A DNA stretch of 64,000 nucleotides from assembly GCF_018977255.1 (NCBI RefSeq), contig NW_024704742.1:51648001-51712000 (forward strand), read 5' to 3'. Each line of letters starts with the position of its first letter. Within the stretch, counting starts at the first letter, position 1. The notes beneath the pieces were generated by a model that saw nothing but the letters and a program-made list of their open reading frames with translations, was not told the origin of the DNA and made no database searches. Origin of the DNA: Callorhinchus milii (Eukaryota). Below are positions 1 to 64,000 of this stretch, piece after piece. A program made the position numbers and the translations under genes.

Positions 1-1385
1 AAAGTCTATTGACAGAAGTTCCACGTGATGTCCTTTGGACGTTTTGATCCCATCAAATGTGAAGAATATTATTGCGAAAAAACAGAAGTAAATGAAGTTC
101 TACACTTGCATAGATGATCCCCATATCTCACTAAAACTATACATCTAGCTCTGAGATCATTATCTAGTACTAGCTGCAACCATTGCAGCTTCGCTTGCAA
201 GCAAAGGATCCAATATGGAATGTAGATTGACACACAGACAGACATTTTGTCTTTATTTATATTCATCTGGGAGGACTCCTGTGGGAGAATTCCTTTTGGA
301 GGGATTCACTTGGAAGACTCAGCGCTTTAAAAATATAATTTTGTTGCTGTTACCGCAACTTAGCTTCGTCTGTGTTATTTTGTTCCCGTCGCTTGGCTAC
401 GTGCATGCTCTGTGAGGCAGCATGCCACAATGCCATGGCCAGTTTGTGCAACTATCAGGTGTAACTGCAGTGCGTACGTACATACGTAGGTGCTTTGTGA
501 CACATGATGCCACAGTACTACTTTGACTTAGCAGCCACCAGGTGTAACTGCAGTGAAAAATACAAAACCGAAAATAACTCATGAAGGATGGGAGATATTC
601 AAATATGCCCATGTCACTCCCAGTTCCAAGACTTTTTCATGAGATATAAATCATGTCTCTATGTCAATCGGTTATTGAGAACCTTCTTGAAGTACAGACA
701 GACATTGGTATAGAAGGTGAGTTTGGTATGGCTGAGTGAAAACTCTGCATGTAGACATATTACAGAGGATACCCAGAATTCCCTCCTTTTGAGAGATAAC
801 ATTTGTGTGCTTGTGTAAAGGCATTCCTCAATTGCATTCCTCAGCTGCAGGTACTAGAATATAGGTGACCAGGCATATTTTGCCTGATAGCTTCAAATGA
901 GTGGAGATGATGCATTCACAATAGAAAATACCCAGAAGTGAATACTGTATTGGATATCTTACTTTATTTTTAAAAATCTGTGATCACTATTTCTCTTGAA
1001 ATTAAAATCTACATCTCTGTTTCTCTTCCCTCCACCTCCATTCAGAAAATACACCCATGCATTCAGGAAGAAGTGATAAAAACACCATTTGTACTGGAAA
1101 ATAACTGAATGGTCAGAAGAGGTTGACTAAAGTGAAGATAATTCGGTTTTACCTCCAAAACAAGGCTATGGTACATCAGCAATGGAAACAGACAAGAAGT
1201 GGAAGTAGACAGGTAGCATGATCTCCAAAGCTTGGGATCTTTCAGCGTTTAAATACAAAAGAGTATAATTGATCTGTAATCTATTTATGTTTAAATAAGC
1301 CATATACTTGTGAAATGCATGTTCATGATCTCTTTCGTATCACACCATCTCAAAAAATTGAGAAAAATCTACCACAACCTATATA

Positions 1386-1708
1386 ATAATAAATAATATT
1401 CTTTGCATTTGATATAGCACTTTTCACATCTTCTAGACGTCGCAAAGCACTTTACAGAATATCCTGTAAAGTGAATTGACCATATATTTGTGGGTAAAAT
1501 ATGGGCACAAATACACAAGCCAATTGCGCACAGCAGTGTCCCACAAACAGTTGTGGATTGAAGTGACAGTTTATTATTTTCTTTCTTGAGGGATTATTAT
1601 CAGGCATGTGGAGTAAGGAAACTTGCCCACGGTTTAACTCTGCCGGGTGTCGAACCCAGGTCTTTTGCTTTTGAGGCGAGTGCTCTAACCATTGAGCTAC
1701 AGGACACC
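1386..1708 (-). mobile_element. tRNA-derived SINE (short form, older tail)
   Basis: Reverse complement begins GGTGTCCTGTAGCTCAATGGTTAGAGCACTCG (A box), has GGTTCGACACC (B box) and ends in a (TAT)n-type tail. It matches many other copies in the window. Confidence 0.9.
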
Positions 1709-1964
1709 ACAACCTAACCATGATATGTCATTTCAATGAACCCACAGCACTGCTTAAAGTCAGAAATAAATCTGATTACAGATTTTTCATTCATGGTAAT
1801 GCATTATTAATCATTTTCTAATGACAATTATAAACTACAAAAAAATTGTAAAATAGCAAAAGGTGTTTTGCATTTTTTTTTAAAAAAACTAACGCTGTTT
1901 GCTTGAGGTTTTGTTTTTAATACAGCAACTGGGTTTTTTTTTGGCTGTTATTCAAATTAACTCA

Positions 1965-2860
1965 ACTCCTATTCCAATGAGTGTTGGAGAGAGTTCAAAC
2001 ATTTTGTAATCCTAATCACACAAAGCAGGTAAAGTAAAAAAGAACAATGATCTAGTGAAATGGAGATGCTCAGCCTTCGGATGCAACAACTGTGGTTGAT
2101 GCCAGAACATCGCAGAGAATGCTCGGTTACCTTTCCTATCGTATGGCTTTCAAGTGAAATGATCAAGTGAAGTATAGGTTACTCTTGTGGTTCCAAAGAA
2201 GCTACAAAGTTATCATTGAATTAATTAAGTATTTTAAACCCCTTATGAAGGTGATCTCTGCCAATTTTGCGGCCTCATTGTGCACTAATTTCAATAGCTT
2301 GCACTCACAAGATGAGATCTCAAAATTCCAACTGTGTATACAGTACAGGCTGCTTTGTGTGGCTCTCCAGGAAGCTCTCCTGACAAACAAATGGGGTTGA
2401 GCAATAAAGGGCTCTACAATAACAGTTTACAGGCATCTGGTTTCATTCCCAGGATTATAAATCATCAGAACAGGACGCCTGACGCATAAGATAACACAGA
2501 TTACAAATTGTGGTGATCTGCAAACATATTGAAAAGGAGAGCACCCTCTATCCCAGGAGTCATTACATTATGTTGCACATTTAGAGAAGGCACACTTCAA
2601 TGGCAGGTAGTCAGTGATGAGGTGTGAGGCGAGAATAGCAAGGATTTAAGACTGGCAGATCCACAAAGTTAGGGGCAGGGAAAGAAGAGGAGAGGTCTCT
2701 GAGCTGGCAACAACGTGAAGGATTCCACAAGGGAAACATTTCTAAATGTAGTTAAAGAACGTGTAGAAGCTTTCTGCCTCTAACTCAGCTCAGTCACCCA
2801 TGATTGACCTGCTCCACATGAATATGAGAGAGATAATTCAATGTAACGAACATCAGAGCT
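1965..2860 (+). pseudogene. possible highly decayed hAT-family (ZNF862-like) transposase remnant
   Basis: Frame-broken motifs YSNECWREFK, then DATT-x-WL..EHRR, and later F.NVVK..LP.NSA, loosely resemble hAT SPKR.RE, TRW and C-terminal dimerisation motifs. The match is weak and by eye only. Confidence 0.3.
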
Positions 2861-5316
2861 TATAATATGGTGCTTTAATGTCAGTTTTATATAGCAAAAT
2901 ATCTCCCATACCTGGTCTTTCTCACCACATACATCACATAAAAAATTTAAAATCTACTCTACATTTTAATTGGCACAAAATAAGAGTGGTTCAGCACTCA
3001 GTGGTTGTGCTGACTAAACTATTCTTGACTTGATGTGAATGAAGCTTAGACTTCTTTAACTGATGATTGGACATTTTCAATGGTTACCACCATATCTGTG
3101 TACTTCTCTACACATCCTTCAAAGTCTGTAACCTGACAGCCACAATCGAAACGAATAGTACTCATCATCCAGAATTCATCTGTAGTTATAGGGTCCAATT
3201 TATCAAACGGTACAATGGCATACAGAGCTGCTTAAAACCAATGATCCTGAGTTCTGAACTCTAAGGGACCAGCCAAAATACAAGATTTAAGTGATCAATT
3301 AACTACAAACTCAGGAAAAAATGTCCTGTACTTTTCTAGCCTGCAACTATTAAATGTATTGATGCATCAATACTTGTGTCTTCTAGTAATGCATGTAATG
3401 TGCAGAATTTGTAATTTCCTGATCTTGACAAATGTACTATTGGACTAGCAATTTAGTTTCTGTAGTCCTGCACAAATAATATTCTGGCCATGATATACTG
3501 TATATGTTAAGTCTTAAATGCTTTATACCCCCTACAAGGACCTGGTACTCACCTGAAGTACTTTCCTCTTACTACAAAATTACTTGCACTTGTGTATGTC
3601 AATGCAACTGCTACATAAAATAAAACTACTTTTTTTCGAGCAACTAACTTTATTTTAATAAAAAAATTAATTTTGCATTTGTATAATAAACAAGCAAGTT
3701 CAAGGAATTGCATAAAAATGGTCACCACACAGGATTCCATTCTACCCAAGTATGCTTTGGTTTCTTACTACAGTTTAAGAAATCAATCCCTTCGAAACTC
3801 ATGTAATAGCTGTAGCCATCTTTTAATGCATTGCTTTGGGATATAATACATGGATGTTGTAAAGTACAAAAGGTTTGGGTCAATCTTATAGCCTCCAACC
3901 AGCAAATACCAGTCTACGCAAACCTACATTTACAAACCTATTTATCCGATGATAGCATTTTAAGAAATAAATATTAAGGCATGCATTTTGAAATCCATTT
4001 TCAGAAATTAATCAGTGTTCACTTGCACTGAAAAACAATTGGAGCTTGAATTTTTTTTCATTGTGCAACATATGATCCCACATTCATCTTTGTATGTATA
4101 TTGTGCTGTACATTTCTACAAACATGGGATTTTTTTCTGTGATAAAATAGTGAGAAGAAACCCAAACCCAGGTCATCTGTTGTTAGAACACCAAAGGCCA
4201 TAGCTCACAAATGATAAACGTTTTACTGAAGGATCACATATACGTTACCAGATAAGAACACCCACCAAATAATAAGATGTACATTTTTGCAGGAGGAATC
4301 AATATTAGTAACATTTTACACACTTGCAGGACTGTTCTGCTTCTTGATTCCTGTCTAAGAACCTGAAATATAGGGGCAAAAGGCACACAACTGAATTCCA
4401 TGCTTCTTACAAGTTCACTATCTAATTAAATAATTTTGCTGGAAATATTTTGGCAGGTATTTTTTGCCTTGCTTTTACGAAGGTAATAAAGAGAGGTACA
4501 TTGCAGTTTCGAAATCAAGATTCCTCAATCCAGTTTTCCGGCGATGGGGATAATTCAGAAACAAAATTCCTACAAATTCTATCTGATAATTATTTTTCCT
4601 TTTCGATTCAGCACCCATTACAAATATGTTATGCACGAATTGGCTCAGCATGTTGAAACTTTCTGAAAGTTGTATGCACATTACTAACCACAGGTATGCA
4701 CGGTGGCGAGGTGACCGAGACATCACCTGAAAAGCAGCACTGTACGTTCTTGGAAGATAACACATGAAACACAAGAAACACAAACCCCCCCTATATATAT
4801 ATATATATATTTAAAAAAACGTTCTGATAATAATGTGCAATAATTTTCGACAGGAAATCAATGTATCAATTGTGCTTCTACACGACCACGACTTGAGACA
4901 GTGGCAAGTCAGTTGGTTAACCCAAAACGAAAGGTTTCGGATCGAGATCAAGTGCAAAGAAAGATTCCTTTTGTTACCAATCGGATTTCTCAATCCAACT
5001 ACGGGACCGACATACTGCACACCCTCGGATAAATAATATCGAGTTCGGAGCGCGCAAGTGGAGTGGACACATTCTTTTTTTAAAAAAAATTAAAAACAAA
5101 AGCCGTCTCACAACATCAATGCCGACTTTTATTTTTTTAAAAAAAAAACAAGAAGTTACGTTTGACCAAAAATGCGTGTGCGTGTGGCAGGAGAACTAAC
5201 TCCATCCGCACCAGGTCTCGGGTTCCTGGACGATGATGATGGGCAGCGGTGCAGCAGCAGCTGCTGCGGGAAAAGCCACGTCCAGCGGCGAGTTGTGCCT
5301 GAACTGGACCAGGTCA

Positions 5317-5570
5317 GGGCTCCCAGTGCACACCCTGGGGGGGGGGGGGCTCCCTGTGCACACCCTGGGGGGGGGGGGCTCCCTGTGCACACCCTGGGGG
5401 GGGGGGGCTCCCTGTGCACACCCTGGGGGGGGCTCCCAGTGCACACCCTGGGGGGGGGCTCCCTGTGCACACCCTGGGGGGGGGGGGGCTCCCTGTGCAC
5501 ACCCTAGGGGGGGGGCTCCCTGTGCACACCCTGGTGGGGGGGGGGCTCCCTGTGCACACCCTGGGGGGGG
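5317..5570. repeat. G-rich minisatellite, 9 units of about 25-31 bp (Gn-CTCCC(T/A)GTGCACACCCT)
   Basis: Directly visible tandem units with variable G-run length, in USP46 intron 1. Confidence 0.95.
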
Positions 5571-5668
5571 TGTGGGGGGGGGGTGGGGTGGGGGTGGGTG
5601 TGTGTGTGTGTGTGGGGGGGGGTGGGCTCACTGACCCCCGAGCGTGTCCACGGTCCGTGTCTACTCAC

Positions 5669-5704
5669 CATATTACAAATGGAAGCGATGTTTCTGACAG
5701 TCAT
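5669..5704 (-). CDS. USP46: ubiquitin carboxyl-terminal hydrolase 46, first coding exon; I found no further exons, so the rest of the gene presumably lies left of the window
   Basis: 36 nt encode MTVRNIASICNM, identical to the recalled vertebrate USP46 N-terminus. A phase-0 donor ATG|GTGAGT follows at once (intron starts at 5668). CpG-rich context, and SNORA26 nearby as at the human locus. Confidence 0.95.
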
Positions 5705-5962
5705 TAGTTTGCAGGCTGGGGTTCCTCCGCCATCTTTACGAAAATATTATAACGGGGAGAGGGAGTGGGTGGGGTTGGGGTTGGGGGGGAGCAGTGGGGG
5801 GGGGAGGGGGAGGTGACCGGCACAGGGCCGCCCGCCCGCCCGCCCGCCCGCTCGGCCTGAGGTAAACAAAGCGCTGGAGGGCCCCCGTTACACCTTCACT
5901 CTCCGGGAACCAGGAGCTGTCAGGGCCCCAATACACTGCCAACTGCAGCCCCCAACCCGAGA

Positions 5963-6692
5963 CCCTCCCTCACTGCCTCCCTCCCTCCCTCCCTCCCTCT
6001 CACACTCCCTCACTCACTCACTGCCTCCCTCCCTCTCACACTCCCTCACTGCCTCTCACACTCCCTCACTGCCTCCCACACTCCCTCCCTCCCTCTCACA
6101 CTCCCTCACTCACTCACTGCCTCCCTCTGTCCCTCTCACACTCCCTCCCTCCCTCTCACACTCCCTCCTTCCTTCCCTCCCTCTCACACTCCCTCCTTCC
6201 TTCCCTCCCTCACACTCCCTCACTCACTCCCTCCCTCTCACACTCCCTCCTTCCTTCCCTCCCTCTCACACTCCCTCCTTCCTTCCCTCCCTCACACTCC
6301 CTCACTCACTCCCTCCCTCTCACACTCCCTCCTTCCTTCCCTCCCTCTCACACTCCCTCCTTCCCTCCCTCCCTCACACTCCCTCCCCCTCCCTCCCTCT
6401 CACACTCCCTCCTTCCCTCCCTCCCTCTCACACTCCCTCCTTCCTTCCCTCCCTCACACTCCCTCACTCACTCCCTCCCTCTCACACTCCCTCCTTCCTT
6501 CCCTCCCTCTCACACTCCCTCCTTCCTTCCCTCCCTCACACTCCCTCACTCACTCCCTCCCTCTCACACTCCCTCCTTCCTTCCCTCCCTCTCACACTCC
6601 CTCACTCCCTCCCTCCCTCTCACACTCACTCCCTCCCTCACACTCCCTCCTTCCTTCCCTCCCTCCCACTCGCACACTCCCTCCCTCCCCTC
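5963..6692. repeat. pyrimidine-rich compound microsatellite (CCCT/CACT/CCTT)n, about 730 bp
   Basis: The plus strand is almost G-free and made of CCCT, CTCACACT and CCTT units. Confidence 0.95.
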
Positions 6693-6705
6693 ACTCTGCA
6701 CACAC

Positions 6706-6780
6706 GGGTAGGTTATCACGGTGCCCGGACTTGCCCAGTTCGCCGACTGTCCGCTTTAAACCCATAATGGCGTTCCCCAT
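6706..6780 (-). CDS. candidate alternative first coding exon of USP46 (MGNAIMGLKRTVGELGKSGHRDNLP)
   Basis: ATG with G at +4, then 25 codons of non-repetitive sequence and CCC|GTGTGT, a phase-0 donor compatible with USP46 exon 2. GC and CCAAT boxes lie upstream. There is no transcript evidence. Confidence 0.45.
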
Positions 6781-7716
6781 GTAAAGCAGCGGCGACCAGT
6801 GACCGACCGAGTGACCGACTGACTGACTGAGTGAGTGACTGAGGGACCTCCCCCTCCCCCCCCCCCCCGCAGCCGCCGCCCCCACGTCTCGCACAGCCGC
6901 CGCTGACAGCTGAGCGCCGGGGGGGCGGGGTCGGGCCTGACAGACAGACCCGCCGCCCATACACAGCGCTCCGACACCTGTCCATCAACCTCGACCCAGC
7001 AGAGCCTGACCAATCGGCTCGTGTGGGCGGGACTGGTCCCGGGCTCGGTCATGGTTGCTCTCCCTCCCTCCCTCCCAAGTCACCAGCACTGGGTTCAAAG
7101 GGATGGGTTTTCTCTCTCTCTCTCTCAGAGGCGGGGGGTGGTGGGGGGTTATATAGGGAGTGTTACGTTTGCAAAAAATTCAAGGTCAGTTGTTTGGCAA
7201 AATCTCTAAACGTGCGTTAGGTTATATTCCATAATAAAGGCATTTTTCCACTTCTGCTCCCTCCCTCCCTCCCTCTCTCTCTCTCTCTCCAGTTTAAAGC
7301 ACCCTGAGATGTGAGGGGCCAGGCAGACAACTGATTTTAATCGCTCACTTTAGGCTTCTGCAAATATTTACAGTCGTGAAGGGAAAAAAAGGGATCCTGG
7401 TTGAAGGTGTCGATTAAAAGCCACTGGAACTCAAATTGGGGTTGACCTTAAATGCTGTGGCATCTTGCGGCGCAATGTGCTCTGTGCATTCCATGTTTCG
7501 GATTACTCGCGAATGCGTTGAGTAATGTCCCTCAAGTAGCAACATACACCGAATGCTTCATTGCTGATCCATCGATGGGAAAATTGCAATGGTGCACACA
7601 GGACACGTCACGCAGAGGCTCATTATCACAGGAGTCCACCGGGAGACATTGTCTCCAAAGTTGGAGCATGAAGCATCCAGGGAGGAGAGGGTAACTTGCC
7701 AACAGCTGACACACTG

Positions 7717-7776
7717 ACAACACCAACAACAAGATTCCATTTATAGAGCGCCTTTCACGTCGGGAGGACGTCCCGA
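7717..7776 (-). mobile_element. L2 LINE 3' tail fragment
   Basis: Reverse complement reads GGGACGTCCTCCCGACGTGAAAGGCGCTCTATAAATGGAATCTTGTTGTTG, the same tail as the L2 ending at 20149. Confidence 0.85.
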
Positions 7777-7798
7777 CGTCAGTGCCCTTCACTCGCTG

Positions 7799-7832
7799 TA
7801 TAAATGCTACACGTCAGTGACCCGGTCACTTC
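7799..7832 (+). promoter_or_regulatory. candidate TATA + Inr core promoter, divergent from USP46
   Basis: TATAAAT at 7799-7805, and Inr-consensus TCACTTC whose A (7828) is 29 nt downstream of the first T. Confidence 0.35.
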
Positions 7833-8230
7833 GTCCTTTCGGTTTTCTCTCCCCACCCCCAAGGAAAGCCCGGCTTCTGTTACAGCGCCCTTCTCCACAG
7901 GCAAGTGCCACTACATGATTGAGAACTCAACACAGGGGAGAGAGAGAGGGGGAGAAGGTCAAATCTCGATCCCTTCATCTATTGGTCGACCTTGCCGTAA
8001 TCAAGAGCATTAGAGGTTCAGTAAACGCCTGGTAGTCAGGGAAAGTTAAATCATAACATTTAAAACGATTCGCAAAAATTGTTCAGATGCTATTCTACAT
8101 TCAGTTTCAACAACGACAACTTACATTTATTTTGCGCCCTGGGGTAGTGTCCCGGAGCGCTTGACAGTGATGTAGTCTGACCCAGAGCCAGCGGGACCGG
8201 GCAGGGGGGAGGTGACTGTAAGCAGGATCA

Positions 8231-8551
8231 AAAATAATAATAATAATCCTTGCATTTGATATAGCGCTTTTCACGTCTTCTAGATGTCCCAAAGCGCTTC
8301 ACAGAATATGCTGTAAAGTGAATTGACTGTATATTTGTGGGCAAACGCGGCAGCCAATTGTGCACAGCAATGTCCCACAAACAGTCATAGATTGAAAATG
8401 ACCAATTTATTATTGTTTTTGGTTTTGGAGGGATTATTATTAGGCTCTGTGTGGAGTAAGGAAACTTGCCCAAGGTTTCGCCCTGCCTGGAATTGAACTC
8501 AGGTCTCTCACTTGCAAAGCGAATGCTCTAACCACTGAGCTACAGGACTCC
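8231..8551 (-). mobile_element. tRNA-Ala-derived SINE (short form, older tail)
   Basis: GGAGTCCTGTAGCTCAGTGGTTAGAGCA head, TTTGCAA anticodon-like loop and (TAT)n tail. Confidence 0.93.
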
Positions 8552-8862
8552 AAAAAGGAAGGTCTTTAGGTAGGATCTGAAAATGAGGAGGGAGGAGACA
8601 AGGCAGAGGGATTGAGGGAGAGAGTTCCAGAGCTTCGAGACGTAGTGGCTGAAGACATGGTTACTGATGGTGGAGTAGGGGGTACAAAGGATAAACAGGA
8701 AGCTGGAGCCGGCCGAGGGGAGGCAGTGGGTGGTGGAATGTGGGATAAGCAAATTGGATAGGTAGGGAAGTGCGAGGGCATTAAGGGATTTGAAAACGAA
8801 TGAGAGGATCTTGAAATTGATCCATTTGGTAATTGGGAGCCAGTGGAGGCTGGGCTTCATCT
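8552..8862 (-). mobile_element. L2 LINE ORF2 C-terminal fragment
   Basis: Translates as LHWLPITKWINFKIL..FKSLN.LA.PYLS.L...KLWNSLP, the typical L2 ORF2 C-terminus. Confidence 0.85.
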
Positions 8863-8889
8863 AGGTGATGGTGGGGGTGAAAGGGAGGA

Positions 8890-9180
8890 GGGAGGAGGGG
8901 CATAGTCTTAAAATTAGTACCAGGCCATTTAAGAGTGAAATCGGGAACCATTTTTTCACTCAAAGGATGGTAGAAATTTGGAATTCTCTCCCCCAAAAGG
9001 CTGCGGATGCTGGATTCATCAACACTTCAAGAGTGAGGTTGATAGATTTATGGTAGGTCAGGGTATCTGGGGAGAAAGTGGAAAAATTGAATTGACAGCA
9101 TTAGTTGAGGTACAGATCATCCATGATCTAATTGAGTGAAGGAACAGGTTCAGAAGGTTGAATGTCCTACTCCTGTTCTT
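8890..9180 (+). mobile_element. CR1 LINE 3' fragment
   Basis: Translates as GHSLK...FFTQRMVEIWNSLP, followed by a CR1-type 3' UTR ending in CCTACTCCTGTTC. Confidence 0.85.
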
Positions 9181-9181
9181 T

Positions 9182-9900
9182 TGTCCGACCCAACTGTCCA
9201 GCGCCTTGGGACGTCCTCCCGACGTGAAAGGCACTCTATAAATGAAATGTTGTTGTTGTTGTTGTTGTTGTATGGTCCTATGAGAGATGGGAGCAAACAA
9301 CATCAACAACAAAATTACATTTATAGAACGCCTTTCACATCGGGAGGACATCCCAAAGCGCTGGAAGGAGTGTAGGTTTGGAGGCCGTGGTAGGAGGAGA
9401 GGGTGGTGAAGGAGGAATGGGTGGTAGGCAACATGTGGGGGAGTAGGAGGCAACTAAGCAGATGCTATCTATCTTAGAGATAAAGAAGTCCAGGACCTCT
9501 TCTCACTTTGCGTTAGAAGTGAGGATCGAGCATACTTGAGAAGGGGTGTGGAGGAGGTCCTGGGTAGTGGAGAACATGATTTTGGAGTTTTTGATCTCGA
9601 GAATGACCTGAGAGTAAAAAATGGTTTTGGCTTGGGAGAGGGAGTGACGGTAGGTATGAAGATACTCGAGCCACAGTTGGCAGTAAATCGTGAGGCCAGT
9701 TTGTGCTCGAGCAACCGGGTTTAGGATTTGGGAGAGTGGAGATGACTGTTCTACCATTGTACTGGGGGAGTGGGTAGGCTTGGAGACGGACCTGGTTTAC
9801 AGAGGGTCGAAGGAATTGAAAGTTGAGGAGAGGTGATCGTTTAGCAGCTTGACAGCTGCTTCTGGATCACTGCGGGCAGAGGGAGAGAATGTCCGAGGAT
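9182..9900. mobile_element. cluster of L2 fragments (plus-strand tail 9182-9270, minus-strand tail 9295-9430, minus-strand internal piece 9470-9900)
   Basis: (TTG)n and (CAA)n tails with the L2 stem-loop. The internal piece encodes W..TGL.I....W.EYL..Y...L..AK..FYS..I. Confidence 0.75.
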
Positions 9901-10594
9901 GAGTGGACGTTTGCGACGTCACTGTCAAGTGGGGTTTTATTGGAAGTTATCACAGTCCTAGAGAATGTTTTACTCAGTGACTTTGCCAGCATTTGATGCA
10001 TCAAATACAAATTGTATCCCAGTCCCTATCCCTCTCCCAATTATAAGCTTAAAATCTAGCATGATCAATAAAGTGGGGAGAGGATAGAAAGGATGCAAAC
10101 CAGATATCAATGGAACAAAGATCAGCCTGGCTTAGTCAATAGTGTGCTTGTCTCTGAATCAGAAGGTTGTAGATTCAAACCCCACTGTTTGTATGTCCAC
10201 ATCCCTGACCAGGGACATCCTTGGGACAAAATGCTGATTTTAGAGTATATCCTGTGAAGTGTTTTGAGACATCTCTCTGATGTGAAAGTGTTATTATCAA
10301 ATGGAAGGACTTTTATTATTTCTTTGAAAATATCATGATAGGATGGAAAACTATGTAGCTATCGCTGTAGGAGTTAAAAATTAATTCAATAAATATTCAT
10401 AGCACACCACATGATTTCTTCTGAGCATGTAATACAATTGCTGCTGTCATCTTTATAATGGCTTCTAAATTGTTTCTAATTTCTTTTTTGTTATGTAAAT
10501 ATCTTAAATCCTAGTTTGTACCAACAATATTAACAGATACACAGTACTGAGTTTATACTGTAGTGGGTAAATGGGGAAATAAAAGTAGAAATTA

Positions 10595-10762
10595 GACAAA
10601 CAAAAACAATAATAATTGGTCATTTTCAATCTACGACTGTTTTTGGGACATTGCTGTGCGCAATTGGCTGCCGCGTTTGCCCACAAATATACAGTCAATT
10701 CACTTTACAGTGTGTTCTGTGAAGCATTTTGGGACGTCCTCCCGACGTGAAAAGCGCTATAT
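10595..10762 (+). mobile_element. truncated young SINE (L2-matching tail)
   Basis: 3' half of the SINE ending GGGACGTCCTCCCGACGTGAAAAGCGCTATATC. Confidence 0.85.
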
Positions 10763-11199
10763 CCTGTAGTGCCTCCCTCAGGCTATCCATTTGTTCCACC
10801 TGGACAGGTAATTTGATCTATCCCTGAGTGGGAGAGACGCTCCTTCAGGCCACAAAACTAGTGCTGTGAGTGGAGATCACGACTCTCCCTACTTTCCCAA
10901 GAACCGGTGTTGATCCCAGAAGGATCCCGAGGTATTGGAGGTAGCAAACTGTCGGTGACCCAACTGCTCCCATTGCTGGATCCCAGTTCAACCATTCCAC
11001 GACCACTTGTTTTGCACTGTTGTCGAATTGTGTCAGTTGACCTTTCTGCTTGTCAATCCTGCCTTTTCCGGATTCATGCTACAATGCTATTCTTGCTACT
11101 GCAAGAAGAGAATCACTCAAGTGCACAGCCTGGGAATATTTGACACTCCAAAACTGGAACAAAGATATTTTGTTTTTTCTGTTCTAAAACCATTACTAC

Positions 11200-11535
11200 A
11201 TCTGTCAATGCTGATATCCAATATAGTGCGGGGGAGGTGCCATCCTTCAGATGAGACATTAAACTAAGATCCCATCTGCCTGTCCAGGTGGACATTAAAA
11301 ATCCCGTGGCACTATTTGAAAAGAGAAAGTAAATTCATCCTGGCCAACAATCCCTCAAATAACATTAGTCATTCACTCGATGACTGTTTGTGGGACACTG
11401 CTGGGCACAAACTGACTACCCCGTTCACCCACAAAATACACAATGAATCCATTTTACATATATTCTGTGAAGTGCTTTGAGACATCTCAAAGATGTGAAA
11501 CATGCAAAGATTAAAAATCAAATGCCAAGATTGTT
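11200..11535 (+). mobile_element. Deu-domain SINE (SacSINE1/AmnSINE1-like)
   Basis: GGAGGTGCCATCCTTCAGATGAGACATTAAAC...CAGGTGGACATTAAAAATCCCGTGGCACTATTTG matches the recalled Deu core. Confidence 0.7.
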
Positions 11536-11850
11536 ATAGCATTCATGTTGTAAGAATTCTTCAATTCCTCAAACCTCTAACTTTCATTGTCTACTTTACT
11601 CTGCAAACCCCACAATTCACTCTGCCTCTACCACCTTACATGGCAGGGGATTTCACTTCCAAACAATTCTCTGCTAATAAAATCATATGATAAGTTATCT
11701 AATTTCAACCATGGCTTTATAACTGGTCTTAGTGCACCCAGATAAAGGAATGGCAAAGATCACTCAAAACTCTATCCAGAGATATGCACATCAATAGCTC
11801 ACAAGTCACCTCTGCAACAGTTAACAGATGAGCTGAGTGTACGTGTTTGT

Positions 11851-12291
11851 GGAGTCCTGTAGCTTAGTGATTAGAGCACTCGCCTTGCAAGCAAGAGGAC
11901 TTGGGTTTGATTCCTGGGTGGGGTGAAATGTTGGGCACGTTTCCTTACTCCACTCACCTCTGTTTACCTAGCAGTAAGTAGGAACCCGGTTATTAGTCGA
12001 TTGGTAGATTCCTTTTTCAGGGGGAATAATCCTTTCAAAAAAAAATAATAATTTGGTCACTCAATTGACAACAACAACAACAACAAGATTCCTTTTATTG
12101 AGCGCCTTTCACGTCGGGAGGACGTCCCAAGGCGCTGACAACTGTTGACAACTGTTTGTGAGACACTGCCGTGTGCAATTGGCTGCCGTGTTTTGCCCAT
12201 AAAATATTCACTTTACAATGTATTCTGTGAAGCGCTTTGGGAAGTCTCAAAGACGTGATAAGGTGCTATATCAAATGTAAGGATTATTATT
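11851..12291 (+). mobile_element. tRNA-derived SINE (long form) with an inverted L2 tail inserted at about 12068-12138
   Basis: Head, CTGTTTACCTAGCAGTAAGTAGG central segment and tail are present, with (CAA)n plus the L2 stem-loop nested inside. Confidence 0.9.
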
Positions 12292-14089
12292 TTTGCTGAA
12301 TTTACCTTTTTTGGTATCAATTTCTACATTCTATTGTATTGCTTTATTAGCGTCAATTTACCTCCTAATTTTCTCCCATTTTTTAAACATGAAAAATACA
12401 CCCCCAAAATACGAATTTTTGTGGGTACAAAAATGGATTTAATGATCCTTAGATATCTATGAAGTGTTGTTTGTATAACAATTTTAAAAAAACTGCACTT
12501 CATGGGGTGGGGCAGGTGAATGTATGTAAACAACTTGGAGGAACAAGAAAACTGTTCAAAAAACATTATTTATTTGCCTACAAATAAATTAAATCATGTG
12601 AAGCACCTTTACAATGTTGTAAAATGCTATTGTATGCAAGGGTTATTAGCATTTCTGATCATATTGAGGATCAGTAACAATACTTACGTTAAGTTTCAAC
12701 TAAATTTTTAAATTGCCTCCAAACTATAATAAAAATAACTCTTTAATTTTTTTTGTGTGGAGAGGAATCATTAGCGCCAGAAAGCAATCTGTCAATCGAC
12801 TAACAACCAGGTTCCTACTTACTTCTAGGTAAGCAGAGGCATGTGCAGTAAGAAAATTTACCTAAGGTTTCTTGTGGAGTATTTCATTGTTTCACTGTTT
12901 CATTGTTAGTAAATACAGTACTCCACAAAAGAACTTAGTAGGTTCATTCACAGGCCTAAACTAAACAAACCATGAGTAATTCAATCACTCAAAAACACAA
13001 TCTATACGTTTTTCAAAACTGACACCTGATAACTGATTTATACATTCTACAATAGTGTAAAACAGTGATTATTCTATTTATATAATGTCATACAAGTGTT
13101 GGTGGAGCTTTATTGCTGTGTTTTTATTTCTCTCCAAGTATGAGCAAGACTTATTGTTTGTAAAACGGCTTTAGGGCTTTCAGGAATAAGTAACTTTATC
13201 ATGTGTGAAAGAATGCCTGTAATGAACTGTCACCACTGAGATATCCCATTTTTATTCTATCCCGCAGCAGTTTAACCTGGAGAAAAACTGCCCTTTAGAT
13301 TCAACATTTTCAATCAAATGATTAACATTTTGGATCCAACCAATTAATTGAACAAGAAAGTCTAAACTCTCAAATCAGGTGACTAGATTTTCTCAAATTC
13401 GTCCCTTGATTAAGTTGCTGCATAGTATTTTAGTATCATTGAAGAGATGATAGTTATAGGTACATTATGAACAATTGAGTTAGTAACAAATTGGGAAATT
13501 ACCATTTCAGTTTTCACTGCAGCAAATTATTTTATCATGTGGCAGTGAAATTATCAGCAGCGCCACATAATAATATTGCAGCACCTTGCATTGGAGTCAT
13601 TGATTTAATTATCTGTGCTCTATTAACTTGAAAAATATTTGCACTGCAGTAGACAACTGATCAAAGTTCCCTCAGCACAAGTGGATATTAAATTAGACTT
13701 TGATAAATAGTCCTTTTGAATGGAACTGACTGGTCAAATTTGATTTTCTTAGCTGCAATAAATGTTAAAAATAGTCATCCTTACATTTGGTATATCACCG
13801 TTCATGTTGGGAAGACATCCCAAAGCGCCTCACAAGGTATACTGCAGAGTGTAGCCACTGGGTGTTCTGTGAGTGAATACTGGTATGGTAGTTTCCCTCA
13901 TGGATTATGCTTATCAGAGGGGTAAATACTGAATTTGCACCTGTGATTAACTCCAACCTAATATAAATTACAGTAACTTTCATACTGTTGCCTTCTACAG
14001 TTTGACAGATGATTTGACATAGCATACAAGCTCTGAAACTGTTCCCATGTTAGATTTAAGCTGTATTGTGTCCTCTCCTGCACAGGCTC

Positions 14090-14438
14090 CTCATTCAGCT
14101 ACACTGGCTCCTCATCCCATAGCGGATCCTTGTCCTTACTTTTAAATCCCTCCATAACCTTGCCCCACAGTGCCTCTACAACCCCAACTGCTCCCTCTGG
14201 TTAGCGAACATTGGCCTGCACCATATCCCCATCCAACCTACCCCATCGTCAAAAGATGATCTTTTAGCTATTTTGGCCTCACTCATTGGAACTCCATCCC
14301 AGAATCTCTCATACTTATCCTCCCACCTACACTCCCTCCGTCCCCACACACACATAGACCTTTAAAGCCCATATTAAGACCTTTGAGACGTCCTTCCGAT
14401 GTAAAAGACACTACGTAAATGTACATTTTTTGTTGTTG
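14090..14438 (+). mobile_element. old L2 3' fragment
   Basis: Decayed LHWL.I...IL.L.FK.LH.LAP and WNS.P coding remnants, followed by an L2 tail with TTGTTGTTG. Confidence 0.65.
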
Positions 14439-15161
14439 GAATGCCTGAAGGATGCCAGAGAAAGAAAATCATAACAACAAATACACTGAATTGCTCTTTG
14501 CAAACTGAGCTGCATGTGACTCACATGATGACAAAAATATACACTATTAAGTGTTCATAATAACAAAATTGTCCGAAATATGGACTCAATATTTTGTTTT
14601 TATTTTTCTAACACTTCATTAAATGGTTACACCACTCGTATACACAGTCAGGCAAAACGTGACAGCTCGGTAGTGAGAGCTGAGGGAATAGTTCATGAGG
14701 TTCAATGAATATATCTGTGTTGTATTAATATCTTTTATAACATTGTGTTGTACCATCACTTTATTCATGTATTCAAACAAAAGGTTGGGCCTGGTATCAG
14801 TTTGTCTTTGAAGGTCATTCTCCTTTTCCTTCAAGCAGTCACATACTCCCGCTTTGCTTGATCTGTATTGTCTGGATTTTTTACATCCAACGCAAAATCA
14901 TTAGTGGATACTAAGATGAAAGTGCATATTGGAGTACTCTGCTGTCAATTATCTACAACTGAAATTGATGGTACACAGTGGTTTAATTTACTTTAAAGTG
15001 GGAGGTGATTTAAAATAGAATAATACATATTAAATATTCCACTGTTGTAGCTTTGGAGGCTACTCAATATACACACTGCTATTTGATTATATGCACTTTT
15101 ATTGCTTTATGCAATAAATTAACCAATGCCCAACTAAATACAAACCGAGTCATAAAGCTGT

Positions 15162-15777
15162 GGAGTCCTGTAGCTCAGTGGTTAGAGCACTCGTTTCACA
15201 AGCGAGAGACCTGAGTTCGATTCCCGGCAGGGTGAAATCTTGGGCAAGTTTCCTTACTCCAGATGCCTGATAATAATCCCTTAAGAAAAAAAAAACAGTA
15301 ATAATTTGGTCACTCAATCCATGACTGCTGAAAGCAATTGGCTGCTGCGTTTCGTCCACACATATACAGTCAATTTGTGTTACAGTATATTCTGTGATGC
15401 GCTTTGAGACGTTAAGGGCTTTGAGATGTTACAGGACCACAAGTGAGAGGAACCTGGGTTTGATTCCCGGTAGGGCGAAACGTTGGCCAAGTTTCCTTAC
15501 TCCACATGCCTCTGTTTACCTAGCAGTAAGTATCAGCGGTTGTCAGTCGATTGGCGTACTGCTTTTCCGGGGGTAATAATTCTTTCAAAATAAATAAAAA
15601 TAATTTGATCACTCAATCCATGACTGTTTGTGGGACACTGCTGTGCGCATTTGGCTGCTGCGTTTTGCCCACAAAATATACAGTCAATTCACTTTACGGT
15701 ATATGCCATGAAGCGCTTTGAGACGTCTCGAAGACGTGATAAGGTGCTATATCAAATGCAAGGATTATTATTATTAT
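15162..15777 (+). mobile_element. two tandem tRNA-derived SINEs (short 15162-~15428; long, 5'-damaged ~15430-15777)
   Basis: Head, body and (TAT)n tail match the family. Confidence 0.85.
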
Positions 15778-17049
15778 CAGGTGAGATGGCAACTTACTTT
15801 GCACCCAAGTAACCATTATTCTTCTACTACCTACAGTTGAAGAAAAAAATAGTCAAAGAGCCTAAAGATGAGGGGTATAGTAGAAAATTGCCAAGGAAAA
15901 CCTATCTAGAATCTTGTGGGGTGCATTTCTTTTTAGGTTAGGCAGGTATCTGACGCATGCTTCAGATTTCAACTCATCACTCAATAAATAAATAAAATTT
16001 GGTCACTCAATCCAAGACTGTTCATAGGAACTGCTTGTAGGACTGTTTGTAGGACAGTCAATCCACTTTACAATATATTCTGTGAAGGGCTTTGAGAAGT
16101 CTGAATGATATGATAAGGCAAGGATTATTATTATTGTTGCCATGATTAAGAGTATCCAAACCAGACTAAGAGTTCCAATATGCATGTCAGCTACACATGA
16201 AGATTTCCCTGTGTCTGAAATGGAATGTGCACTCTTCCCTGGAGGGATGCATCTTGCTTACCTAATTCCAGAGGTTGGGGAGAGCCAAGCCTGGGAACTT
16301 CAGAGAGTGTTTTGCAGGCAAAGCTAGAGTTTAACCAGCTAAATCCTCATAGCTTGCCATTGCGAACACTGTCTGGCAAGCTTTCCTGCTGCTACCCATT
16401 AGGGCTTTGGCTTTCAGATGAGTGGAATGAAACTCTGCCCCCACTGTCGATCTGCTCTGCCAAGTCCAGCCTATAAGCTACGGTGACTGGTCTGCCAAGG
16501 CAATGCCTTGGAATACTGCAGCCCCACCTGACTCAGGAACTGGATTAGAGGGCTGACTCGATTTCGATATTCTGTTACTAAGCGGATCAACTTGGAGGTA
16601 GTTTAGCCCCAAATAAACTCTGCTTATATCCCCCCATCCCCAAAGCAAATTGACCACGGTTTGTCTGCCTATATAATCACTAGAGTTGACAGCAATTACC
16701 TATGATCATTTTGACATGTTTCAATGTTATTAATACTATTAGATTACAAAGGTTAAATATTATATAATAATCTTTGCATATGATATAGTGTCTCAGCATC
16801 TCAAAGCATTTTATAGGATATACTGTAAAGTGGTGTGACTTGTGGATTAAAATATTAATATATAAATTATATACTATATAATTAATATACTGTATTATAT
16901 GTAAATATTAAGAAACATAAGAGTTTTAATCAGCTCATACTTTTAAGTCTCAGATATGATTAACTTATAAGTTCTTGCTCCTTTTCAAATTGTGATTAGC
17001 CTGACTACAAAGTGGATGCAGATTGTTGGAACAAATGCCTACTAATAAC

Positions 17050-17345
17050 AATGAAAATCCTTGCATTGGTGTAGCATCTTATCTCATCATTGAGATGTCT
17101 CAAAGTGCTTTACCGGTTTACTGTAAACTGTAGTGACTATCTATGTGTAAGTGAACACGGCAACCAATTTGCATTCAGCATTGTCCCACAAACAACTATG
17201 AAGTGAATGATCAATTTTTATTTGGGGAATTGTTGGCCAGGACATGGGGAGAAACTCCCTTCTCTTTTTGAATAGTGTCGCAGGATCACTAATGTCCAAC
17301 TGAACAGAAGGACTTGACCTTTATTTAACATCTCATCTGAAGGAT
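17050..17345 (-). mobile_element. Deu-domain SINE 3' part
   Basis: Reverse complement contains CCTTCAGATGAGATGTTAAA (Deu core) and the shared SINE tail. Confidence 0.65.
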
Positions 17346-18994
17346 GGGTAGACTTGAAGTATGGAGGAACATTACTAGAAAAATTAACTCTTAGCCTACA
17401 ACATTGATGTTTTATTCAAATACTCATTCATTAGTAGCTCACTGAGAACAAATAGTTATCAAAATGGCATGATGATTTTCGAGGATGATCATACAATAAT
17501 AAAATTCTACCTCGCTGTTCATATTCCTTTGACTTTCAAGTACACTTTGATTGTTCAGTGAAGGGTATTTGTAAAATCTGCACTTACTATCATCTCAATT
17601 ATAAACCTAGTTTGAATTCATTAGTGTTTCTTAAAACCAGTACTGCAGTATAACACATAACAGTACAATGAGAATGTTCATTCATGCCATGATGCAGAGA
17701 CCAATGATTAGTTAATCCACTGCACGGCTGTTCGTGGGATGTTGTTGGCTGCTGTATTTGGCTACAAATTCACAAGCTGAATTTATACTATGATTCATTT
17801 TGACATTTAACCATTTTTTTAAAAAAGAAAAACAGAGAAGAGTAAATATTATATTCTATCTTGTCTGGCTTCTTTCTATTTGCTTGTAGCTTTTCTTATT
17901 CTTTTCTGGTATCGCTTCTGGAATAAAATATATAGCACTTTGTGTTTCTGTGGATGTTACATGAATGAGTCCAAAGCCACATTAGGCTATGAATGCAGTG
18001 CAGTGCCTCAGCCCACATCAAGTTGAATGAGCAAACCCTGCCTGAGGAGCCTCACTTGACAACCTAAAATAATATTAAAAAATATAGAACCACAAGAGAC
18101 TGGCATAAAAACATTTTAAAAATCTAGATATTAAAACACGTTAAGAACTGAAAAAAATAATTTATCCTGAATAAATATCCTGAAAAAATATAATACTTTA
18201 AAAAATTGTCAAGATGTTTCTTTTTTTTAATCAAACTTGTATTTTGGCCATTTTTTGTGCTGATCAAGTGAAGGACTGAAGAATGGAATACTTTTCAATT
18301 AGAGCAACCAAATGCCCAGAGGATAATTTCTGTTTGTTTGCAAATTTACTTTCCTTGGCAGTGTGTATGTACGGTTCTCTGTGTGTCAGTAAATTTACTT
18401 ACATGGGCTTTGTGCACTTCATCTGTAATCCCATTAATGTGGAATGTTGTAAGAGGGTTGGCAAATAATTTACATTTAAACCTATTATTGGAGCTGCATC
18501 TCACAAGCAGAGTTCACAGCATTAGCTTATGAGCTCATACCATCTTAGAACTATTTTTATTGCTGTGGTGTGTACTCCACCCTTGTTGTTTTTTTTATTT
18601 TAATCATCTGATGTATTCGTTTGCTATCTGCAATCTCTCATCCTTTGTCTTCTATTTATCTTTCCTGGCACTGCTTCTTCCTTTCTGCTGTAAACTATTA
18701 TACCATTTTACCAGTATAGCACTCCAGTTGTGAATAGCGGATCCCATAGTAAAAGGCTGCTCTCCCAATGACATTGACCTCCAATGGACTACAGCATATA
18801 TTGTTTCAAGTAACCATTTTGCACCCAGCAGGACACCAACATGCACTTTTAGCAAACTATACACTCGGGTTGTCATGCATTACAAATACGGAGAATGAAC
18901 TGCTTATGTTCAATTGAAACAATTTGCCACTTATGCCAAGCACACCATTTGGTGTTTTATTTTCTTCACCCTATCATTTTCAATATGTCAATAT

Positions 18995-20347
18995 GGAGTC
19001 CTGTAGCTCGGTGGTTAGAGCACTCGCCTCGCAAACGAGAGACCTGGGTTCAATTCCCGGCAGGGCGAAATGTTGAGCAAGCTTCCTTACTCCACATGCC
19101 TCTGTTTACCTAGCAATAAGTAGGAATTCGGTTGTTAGTCAATTGGCGAATCGCTTTTCCGATGGTAATACTCTACCTTTCCTCCTCTACCCTCAACTCC
19201 ACGACCACCGATGTCCTGACAGCTGCCTGTCCGACATCGAGTCCTGGACGAGAGACAACTTTCTTCAGCTCAACGTGCGCAAAACTGAGGCCCTCCTGAT
19301 TGGCTCACGTCAGCGCCTCCGCACCTCAGGCGCTGACAGCATCAGCATCCAAGGCTGCACTCTCCACCTCTCAAAGCCAGTCAGGAACCTCGGCGTTTTG
19401 TTCGACCCTGAGCTGTCCTTTCTCCCTCATATCCGCGCCACAACTGGCACCGCCTTCCATCACCTCCGGAACATTGCCAGATTACGGCACTACCTCACCC
19501 CTCACGCTGCTGAAACTCTGGTCCACGCCTTTATCACCTCAAGGCTGGACTATGGGAACTCTCTCCTCGCCGGCCTTCCCGCCACCTCCCTCCACAAGCT
19601 GCAGGTCATTCAGAACTCTGCAGCTCGTGTACTGTCCCGCACCAGGCTTCGCAACCACATCACTCCCACCCTCGCTCGCCTCCACTGGCTCCCCATCCCC
19701 CAGAGGATCGAATTCAAGATCCTCACCCTCACCTACAAGGCCATTCACAGCCTCGCTCCCTCCTACCTCTCCAACCTACTATCCCCCTACCTACCCGCCC
19801 GTACCCTCCGTTCCTCTGGCTCCGGTCTGCTCCACATCCCCCGCCCCAACCACCCTACCATCGGTGGCCGAGCCTTCAGCCTCTCAGCCCTGAGACTCTG
19901 GAACTCTATCCCCCAGTGCCTTCGCCGCCTCCTCCCTTTCCTCCTTCAAGGCCGGTCTCAAGACCTTTCTCTTTGACCGTGCCTTCAGCTCCCCTCTCGA
20001 CTCTCTACCCCCTCCTCGCTCCCTCCCTTCCCTCCCCTCACCCTGACCATTTCCCCCCTTGCTCGGGTCCTGACCCAACTGTACAGCGCCTTGGGACGTC
20101 CTCCCGACGTGAAAGGCGCTCAATAAATGGAATCTTGTTGTTGTTGTTGTAATAATTCCTTAAAACAAAAAATTTGGTTCCTTCGATCCACGACTGTTTA
20201 TGGGATGCTGATGTGCACAATTGGCTGCCGTGTTTCGCCTAAAAATATACAATCAATTTGCTTTACAGTATATTCTGTGAAGCGCTTTGAGACGTCTAGA
20301 AGACCTGATAAGACGCTATATCAAATGCAAGGATTATCATTATTATT
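18995..20347 (+). mobile_element. long-form SINE split by an L2 insertion (SINE parts 18995-19170 and 20150-20347)
   Basis: The SINE sequence resumes exactly after the L2 tail. (G)TAATA is duplicated at 19165-19170 and 20149-20154. Confidence 0.9.
19171..20149 (+). mobile_element. young 5'-truncated L2 LINE (end of RT + C-terminus + 3' tail)
   Basis: The ORF reads CLSDIESW..NFLQLN..KTE...VRNLGVLFD...SRLDYGNSLL.GLP...LHWLP...LWNS.P and ends in a (TTG)n tail. Confidence 0.95.
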
Positions 20348-22827
20348 TTATTTTGTTTGTATTTATATTAATTTCAATTGTCAATTCATGTTTTTTGTTG
20401 ATGATGTCCCTATTAGTGATCAATTGAAGCAGGGTACTTCTAACTTGTTCTTTCTTAGAAGTATGGGCAAAGAATTTTGCCCTTTACTGTAAATGGAAAG
20501 TAAGAAATGTCATGTTATTGGGTTGTTGCTAATTGAGCAATCTCGATGGTCACATGTCTCAAGAGTTTGTCCTGACACAAAAAAATTGAATTATTTCACT
20601 TTTTTGGGGGGGGGGGCACAGTGTCAAATTATTATTATTCCCAAATTTTCTTTTTCACTCAGTAGTTCAGATTGTTCTTTTTATTATAAAGATCCTAAAA
20701 TGAAATGATTTAAAATAGTTTAAAAATGGTAAAAATATACATAGTTATTATTTTACCATCAAGTTGATGATGTCATTTTACTTGCCTGCTTTTAATCTGT
20801 GATGTGTGTCAGTGTACGAAGGGAGAGACATTTGTTTTGTAGTTTGCTCACTATTAAAATAAAGGAAGGGAAAAGCGAATAATGAAGTTGGACTCCATTG
20901 TAACACAGCCTGGTGTAGTGCAAATCTGTTTATACCTTGGGTGTTCTGGTTCTGACTGCATGGGTGTGCACATTGTGTGCAAATGCAGAACCTCTGGTGT
21001 CTTGCTGTGTCCCTGCAAAAGCTCATGAAAGCAGTTGTCATTTTGTGCATGGCGCTGACCATAGTGGCCATTGTTTTAGCTAGCCCCATTATAACATGCC
21101 ATCTGATTTTATGAATCTAAAACCACCAGTTTTAATGGGATCTGACTATTTTTACGGGTCCTCAACCTGGCCCATTAAGGTATGGAATGTTACTGGTGTT
21201 AACAGGTCCAAAATGTGATACTTGTTAACAAGGTTGTAAATCCTCCCCAAATAAAATCGATCACTCACTTCATGGATGTTTGTGGGACATTGTGGAGTGC
21301 TGTGAGGTGCTTTGACATTTCGAAGACATAAGGCACTATATCAAATGCAAGGGTTACTATGATTTAAATAGCAGTTCCTGCTGCTAATCCAGAAATGCAT
21401 GCATCAAGCTAAATCATATGACCTCTGTTCTGACACATTTTGTTTCCAGAGTGGAGTTCCCACAGGACAACATGACACATTTCTGGTTCAATTGAAGTCA
21501 GTTTTGCGACTCAGAGTCAGTCTTTTCGACTCGGAGTCTCTATTTATGAATATTGCGTTTTGCATCCCACTGTGTCGATTTCACTGCAGCAAAGCACTTC
21601 ACATTGAAAGGAGAAATTATCAAGGTCAGCCCTTCCCACAGGAAAACCAGCCACAGACTTGATCAAGTGCACTGAGAATGAGACAACAAATAAACAAGAT
21701 CAGAAAGGAGACCAGGAGATAATCAGATCAAAAGAAAAAATATAAAAAAGAGAAATAAGCATAAATAATCTGTAGAGGAAAGAAAGAGGGTAACAGAGGA
21801 GCCGAAACAGAATGAGCGACAAGAGAGACAGATAACTGACCCAAACAGAATGCAGAACAAAAACCAGAATGCAGGTCAATTTAATCCATCTGAAAGAATC
21901 CAAAGAGAGGAGCAGAAACAGTGTGGTAAATCATTAAGATTGGAAGACTAAAGATTAAAAATTAACCAGAGTATTGAGCTGAACAATTGATAGACTACAT
22001 TCATGAGTTCTGAACCGTGCAGCCATTTATCTGGAACATGTACATTCCAGCTTCCAGCGGTATCCCAGACCTTCAGGTTGTTACAAAATTGAAACCCAAG
22101 GGATCTGAATATAGTCACAAGCTGGTGACATACATATTTGAATGAACTCTGAGGCTGCATTTTTAGGATTCTTGCGACCTGTTGGGAAGATTGAACCTTC
22201 AAGGTGAATTGCTTGAAATGATCAGACTTTGACCAGAGCTGTTTGAAGGCTTCAATTATTATTATTCTAATTAACAATACTTGCATTTGATAGTGCTTAT
22301 CATGTCACAAAGTCATCTCAAAGCACATCAAAGGATATGCTGTACATTATAGTGATTGCATTTCTGTAGAAACGTTGGAGCCAATTTGCACTTAGCAAAA
22401 TCAACATCTTGCATTTATATGTGCGTCAGCCTGGCTCAGTGCTAGCATGCAATGACAGATAAAGACATATTGAATCATGGGGAATCTTGACCCATCACTG
22501 AATGCGCACTTACTGGCTGCATTGATGAAGTCTGAATGCGCACTTACCTGCTGCGTTGAATTTCGCATGTGACAGTGTAGATTATTGATTAAATCGTATT
22601 TTATATGATTTATGCAGTTTACCTACAACTTGGATTTGCATAAGTAATATTAAATGTTATGACACGACTTATGTGAGTTTCACTGTACTCAACGTTCACA
22701 AGAGAACACAATTGAGATTCTGATGAAGAAGAATACTCTCAGTACATTTGATCTCCTTGCAATGTTCTCCCAACATGTAATGTATATGAATGTAAATTTG
22801 TATTGGATCTCATCCTTGCAGAATCTG

Positions 22828-23245
22828 TGTCAGTCTGGCTCAGTTGATAGTACTCTCACGTCTGAGTCAGAAAGTTGTGGGTTTAAGTTCTACATCGGGA
22901 TTTTGAACTCACAACCTAGACTGACATGACAGCAACAACAACTTACCCCCATTTATGTAGTTCCCTTAACACAGGATAGTATGTGGGAGCACCAATACAA
23001 TGCTGTAGGTATCCTGTATTGTTAGAGGTGCCGTCCTTCAGATGAGACATTAAACCAAGGTTTTGTCTATCTGTTCAGGCGCGGGTTGAAAATCTCATGG
23101 CACTATTTTAAAAGAGAAGGGAATTTCTCCTGGTGTTCTGGTCAACAAAACGCCAAAATAGATCATTCACTTAATGGCTGTTTGTGGGTCATTGCTTAGT
23201 GCAAATCGGCTGCAGAGTTTGTCCACAAATACAGTCAATCCACTT
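22828..23245 (+). mobile_element. Deu-domain SINE with tRNA-like head
   Basis: TGGCTCAGTTGATAGTACTCTC..TCTGAGTCAGAAAGTTGTGGGTT head and AGAGGTGCCGTCCTTCAGATGAGACATTAAACC core. Confidence 0.75.
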
Positions 23246-23574
23246 CACGGTAAAAAAAGACCCAATCCTGCAAAGTGGTTTGAGTTGCTATATGAAAAGG
23301 AAAAGGATACTGCTGTGCGCAATTGGCTGCTGCGTTTCGCCCACAAATATACAGTCAATTCAGCATATTCTGTGAAGCGCTTTGAGACGTCTGGAAGACA
23401 TGAAACATAGAGTAACGGTGCTTTTGACACACAATGGCAGGCGTTCTCGCTGGAGTCACATCGTTCCGTTATAAGTGTCAGACTGCAGTCAGTCCCCACA
23501 AGGACCCTCTGTCCATGTCACAGGCAACCACAAAATATAGTCAATTCACTTTACAGTGTATTTACAGTGTATGC

Positions 23575-23897
23575 GGAGTCCTGTAGCTCAGTGGTTAGAG
23601 CACTCGCTTTGCAAGCGAGAGACCTGAGTTCAATTCCAGGCAGAGGGAGAAACCTTGGGCAAGTTTCCTTACTCCACACAGAGCCTAATAATAATCCCTC
23701 CAAAACCAAAAACAATAATAAATTGGTCATTTTCAATCTACGACTGTTTGTGGGACATTGCTGTGCGCAATTGGCTGCCGCGTTCGCCCACAAATATACA
23801 GTCAATTCACTTTACAGCATATTCTGTGAAGCGCTTCGGGACGTCCTCCCGACGTGAAAAGCGCTATATCAAAATGCAAGGATTATTATTATTATTA
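23575..23897 (+). mobile_element. young tRNA-Ala-derived SINE (short form, L2-matching tail), among older SINE 3' fragments (23309-23570)
   Basis: Near-identical to the copies at 59437 and 62500. Confidence 0.95.
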
Positions 23898-23943
23898 TAA
23901 GCTCTGTGAGACGTCTCGAAGTCGTGGTGAGGCATATAACCAT

Positions 23944-24367
23944 CAGCCACTGTCCCCGCCCCCCACAGCCAGTGCCCCGCCCCCCACAGCCAGTGCCCCG
24001 CCCACCGCCCCGCCTCCCACAGCCACTGTCCCCGCCCCCACAGCCAGTGCCCCGCCCACCGCCCCGCCCCCCACAGCCAGTGCCCCGCCCACCGCCCCGC
24101 CCCCCACAGCCAGAGTCCCCGCCCCCCACAGCCAGTGCCCCGCCCACCGCCCCGCCCACCCACAGCCAGAGTCCCCGCCCCCCACAGCCAGTGTCCCCGC
24201 CCCCCACAGCCAGTGCCCCGCCCACCGCCCCGCCCCCCACAGCCAGAGTCCCCGCCCCCCACAGCCAGTGCCCCGCCCACCGCCCCGCCCCCCACAGCCA
24301 GAGTCCCCGCCCCCACAGCCAGTGCCCCGCCCACCGCCCCGCCCCCCACAGCCAGTGCCCCGCCCCC
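23944..24367. repeat. GC-box minisatellite (CACAGCCAG(T/AGT) + CCCCGCCC units) directly upstream of the snoRNA-host TSS
   Basis: About 420 bp of tandem units containing roughly 30 CCGCCC hexamers. Confidence 0.95.
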
Positions 24368-24411
24368 TTGCGTCGCTCTGGCGGGTGTGAGTCTGCGCGG
24401 GGCTGGAGCGG

Positions 24412-24443
24412 CCCTCTTGCAGTAAGATGGCGGCCGGTGTCGG
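24412..24443 (+). promoter_or_regulatory. probable TSS / first exon of the snoRNA host: pyrimidine start CCCTCTT, YY1 motif AAGATGGCGGC and 5' splice site
   Basis: CCCTCTT at 24412-24418 (TCT/5'TOP-like), AAGATGGCGGC at 24424-24434 and CGG|GTGAGT with the intron starting at 24444. The context is a CpG island. Confidence 0.7.
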
Positions 24444-25539
24444 GTGAGTGGAGCGCGCGCTCTCACAGTTCGCGTTATTTTTAAACCAAAGCAGTCGATA
24501 TTAAACTGAAAAAACATACGGCACAAACTGTGCAGACATTGCAATGCGACCGCCGCTGTGTGAGCTCGTTCCTACCCCCCCCCCCCCCCCACAGGGAGGG
24601 CTTGTGAGACCGGCTGAGCGACATGAGGCCTGGTCTCCCTCACACACTCACACACAACAGTCCTCAGTGTAGTGACCACCCGCTTTGCTGCCTGTCCCGG
24701 CGGGGGTCCGTGCCCTGGGCATGGTGAGGGGCAGGAGGGCAGGTCACAGCTGTGGGCGGTGCCGGGCCTGATCCCGGGCCTCTCTCGGCCACCACGTGGC
24801 TGAGCTCGAGGTGTTCCCTTCTGCCGGTTCAGGAGGGAGTGGCTCCATCCGCACCAACAGAGTCTGTGCTCATGCGGTGTCTGAGCCGACCCTTCCTTCC
24901 TTCCTCACCGCTGCCGTTCCTCAGTTACAATGTGATTATTCTCACAACAGTAGTTTCTTGGTCAGTTTACATTTCACTGACGTTTTCTCGTAAGATTTGC
25001 CCCATTCCACCCTTTATTTGAATATCTTGTCTCTATGTATGTACAGTACCACGCTCAATAAAATGAAAGGAGGTCATAGACTGATCCATAATTAATCTGC
25101 TTTGCCAAATTTGTACCCTTCACTATTCTATGGCCGCGTAGCATCTGTAGGTGGAATAATTTTAAAGGTCACCTATGACATTGAATGATAATGGCACATA
25201 GGAGAGTTAGCATCGTTTTCACGTTCCTTTCTCCCATTTCATCCGCATGGAAGCATGAGGTTCTGGGCAGTTGAAATGAAAAGCGGGTTTGTAATTCTAC
25301 ATGTCCTGTATCTGAGAGGAATGGCTTGAATTTGCTGTAAGAGGGTGAATTATTGGCTTGCCGTTCTGTAACAGGATGAATTGGGTACTGGATAGAAAAA
25401 TAGAATCTCAGCTGTGATGTAAAATAAAAACTTGCTGTAATGAGGTCACCTACACTTACTCATTTCTATCATGTCTTTCTACAACCCCTCTTCTCCCCCA
25501 CGGAATACTTGTGGAAATTCCAGGGTTTGAAATCAGAAT

Positions 25540-28500
25540 GCACATAGGTCATCGAATGTTTAAGGAGGTGGTCACCCCACAGCCAAAGAGGGTTCAGAAG
25601 GAGAATGAGTGGGTGACCACCCGGCATGGTTGGAAGGGGGGAACGGGCAGTACAGAAATTCCCTGAGAGTGTGGCACTCACAAACCGGATCTCTGTACTG
25701 AATACCGGTCAGGGCGATGACACCTCTGGGAAGGGGAGTCAAATGCAATTGTCATTGGGGACATAATGGTGAAAGGAGTAGACAGGTGTTTCTGCAACCA
25801 TAGACATGACTCTTGCATGGTATGTTGCCTCCCTGGTGCCAGGGTTGAAGACATCATGGAATGGGTGCAAAACTAGGGGGAACATCCAGAAGTCATGGTC
25901 CATGTTGGGATCCCTGACGTACGGAAAAAAAGGGCTGAGATCCCGTCAGGGAGAGTATCAGAAGCTAGGGAAAAGGCTAAAGAGTAGGACCTGAAAGGTG
26001 GTGATCTCTGGATTACTCCCAGTGCCTCGTGCAAGTGAGTATCAAAACAGTAGGATGAAACTCATGAATGCATGGCCTGAGAAATGGTGCAGAAAAGAGG
26101 GCTTCAGGTTCTTGAATCATTGGGAACAGTTTTGGGGCAGGTGGAACCTATACAAGGTGGATGGGTTTTTCCTGAACAGGACTGGGGCCAATGTCCTCGC
26201 AGGGAGGTTAACTCGTGCTGTGGGGAAGGGAATCAGGATATAGCATTTGAGAGGACAAACAAGTTACATAGAGGGCTGAGAGCGACAAATAGCAATGTAA
26301 TAAGGAGAAATCCAGAAAAAGGAGGGATTAGACGGGGGAGAAATGCAGAGCAGACTAAGTTGGTCTTGGAGTGCATGTGTGTAAATGCATGGGGTGTGAC
26401 GAATAAGATTGGTGAGCTGCAGGCTCAAGTTGCCACATGGAGTTATGATGATGTTCCAATAACGGAGACCTGGCTCAAACAAGAGCAGGAATTGGAGCTG
26501 AATATTCCTGGCTACAATGCATTCAGGAGGGATAGGGAAGGAAAAAAGGGAGTGCAGGTGGCAATATTGATTAAAGACATGGTTACGGCCCTGGAAAGGG
26601 ACGAAGTGCTAGCTGTTGCTCTGTTAGGTGTATACTGTAGACTACCTTTGGGAGAGACTAATAGAAATGTAATAAGTAATAATCCAGAAAAGGGAGGGAT
26701 TAGATGGGGGAGAATTGCAGAACAGACTTAAGTTCTCATCTCAGTACTTCTATAAAATCCATACTCTTTGGCTCTCGTCAACATCCAAATCTCACGGTTC
26801 TCACCTCCACCTACCCGATCTCCCCCTAAAACTCTCCGAACCTGTACGCAACCTAGGCGTCAGGTTCGACCCCCAATTATCCTTCCTCCCCCACATCCGG
26901 TCCCTCACCAGCGCCGCTTTCTTCCATCTCCGACGCATCGCCCATCTCCACCAGTACATCTCTCCGAAAGCCTCTGAAACCCTGGTCCATGCCTTTGTCA
27001 CCTCTCGGCTAAACTATTCAAACGCCCTCCTCGCCGGCCTCCCATCCACTACCATCCATAAAATCCAGATTATTCAAAACTGCCACCCGCATTCTCACCC
27101 GCACCAAACTCCGCTCCCCGATCACCCCAGCCCTTGCCAGACTGCACTGGCTGCCTATCCCAGAGAGGATCAACTGCAAGATCCTCACCCTTGTATTCAA
27201 ATCCCTCCACTTTTCTGCACCCCCCTGTCTCTCTGACCTCCTCAAAACAGTGCCCGTTGCCTTCATTCCTCTGGGTCTGGCCTCCTCCTTGTCCCTCGAG
27301 TCCTCCGCTCCACCCTTGGTGGCTGTGCCTTCAGCCATTATGCCCAGAGGCTATGGAACTCCCTTCCTCACTCCCTTCGCCTCACCCCCTCTCTTCCTAT
27401 TTTCAGGTCTCTGCTGAAGACCTTCCTTTTCGACCTTTGGTCATCTTCCTCCCCCTCTCCCTGGCTCGGCCCCGGGATCCGTTACGGTGAAGCGCTCTGA
27501 GATGCCGTCCGGCGTGGAGGCTGCTATATAAATCCAAGTTGTTATTACCAAATAGCGGGAAGGAGATAGACAAGCAAATCTGCAAGCAGATTTCAGGAAG
27601 ATGGAAAACCCAATAGAGTAGTGATAATGGGGGGGCTTCAATTATCCTATCATAGCCTGGCAAAATAACAATGTAAAGGGCAAGGAGGAGGAAGGATTCC
27701 TGAAATGTGTGCAGGATAACTTTCTGGATCAGTATGTTTCCAACCCAACAAGGAGGGAAGCAGTGCTGGATCTGGTTCTGGGGAAAGAAGTAGGGCAAGT
27801 GGAGCAGGTTTCAGTAGGAGAGCACCTGGACAACGGTGATCACAACATCATTAGGTTTAGAGTACTTATGGAAAGGGACAAGGAGTAATCAAAGGTGAAG
27901 ATACTCAACTGGGAGAGGGCTAATTTTAGTGAGTTAAAAAGGGACCGAGCCAAGGTGGACTGGAAAGAAAGATTGGCAGGTAAAACAGCTAATGAGCAAT
28001 GGGAAGCCTTCAAGGAGGTCATAGTTCGGGGACAGAACAAATAGATTCCCACAAAGGGCAAAGGTAGGGCATCCAAACCTCCCTGGATGAATAAGGAAAT
28101 TGGGATTAAAATAAAACAGAAAAGGGAGGCTTATGATAAATGTCAGGTCCAAAATACCGGAAATAATCAAATAGAATATAGAAAGTACAGAGGAGAACTG
28201 AAAAAGGAGGGGCAAAGAGATTGTATGAGAAAAGATTAGCGGGTAACATCAAAGGGAACCCTGAGGTATTTTATAAGCATATAAAGAATAAAAGGTTTGT
28301 CAAAGGTAGGGTGAGTTCAATGAGAGGCCAAAGAGGGAATCTTCTTGTGGAGGCAGAGGGCATGGCTGACATACTGAATGAGTACTTTGCATCTGTCTTC
28401 ACAAAACAAGAGGATGCAACCAATACTGTATCGGAGGAGAGTAGAGAAATTGGATAAGATAAGAATAAGCCGAGAGGAGGTACTGATAAGATTGTCAGTA

Positions 28501-29860
28501 CTCGAGGTAGATCAGTCTTCCTGTCCGAATTGGATGCATCCTAGGTTACTGAGGGAAGTAAAGGTGAAAATAGCAAAGGCTCTGGCCACAATCTTTCAAT
28601 CCTCCTTGGACACCGGGGTGGTACCAGAGGACTGGAGGGTTGCAAATGTTACTCCCCTGTACAAAAAGGGGCAGAAGAATAAACCAGGAACTACAGGCCA
28701 GTCAGCCTAGCGTCATTAGTGGGGAAACTTCTAGTGACTATAATGTGGGACAAAATTAATTTTCACTTAGCAAAATATGGCTTAAAGGACAGGCAACACG
28801 GATTTGTTAAAGGCAAATCATGTCTAACAAACCTGACGAGTTTTTTGATGAAGTAACGGAGAAGGTGGATGAAGGTAGTGCAGTTGATGTAGTTTATATG
28901 GATTTTTAAAAGGCGTTTGATAAAGTGCCACATAAGAGACTTGTGAGCAAAATCAAAGCCCACGGTATTAAAGAGACAGTGGCAGCATTGGTTACAGAAC
29001 TGGCTGGGAGACAGATAGCAGAGAGTGCTGGTGAATGGTTGTTTTTCTGACAGGAGGGAAGACATGGACAGACATGTGGCAGATGACGGTTAATGTGGAG
29101 TGATACGTTTCAGAAGGAAGAATTAGGAGAGGCGTTATAAGCTTGAAGATACAATCTTAAAGGGGCTGAAGGGGCAGAGAGACCTGGGGTTTATATAAGT
29201 AAATCTTTGAAGGTGGCAGGACAGATAGATAAAGCTGTTAAAAAAGCATACAGGCTACTCGGCTTTATAAATAGGGACATAGAATACAAAAGTCAGGAAG
29301 TTATCATAAACCTTTATAAAACACTGGTTAGGCCTCAGCTAGAGACTGTGTTCAGTTCTGGGCCTCCCCACATTTTGGGAAGGATGTCAAGGCATTGGAG
29401 AGGGTACAAAGGAAATTTACCAGGAATGAGGAACTTCAGTTATCAGGAGAGACTAGAGAAACTAGGATTATTCTCCTTGGAGCAGAGAAGGTTAAGAGGA
29501 GACTTAATAGAAGTTTTCAAAATTATGAGGGGTTCAATAGGATGAACAAGGAGAAACTATTTCCACTGGCGGGTGGAAGTAACCCAAGGGCACCGATTTA
29601 AAATAGTTGTTAAAAGAAATGGGAGGTGAGGAGAAATTTTTTCACACAGTGAGTTCGGATCTGGAATGCATTGCCTGAAAGGGTGGTGGAAACCGATTCC
29701 GTAACAACTTTTAAGAGAAGTAGATAATTATTTAGGGAGGACAAGTTTGCAGGGGCTATAGGGAGAGCGGGGGAGTGGGATTGAATTGGATAACTCTTTT
29801 CAAAGAGCCGGCACAGACACGATGGGCCGAATGGGGGGGGCGCATCCTGCTTTAATAATT
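25540..29860 (+). mobile_element. decayed near-full-length CR1 LINE (ORF1 esterase, APE endonuclease, RT, 3' UTR) in a host-gene intron
   Basis: ORF1 reads VIGD..V.G.D..FC, MVCCLPGARV and LN..GANVLA. The endonuclease reads CVNA, ITETWL, IPGY..FRRDR and MGGFNYP. The RT region reads VPEDWRVANVTPLYKKG and QHGF.KGKSCLTNL. The C-terminus reads LYKTLVRPQLE and LEQRRLRGDLIEVFKI. Confidence 0.93.
26736..27545 (+). mobile_element. 5'-truncated L2 (second subfamily, 'L2-B') nested in the CR1
   Basis: Translates as VRNLGVRFDPQLSF..HI...SRLNYSNALLAGLP and ends in TATATAAATCCAAGTTGTTAT. TACC is duplicated at 26643-26646 and 27546-27549. Confidence 0.9.
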
Positions 29861-30184
29861 CTGGAGTGAATTAGACACAGGTTGGAAACAAGTAAGACTT
29901 AGGATCCTCAGAGTATGTATTGAGGTAATGGGCTGCAGTTTTAATCTGTATAGCCTGTCATTCAAAGTGTTTGCCCTCCCCGATCTCCTTTGTTTCAAGC
30001 AGTATCCTATTTTTTGGTTAAAAATGTTATTTTTATGTAGGGTGCATATGCAGCTGATTTGCATTGATGAAGATTGTCAGAATGAATGAATCTGAAAGTA
30101 ATAATGGACTATGAGGTATGGATAATCAATTTCTCTTAAAACTAAAGTATCTGTCTGCATACCTTAATAATAATTAATAAATAA

Positions 30185-30317
30185 TCCCTTTCCAGCTTTG
30201 CCCATTTGAGACCGACTGTGTCTTTAAGTGGCCAACACAGAAGGGTAAATAATTTTCTCTCAAAAACCCAAAGTAAAAGGTTTGTCAGTGCTTTGGATCC
30301 TGTCGGGAGAAACATTT
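30185..30317 (+). ncRNA. SNORA26: H/ACA snoRNA SNORA26, copy 1
   Basis: Two hairpins (CCCTT..AAGGG; TCTC..GAGA), H box AAATAA at 30247-30252 and ACA at 30312-30314. Contains the recalled SNORA26 signatures AACACAGAAGGG, AAAACCCA and CTTTGGATCCTGTC. Confidence 0.88.
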
Positions 30318-30840
30318 TCTACATAAAACTAGTTAAAATAAATATTTATGAAGGTGACATTTCAGATGTACAATTTCTACATCTGTTCAATTTGTTATGG
30401 TAGGGTTTCTGTTCATATTTATAACTGATTGTCACCATTAACAATATATTCTAAAGTATTCGTTGGTAACTAATTAAGCTTGAAAAGATACTTTATTAAC
30501 CCGTCCTTTGAATGTAATGTCTTGTCATTAAGAATACACCACAGAACCATCATAACTGTAGGTTTCATATTGCATGTGTGAGAGTTTGCATTTTCTCATG
30601 GATATGTACATGTCCTGCCAATTATAGCTTAAATTACAATTAAGGATGGTGAAACCTGATGTAAATAATATTATAATAATAAATGTTTGAAATGTTGGTA
30701 CTAAAATCTTGTGCAAAAAAACAATGATTTTGCTTTTATTACAGAAATTGAATAAACTGATCTGTCCTGGAAACGGAAAGCTGTAGCAAATGTTACTTTG
30801 GCGTATATGAGGTATGACGAGTAAATTAAACTTTCTTTTG

Positions 30841-30974
30841 GTCCCCTTCCAGCTTTGCCCATCTAAGGCTAACTGTGCCTTAAAGTGGCCAACACAGAGG
30901 GGAAGATTGTTTTCTCTCTAAAACCCTAAGCAAAAATATTGTTTGTGCTTTGGATCCTGTCGAGAGGAACAATG
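30841..30974 (+). ncRNA. SNORA26: H/ACA snoRNA SNORA26, copy 2 (non-canonical H box AGATTG)
   Basis: TAAAAC and CCTGTC pocket strands are complementary to the recalled 28S sequence GACAGGUUAGUUUUA. ACA at 30969-30971. Confidence 0.82.
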
Positions 30975-31602
30975 ATATTTTCTCTTCTTGAAATGAATGC
31001 TTTGGTAGCTTTACAATTGCTGCAACAACAAATGAATGAGGAATTCAGTGTACCAATGTAGATAGAATGCAGAAATGACTAACAAATTGACATGTTTGAA
31101 AGCCTACATAAAACTAGGTTAGTTTTATGTAGGCTTTCATATAACATCCATAGAATAAAACTATGGATATTATATATTATGACTAGCACACAGCCTCTTT
31201 ATCACCTTACACCATTTATAATAATGGATTCTGATTGGGAGTCATGTCTATATAATGATTTTCTATTTCTGCAAGCTGTCGACAGTAAACTGAAAACTCG
31301 ACCACTTGAGTTGTCATGCTGTCAATATCCCGGCCGCATTTCTTTATATATTTATACATATGCTTAACCTACCACTTCTGATAAAATCACTAAGACCCTT
31401 TCCCTTGGAGTGACGAGTATCCTATTCTTTGGTTAAAAATGTTATTTTTATGTAGGGTGCACATGCAGCTGATTTGCATTGATGAAGATTGTCAGAATGA
31501 ATGAATCTGAAAGTAATACTGGACCATGAGGTATGGGTGATCAATTTCTCTTAAAACTAAAGTATCTGTCTGCATATCTTAATAATAATTAATGAATAAT
31601 AA

Positions 31603-31734
31603 TCCCTTTCCAGCTTTGCCCATTTGAGACCGACTGTGTCTTAAGTGGCCAACACAGAAGGGTAAATAATTTTCTCTCAAAAACCCAAAGTAAAAGGTTT
31701 GTCAGTGCTTTGGATCCTGTCGGGAGAAACATTT
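31603..31734 (+). ncRNA. SNORA26: H/ACA snoRNA SNORA26, copy 3 (duplicate of copy 1)
   Basis: As copy 1; ACA at 31729-31731. Confidence 0.88.
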
Positions 31735-32257
31735 TCTACATAAAACTAGTTAAAATAAATATTTATGAAGGTGACATTTCAGATGTACAATTTCTACATC
31801 TGTTCAATTTGTTATGGTAGGGTTTCTGTTCATATTTATAACTGATTGTCACCATTAACAATATATTCTAAAGTATTCGTTGGTAACTAATTAAGCTTGA
31901 AAAGATACTTTATTAACCCGTCCTTTGAATGTAATGTCTTGTCATTAAGAATACACCACAGCACCATCATAACTGTAGGTTTCATATTGCATGTGTGAGA
32001 GTTTGCATTTTCTCATGGATATGTACATGTCCTGCCAATTATAGCTTAAATTAAAATTAAGGATGGTGAAACCTGATGTAAATAATATTATAATAATGAA
32101 TGTTTGAAATGTTGGTACTAAAATCTTGTGCAAAAAACCAATGATTTTGTTTTTATTACAGAAATTGAATAAACTGATCTGTCCTGGAAACGGAAAGCTG
32201 TAGCAAATGTTACTTTGGAGTATATGAGGTACGACGAGTAAATTAAACTTTCTTTTG

Positions 32258-32391
32258 GTCCCCTTCCAGCTTTGCCCATCTAAGGCTAACTGTGCCTTAA
32301 AGTGGCCAACACAGAGGGGAAGATTGTTTTCTCTCTAAAACCCTAAGCAAAAATATTGTTTGTGCTTTGGATCCTGTCGAGAGGAACAATG
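32258..32391 (+). ncRNA. SNORA26: H/ACA snoRNA SNORA26, copy 4 (duplicate of copy 2)
   Basis: As copy 2; ACA at 32386-32388. Confidence 0.82.
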
Positions 32392-33074
32392 ATATTTTCT
32401 CTTCTTGAAATGAATGCTTTGGTAGCTTTACAATTGCTGCAACAACAAATGAATGAGGAATTCAGTGTACCAATGTAGATAGAATGCAGAAATGACTAAC
32501 AAATTGACATGTTTGAAAGCCTACATAAAACTAGGTTAGTTTTATGTAGGCTTTCATATAACATCCATAGAATAAAACCATGGATATTACATATTGTGAC
32601 TAGCACACAGCCTCTTTATCACCTTACACCATTTATAATAATGGATTCTGATTGGGAGTCATGTCTATATAATGATTTTCTATTTCTGCAAGCTGTCGAC
32701 AGTAAACTCCTGAAAACTCGACCACTTGAGTTGTCATGCTGTCAATATCCCGGCCGCATTTCTTTATATATTTATACATATGCCTAACCTACCACTTCTG
32801 ATAAAATCACTAAGACCCTTTCCCTTGGAGTGACGAGTTATCAGGAATTTATTGTATTTGCATGTTGTTATTTATGATTATTTATTTGATGTGAAAGTGA
32901 ACTATTTTATAGTTTGCTTGCAGTACCGGCAAAGAAATGAAGTTATGACCATGATTTTACTTGGAACATGATTTATCTGGTGGTGTGAAAATGTTTATTC
33001 AGTACTCAGTTAGTGGCACAGTGTAGGGCAAGAGATGGGGGAGAGATAAAGAAAACGGAGGGAGGGAAATAGAA

Positions 33075-33258
33075 AACAACAAAATTAAATTTGTAAAGTG
33101 CCTTTCCCACCAGGAGGACATCCCAAGCCACTAAACAGTCCAGGGATCAGGACCCGACTCGGTGGGGGGTTGGTGGTGGCAGGGTTGGGGTGGGGGGGAG
33201 GTAGAGAGGTAGGAGGGAGGCTGAAGGCATGTTTGAAACGGAGGATCTTGAAGGAGGC
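33075..33258 (-). mobile_element. L2 3' tail fragment
   Basis: CAACAAAATTA..GTGCCTTTC..CAGGAGGACATCCCAAG is the reverse complement of the L2 tail. Confidence 0.7.
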
Positions 33259-33455
33259 AAATATGCTTTGGACCCTGTCGAGAGGAAAACTCTACAAAGT
33301 ATTTGAGACTTGGACAGAAAGAGAGAGAATGGCTTAGATCAGTGGTAATATAGTCATAATGTTATGCAAGAATTTTTTGGTGACTGCTACAGACAATTTA
33401 TTCTATATGGTGACCAAATCTGCAGTGTTAAATATATAAATGCAAATTGTTGTTG

Positions 33456-33665
33456 GCCCCGTTTGCCATCAAAGAAAACTGCTCTGAAGTGGCCAACAGA
33501 AGCGATAGGCTCAGATTTTTCTCTTAAAACCCAAGGTAAACCCTGCCCCCATCCCCGGCTCGGCGTTGTGCTCCAGCACTGTCAAGTTCTATGGGACACC
33601 ACCCTGCGTGAGGGGCGCTATATAAATGCAAGTTGTTCTAAAAGGTCACATGTATAACCCAAGGA
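33456..33665 (+). pseudogene. decayed SNORA26 copy 5, interrupted by an L2-type 3' tail (33541-33638)
   Basis: AAGTGGCCAACAG and CTCTTAAAACCCAAGGTAAA are retained, but the GGATCCTGTC arm is missing. TAAA is duplicated around the insert. Confidence 0.7.
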
Positions 33666-33989
33666 ATCAACCATCACAGCAGTGCTTCCCACATCTTTTG
33701 AATCACTTCCTTATCCTCAGTGCAGATTACGGTTTCTATTCTTATTACCGTTGGTTTAAGGGCTTCTATAAGTGAAAGGCTAACATGGATAGGTGGCAAG
33801 AAACTGAACGCAGATGGAAAAACTGGAACTTGAGAAGCACATTAACTGGATTTTTTTTGGTTGAACTAATTTGCTTTTCTTCACACAGAGGTCAAATACA
33901 TTAGATGGACTAACAAAGAGCTGCCATTATACCGGGTCTTGAAATTTTCGAGATCAATATGAGGTATGAATTTAACTGTCCATTTTCCA

Positions 33990-34123
33990 TGCCCTTTCCA
34001 GCTTTGCCCATCTAAGATGAACCATGTCTTAAGTGGCCAACACAAAAGGGTAGAGCAGATTCTCTCTAAAACCCAAAGCAAAAGATCATGTCTATGCTTT
34101 GGATCCTGTCGAGAGGAACAATG
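33990..34123 (+). ncRNA. SNORA26: H/ACA snoRNA SNORA26, copy 6
   Basis: Canonical H box AGAGCA, TAAAAC/CCTGTC pocket, and ACA at 34118-34120. Confidence 0.9.
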
Positions 34124-34804
34124 GTGTTTTCTCTTGTTGAAATTAATTGCGTTGGTAGCTTTACTATTGCTGCAACATCAAATGAATGAGAAATTCAGTG
34201 TACCAATGTAGAATTAACTGACTAATTGACATGTTTGAAAGCCTTTCAAGGATGTTATATGTTGTGACTATCCTCTGTGTCACCTTACAATGTTTACAAT
34301 GGATTCTAATTTGGAGTTGTATCTACATAATGATTTTCTATTTCTGCACCCTGTCTACGGTAAACTCCTGAAAACTTGACCACTTGTGTTGTGCTGTCAA
34401 TATCACAGCCTTATTTATTTAGTTATTTATATATATGCCTAACCCGTCCTCCTGATAACATCACTAAGCCCCCTTTCCCTTGAAGTGATGAGTTATCAGG
34501 AGCTTATTGTATTTGCATGTTTACTATTTACCTTCCATGTGAAAGTTTGAGCTTAGGGTGTGTTGCAATACAAGCAAAGAAATGTAGTTATGATCATGAT
34601 TTTATTTGGAACATGATTTATCAGTGATACTTAGTAATCAGTGTAGGAGTAATCAGTTAGTGGTAAGAGATGGGGAGAGATGAAGAAAACAGGGAGAGAA
34701 AATGAAAATCTTACAAAGTTGGTGAGACGGGCAGTGTGATACTCTAGTTATAATGTTATGGAAGAATTTTTTGGTTACTGCGAAAGGTAATCTATTCTAT
34801 TCTA

Positions 34805-34890
34805 AACTGTTCTGAAGTGGCCAACAGAAAAGACATGGCAGATTTTTTTCTAAAACCCAAGGTAAAAAGTCACATGTATAACCACAACAG
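34805..34890 (+). pseudogene. decayed SNORA26 copy 7
   Basis: AAGTGGCCAACAG...TTCTAAAACCCAAGGTAAAA is present, but the 5' and 3' arms are lost. Paralogous to copy 5. Confidence 0.65.
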
Positions 34891-35208
34891 CAATGGTTCC
34901 GCATCTTTTGAATCACTTCCTTATCCTCAATGCAGATTATGGTTTCTCTATTTTTATTACCGTTAGTTTAAGGGCTTCTGTAAGTGAAAGGCTGGCATGG
35001 ATAGGGGGCAAGAAACTGAACTGAATGCAGATGAAACAACTGGAATTTGAGAAGCATATTAACTTTTTTGGGGGGTTGAACTAATTTCCTTTTCTTCGTA
35101 CAGGTACTCAAACACATCAGATGGAGTAGCAAAGAGCTGCCATAATGCCGTGTCTTGAAACTTTTGAGACCAATATGAGGTATGAATTATTTAAGTGTCC
35201 ATTTTCAA

Positions 35209-35336
35209 TGCCCTTTCCAGCTTTGCCCATCTAAGATAAACCATGTCTTAAGTGGCCAACACGGTAGAGCAGATTCTATCAAAAACCCAGAGTAAAAGAT
35301 CATGTCGGTGCTTTGGATCCTGTCGGGATCACATTC
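35209..35336 (+). ncRNA. SNORA26: H/ACA snoRNA SNORA26, copy 8 (about 5-nt deletion in the 5' basal stem)
   Basis: H box AGAGCA, GGATCCTGTC and ACA at 35331-35333. AACACAAAAGGG is reduced to AACACGG. Confidence 0.75.
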
Positions 35337-35559
35337 AATTTCATTGTACTTTAATGCGTTTCAAAGCAATGTGACCAAAAGAAAACTGGTGAAGATAAAA
35401 TGAAAATAAGCATAGAAAACTCTGCTATTCATGTCCCCTCGAGTATTACAGTGCTATTATAATTGGTTCCCTGTTCTTGCAGGAGGTGAATAAAGTAGAC
35501 CAGGAACAAGTAAATGCAAGTTTATGGAAAACAGTTGCAGGAAGATGGTATGAAAATAT

Positions 35560-35920
35560 ATTCGAGTTCAAAATCCCTTTCTTCAAATTCCTCTACAGTC
35601 TTGCCCCACCGTACCTCAGACTGTACCAACCCATTCATTCAGTGGGCACCAGCTTGCTTCATGCTCGCTACCCGAACGTTGGCAGTCGGGCTCTCAGCCT
35701 ATCTCACTCCCTAGTCTGGAACTCCATACCGGAATCCCTCCCGACTCCCACGCTCACCTCTTGAAAAGTCAGTCAAAACCTTCCTCTTTGACCAAACCTT
35801 CAGTCATCTCTCTCTTCCCTCCCCCCCCGACTCCCACTCCAGCTTGGGTGCCAGCCAGGACTGTCGAGTGCCTTGGGACATCCTCCCAACATGAAAGGTG
35901 CTATGTAAATTTGTATTGTA
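35560..35920 (+). mobile_element. old L2 3' fragment
   Basis: Translates as FEFKI..FKFLYSLAPPYL...VGSRALS...WNSIP, followed by an L2 tail. Confidence 0.75.
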
Positions 35921-37900
35921 TTCTACACATTTATAAAATAGAAAGGAACCTATTGATCCACCTGTCCAGTTTTGCAAATGTTAAATTACTACTGTTTACA
36001 ATAAATGGGATGGATTACCACAAATGTGCTTGTGCTCTGTTTCTTGACTTTACATTGAGCTGGATTCAGAACTGGAATTTGCCTTACTCCCCAGGAATGT
36101 TCAATAAGTTATGTTTTCATATCTAAAAACTGGTGGCACATGCACAGAACTTAAAAATTGATTGTTTCTTCTGAATTTGATGTGATATGTAAATTGGATT
36201 GGAAAATATTAACTGGGATTTAATTTCCACATTTACCGCCGACGTGAAACCCGCCATACAAATGTAGTTTTGTTGTTGCAACACAAGTGTTGTATAGGAC
36301 GCATATGTCTAAAGTGACCTGTTTTGCAGCACTTCCCCCGTCAAAATTAAATTGATGGGTATTTCTCAGATATTTTAACGCTTGCCTGGACTTTTAAAGT
36401 GCAAATTGTTAAAGGTGGAAAGGTGATTTCACATCTTCGAATTGTCATGTCTTACTCCTTTTTTCCTAGTGATTGTGACCATGTTTAAACATATTATGCT
36501 TTGTGTACCAGAAACATTATGATTTGGAATCTTTTTCCTATATTTTATCGTAGCTGAACCATTCATTCATTGATGGTAAAATGAGAAGGATATAGGAATA
36601 AATATGGAGGGCATTCACTCCATTCTCTGGATGTTCCTGGGGATCTTGGACTTATGCCACATGTCTGGATATTTGAATTGTGGTCATCTAAGACCTTTAT
36701 TGAAAATTACCCAATAAATGAACTAATATTAAATAAGTATGTTCTATTTTGGTCAACCTTTATATGCTGGTATTAAGCCTTGCAAGTTATATTACTATTG
36801 ATTACGGATTTAAAAATCTATGACCCAGTTACCTCTGTATTTGGCAATTTGGTTTGATGGTTGCTGGCTGCCGTTTTGAAGTGATGTATCAGCCACATGT
36901 ATTGTAGATGTGATGTATTATAGATTTTGGTTGCACCCCAGTTGTGCTATAAACCTGTGATAGGTGTTCTTTACCATGGTTCCATTACATCTGTGGTATC
37001 CATAAAGAATGCCATTTAGGAAAGCTGGAATGATTCGGAATCTTCACTAGACATAGGATGATAATTGTACTTTCAAAAAAATAGGTGGAATGCTTTATAA
37101 TAATAATATCCTTGCATTTGATATAGCGCCTTATCACATCTTTGAGACGTCTCAAAGCATTTCATAGAATTTACTGTGAAATGAATTGACTGTATATTTT
37201 GTGCTTTAGTGCTAGAAACTAAAATGAATAGAAGAGATGAATTGAGAACTTTTGGTGGGTTATTGCTGAGTTTGGGTTTTAAAGGTTTATATTGTAGGAG
37301 GAAAGAAACCATGAAAGAACTGCAGTCTTAGGGCCCTGGTGCAATGAGTCATGTCTACACAGGATCAATTTGTGTAGACTACTAGATAGTTTTCCAAATA
37401 CAATCATTGATTCAGCTCAGAATTAAGTTAAAATAACATTTAGTTATTCTTAGTATCATTTCTTTGTGGTAAAATTGTCTTCATTCAATTGGGAGCACTC
37501 TAGTCTCTGGGTCAAAAGATTCTTAGATCAAGCCCTACATTACAAGTATAGTATAGTCTGATGCTCCACTACAGCACTGAGGGGCGTTAGCATTATTGTT
37601 AGAAAGTGTTCAGGTGGATGTTACAGATTCTGTGACTATTTGAAAAAAAGCTTTTTCCAGGTGGCCTGTCCAACATCCTCCAGTTATTTGGTTATTCACT
37701 GTGTGGTACCTAATTGGTCACAAATTGGGCTGTGTTAGCCCGAGTGTTTTGAGATACTGTTTTTAGGCGCTATATGAACTGCAAGGGTTATTTGGGGTTA
37801 TGCATAATCTGTGAGACATGGAAATGTTTGAAATGTAATGGTAGCTTGCATGATGGGATCAGATTCCAACATGCATGCACCTGCTACAACATGGTAGTCA

Positions 37901-38105
37901 CATAATAATAATAATTTGATATAGCGCTTTTCACGTCTTCTAGACGTCTCAAAGCGCTTCACAGAATATACTATAAAGTGAATTGACTGTATATTTGTGG
38001 GCGAACGCGGCAGCCAATTGCGCACAGCAATGTCCCACAAACAGTCGTAGATTGAAAATGGCCAATTTATTATTGTTTTTTTTTGGAGGGATTATTATTA
38101 GGCGT
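37901..38105 (-). mobile_element. 5'-truncated SINE (short form, older tail); another 3' fragment at 37097-37205
   Basis: Matches the family 3' half and (TAT)n tail. Confidence 0.85.
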
Positions 38106-39079
38106 AATATCACACTATCAGCACTGAAATAGCAGAACTGAAAAATAAAACGTACTGGGAAGAAACGGGTTTCCACTTTTATACCACCTCTTGTATGAGG
38201 TAAACACTGAGGTTGCATTGCACGTACGCTGCATGTGACAGGTGGTGCCTGTGTTCATCAGCTTCTAACATCGTGCTATATGCACGTTGACTGTCCATGC
38301 TTGGCTTCTTGGCTTGCATGTTTGCAGGCAATAGCTGAATTCACAGTAAATATTTCCAATTGGTTAGCTTACAATAATGGTTGTTGCAATAAGCTTAGCA
38401 GAGGAACTTTATACATATGAAGTGAGACAGCATTTCCCTCTGGAAGTTTATAATTTCATAACATTGCCATTTTCATTGCTAATCGTTTCTGAATTTAAAA
38501 ACGAGTTTCTTAAAAGAGAAACCTCCAAAGCCATATTAAATATATAGGCCGCAGATGATATTTTACATTTCTTCAGGTACTAATTTTGAATCCACTGACT
38601 CGTATAAAAGTGGGGAAAAATCTAGAAGATGATGGCTGCAAAAAGCAATGGATATTGATCTGTTTTACTGGACTGAGCTGCTGAATTTAAGATCTTTGTC
38701 TAAGCAAATATTCATCTTCACGCTGTGAGTCACCTGACCATGATCTTGAGTACAATCTGAAGAATATTGGACTGATTTGCTGGAGATCATCATCTGAAGA
38801 ACTAGTGACTGCCTTGGCACTATTTCAAGGAAATTCAAGAGTAGAAAATGCTATTATCTGCACAGCTCATTTGCTTAATCTGTATGAGTATTCTGACGGA
38901 AGATATTCATGTAGATGAACGGGCTTTAATTTTATTGCTTACTTTGAACTTTCTTGGAAAAAATAGGATGTCAATGATATCTGACATGAGCCAACTGTGA
39001 CCAATTGGTTTATGTGGTATTGTCTCAGTAATTACAAGTACAAGTGCATTGACACAGCCTACATCTGAAGGGGGGGGTA

Positions 39080-39325
39080 AATTCAGAACAAATCTGCGGA
39101 AGCACTACTTCAATGAGAGTTATGAATGTATGGAATAGGCTCTCTTGGGAGACAGTGAAAGCAGAAAATGTAATTTGTTTCAAGAAAAAATTAGATTTCT
39201 GCTAGAAAATAATATCTTGGGATAGTGTATAGTTTGGGACACGACAAGCAACTGCCAGGATGGTGGAAGACGAACTAGATGGAACTTGGTCTTCCTTCGC
39301 CTATCAGATTCTTAGGTTCTTATGC
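39080..39325 (+). mobile_element. old CR1 3' fragment
   Basis: HYF..RV.N.WN.L coding remnant and a GAACTAGATGG...TTCTTAGGTTCTTATG tail. Confidence 0.6.
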
Positions 39326-39684
39326 TATAGGATTGTTTGGGCAGAATTATGTCACCCTTGAGAAGAAAATATTAAACCATGCTTAAAAAGCTCAAAAGTA
39401 CTTGACATTTAGGAGCTCAACTATATCAGGCAAAATCCTTTTTCAAATTAGCAAGAGGTGATTAATGTTTTTGGTCGGTTCTTTCAATAAGCTATAATAA
39501 TTTGCTTTGTTTTGAAAAGCTGTGCTCAAATGTTTGTGAGTTACATGCTGCTTTGTATGTATTTAAAAATAAATAAGTAATTTATACACAAAACATCTGA
39601 CTTTCAATTACCATGACAGAATTGCAGGCTTGTTAACCAATAGTGAGTGAAGTAATGTGACAAACGCATGCAGCAGGTTTTCAG

Positions 39685-40010
39685 AAGTGGCGGAGAGGAG
39701 GATGGCCCGGTCAACTGTCAAACGCTACAAAGAGATCCAGGAGGACGAGGAGGCAGAGGGAGTGCTGGTCACAAATAGAGGATGTTTGTGACTGACCAGC
39801 GCTGTCTCTGCTGTGGGCAGGGCGAAAACCAGATTGCAAGGGCTCGAGGAGGGAGTGGAGGGAGAGGTATGACCGAAGTTGACCTGCAACAATGGGTTCC
39901 ATGACTGGCAAGGAAGGGTTGGAAATGGGATGGTAGTGTGAGAGATTAGAGGGAACACGGTTGTTTTTTTTGAGGAGGGGCGCGAGCATACATGGGATGC
40001 ACACAAGATC
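39685..40010 (-). mobile_element. L2 RT fragment
   Basis: Translates as PLLKK...LSHYHPISN...LLEPLQSGFRPAHS...LLVLLDL..AFDS. Confidence 0.8.
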
Positions 40011-40189
40011 TTGATGTTTCAACTGCCTCTTCGTTTTTGGATCTAAATCTAATGCAGCTAAGTCTTACCTCAGCTGCGATGTTTCATGTGACCTTTTCCA
40101 AGCTGTGATCTATCCAAAACAAGCTCAGCTCATGGATCTAAACCTGCACAACCGATTTAATCTGAATTTGCAAATTGTGTTCCTTTTGG

Positions 40190-40618
40190 TATTGGCTTGT
40201 TTGTTTGGTAGCATTCTTGCCTGAATCTGAAGGATGTGGGTTTAAGGCCATCGCCTGAACTTGTCCAGGCTGACAATCCACTCCAGTGCTGGATTACATT
40301 GTTAGAATATACATTGTTAGAAGTAGCACCTTCTGATGAGAATTGAAATTGAATGAATTGAGAATTGAAATTGAAGGTGGCTCTTGAGATGTATGTTAAG
40401 GATACTGTATGTTGTGGCACTATTTAAAAATAGGTTATTGTGTCCTGGTGCAGATAAAATTGGTGTATCTCTTAATGGCTGACTGGAATATTGCTGTGTG
40501 AAAATTACTGCTGCATTTGCCTAAAATAGTCATTTGCTTTACAGTAAAATCCTGTGAAGCCCTTGAAGTTTCAATAATGTGAAAAGATGCTTTATCAAAT
40601 GGAAATATTTTTATTATA
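40190..40618 (+). mobile_element. old Deu-domain SINE; related copies at about 37480-37790 and 60355-60640
   Basis: Head (GGTAGCA..CTGAATCTGAAGG.TGTGGGTT), Deu-like GCACCTTCTGATGAGA and the shared tail. Confidence 0.6.
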
Positions 40619-41142
40619 TGTAATTGATTTCTGAGTTTCACTGCTTTTACAGCAGATATCCATGTTGCTTTGCAGGGAGAAGAAAATTCTCATTTGATCC
40701 CTTATTTCATATTTGCAATGGAATCTTAAATTAGATTCCTGGTTTATCCTAATTCCCTTTGTCTGAGGAAATTTTGATCTGTTTACAAACTTGTACAATT
40801 TGTAGCAGTTAATGTTAAGTATTGAATAACTTTAATAGGACATCTGTACATAATTTTGTTCAAAGAATCCAGCTGTACTATAGACAGATACCTTTGTAAT
40901 TTTGGTGCAAAATCTTCCAAGTACAATTTATACATCTGAAAATTTCCAGCTGCCTTTTCAATCTATAGTGTTTATGTTTGAACAAATATTTACAAAGTTT
41001 TGCATTATTTAGTGTATGAAAATGGCTGACAATTTGACAACTCAGTATTTGCAACAAAATCTGAGACAAATGTCTTCATGTTCTGTCAAGATTGAGCACA
41101 GTGATTCACTACCCAGTGAATTTGAAAACAAACAGTTTATTA

Positions 41143-43290
41143 TAGGAACATAAGAAGGAACATAGGAACACGAAGAGGCCGTTAAGCCCTTCGAGCCTGT
41201 TCCACCATTTAATTAGATCATGGCTGATCGGTACCTCAGGTAATCCTGTCAATTCCAATTTCCCACTTTCTCCCCATATCCCTTAATATCCTGACCTATC
41301 AAAATCTATCAATCTCACTCTTGAAGGTGAGGCTGGATCCAGCTTCCATGGCCCTTAGCAGGAGAGAATTCCAGATTGCTCCCACCCTTTGAGTGAAAAA
41401 ATGCTTCCTGATTTCACTCTTAAATGACCTGGCTCTAATTTTAAGACTGTGACCCTTGTTTTGGATTCCCCCACCAGAGGAAATAGCTTCTCTGTATCTA
41501 CTGTATCAAATCCCTTTATCATCTTTAATACCTCAATCAAATCACCCCTCAACCTTCTAAACTCAAGGGAATACAATCCAGGTTTACGCAGCCTTTCCTC
41601 GTAACTTAACCCTCTTGGGACTGTAACATTCTGGTGAACCTGTGCTGCACCCCCTCCAGGGCCAATATATCTTTCCTGAGGTGTGGTACCCAGAACTAAA
41701 TGCAGTACTCCAGATGGGATCTGACTGACGCTCTATACAGCTGAAGCATCATCTCTTCTCCTTTGCATTCCAGACCCCTTGAGATAAAGGCCAATATTCC
41801 ATTCACCTTTTTGATTACTTTTTGCACCTGGGAACTAGTTTTTAGTGATTTGTGGATATGGACATCCAAATCTCTTTGCTCCTCCACAGTTCTTAATTTC
41901 TCCCCATTAAGAAAATATTCAGCTTTATCTTTTTGACCTCACACTTCCCTACATTGAACTCCATCTGCCACAGCTTTGCCCACTCACTTAATCCTGTCTA
42001 AATCTCTTTGTAACTTCCTACTCCCATCTACACAATTTACTGAGCCTCTTAGCTTAGTGGAATCTGCAAACTTGGATATACAACTTTCTAGTCCTTCATC
42101 CCAGTCATTTATATGGCGAATAACTGGAGTCCCAGTACAGACCCCTGGGGGACACCACTTGTCACATCTCACCAATCAGAGAACATTCCCTTTATCCCTC
42201 CTCTCTGGTTCCTGCCCCCCAACCAATTACCAAGCCACGTCACAAGGTTACCTCCGACTCCATGCGCTTCCATTTTCGCTAATATTCTTTTGTGTGGAAC
42301 CTTATGTGTGGAAACGCCTCCTCTGTCATCACCACCATATCCTCCATGAAGCTCACCACCTACTCCCTGGACCCCATCCCCATTCCTCTCCTTAAATCCC
42401 AACTCCACCTCCTTGCCCCACTACTCGCTGACATCATCAACTTCTCGCTGTCATCTGGCACTGTTCCTACACCCCTCAAAACAGCCACTATCAAACCCCA
42501 CCTTGAAGAAACCTACCGGCCCATCTTGCTCCTCCCTTTACTGTCTAAGGTCCTTGAGAGAGCCGTCGCCTCCCAACTTTGCTCTTTCCTTTCCTCCCAC
42601 TCCCTCATTAAGCCCCTCCAATCGTGTTTCCGTGCTGCCTTTTCCCTTTAAAATCCAATCATATTATGATCACTATTTGCAAGATGTTCCCTTACTGTCA
42701 GATTGTTAACTAGTTCTGGCTCATTACTCATCACCAAACCCAATATGGCTTGTTCCCTTATTGATTCTAAAACATATTGTTCCAAAAAACTATCGTGAAT
42801 ACATTTTAGAAATTTGTTGCCTTTACTACCTGAGGTGTCCTTCTTCTCCCAGTCTATGTGAAAATTAAAATCTCCCATTATAACCACGTTATAGAGGTCT
42901 TGCTCTATAGCTTTTGCTACATGCTTCCCTGATCTCTATTGATACATTTCCCCAGTATATCACAACTCTCTGGAGGCCTGTGGACTACTCCCAACAGAGT
43001 CTTACCTCCTTTGCTGTTCCTTAATTCTACCCACCGTGTTTCCACTATCTGATCACCCTTACTGAACTCTTTCCTTTCCACTGCTGTAATAGTGTCTTTT
43101 AATCAATATTGCTACTCCCCCTTTCCCAATATCCCTGCCTTTTCTAAAGATCTTATAGTCCTGCCCAGCTTATAACCAGGTCTCTGCAATGGCCACTACA
43201 TCATACCTTTAAGCTAAATTTGTGCTTCTAACTCACTTGTTTTATTTCTTATGCTTCGTGTGTTTGTGTACATAACTCTTATTTGGGTAA
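41143..43290 (-). mobile_element. decayed CR1 LINE whose internal deletion is occupied by a plus-strand L2 RT fragment (~42315-42640)
   Basis: Minus strand reads VIMGDFN, ILGLVMSNE, SDHNMI, KVPHKR, ISKFADSTKL and LEFRRLRGDLIEV, with a (CATA/GGAA)-type tail at 41143-41170. The insert reads LDPIP..LLK...L.DIIN.SLSSG.VP..LK.A. Confidence 0.9.
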
Positions 43291-43740
43291 CTGTCCCCAG
43301 TGATTGGTAACTATACTAGTGACTGTATAGGTAATTACTACAGTTAGTTAAGTAGGAAGACCTAAGTAACACAACTTGTAGATTGATAACTGCTATATTT
43401 TCTGGTATAGTGTTCAGTTTCTGGAGAATTAAATATGATTCCAGAAAAGTCAGTGGTGTGATGTTTTCATTTGTCAATACAGGAACATTTTGTTATATTC
43501 CACATATTTAATATAAAAGTGAGCTACAATGGGTTCCCCTGCGTCATGCCTGAGTAGGGGAGGGGAACGGACGGACAACTTGAGAGGACTTTCTTTGGCT
43601 TCAACTCAGCACACGTCCTTAACATATATGTTTTAAAATAGACTGATTGGAATGACCTGTTTAATGTTTAGGGTACCTTGGAAATGCCAACATCAAAGGA
43701 GGGGATGGATAATTGTCTGCATTTTTCGCATGTGAGCAGT

Positions 43741-44061
43741 AATAATAATAATAATAATAATCCTTGCATTTGATATAGCGCTTTTCACATCGGGAGGACG
43801 TCCCAAAGCGCTTCACAGAACACACTGTAAAGTGAATTGACTATATTTGTGGGCGAACGCGGCAGCCAATTGCGCACAGCAATGTCCCACAACCAGTCGT
43901 AGATTGAAAATGACCAATTTATTATTGTTTTGTTTTTGGAGGGATTATTATTAGGCGTGTGGAGTAAGGAAACTTGCCCAAGGTTTCGCCCTCTGCCTGG
44001 AATTGAACTCAGCTCTCTCGCTTGCAAAGCGAGTGCTCTAACTACTGAGCTACAGGACTCC
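43741..44061 (-). mobile_element. young tRNA-Ala-derived SINE (short form, L2-matching tail)
   Basis: Complete head to (TAT)n tail. Confidence 0.95.
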
Positions 44062-45705
44062 ACAGTAGTAAGATTTAGCCAGGGACTCGTTTATATAAGA
44101 TGTTGTGAAATTTGTCTCTAACTACTTGAATCACAGAAAGACTTGGAGAAACACTGGCACCAGTGTGGGTAATAGATTAGTTGCAGCTTAATGAATGGTA
44201 CATTGACCCTGGTTAAATGATTGTTGAAGTGTGCTGTAAATATCTGTATCCAAGAATTCTGCAGAGTCCTGTGTAAAGCTTTCCAGCTGGTGTGCACGAC
44301 TGATGTTCGTGTTTCACTCACTACCAATTGTTAATGGTTCAAATTCCAATCAAACCTTTTTGAATTACTACCAGTAGGAAGTAAAGCTACCCAATTAAAA
44401 TCCTAGAGCAAAAGTACACGAACTGCACAGCTCTGGATTGTCTACAGTTTGCGATTTGATCAGTTCAGAATGTGAAAGCAGCAGTTGTGTATGACAGGCT
44501 CAAAGCTTTTCTGTGAGGGTTTTGAAGTCAGCATCATATCATCTGATGGTTCATGTGTGTCTTGCTACTATCCCAAATCTTTTTGGATACTTCTAATATT
44601 GACTCTTGTACCATTGAAGGATTCTATTGCAACTATCTGTTTCTTCAGATCAGGTTTTCACAACTAATAAATACAAGTAGTCTATAATTCAGCATTATTA
44701 TGGTAACATGGAGCTTTGGATGTGAGCACATAACTCTTGATATATAAAAGTTTATCATATGTGTTCCCTTTGCTTCCAAATACATAAATGTTATGTTGCA
44801 TTCATTCTACCATGAGCTGTACTGGAATGCTATCAGGTGCCATACTGTGTTGAATTTTTTTTAAAAGTACTCAATTCCTTAATTGGTCACATGCATTGCC
44901 TGAAACCATACAAGGTCAGAACATCATTGAAAGAGATAATAATAATACACAGCAGTCATGTTAGGATGTAGTTTAATTCAGGTCAATGCATCTGGATTGA
45001 AAATTGTAGAAAGTTAACTGTGATCCAGCAGAGGTTATGATGTTATGATAGCTTTGAAGTAAAGATCTGAAGGGAAGTTTCAACCTCCATTCCTTGATCG
45101 TTTGATGTCTTCAATTGCTATCCTTTGATCAAAGGCACAATCACTAAGTAGTGAGGCAGTATTAGTGTCCAGGATTTTACTGCACATCAGTGTCTATCTT
45201 ATTACAATCAATTATGCGTGAGATATCTCTCAAACTAACATAAGTAGCATTTTTTTCTAGTAAGGATCATGTGGTGCCAGACTATCAAATTCTACCAAAT
45301 TACTACAAAGATGCTAATTAAATTATGTGATCATTTCTTCAGAGATTGTTCCTACAGTTTTATTATCTGTGTCATATCTATTGTATTATCCTAATAATGT
45401 CAAAGGCTCTATTTCTTGCAGTTTGTTTTCTTCTGCTTTGTTTAAAAACTCCAGAAATTGGCTTCCAAATTAGGACAATTTTACGAAATTCTGTATAATG
45501 TTAAATTTAAGGCTAAGGCCATGAGATATTGGGTTTCAAGTGTTGATGAACATTTGTTGGTGAAGGTAGAGCAAAATAGAAAATTATTTCTATAGTTTCC
45601 CTCAATGGATCAATGGATAAATGAATTGAATGATGTGACAATATTGAGGAAGGACCCAGGTTCCTGATTATGAGTTAAATTTGGTGATCTTAGTCAGGGT
45701 GATAC

Positions 45706-48700
45706 AACAAGAACAACAAAATTACATTTATAGAGCGCCTTTCATGTCAGGAGGACGTTCCAAAGCGCTGAACAGTCAGATGTCGGGGCCCAAGAATGGA
45801 GGGGGGGGGGGGTGTAGGGTGAGGGAAGGCAGAGAGGTGGGAGGGAGACCAAAGGCATGGTCAAAGAGAAGGGTCTTGAGACCGGCCTTGAAGGAGGCAA
45901 CGGAGGAAGCGAGGCAAAGTGACTGTGGGATGGAGTTCCAGTGTAGGGGCAGAGAGGCTGAAAGCCCGGCCACCGATGATAGGGCGAGTTGGGCGGGAGA
46001 CATGGAGTAGGCCGGAGCCCGATGAACGGAGGGAGTTGGCAGGTTGGTAGGGAGTCAGCAGGTCAGAGAGGTAGGAGGGGGCAAGGCCATGGATGGCCTT
46101 AAATGTGAGGACAAGGATTTTGAACTCGATCCTCTGGGGGATAGGGAGCCAGTGGAGTCGGGCAAGTGGGAGTGATGGGGTCGCGGAGCCTGATGGGTCA
46201 GAGTACATGAGCTGCAGAGTTCTGGATGATCTGCAGCTTGTGAAGGGAAGAGTTGAGAAGGCCGATGAGGAGGGAGTTCCCGTAATCGAGCCTTGAGGTG
46301 ACGGATGCATGTGTGAGGGTTTCGGCAGCCTGAGGGGTGAGGCAGTGGCGGAGTTGGGCAATATTGTGGAGATGGTGGTAGGCAGTGCCGGTCATATTGC
46401 GGACGTGCGGGAGAAAGGACACTTCAGGGACAAACAAGACACCCAGGTTCCTGACTGGCTTAGTGAGGTTGAGTGTGCAGCCGTGGAGGCTGATGCTGCC
46501 AATGCCTGAGGTGCGGAGGCGCTGGCGTGAGCCAATCAGGAGGGCCTCGGTCTTGCTGACGTTGAGTTGGAGAAAGTTGGCACTCGTCCAGGACTTGATG
46601 TCGGACAGGCAGTCGGTCAGGACGCCAGTGGTCCTGGAGTTGAGGGTGGAGGCAGAGAGGTAGAGTTGGGTGTCATCCGCATACATGTGAAATTTACCCC
46701 ATGTCTGCGGATGATGTCACCAAGGGGGAGCATATAGAGAGTGAAGAGGAGGGGACCGAGGACAGAGCCCTGAGGAACACCGCACGAGACAGTGCGGGGG
46801 CTGGGGGAGAAACCGTTTGCCGTGACGAAGTGGAGGCGGTGTGAAAGGTAGGACCTGAACCAGTCAAGGACAGAACCTTGAAGGTTGAGGTGGGGAGGAG
46901 AGGCGGTGGAGGAAGATTGAGTGGTCCACAGTGTCAAAGGCGGCGGAGAGGTTGAGGAGGACAAGGAGGCAGAGGGAGCCCTGTTCACGCATGGTCATTT
47001 GTGACCTTGTGACCTTGACCTGTGGACAGCACGGAAACCAGATTGGAGGGGCTTATGGAGGGAGTGAGAGGACAGTAAAGAGCGAACCTGTAAGGCAACG
47101 GCTCTCTCAAGGAACTTGAATAGGAAGGGGAGATTTGAGATGGGCCGGTAGCTAGATAGCTGTGATGGGTCAAGGGAAGGTTTCTTCAAGATGGGGGTGA
47201 TAGTGGCTGTTTTGAGGGGGAAAGGGACAGTGCCAGATGACAGGGAGAGGTTAATGATGTCGGTGAGTAGTGGGGCAAGAAGGTGGAGCTGAGATTTAAG
47301 GAGAGGGGTAGGGATGGGGTCGAGGGAGCAGGTGGTGGACTTCATGGAGGTTACCGTGTTGAAGACAGAGGAAGGGGTGACAGGTTCAAAGGTGTGGAAG
47401 GAAGGATGGGTAATTGTCAGATGGGTAATTGTGAGGGGTGGGTGTAGGGAGGGGTTGGAAGTTGGGAGGGTAGTGGCAGCTGAGCGGATTCCCTTGATTT
47501 TGGACTCGAGGAAGTCCAGCATTTTCTCGCAGTAAGTGTCAGAGGAAAGTATCTGCGAGGCATGTCAGGGGAGGAGCCGGTTAGTGGTGGAGAACAGGAG
47601 CCTGGGATTGCCTTTAGCCTCCAGGATTAACCTGGAATAGAAGGATGATTTGGCTGAGGCGACAGTGGAGCGGTAGTTCTTGATGAGGTCCAGCCAAATG
47701 TAGCGGTGGACCGTTAGGCCGGATTTGAGCCAAGTACGTTCAGCAGCCCGCACCTGTCCATTAAGCAAGTGGAGGTGGCTGGTGAACCAGGGTGAGAACC
47801 AGGAATAGGAGGCAGTTTGGGAGGTGAGGTGGGCAAGGACGTCAAGTGTGGTGGAGAGGGTGCTATGGAGAAGAGTGCAGTGAGTGGGTTGTTGCAAGAG
47901 GTGGGCCAGAGGGGGAGGAGATCAGAGGACTCCAGGGCAGTGGAGAGGGATTGCGGGGAGATCTTCTTCCACGGACGGTAGAAGATGGTGGTAGGTTTGG
48001 AGGCAGTGGGGAGAGGGATATGGGAGTTAAGGGAGATGAAATGGTGGTCAGAGATGGCCTTGTCAGTGATGGTGACATCCGAGACCCTGAGGCCCCGGGT
48101 GATCAACAGGTTGAGCGGGTAACCGTGGGTGTGGGTAGCAGAGTGGACGTGGAGGGAGAGGTTGAGAAAGGAGAGGGGAGAGTAGAAGTCTGGGGAGGTG
48201 AGGCAGGAGGGGGTGAAGTGGAGGTTGAAGTCGCCTAGGATGATGAGGAAGTTGGAGCAGAGGAAGAGGGAAGCAAAGAGGGTGGAGATGTCAGAGATGA
48301 AGGTGGGAGAGGATTTTGGGGGGACGGTAAAGTAAGAGAATTTTCAGAGAGAGTTGGGAGGGATGGCAGAGGGTAAAGTGTTCAAAAGAGGGAAACGAGC
48401 TGGTGGAGTAGGGGGATAGGGCAAATGATGCCCTGGATATGAGGGCTATACCACCGCCATGACGGTTGGAGCATGGGGCATGGTGGTAGGTGTAGCCGGG
48501 TGGTGTGACCTCAGTGAGGGGTAAGGTGTCACCTGGGGTGATCCAGGTTGCTGTGAGGGCCATGATGTCAGTGTTCTCATCGAGGATGAGTTCATTGATG
48601 GCCAGGGTCTTGCTGGAGATGGAGCGGACATTTTGAAGTCCAATGCAGAGTGGACAGTTGACAGGGGGATGTGTGGCATGGGAGGGGTTAGTGGGTTGGT

Positions 48701-49032
48701 TGAGAGGGAGGGTGGGGATGCAGATGAGGGAGGAGAGGTTAGTCCCTGGGGTCAGGGTCCAGGGTGGCTTGCGGCGGTAGTGGGGAATGGGGCAATTGGT
48801 GTGGCTGCTGCTGAACAGCCAGTGCTGAGTGCCGCGATGAGACCGGCAGAGGATTCCCAGGCTGGAGCAGAGGGAGGCTTTGGGAAGGGGGGTCAAGCAG
48901 AGATAGGAGGCGGGGAGGGTGGAGAGAGAGCAGGACAGAGCGGGAGAGTTACAGAGAGGTGGGCATTTTGAGGGAGGGTCAGCTCGGGTCGGGGGCAACT
49001 GCCAAGATGCGCACGCTGGGACAAGAGGCGGC
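45706..49032 (-). mobile_element. near-full-length L2 LINE ('L2-A'): APE endonuclease + RT, frameshifted
   Basis: The endonuclease reads IGLQNVRS..K...DIMALT.TW...PPGY..HH..R..GGGIA, YRPPK, ILGDFN and SDHH.I. The RT reads [30 protein letters not shown] and YADDTQLY. The (CAA)n tail is at 45706. Confidence 0.95.
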
Positions 49033-49718
49033 TCAGAGCACTTCACAGTAACGGATCCCGGGGCCAAGCCAGGGGGAGGGGGAGAAGGTGACCAAAGGCG
49101 CGATCGAAAAAAAAGGTCTTTAGCAGGGAGCTGAAAATAGGAAGAGAGGGGGTGAGGTGAAGGGAGTGAAGAAGGGAATTCCAGAGCCTCGGAGCATAGT
49201 GGCAGAAGCATGGCCACCGAGGGTGGAGCAGAGGATTTGGGGGACGAGGAGGAGGCCAGACCCAGAGGAACGAAGGCAACGGGTACTGTTTTGAGGAGAG
49301 AGGAGGTCAGAGAGATAGGGGGGTGCAGAGAAGTGGAGAAATTTGAATACAAGGATGACGATCTTGAAGTCGATCCTCTCTGGGAAAGGTAGCCAGTGCA
49401 GTCTCGCAAGGACTGGGGTGATCGGGAGAATGCGGATGGCAGAGTTTTGAATGATCTGGATTTCATGGATGGTAGTGGATGGGAGGCTGGTGAGGAGTAT
49501 TCCAGCTGAGAGGTGACAAAGGCATGGACTAGGGTTTCAGCGGCTTTTGGAGAGAGGTATTGGCGGAGATGGGCGATGCGTCGGAGGTGGAAGAAGGCGG
49601 TGCTAGTGAGGGACCGGATGTGGTGGAGGAAGGATAATTGGGGGTCGAACTTAATGCCTAGGTTGGTGAAGTGCCATCCACCTTGACGTTCCTTGGGTTT
49701 GGAGAGTTTTAAGGGGAA
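49033..49718 (-). mobile_element. L2-B fragment lacking the end of its 3' tail, abutting the 5' end of L2-A
   Basis: Closely matches 26820-27500 (NLG..FDPQLSF..HIRSLTS.AFFHLRRIAHL). Confidence 0.88.
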
Positions 49719-49831
49719 GTTGAGCAATTGTTCCACCAGTTGGACGGGCAAAGTTTGAGCAGCAGCTGTTTGCCTCTCTGCAAACCAATCAAGAAGGATT
49801 CCAGGTGCTGGATGTATCAACTCGTGTTCAT

Positions 49832-50259
49832 GAGACCTGTAGCTCAGAGGTTAGAGCACTCATCTCATAAGCGAGAGACCTGGGTTTGATTCCTGGCAGG
49901 AAGAAATGTTCGGCAAGTTTGCTTACTCCACATGCCTCTGTTTACCAAACAGTAAGTAGGAACCCAGTTGTTAGTCGATTGGCAGATCGCTTTTCCGTGG
50001 ATAATAATTCCTTCAAGAAAAAAAATTGGTCACTTCAATCCATGACTGTATGTGGCACAGTGCTGTGCACAATTGGTTGCTGTGTTTCTATCATAAAATA
50101 TACAGTCAATTCATTTTACAGTATATTCTGTGAAGCACTTTGAGACTTCTCAAAGACATGATAAGGAATCACCAAATGGATCGATTTCAAAATCCTCCCA
50201 CTCGTTTTCAAATCCCTTCATGCTCTCCCTATATCAAATGCAAGGATTATTATTATTAT
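49832..50259 (+). mobile_element. long-form SINE with a ~60-bp L2 internal piece in its tail (50167-50229)
   Basis: Head, central segment and tail are present. The insert resembles the reverse complement of 8780-8835. Confidence 0.85.
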
Positions 50260-50324
50260 GAACTTGGACTCCAAGTAATGCCTTCCAATGGCTGTCGCTC
50301 CATGATTTAGAGTGTCCTTATCAG

Positions 50325-50930
50325 CTATCTGATGGGCTTTTTACAGACAGTTGGTGAAGTGCCATCACCTTGACGTTCTGTAAGATCCTCACTGTTCTCT
50401 GTCTTTGTTTCCCCCTCGAGCAATTTTTCGGAACTCAGCAATAATGCCGTTCGCACCTTGCCATTAACAAAGCGCAGCAATGCAGAGTTCACCTCCTCCC
50501 AACCGAATGGGTCATTAAGGCTTTCAATCTGTTCTACACCTCCCGTCAGCTCTTCTATCCAGGCAAAGGGATCTCTGCTACTGCCTGTTGATTCAGATGC
50601 AAAAACTGTACATAATGTTTCCTCCATGGGTACCCTAGTGGGACTTGTAGAACATCAGACTTGTTTAACACTGTCCCAAGCCCAAAGGAGGCCCCTCTAG
50701 CTATGATCAATGACAGACTTTAGCCAGAGGAAGAAAGATTTAGAATCAATCTCGTGTATTTGCACTCCTTTTTTGAGTGATGCAACCCATAGATCCCACT
50801 TTATTTCTCCAATAACCTTCCTGGCTTTGAGCCATGCTTGGTTTGCTCCGAGAGAACTTCCCAAACTGTTTTTGCCCAATAACCCTCCTTCCTTTTGTGG
50901 TTACCTTGACAAGGACAAGGCATCTCTCCT
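50325..50930 (-). mobile_element. possible non-LTR retrotransposon ORF2 linker remnant (unclassified)
   Basis: KW..W......DSKSFF.WLK and LNDPF.WEEV..AL....NGK resemble the endonuclease-RT linker of LINEs. Confidence 0.4.
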
Positions 50931-52849
50931 ACACTAGAGATATTGATACTCAATGATCCATAGAATCATAGAATCATAGAAACTTACAGCACAGAAGAAG
51001 GCCATTTGACCCATTGTGTCTGCGTTAATTAATCCTTGCGACTCAGAGAGACCATTTGAATGGAGATTAAAATATTAAGAGAAGTTTGTAAATTTGTGGA
51101 GTGTTTAAGGATGAGATTGATAAAGCGGTTGAGGAATGGAACATCAGAAGACAGGTTGGTCTGACTGATCTTGCAAAAACATTATATAGGCCAGCTGAAA
51201 AATAGCAGTGGCAAAAGCTTAGGAGAATGCCTTCTCAACCGAGTCGTTGGACGGCTGGAGGGTGGGGTGTAAGAAAATAAAAACCTTCAGACCAAAGTAC
51301 AGTGGAACTGTTTAATTGCCGAGTTGTTCCAGATCTAAAAATAATATGTCTTCACAAAATAACACATAAGATATTTTTCAATTATTTTCTGAACTAATAT
51401 TTGGGAAAAATTTAAGAATTGGGCTTTTCCCAAACTACTGAGTGTAGAGCTCCATCAGGCTGTCTCATTTGAAATTATAATGCTACTGACATTTTTTGTT
51501 GCGACTTCAAAATGTGTATTCTGGCCTTGGGGTAAAGTGTAAATTTGACAGCAATAAATATAGGGAGTATTGTGTGAACATGTGCAAGTGACTTCGTATT
51601 CTACCAAGAGCTGTTGTCACTATTTTTATTTGCTCATTAAGCATATGAAGGGCAGGATTCAACAAGCCTGTTCCTTCAACCTTGTTTCTCTGGCTTCCAT
51701 ACATTTCCTCCAGCTATTGCTAATTTAGAGAGCAGAATTGGATTGTAACAACAGCATAATGCTTACTGTATAGATAGGTCAGCTCAAGGGAGACATTGCT
51801 TATTTATAAATCGGAGCTAAATCTGACCCTGCCTCACCTATGATTTAAGTACATATTTGCACTATTCAGCAGGGATTATAGCTGAGTTCAACAAATTCAT
51901 CAAATAATAGAATTTGAACTGTGACCTGTTTTGCAAGGCTTAGTGTCAAACTACTTGGTAGCTCTCGTCTCTTTTTTGATCTTTTTGATAAAGGCAAAGG
52001 AGACTCATTGCTGATGGTCTTTTAATATGTGTGCATTACTGGTGAGTTAATAGTAGAAAAAATGCTGGCATGAGCATTACAAAAGGATTAATCTTAACAC
52101 CCATTAATCTGCCTTTTTCACGTTAGATAGAAAATTAGAAAATGTTGTTTAATGGCCAGTTTAGTTTTTTTTGTACTGGGCATAATTCAATTTGACATGC
52201 AGAACTTCATCTTGTTTCGGCATTGCAGATCCACATCCTGCCACATGCAAGAGAAAGGCTGTTCAGGTGGGTGTTAAAAATGGCTCTATTTAAAAAAAGA
52301 TTTTTTCCTGGTGTCTGGGTCAATAATCAGATGAGCCACGTGAAGAGCAATTACGATTTGAGCGCTTTGAGATTTATGTGGCACTAAACCAAATGTAAGA
52401 ATTATGATTATTAAAGCCACAGATTGCTTCCCAATTGTATTCCATGATCTTTACTTCATTCCCCTCTCCAGAGCATTCTGTTGCTTAGTCCCTTTGGATC
52501 AGAGAGACCACAACACAAGTTGGCAGATACTGGATTTGTATGGCAGAAAGCAGCAGTGGGTAAATTCAGCCTTACCCCTGTTTGATTCTGCTGAGCTCAG
52601 ATCTTGGATCATGCTCCGGTTCCAATCTTGAGCTCTGCTCAGGTTCTGACCTCTGATCCTTTCTAACTCCAAATTATTTTTGCAGGGTAGTTTAAAGATA
52701 CTGGGAACACTCAGCATATAATGAGAATTTTTTAATTAATTGCATTATTGAGGTTAATGGTAGCACTGTGGATGTTGTGTCGGCTAGTTGCATTCAATTA
52801 TTGTTGATGTCTGTAACCACTCACATTGTTGGATTCTGGCAGCGAGATG

Positions 52850-53880
52850 GGTGCAGCAGAAATTGCTGGATATCTTTTTGTGGAGGAGGAAGAGTAGCAG
52901 CAGGCAAGGCAAAGAAATCTCCATCATAGGCTGACAACAGGAGGCAGAAACTACCCTAGGCAGCGCCTTTACAGGAACAGGGTGAGCTACTACAGCTGAG
53001 TGAACAATAATGTTTGAGGCAGCTAAGGCTGTCAAGGGAGGTTGTGAGTGAACTAATGGAGCTGGTACAGACTGACATTCAGCGAAGGTCAACAGTGAGC
53101 ACATCACTGCCTCCAGCTGTGAAAATTACAATTGGTTGAATGTTTATGCCAATGGCCCTTTCCAGGCTCCAATAGGGGACATTTCCCAGAACAGACAAGC
53201 ACAACACCTGCATCAGCATCACTTTTTCAATATTGCTGGGTTTCCACATGTTTCCGCACGATCATTGATTGTACTCATCTAATCCTTAGAGCCCACCCAG
53301 TAATGCCTTGACATACTATAATTGTAAGGGTGACATTCACTAAATGGTCAAATTTTGTGTGACTATGAAGTGTGCATAATGCCTGTGAATGCCAGGTATC
53401 CTGATGGGACCCATGATATTTTTGTTTTTCAGGCATCCTCCATCCTAGATATGTTTGAAAGGGAAGAGGGCCTGGACGGATGGCTCTTGAAGAATTTGAG
53501 CTATACCCTGCAGCCATGGTTAATAATCTCTGATTGATCCCTGTTCAGTTGCAGAGCATAATTATAACCAGGCCCAAACCCGTACCAGAGCTCTCATGAC
53601 GGACACATTTGGTGTTTTGAAACAGTGATTCAGTTGTTTAGATCAGTCCAGGGCCCTTTACAATACAATCCCAATAAAGTCTCCAAAATAATCATAGTGG
53701 GCTGCATGCTCCATAACTTGGCCATTGGCAGAGGTTTGACCCTGCAGTTGGAGAAGGAAGTGCAGCAGGCCATGGTGGACCAATGAGATACGGCAGTGAA
53801 GAAGCCACTTGAGGATGATCTGCTGGCCAGGTTGGTCCGGGGGGACCTTATTGACCATTTTGTTTCCATGATTATGGTGG
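52850..53880 (+). pseudogene. PIF/Harbinger (HARBI1-like) transposase fossil
   Basis: Frame-broken YPRQRLYR..SY, CLRQLRLS, SLPPAVK, A.G.FQ...GD, IAGFP.V...IDCTH, YYNCKG.HSLN.Q..CD, VNARYP..THD, GWLL, YN....TR...FGVLK.F.CL and IIVGCMLHNLA. Confidence 0.9.
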
Positions 53881-54589
53881 TTGGATAAAGTACTTGCCCA
53901 ATTATTTTGAATGGGTGCTCAAACATTTTCTTTGAAGTTTATTTGTGTTTATATTTTGTTTTTTGTCTATAGTTTACTTCACTTTTATATTTGCTTTCAA
54001 TATTCATCACACATGTAATCATTGTTTGAATCAAAATAAAGAACTCTGAAGTGATTTTTATTTGTCAAACAATTGGTAATCTCGGTAAACACTATGAGTT
54101 GTGAGTATTATAGTAATATTCTGTGTGTTTCTTGCAACTTTCCATGCTCTGCTGCTACACCATAATGCAATCCTGCATTGGAAGGTATATTGGTATGGTA
54201 CGGGTAATGTTTCATCTGTTGTTTCTCCATAGGATGCAGAAGTCCAGTGTCAATTCTGGCGGCTCCAAGCTACCTACCTTTTCAACCATGTTTTGACCAC
54301 CTTTTCTAGATGGGCTGAAAGCCTGCCTGTCAATGATAGGGTGGATAGGGCAGGTGACATGAAGGAAGCCATCGTCTGCTAAATGAAGGGGGCAGCTGCG
54401 TTGATAGGATTTGTGGAGATTGCAGATGTAGGTGTGGTAACACCATGGAGGGATTTAAAGGTGAGAATGAGGATAGTCACTATTTGGTCATTTAATAGCT
54501 GACAAGTGCATGTTTTGAGTGAAAGAGGTTGTCTCTGTGTTGCAGCATTGCTTCTATGAGGATCCACTGTGCTATCATTGAATGATGCT

Positions 54590-54895
54590 AATAATAATAA
54601 TAATCCTTGCATTTGATATAGCACTTTTCACGTCTTCTCGACGTCTCAAAGCGCTTCACAGAATATGCTGTAAAGTGAATTGACCGTATATTTATGGGTG
54701 AAACAGGGCAGCCAATTGCGCACAGCAGTGTTCCACAAACAGTCGTGGATTGAAAATGACCAATTTTTGTTTTGTAGGAATTATTATTAGGCGTGTGGAG
54801 TAAGGAAACTTGCCCAAGGTTTCGCCCTGCCTGGAATTGAACTCAGGTGTCTCGCTTGCAAGGCGAGTGCTCTAACCACTGAGCCACAGGACTCC
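54590..54895 (-). mobile_element. tRNA-derived SINE (short form, older tail)
   Basis: Complete head to tail. Confidence 0.93.
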
Positions 54896-55892
54896 ATGTA
54901 CAGTACTAGGAAATATTTCAAGGGTATTTGATAAATAAGTTATAACTTCATATAGGTTACTGGAATGGCTTCATTTTGAATATTTTGGGCACCCAACCTT
55001 CAAAAAAGAAATTAAAGCTTCTGAAAGGTTCAGAAAAAAGCAACAATGATGATTCCAGTACTTAACCCTCTCGATTATCGAAGCATATTTCTGCAATTTA
55101 ACTTGTTCTTACAAGAGAATCCTGAACCAGATACTGAGTTGAAAGGATAATGTCAATGTAAAAATGTAAGATGAGGCAGATGTTTGGAAAATTCTTCAAT
55201 TCAGCACTAATTTTGTTTTTTTTGTTTTGTCTCAGTTCTTCAAAAAGGAAAATTAACCCAAAGATTTTAACTCTTAAATTAAGCCACTGTCAAAATGTTT
55301 ATTTTGCCAATTATGGACCATTTCACAATGATTCAGAAACAGTTATTAGGTTTTTTGATTCGTGATATATTCCCATAATATCAAAACACCTGAAAGAGCT
55401 TCACAGATTAATACTGCTAACTGCAGTGACTATTTATAAGCAAATAGAATAGATATCCGTTCATTATTTGACCAGACGTGTGAGTCCTTCACAGCTTGAC
55501 AGGTTTACAATACATCGGATGATACAAAGTATTTAACCAGCAACACTGAGCAGTTATAGACCATGAAAACAATGTAGTTATCTGATAATGTATTACAACT
55601 GAAAGACAATTTTACTACAAGTATATTTTTTATTTTGATACCAGTCTGCTGACAGTGTCACTAATGTTTTTTACATTATTTTACTGCACGCAAACAAAGT
55701 TTTCAGCATTAAAAGTCAAGTTATGAAATGGCTAAACATGTATTGTTACAAAACGTTAAGTTTTAGAATTCAAGCCAAATATTCACTACTCACTACCTCT
55801 TTAATAATTCTTCTCATGTCTGCTGTGCAACTTTAATCCGTCCATGAGTAAGTTTTTTTTCAGCGTAAAACTGCAGCTTTCAAAATTGTTCT

Positions 55893-56040
55893 ATGGTAAA
55901 GCCACTGAAGAGTGTGAAACTGAGTCTACAAAAAAAAACGGAAAGATTCCAATTTGATCCCTTTTCTATGCTGAGTTTGCGTTCTTAATCGGGATAGCAG
56001 TGAAGACATTGCAATTGCGCTTAACAATCATGATCAGGCT
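55893..56040 (+). mobile_element. ancient AmnSINE2-like SINE fragment; related pieces at about 51810-51960 (-) and 45645-45705 (+)
   Basis: ACTGAGTC..GGAAAGATTCCAATTTGATCCC..TCTATGCTGAGTT..GCAGT..TGCAATTG follows the motif order of the recalled AmnSINE2 consensus. Confidence 0.5.
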
Positions 56041-56200
56041 GATTTATTTCCTCACCCAGCCCAGGGCATTGAGATAATTGTAGTGATCTTACTCCTTCCT
56101 TGAATGAAATCAATTTTCTCAGCCCATAGTCACAGTTAATTTCAGACATTCTACATCTGTATAGCTGTTTCACACCAGGTCCTGCCTTTTCCACCTAAAC

Positions 56201-56601
56201 CAGCATGGTCCAACAGGCAGCCCGCGGACCACGTCCAGCCCGGTGGGTGATTTTATCCGGGCCGAGATCATTTCCAACATTCCAACACCCGCTCCCTCCC
56301 TCCCTGGTGAACGTCCATCTTTGGCAGCGACAGGAGCTGGTGGTTGGGAGGAACGCAGAGTGGAGAGTGGAAATGATACCGGCCTTTGCTGCAGTCAGTC
56401 AAGAAGGCAAGTGCGTCTCTTACCAACCGTGTCCTTAGCAACTTAGCCCTGTCACTGCAGATAGTGAGCCACGGCAATGTTGGAAATGCTCTCGGGCTGG
56501 ATAAGATCTCCAGCCAGGCCCAATGTGGCCCGCGGGCCTCCAGCTGGCCTTTCTCAAATAGGGAATCCAACCCGTGGCAGCCAAAAGGTTGGACCACCCT
56601 G
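56201..56601. mobile_element. non-autonomous hAT (Charlie-type) DNA transposon / MITE, 401 bp
   Basis: TIRs CAGCATGGTCCAAC and GTTGGACCACCCTG, 8-bp TSD ACCTAAAC / ACCCAAAC, and subterminal GCCCGCGG motifs. Confidence 0.88.
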
Positions 56602-58596
56602 ACCCAAACCATCACGGGAGCTGGACAAGTATTATTATCTGAGGTTCTTGTAGTTTACAACTCAGTTTTATAAGTATTAAAGAATAAAGTTTGGATCAAC
56701 AGATCTATAAAAGCACCAAAACATTGCATTCAAACTCTGCTAAATATACGTAGAAAGGAATAACTCATCAATAATTTCTAATTGCGGTGCACAAGCTTTA
56801 CGCTTTTTTTAATCCTTTGTGAGTATTCATGTAAAGGTTGCAATTTCTCAACCACCATAGTTACTCTGTTCCAAGACAATGTAGCTATCATCTCACAGAA
56901 AGTTACTTCAATTCCATTAATTTGAAGAAAATAGTGGTTGGCATTAATAAAACTATCTTTAATCTTAACTGTTGAGTCAGAAATACTTTTGTGATCCAGG
57001 TTTCATAATTCATCAAGTTGATGGCATTGTTCACAGCAGTATGAGGCAAGAGTTTTATACAGTCTCGTGCCCAATAAATTAACTGCAATTAAGTTGTATG
57101 TTTTGAAATGGAAGTCGCAATTGCCATTTTCTGGAGTTAAAAGGCTCTGTCAGTTAACAGACCCATCATAATGATTTAAAAAGCATTTAATAGCTCTAGG
57201 ATGAACAGCACAAAGGGGAAAATAAATGACACTTAGAAATACCATTGAAAAAATGTGATTATCAGTCAGTAGCACAATAGGGTTGTGGAAATATTTATGC
57301 ATTTTATAACAAATCTAAATACTGCAAGATACCATTTTTTAAAAATCTCATATGTATGTCCTTAAAATTTGCCAATAGCAATTTTTTAATTTTATATATA
57401 CACATCTGGTTCTAATCTGCCCTCACCATATGCTCTGTTGTTATATGCAGCACTGTCACAATGTTGCAGTGTCAGAAAACAAGCTGAGGGTAATTGTATT
57501 GTTATTGTCCAGAAATGTATCATATTTCAACAAAAACGTAGGAATTCTGATTGCAATGGCATCAAAGCTGTTTGTAGGTTTCACTGGCAGATGAAGCTAA
57601 TCTGTATTTGGCATGAGCGTGACATACCGCAATCAGAAAATCACTGGGTCACACGTATAGGTTTCAGATACTGGCCTCAGGCTATATTTAGTAAATGATC
57701 TTACTGCATTCAAAACCGTGAATTTTGAAACTTGTCGTTTTCTATATGTACACAGAGAAAGGAGAGCTGCTTTGTCACTTTACTAGTGGAAGCTCAGCAA
57801 CTGCAATATAGAAACAGGAGAAGGCTATTCAGCCCCTCGAGCCTCATAGCTGATCTGTACCTCAATTACCCATCCTTGCCCTGTATAACATAATGATTGA
57901 TGGTGAGGACTATTATGCACCATTTGAAAACAGATGAGGACAAAGGTAATTACAAGAGACCTTAATTATATTGGTTAACAATAACCCATCGGCAACACAA
58001 GCTTTTTACAATGGGGGAATGGGTGAAGTCCGAGGTCGGGTGGGCAAAATCCCAATTAAAGATGCTGGCTGGCGTGCTCACCACGCTCCTTTGAAGCATC
58101 CATCCTCACCATCGACCACAGCATCTTCTGGGTGAAATCGACAGCAGGGGACTCACAGCGCTTGTGATTATAAACCTTGTGATGTTATGATTTGTGCTCT
58201 TAAATACAAAGTGACATCATTCACAGAAAGGGTGTCTCTTGCAAGTAAGAATAAGGTTTTGATTTTAACACAATAGTAGAACATGTCTGCAAGTGGCAAC
58301 TCCACCCGTGGAGTCCTGTAGCTCAGTGGTTAGGGATCTCGCCTTGCAAGCGAGAGACCTGGGTTCGATCCCTGGCAGGGCAAAACGTTGGGCAAGTTTC
58401 CTTACTCCTCTGTTTACCTAGCAGTAAGTAGGAACCCAATTGTTAGTCAATTGGCGGATCGCTTTTCCGGTGGTAATAATCCCTTTTAAAAAAAATTTGG
58501 TAACTCAATTCATGACTGTTTGTCGGACACTGCTGTGCGCAATTGGCTGTCGTGTTGCGCCAACAAAATATACAAGCAAATCACTTTACAGTAGAT

Positions 58597-59436
58597 CCCG
58601 GAGGATCCCAACTCTCCGCACTCTTCAAGCTGGAGGTGGGGGGTCCGGGGACAACACAGATGATGGAGGTCGGACCCGCCTGTCTGAGCTTTGAGCTGCC
58701 GATGACCACCTGCTCGGGCCTCGCCATCCGATTTCTCCGCGTCTCCGGCCTCCAAGCCCCACATCGCTGGGTCAGGTACCTCACACACAGCCAGTCCTAC
58801 ATGGTGAGACTGTGAAGGGTGGGGGGGGGGGGTGTAGAGAGAAAGGGAGGAGGGAGAGAGTGGGGGGGAAAGTGGGGGAGAGAGAGAGAGAGAGACAGAG
58901 TGGGGGGGGGAGGAGGGGGGAGAGAGAGTGGGGGGAAGTGGGGGAGAGAGAGAGGAGAGACAGAGTGGGGGGGGGGAGAGAGGGGGAGAGAGAGTGGGGG
59001 GGAAGTGGGGGAGAGAGAGAGAGAGACAGAGGGGGAGAGGGGAGAGAGGGTGGGGGGAGAGAGAGGGGGTGGGAGGGGGAGAGAGAGCGAGGTGGTGGGG
59101 AGAGAGAGCGCGGGGAGGGGGGGATGAAGCGAACCCAGCCCTGTATCCCGTCCCCACCTTCCCTCCCTCCCTCCTCTCCCGTTGTCAGTGTGGGGTGAGG
59201 GAGTTGGTAGTGGGCGGGTGGGGAGTCCAGGGTGTGAGGTGGGGGAGGCTGGGGGTCAGGGCCAGGCTGTGTGTGGGGGTCGCTGTGGGTAGTGGAGGGA
59301 TTGACGGACGGTGTGAAGCCGTGAACAGAAAGGCCAGCGATGTTCCCCCCCCCACCCCCACAGGCCGGAGACAGGACCCTCATCACATCACAGGAACCCC
59401 CCCCCCCAGGCTGTCAGTCTGTGACTGTCTGTCAGT
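58597..59436 (+). pseudogene. AP4M1: 5'-truncated processed retrocopy of AP-4 complex subunit mu-1: last ~72 codons (stop at 58813-58815) plus putative 3' UTR
   Basis: PGGSQLSALFKLEV...EVGPACLSFELP..TCSGLAIRFLR...HRWVRYLTHSQSYMVRL* matches the AP4M1 C-terminus (human [50 protein letters not shown]). It runs uninterrupted across the position of the last human intron (after LFQ, here 58629/58630). Confidence 0.9.
58816..59125. repeat. purine-rich (G/GA)n low-complexity tract
   Basis: Directly visible, immediately after the AP4M1 stop codon. Confidence 0.9.
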
Positions 59437-59757
59437 GGAGTCCTGTAGCTCAGTGGTTAGAGCACTCGCTTTGCAAGCGAGAGACCTGAGTTCAATTCCA
59501 GGCAGAGGGCAAAACCTTGGGCAAGTTTCCTTACTCCACACAGAGCCTAATAATAATCCCTCCAAAACCAAAAACAATAATAAATTGGTCATTTTCAATC
59601 TACGACAGTTTGTGGGACATTGCTGTGCGCAATTGGCTGCCGCGTTCGCCCACAAATATACAGTCAATTCACTTTACAGTGTGTTCTGTGAAGCGCTTTG
59701 GGACGTCCTCCCGACGTGAAAAGCGCTATATCAAATGCGAGGATTATTATTATTATT
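59437..59757 (+). mobile_element. young tRNA-Ala-derived SINE terminating the AP4M1 insert
   Basis: Near-identical to 23575-23897; L2-matching stem-loop and (TAT)n tail. Confidence 0.95.
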
Positions 59758-60676
59758 CTGTGAAGCGCTTTGAGACGTCTCAAAGACATGAAAAGATGCT
59801 ATATCAAATCCAAGGATTATTATTATTAGTAGTAGTAGTGTCCTGCAGATCTACAAACCCATCTGGCTCAGGAGATTGACTACCAAGTTAAATTAATTGC
59901 TAGTTGGCAATCCTAAATTGTTCTGAATAAGGTCAAATTTTGAATATCTGGACTAACTGTTCATATTCCAAAGTTTTAGGTATATCTATCACTTTGATGT
60001 CATAAAATCAATAAAGTTACATAACAGACAACATGAAAAATAGCCATGCTGTTTCACAACTTTCAACTCTGCATGATGTTCTCATTCCATTAGAAGTGAC
60101 GCTGTGATTTTTTTGTACATTACCATCATTCCCCACAAGACTCGGGAGATTAGAGCAAAACCATCAAGGATACACAAATATTAGATCTTGTGCAAGGGAA
60201 AAACATTTCCAGTCAGCAAACTGTAAGGGATTTCAATAAGGGTACAGGTCATCAGGAATCAATTAGGAGAAGACAAAGAGCATTGTCAGGATAGAATGAA
60301 ATTGTAACCTGTTATGTGATAATTATCACTGGTGATAATTAACGTATTAAAGGCATGTCCAGCTAAGGTCAATTGGTAGCACTCTCACCTCAGAGTCACT
60401 TTATGGGTTCAAGCCCCTCATCAGGACATTGAACTCACTCTAGGCTGACAGTCATATTCAGTGCTGGAGGTGCACTGTATTTTTGGAAGTGCTGTCATTT
60501 GGATGAGCTGTTAAACCAACATCCCATCTGTGCCTGTTTAGGTGGATGTTTAAGCATCTCATGGCACTACACGAGAAAACAAAGAAGATTTTTTCCAGTG
60601 TCCTGGCCAACAATTCTACCAGATAAAATTGCTGTCTCCAAATATGAGAGGCTCTATATCCAATACAAGGACCATC

Positions 60677-61575
60677 AAAACACAAAATACTGCAGATGCT
60701 GGAAATCTGAAACAAAAACAGAAGCCCCGGGAACACTCAACAGATCAGGCAGCATCTATAGAGAAAGGAAAATGAATTAATGTTTTGGGTCCATGACCCT
60801 TCGTCAGAACTGGGGCATGTTGAGAGGGAGAGGCTTTTAAGGGCTAACAGAGAGTGGGGAGGCAGGGCAAGGAAGATAAAGGAGAAAATGGGGGTAGAGG
60901 ATAGGGGATGATGGGTTAAAGAGGTGTTAATGATGCAAATTAAAAGGGGGGAAATTGCAACAAAATAGGCAGACCAGAGAGAGAAAAGTTGTGTCTGGGA
61001 CCCAGATGATGTGGTAGTGGTCACAGAAGAGGGGGAAGGTGAGCTTTTATGGTCTGAATTTGTTGAAATCAGTATTGAGGCCAGAGGGCTGTAAGGTCCC
61101 TAGCAGATAAATGAGGTGCTGTCCCTTGAGCTGTGGCCTATTGGAACAGCTTAGGAGACCGTGGATGGAGAGGTGCGAGTGGGAGGAAGAGTTGAACTGG
61201 CAAGAAACCGGAAGCTCAGGGTTGCGCTTGCAGACAGAACGGAGATGTTCAGCAAATCAGTCGCCCAATCTGCATTTCGTTTCCCCAATGTGGAGGAGAC
61301 CACATCAAGCTGTGAATGCAGTAAACTACATTGGTGGTCGTACACGTAAATCACTATCTCACTTGAAAACTGTGTTTGGGGCCCTGGACAGTGGTATGGG
61401 AGGAGGTGAAAGGGCAGATATTCCATCTCCTGTGCTGGCATGGGAAGGTGCTGGGGGGAGGAGAAGAACTGTTGGTGGTGATGGAGGAATGAACCAGGGA
61501 GTCACGGAGGGAACGGTCCCTTTGGAATGCTGGGAGGGGAGGGAAAGATATGTTTAATGGACCACTGGCAAAAAT
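60677..61575 (-). mobile_element. Penelope-like element 3' fragment (GIY-YIG endonuclease + terminal repeat)
   Basis: Minus strand reads AFQRDRSLRDSLV, LHIGETKCRLGD*FAEHLRSV..PELPV..FNS..HS and LGTLQP.GLN.DF. The terminal repeat is at 60677-60812. Confidence 0.88.
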
Positions 61576-61618
61576 TGCAGTCAAGCTGATCATTGGGGCT
61601 CAAAACGTTTGTCAACTT

Positions 61619-61718
61619 CAGTTCTGACGAAGGGTCGTGGACCCGAAATGTTTTCTCACTTTCCTTTCTCCATAGATACTGCTTGATCTGCTGAATTTTC
61701 CAGCTCTCTCTGTTTTTG
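61619..61718 (+). mobile_element. Penelope terminal-repeat copy, inverted relative to 60710-60812
   Basis: CAGTTCTGACGAAGGGTC..GGACCC...TTTCTCCATAGATACTGC.TGATCTG.TGA is the reverse complement of the left repeat. It is flanked by the direct repeat TTTGTCAACTTC. Confidence 0.8.
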
Positions 61719-62499
61719 TCAACTTCTGTTGAAGACGTTGGTCACCAAGTGCAGAATTTTAGTCTGTTTTGGGGATAGTGGTTTAACTCAATCTAGTAAT
61801 GATTATTACAATATGTCCTAATTTTCACCCCATTGATTCCAGACATATAGTGCATTAATGCATTGTCTGTAACAATACATTAATTTGGCATCAAGCTGTC
61901 ATTGCGACAATGCACCACCAACCCTACACCACCACAATTAGTCACCTCTTCAACCAGAGCTTCTAACAGTGCAAATACGTCTGAAGGTAGCATAAATATA
62001 AAACCCTTGAAGTGCTTTTGCCTACATTCAGACGAGCAATTCCCAGTCATTAAGCAAGGTTGTGGCCCTGGCAGAACAACAGTAATTTGCAATATTAAAA
62101 CGTGTGTGTGTATGATGGTACTTGCACAGGAATGGTGATTTGGGTGAAATACTGGACACCTGCACCCAGTGGAATCACACACTGGTAGAAGAGGAAGAGA
62201 AAGCCAGTTGAGCCACTCTGCACGCCTGTACTGTATTTTCCGAAGGTATTTGATGTGCTACAAGCCTCAACATTACATCTCTTCTTTCTACTGGAAGACA
62301 TCAAAACTTCTTTCAGCCACAGATTTCAAGTGTAAAAATAGATCATAGATATGCAAATTTCAGAAGGCCATTTTCTGACAGCCTTAGGTGATTGATAACA
62401 TTTCTTCTTTTGTAAAATCTGCCACAGTTTTTTTTGCATTCCAAGAAGTTCAGTTCTTCACTTGGTGCTATGTGGTAATGTATCTTGCTTAGTTGGAGG

Positions 62500-62825
62500 T
62501 AATAATAATAATAATCCTTGCATTTTGATATAGCGCTTTTCACGTCGGGAGGACATCCCAAAGCGCTTCACAGAACACACTGTAAAGTGAATTGACTGTA
62601 TATTTGTGGGCGAACGTGGCAGCCAATTGCGCACAGCAATGTCCCACAAACAGTCGTAGATTGAAAATGACCAATTTATTATTGTTTTTGGTTTTGGAGG
62701 GATTATTATTAGGCTCTGTGTGGAGTAAGGAAACTTGCCCAAGGTTTCGCCCTGACCTGCCTGGAATTGAACTCAGCTCTCTCGCTTGCAAAGCAAGTGC
62801 TCTAACCACTGAGCTACAGGTCTCC
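62500..62825 (-). mobile_element. young tRNA-Ala-derived SINE
   Basis: Complete head to tail, with the L2-matching tail. Confidence 0.95.
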
Positions 62826-63629
62826 TAATAGGAGAACTTTGACTGATGGAGTTGCATGAAGTTGCTTTTATCACCATGTGATAGACAATCATGAACAAAT
62901 CTACATTGAATTCCACCCAATAAAGAAAACAAAAGTAAAGTGATTCACTTTCATCGGTAGACTATTCTACATCTTAAATGCAAAAAGCTCTTCAGATGTG
63001 GAATTTGAATCATAAGCATGAACCTTGTCATATGGGCTGTTAGTAGTAATCGCGCAAACAAAGAGTAATATTTTGATTACATAAAGATCATCTATCATTG
63101 TGCTGTTATGTTAAGCAACTGAATTATTATTGTGCATGCCTTATACATTTTCCAAAATCTTGCCTTTTAAACAATGGTGTCAACGTTTTTTGGTTGGCCA
63201 ACCAAATACACTTTTCTTTATTGAATTTTTCTTTCTTGAATTTTTCTTCATTTATGGCCTTGCCGTGGGTATTTATTTGGCGGTGACTTACCTGGATTGG
63301 TGCAGGTATTTGGTGGGCCACTTCTTGATGCCCCAAAAGTGGCCCGCAATCTACTGCATTCCGTGCCACTGCTTTAAAGGAACAGCAACACAAATTGTAT
63401 TCTATCAAATTAATAATGGAATATAGTGGTTTTTTAAAAAAGATAGTATTAACCCTTAGATAACCAGATATAATGGTGGAATTCTATAATGGACCAGAAA
63501 GCTGAGCAATGCAGTTACATAGCTTGCTCTCTGTTCCTTGGCTTTGTTTTTAATGACATAGTTGGGCAGTTAAAAACTGTTCTGAATAATGGCATGACCA
63601 ACATGGTCCCTAGTCTCTCTCCTCAGGCT

Positions 63630-64000
63630 CTATTGCACTCCCCCTGAAAATCGCTGTTATCCTCAAAAAACCCACCCTCGATCTCTCTAATCTCTCACAC
63701 TACCGTCCCAGCTCCAACCTACTCTTTCTTGCCAAAGTCCTGGAATGCACTGTTGCAGTCAACTTTAGTCACACCTGTCTCTCCACTCCCTCCTCGAGTC
63801 CCTGTAGTCTGGTTTTCGACCTGCCCACAGAACAGAGATAACGCTTGTCAAAGTCCCAAACAATGTCCTCTCTATCTGTGAGCAGGATTCCCTCTGCCTC
63901 CTTGTCCTCCTGGATCTCTCTGCCGTGTTTGACACAGTCAATCAAGCCATCCTCCTCCACCGCCTTTCTTCCCTCATCCACTTTAGTCTGACCTCACTTG
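63630..64000 (+). mobile_element. L2 RT fragment running to the window end
   Basis: Translates as LKKPTLD...LSHYRP.SNL.FLAKVLE...SGFRPAH.TE..LVKV.N...LLVLLDLSA.FDTV. Confidence 0.88.

Follow-up and report, generated by a model that had tools for sequence, protein, structure and literature searches.

The window analyzed here, the whole 64-kb stretch of chimaera (Callorhinchus milii) DNA, contains six full-length SNORA26-family H/ACA RNA copies and three fragments in the introns of a host gene that is probably a spliced noncoding transcript, the chimaera orthologue of DANCR (Table 1). On the minus strand lies a 12-codon exon that we take to be the putative start of USP46 (exon 1), judging by its peptide; the PDB gave no match to a 20-residue stretch of this USP46-like start. 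For RASL11B, expected on the other side, no Ras-type Pfam match was found among 371 reading frames scanned, and that gene may lie outside the window. An open reading frame in the window shares 97% identity with AP4M1 of Callorhinchus milii and 64-66% with shark and ray proteins among the matches listed. The accessible part of PMC12694859 states USP46-DANCR synteny and includes elephant shark among the species with a positional DANCR. A DANCR-type noncoding host, as proposed in the initial annotation, is supported as the probable reading.

Table 1. Features of the host gene and the SNORA26 array, numbered from the first letter of the window.
Feature	Position	Strand	Remarks
First coding exon of divergently transcribed gene	5669..5704	-	12 codons, then GT; from translation
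Candidate host first exon	24373..24443	+	CpG-rich; ends GG/GTGAGT; start position guessed
Recent tandem duplication, copy 1 (exon a, A, exon b, B)	30001..31418	+	98.2% identical to copy 2
Exon a, 75 nt	30041..30115	+	AG/GT ends; copy-1 alleles in X8 contig whose placed piece ends at donor
snoRNA A, 132 nt	30186..30317	+	Rfam 68.4 bits; canonical H and ACA boxes; both pockets
Exon b, 67 nt	30745..30811	+	Copy-1 allele in X5, X8 and X12 contigs
snoRNA B, 132 nt	30843..30974	+	Rfam 74.4 bits; both pockets; non-canonical H box (G at position 6)
Recent tandem duplication, copy 2 (exon a', A', exon b', B')	31416..32838	+	Alleles of both copies in RNA-like contigs
Exon a', 75 nt	31456..31530	+	Splice-site ends; contig alleles
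snoRNA A', 131 nt	31604..31734	+	Rfam 71.6 bits; canonical boxes; both pockets; fold z -2.6
Exon b', 67 nt	32162..32228	+	Donor GTACG; contig alleles
snoRNA B'	32260..32391	+	Rfam 74.4 bits; 0 differences to snoRNA B
Fragment, 3' end of a SNORA26 copy	33263..33290	+	nhmmer E 3.4e-4; directly behind repeat insertion
Decayed copy, truncated at 3'	33462..33540	+	nhmmer E 1.9e-6
Exon c, 75 nt	33889..33963	+	Splice-site ends
snoRNA C, 132 nt	33992..34123	+	Rfam 81.1 bits; canonical boxes; apparent B/D chimera
5' pocket in copy C (predicted)	33999..34039	+	Arm 33999-34007 pairs with 18S 1179-1187; arm 34037-34039 with 1174-1176
Decayed truncated copy	34805..34871	+	nhmmer E 7.1e-8; paralogue of 33462-33540 by alignment
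Exon d, 76 nt	35104..35179	+	X8 record 24 on 35102-35179, ending at donor
snoRNA D, 126 nt	35211..35336	+	39.9 bits; 5-nt deletion
Exon e, 65 nt	35483..35547	+	No snoRNA downstream
Probable last exon	38577..39590	+	AATAAA near 39568; 3' end approximate

The host transcript and its exons

We propose that a single Pol II transcript, probably starting in the CpG-rich region near 24.4 kb (GC 0.64, CpG o/e 0.67), would be spliced through the short exons. The motif ATGAGGTA occurs seven times on the plus strand of the window and never on the minus strand, and six of the seven occurrences are the exon ends that precede A, B, A', B', C, and D. These exons measure 75, 67, 75, 67, 75, and 76 nt, and the distances from donor to snoRNA are 70, 31, 73, 31, 28, and 31 nt, respectively. 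Full copies had been described as lying behind 67-76 nt exons with ATGAG/GTA ends, which stands, at a gap of 26-72 nt, which becomes 28-73 nt as measured. Contigs from 4 of 24 listed runs were placed on 31340-39700; three of these runs (X5, X8, and X12) are RNA-like, with the type guessed, as the RNA nature of X5-X14 is throughout, and X1 is DNA-like. The small runs X15-X18 (5-8% of words) were left out of the placement. The joints listed for these contigs are SINE noise. Contig ends in the RNA-like runs agree with the predicted exons, and it is from these contigs that we infer the splice joins: X8 record 24 stops at the exon d donor, other placed pieces reach as far as the donors of a' and b', and contigs of X5, X8, and X12 cover 38596-39101 of the last exon, with X8 extending to 39482. 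In X8 and X12, depth falls to zero over several intron bins through which X1 continues, a weak hint only. The depth of X5 is high over the snoRNA A' bin, a value that cannot rank copies.

Coding by the array was rejected after five frames in 30500-36200 gave no Pfam match. No relationship is seen among the bodies of exons a, b, c/d, and e, with z between -0.7 and 2.3 for nine of ten pairs and significance only for c/d; pairwise comparison found no homology among the ancient exon bodies, and the oldest exon types have their last bases alone in common. Exons c and d are identical at 62/75 positions and their flanking introns at 516/595 (Fisher p 0.37), and snoRNAs C and D agree at 107/114. Since the exons diverge like introns in the c/d comparison, with identity no higher than that of the introns, they behave as spacers, as had been suggested before. 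That the spliced RNA has its own function, as a lncRNA or a micropeptide, with exons that are more than spacers, is distinctly unlikely. The mature zebrafish dancr gives partial rescue of a promoter deletion, according to the accessible part of PMC12694859, and a frame of 21 codons begins in candidate exon 1 of the predicted transcript; yet that frame already ends within exon a, with many junctions still to follow, no ATG frame in the transcript of 1585 nt is longer than 50 codons, and both the unrelated exon bodies and the c/d identities speak against the idea.

The snoRNA copies and their predicted targets

The initial annotation proposed a check with the Rfam SNORA26 covariance model (RF00568, cut-off 40 bits), and five of the six full copies exceed the cut-off, with matches at 30198, 30855, 31616, 32272, and 34004 (68-81 bits). 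The sixth, copy D, falls just below it (35223-35336, 39.9 bits, E 2.7e-4). An nhmmer profile built from the six copies found the three fragments, and the other 22 of its 31 rows had E values of 0.04 or worse; of the eight copies counted earlier, the six complete ones are upheld and the total rises to nine traces. The fragment at 33263-33290 is missing from the paralogous intron in the alignment. Copy D is probably decaying, with a deletion that disrupts the 5' lower stem, shortens the pocket-to-H spacing to 10 nt, and alters the fold.

The consensus fold and pair counts give the hairpin-hinge-hairpin-tail arrangement of a box H/ACA snoRNA, with 91% of cells paired as compared to 38-55% in slid controls and three pairs changed on both sides. 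Covariation is weak with five distinct sequences, as on four of five measures it is equalled by 7-14 of 500 shuffles, and on the fifth by 138 of 500. Folded singly, A, A', B, and C form two hairpins and D folds differently. In A, A', and C, 15 nt separate the H box (ANANNA) from the 5' pocket, where about 14-16 nt is expected; B and B' carry a G at position 6, and D retains the box at its reduced spacing. The ACA box is 14-15 nt from the 3' pocket in 6/6 copies. Each of six introns would release one H/ACA RNA of 126-132 nt. Other small RNA readings were rejected: exon a as a C/D box RNA offers UGAUGA...CUGA only 21 nt apart, no SNORD match appeared in 24000-42000 at E up to 5, and miRNA-family matches at 31092 and 32509 are far below cut-offs and sit on a palindrome. 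The 120 stretches that came from scanning viral contigs at 14 nt were taken as chance matches and set aside.

Each copy is predicted from its sequence to be a dual pseudouridylation guide, with the 5' hairpin directed to 18S-U1177 and the 3' hairpin to 28S-U4522 (human numbering). The 5' pocket frames 18S-U1177 with 9+3 bp in 6/6 copies by sequence, leaving two unpaired target bases and 15 nt to the H box (10 nt in D; at 34052-34057 in copy C). The top site is the U of GG-U-UGCAAAGCUG in 7/7 rDNA loci, with a score of 12 against 6-9.5 for the next best, and 2/300 shuffled pockets do as well; these loci, from other eukaryotes, were retrieved with a pattern containing the 18S site, so that the site is present by construction, and the pairing was set against them and against human and frog text. 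In the supplement of PMC6984369, the same U is given as pseudouridine 1177 and carries the label xtSNORA26a. For the 3' pocket, scanned in copy C, the top site is the 28S-4522 context in 6/7 rDNA loci (0/300 shuffles), in agreement with the 28S text in PMC6984369. This pocket has 6+7 pairs and one bulged guide base in copy C, and a left arm of 5 nt in A, A', and D. Pocket columns are invariant across A, B, C, and D (24/24, as compared to 63/107 other columns; p 2e-5), in a test with some circularity, as conservation of the columns had been noticed beforehand.

An alternative is that the 5' hairpin is kept for structure or for another target and that the RNAs guide 28S-4522 only, like human SNORA26. 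The right arm of the 5' pocket is indeed short, with three contiguous pairs and then a mismatch, one mismatch can abolish a pocket (PMC6984369), and the target scan covered rDNA loci, with spliceosomal snRNAs and tRNAs as other conceivable targets. Against this, the 9-nt loop arm is unchanged across the oldest copies even as their stems vary, the geometry is exact in its unpaired bases and H-box distance, PMC6984369 assigns the same 18S site to a Xenopus copy of the family, and weak elements can be fully active according to the same study. We regard the 28S-only alternative as quite improbable and retain the predicted dual guide.

Deryusheva et al. (PMC6984369) found no SNORA26 copy with the 18S-1177 element in other species, Xenopus snoRA26x excepted, and no guide for this conserved pseudouridine outside Xenopus, the human site included; the word "shark" is absent from their main text. 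Like the chimaera copies, Xenopus tropicalis snoRA26x (xtSNORA26a) belongs to the SNORA26 family and is a predicted dual guide for 18S-1177 and 28S-4522. Its length is 136 nt as compared to 131-132 nt in the chimaera, and another SNORA26 copy is found some 700 bp away (PMC6984369). The 18S element occurs in one of two frog copies and in 6/6 chimaera copies, with the pockets likened by target site and not by alignment. Human SNORA26 (HBI-6, RF00568), hosted by DANCR, which probably occupies the same place beside USP46 as the chimaera host, is like the chimaera copies, which match the Rfam consensus in the 3' hairpin, the 28S-4522 pocket, and the 3' half of the 5' hairpin, but it is a single copy of 122 nt (PMC6984369) rather than six of 126-132 nt. 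The RF00568 consensus lacks the 9-nt 18S arm and is out of register against the chimaera copies, from whose 5' end the model cuts 12 nt; this truncation over the 18S arm may be the reason the element was overlooked. A later human guide for 18S-1177 was not found in PMC11863803, PMC9941101, PMC11880993, the main text of bioRxiv 10.64898/2026.08.10.743918, or the openly readable literature. The 18S-1177 element is probably ancestral to jawed vertebrates. We put it at slightly better than even that SNORA26 was a dual 18S-U1177/28S-U4522 guide in the jawed-vertebrate ancestor and that the arm was kept in chimaera and frog and lost in human. Were that ancestry true, human pseudouridine 1177 would be placed by a replacement guide, and a search for it could start at the DANCR locus of other vertebrates, with the second small RNA there (snora27 in zebrafish, the MIR4449 position in human).

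Growth of the array

The three duplication ages described earlier are all seen, as a 98.2% pair, a pair at 74-85% identity (32260-34114 vs 33992-35328), and ancient divergent units. A serial duplication of one fixed cassette is not supported, as the two datable events differ in unit and in breakpoint type. The near-identical pair exists as described, but its 1.4-kb unit holds two exons and two snoRNAs rather than one of each. It differs by 19 substitutions and 7 gap columns, and the 3-nt microhomology AGT stands at entry, junction, and exit. An assembly artefact, in which two haplotypes were set one behind the other and only four full copies really exist, would account for record 1 of the DNA-like run X1, which passes from 146 unplaced letters into one unit up to 32845 without the junction, and the 1.3% substitution divergence could be allelic. 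The RNA-like contigs point the other way. An X8 contig of depth 17.4 carries the exon b end and the exon a' start but not the a' end, for which two other contigs carry the two variants, and this pattern requires that exon b be joined to a'. X5 and X12 show the same pairing of alleles, making three studies in total, with one depth per run (17.4, 61.8, and 102.6) at the exon b end with the copy-1 allele and the exon a' start with the copy-2 allele. Moreover, the X1 contig mixes copy-1 and copy-2 alleles, as collapsed repeats do, and its depth of 15.1 exceeds the 10.9 modelled for one copy and lies between 14.1 and 17.4 (one or two duplicated haplotypes), a weak argument as contig depth is no copy number. 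The artefact is thus very unlikely, and we treat the tandem duplication as real.

The middle event left its trace in copy C. Over 100 nt of upstream flank, C resembles D at 82.5% and B at 51%, and over 100 nt of downstream flank it resembles B at 83% and D at 49%; by flank identities and site patterns, C has a D-type upstream flank and body and a B-type 3' tail and downstream intron. Judged by these patterns, copy C is a B/D chimera, with unequal crossover inside the snoRNA as the middle event. The array would then have grown in steps. Types A, B, and D, whose flanks are unrelated, would go back to an ancient phase; B and D would then have recombined by unequal crossover within a shared 17-nt 3' motif, which would have produced chimeric copy C and a duplicated exon; and a recent microhomology-joined tandem duplication would have doubled the A-B pair together with a 3' splice site. 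These steps would make the conserved snoRNAs themselves the recombination substrate, with selection maintaining pockets and stems while exons drift and surplus copies decay.

The initial annotation read the host as an expandable cassette that would raise snoRNA output per transcript, in which case extra copies might have been selected. The 264 snoRNA bases hold none of the 19 recent substitutions and the 1012 intron bases hold 15 (p 0.051), so new copies may be constrained already, and the pockets are invariant in all six copies. However, the borderline p value could reflect gene conversion between the snoRNA copies, two copies are enough for frogs (PMC6984369), and multi-copy snoRNA families are ordinary outside mammals (PMC6984369 and the accessible part of PMC2653536). 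The decay of copy D and the three dead fragments argues for turnover. An adaptive dosage amplifier is therefore unlikely, and birth-and-death would fit the array better on present sequence patterns.

More than one copy at this locus has been published for other vertebrates: Xenopus has two (PMC6984369), and zebrafish dancr hosts two snoRNAs. A description of the chimaera array was not found in the openly readable literature. In the accessible part of PMC12694859, zebrafish dancr, with snora26 and snora27, is likewise syntenic, has several exons, and hosts more than a single H/ACA RNA of the clan, with two snoRNAs as compared to six in the chimaera. The accessible parts of Shao et al. (PMC2653536), on a gas5-like hotspot with cis-duplicated paralogues, and of a review on the SNORD115/116 arrays (PMC11028025) describe intronic snoRNAs that duplicate within a gene, are gained and lost through non-allelic recombination, and leave pseudogene remnants, all as here. 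In contrast to those systems as described there, the chimaera array is small, of H/ACA type, and readable at its breakpoints (one intra-snoRNA crossover and one microhomology junction).

Overall, we assign a probability of roughly 0.75 to a DANCR-type host with predicted dual guides and stepwise array growth by crossover and microhomology duplication. Multi-copy intronic snoRNAs are ordinary and the array alone would be modest; the 18S-1177 element and the readable breakpoints raise its value. Six chimaera copies with this element would date it to the base of jawed vertebrates and indicate the form to look for in a human guide that was lost or has diverged. With its breakpoints still readable, the locus offers a case of a host lncRNA gaining exons and snoRNAs. 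If this reading is true, a conserved snoRNA would seed its own amplification by crossover in an invariant antisense motif, with lncRNA exons as a by-product.

SNORA26 Array and Its Host Gene

The array of SNORA26-family snoRNAs beside short exons that the initial annotation described is real and mostly ordinary in kind. Five matches to the Rfam model lie over the cut-off of 40 bits (68-81 bits), and a sixth, copy D, falls just short of it at 39.9 bits. Searching the whole window with a profile of the six copies (A, B, A′, B′, C, and D) added three fragments and, beyond these, no match better than E 0.04. Each full copy sits 28-73 nt downstream of an AG-GT segment of 67-76 nt (exons a, b, a′, b′, c, and d), and six of the seven plus-strand occurrences of ATGAGGTA in the window are the donors of these exons, with none on the minus strand. 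Rfam matches, profile, exon spacing, and motif counts all bear out the earlier description.

The predicted spliced RNA of the DANCR-type host gene is 1585 nt long with no ATG frame above 50 codons, and the exon 1 frame stops after 21 codons. On the minus strand, translation gives a 12-codon exon that we take to be the start of USP46. DANCR adjoins USP46 and RASL11B in vertebrates, elephant shark included, according to the text of PMC12694859. Another frame is identical to Callorhinchus milii AP4M1 at 70/72 residues (97%), as compared with 64-66% to shark and ray proteins among the matches listed, and the window therefore comes from a chimaera. The frame corresponds to part of the last exon of AP-4 complex subunit mu-1 and stands alone, flanked by a SINE and a purine-rich repeat; the other AP4M1 exons were not found among the frames scanned in the window, and the piece may be a displaced duplicate. 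By eye, the host's long first intron is mostly LINE-like fragments, which end ∼100 nt before the recent duplication begins. Twelve tRNA-model matches occur window-wide. Those that were aligned have one common head sequence, those read in context continue into a shared repeat body, and the matches appear to be the heads of a single SINE family instead of tRNA genes.

Coordinates of features in the window
Feature	Position	Strand	Remark
12-codon exon	5669-5704	-	presumed USP46 start
tRNA-model matches, examples	15164-15235; 18997-19068		
Candidate first exon of host	end at 24443		CpG-rich
LINE-like stretch in long first intron of host	25500-29900		
Recent duplication, copy 1	30001-31418		
Recent duplication, copy 2	31416-32838		
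SNORA26 matches A, B	30198; 30855		
SNORA26 matches A′, B′	31616; 32272		
SNORA26 matches C, D	34004; 35223		
Palindromes	31097-31139; 32514-32556		near-perfect, 43 nt
SNORA26 fragments	33263-33290; 33462-33540; 34805-34871		
Covered intron behind exon e	35577-35959		
DDE_Tnp_4 match	53334-53534	+	weak (22.7 bits, below cut-off); transposase remnant
AP4M1 frame	58594-58815	+	

Growth and Transcription of the Array

In the most recent event, a unit of two exons and two snoRNAs was duplicated at 98.2% identity, starting 40 nt ahead of the exon a acceptor and with a 3-nt AGT microhomology at the join. In an intermediate event, the segment running from B′ to C is alignable with that from C to D, and a truncated copy in the intron concerned was duplicated along with it. 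Copy C is a chimera of B-type and D-type sequence: over the 100 nt upstream it resembles D at 82.5% and B at 51%, and over the 100 nt downstream the figures are 83% for B and 49% for D. The last site shared with D is column 109, and from column 110 onward C agrees with B at 12/12 informative sites (seven scattered C=B sites lie before column 110, some arising from D's own deletion and substitutions). This switch places the crossover in the 3′ pocket, at its invariant 17-nt motif. For the ancient phase, the flanks of A, B, and D resemble one another at background level (46-52%), and the exon bodies are unrelated apart from c and d. Only the last bases and donor are common to the exons, which suggests, short of proof, old common descent. 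The proposal of serial cassette duplication holds in that exons moved with their snoRNAs and fails in that units and mechanisms differ, so that no one cassette was repeated. Each palindrome lies within a ∼54-nt stretch that has no counterpart in the paralogous intron downstream of snoRNA C and is perhaps a tiny hairpin insertion.

Splice evidence is indirect, as SINE noise crowded the exon junctions out of the listing of joints, and comes from contigs of 4 of 24 runs over 31340-39700, one DNA-like (X1) and three RNA-like (X5, X8, and X12), with the RNA labels being guesses. Record 24 of X8 spans 35102-35179 and stops at the exon d donor, with 66 preceding letters unaligned in that row, and at variants in exons a′ and b′ the end distances place the ends of aligned contig pieces at donors. 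One depth figure per run (X5, 61.8; X8, 17.4; X12, 102.6) appears at both 32219 and 31462, and the contigs sharing it carry the copy-1 allele of exon b at the former and the copy-2 allele of exon a′ at the latter. In X8, depth 17.4 is missing at 31519, where two other contigs hold the two exon-a variants. Although back-splicing from a single unit is an alternative, the simplest reading of these alleles and depths is a splice from b to a′, and both young copies would therefore be transcribed. X1 has a single contig running through one unit, which speaks against the duplication being real. In favor of the duplication, that contig carries copy-1 alleles at 12/19 substitution sites, the other seven are not listed as differing from copy 2, and it has 1.4 times the median depth of the flanks, a weak point on the same side.

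X1 has ∼61 additional letters at 38597, and X5, X8, and X12 contigs also have unaligned letters before 38596; the sequence in which the last exon truly begins may therefore be missing from the window. Past 35809, one X1 contig goes on for 954 unaligned letters, perhaps an insertion polymorphism. The intron directly behind exon e, which has no snoRNA, is partly repeat-like and is covered by X8 and X12 contigs, which may point to a retained intron or to an alternative 3′ end.

RNA Fold and Predicted rRNA Targets

The SNORA26 RNAs here are longer than the Rfam match indicates. A motif starting CCC, 12 nt 5′ of the Rfam start, is common to all six copies and in the fold pairs with a run of purines just ahead of the hinge, closing the 5′ hairpin. 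With this motif included, RNA length comes to 131-132 nt (126 nt in D), similar to that of the two Xenopus copies in PMC6984369 (136-138 nt). A structure with both pockets open has 91% of cells paired versus 38-55% in slid controls, and three base pairs have changes on both sides, which over five distinct sequences offers modest support for the structure. In every copy, 14-15 nt separate the ACA box from the 3′ pocket. A, A′, and C have a canonical H box at a distance of 15 nt from the pocket, whereas the H box of B and B′ has G in sixth place; D has lost 5 nt, breaking the lower stem.

The 3′ pocket frames 28S 4522 (human numbering), SNORA26's known site, which ranked top in six of seven rDNA loci, and none of 300 shuffled pockets reached an equal match. 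The 5′ pocket, whose arms of 9 and 3 nt are identical in all six copies, frames the first U of GG-U-UGCAAAGCUG in 18S. That U is a pseudouridine at human 1177, found in the vertebrates mapped and labeled xtSNORA26a in the supplement of PMC6984369, a paper whose main text does not contain the word "shark". This site ranked first in 7/7 loci (score 12; runner-up, 6-9.5), with 2/300 shuffles equaling the score. The loci all come from organisms other than this chimaera, three of the seven are confirmed as SSU/LSU rDNA, and they were retrieved by a pattern containing the 18S site, with only the ranking and shuffle count being informative. Over A, B, C, and D, 24/24 pocket columns are invariant versus 63/107 of the remainder in a partly circular test. 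Guide activity at 18S-U1177 and 28S-4522 is predicted from these pockets, and the short right arm of the 5′ pocket is the weak point.

Turnover and Novelty

Identity is 82.7% between exons c and d, 86.7% in the flanking intron, and 93.9% between snoRNAs C and D, values that fit the suggestion that the exons are mainly splicing spacers. Between the young units, the snoRNAs have 0 substitutions in 264 nt versus 15 in 1012 nt of intron (p 0.051), with one single-base indel inside snoRNA A. Selection for snoRNA dosage could have driven the expansion and would suit these substitution-free snoRNAs, but copy D and the three fragments are decaying, and birth-and-death, with selection preserving at least some functional copies, explains the array more economically. 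The host's mature RNA may also have a role of its own, in line with the partial rescue of a promoter deletion by zebrafish dancr in PMC12694859.

The array is a further instance of processes already described, namely snoRNA duplication within genes (PMC2653536), gain and loss of copies in the SNORD115/116 arrays through nonallelic recombination (PMC11028025), and host lncRNAs whose exons evolve neutrally (PMC11405852). In the literature searched, which included few subscription papers, neither this array nor a later guide for human 18S-1177 was found. What is new is the crossover mapped within a snoRNA and the presence of six copies with the 18S-1177 element outside Xenopus. The array holds one specialist-level surprise, which is directly testable.
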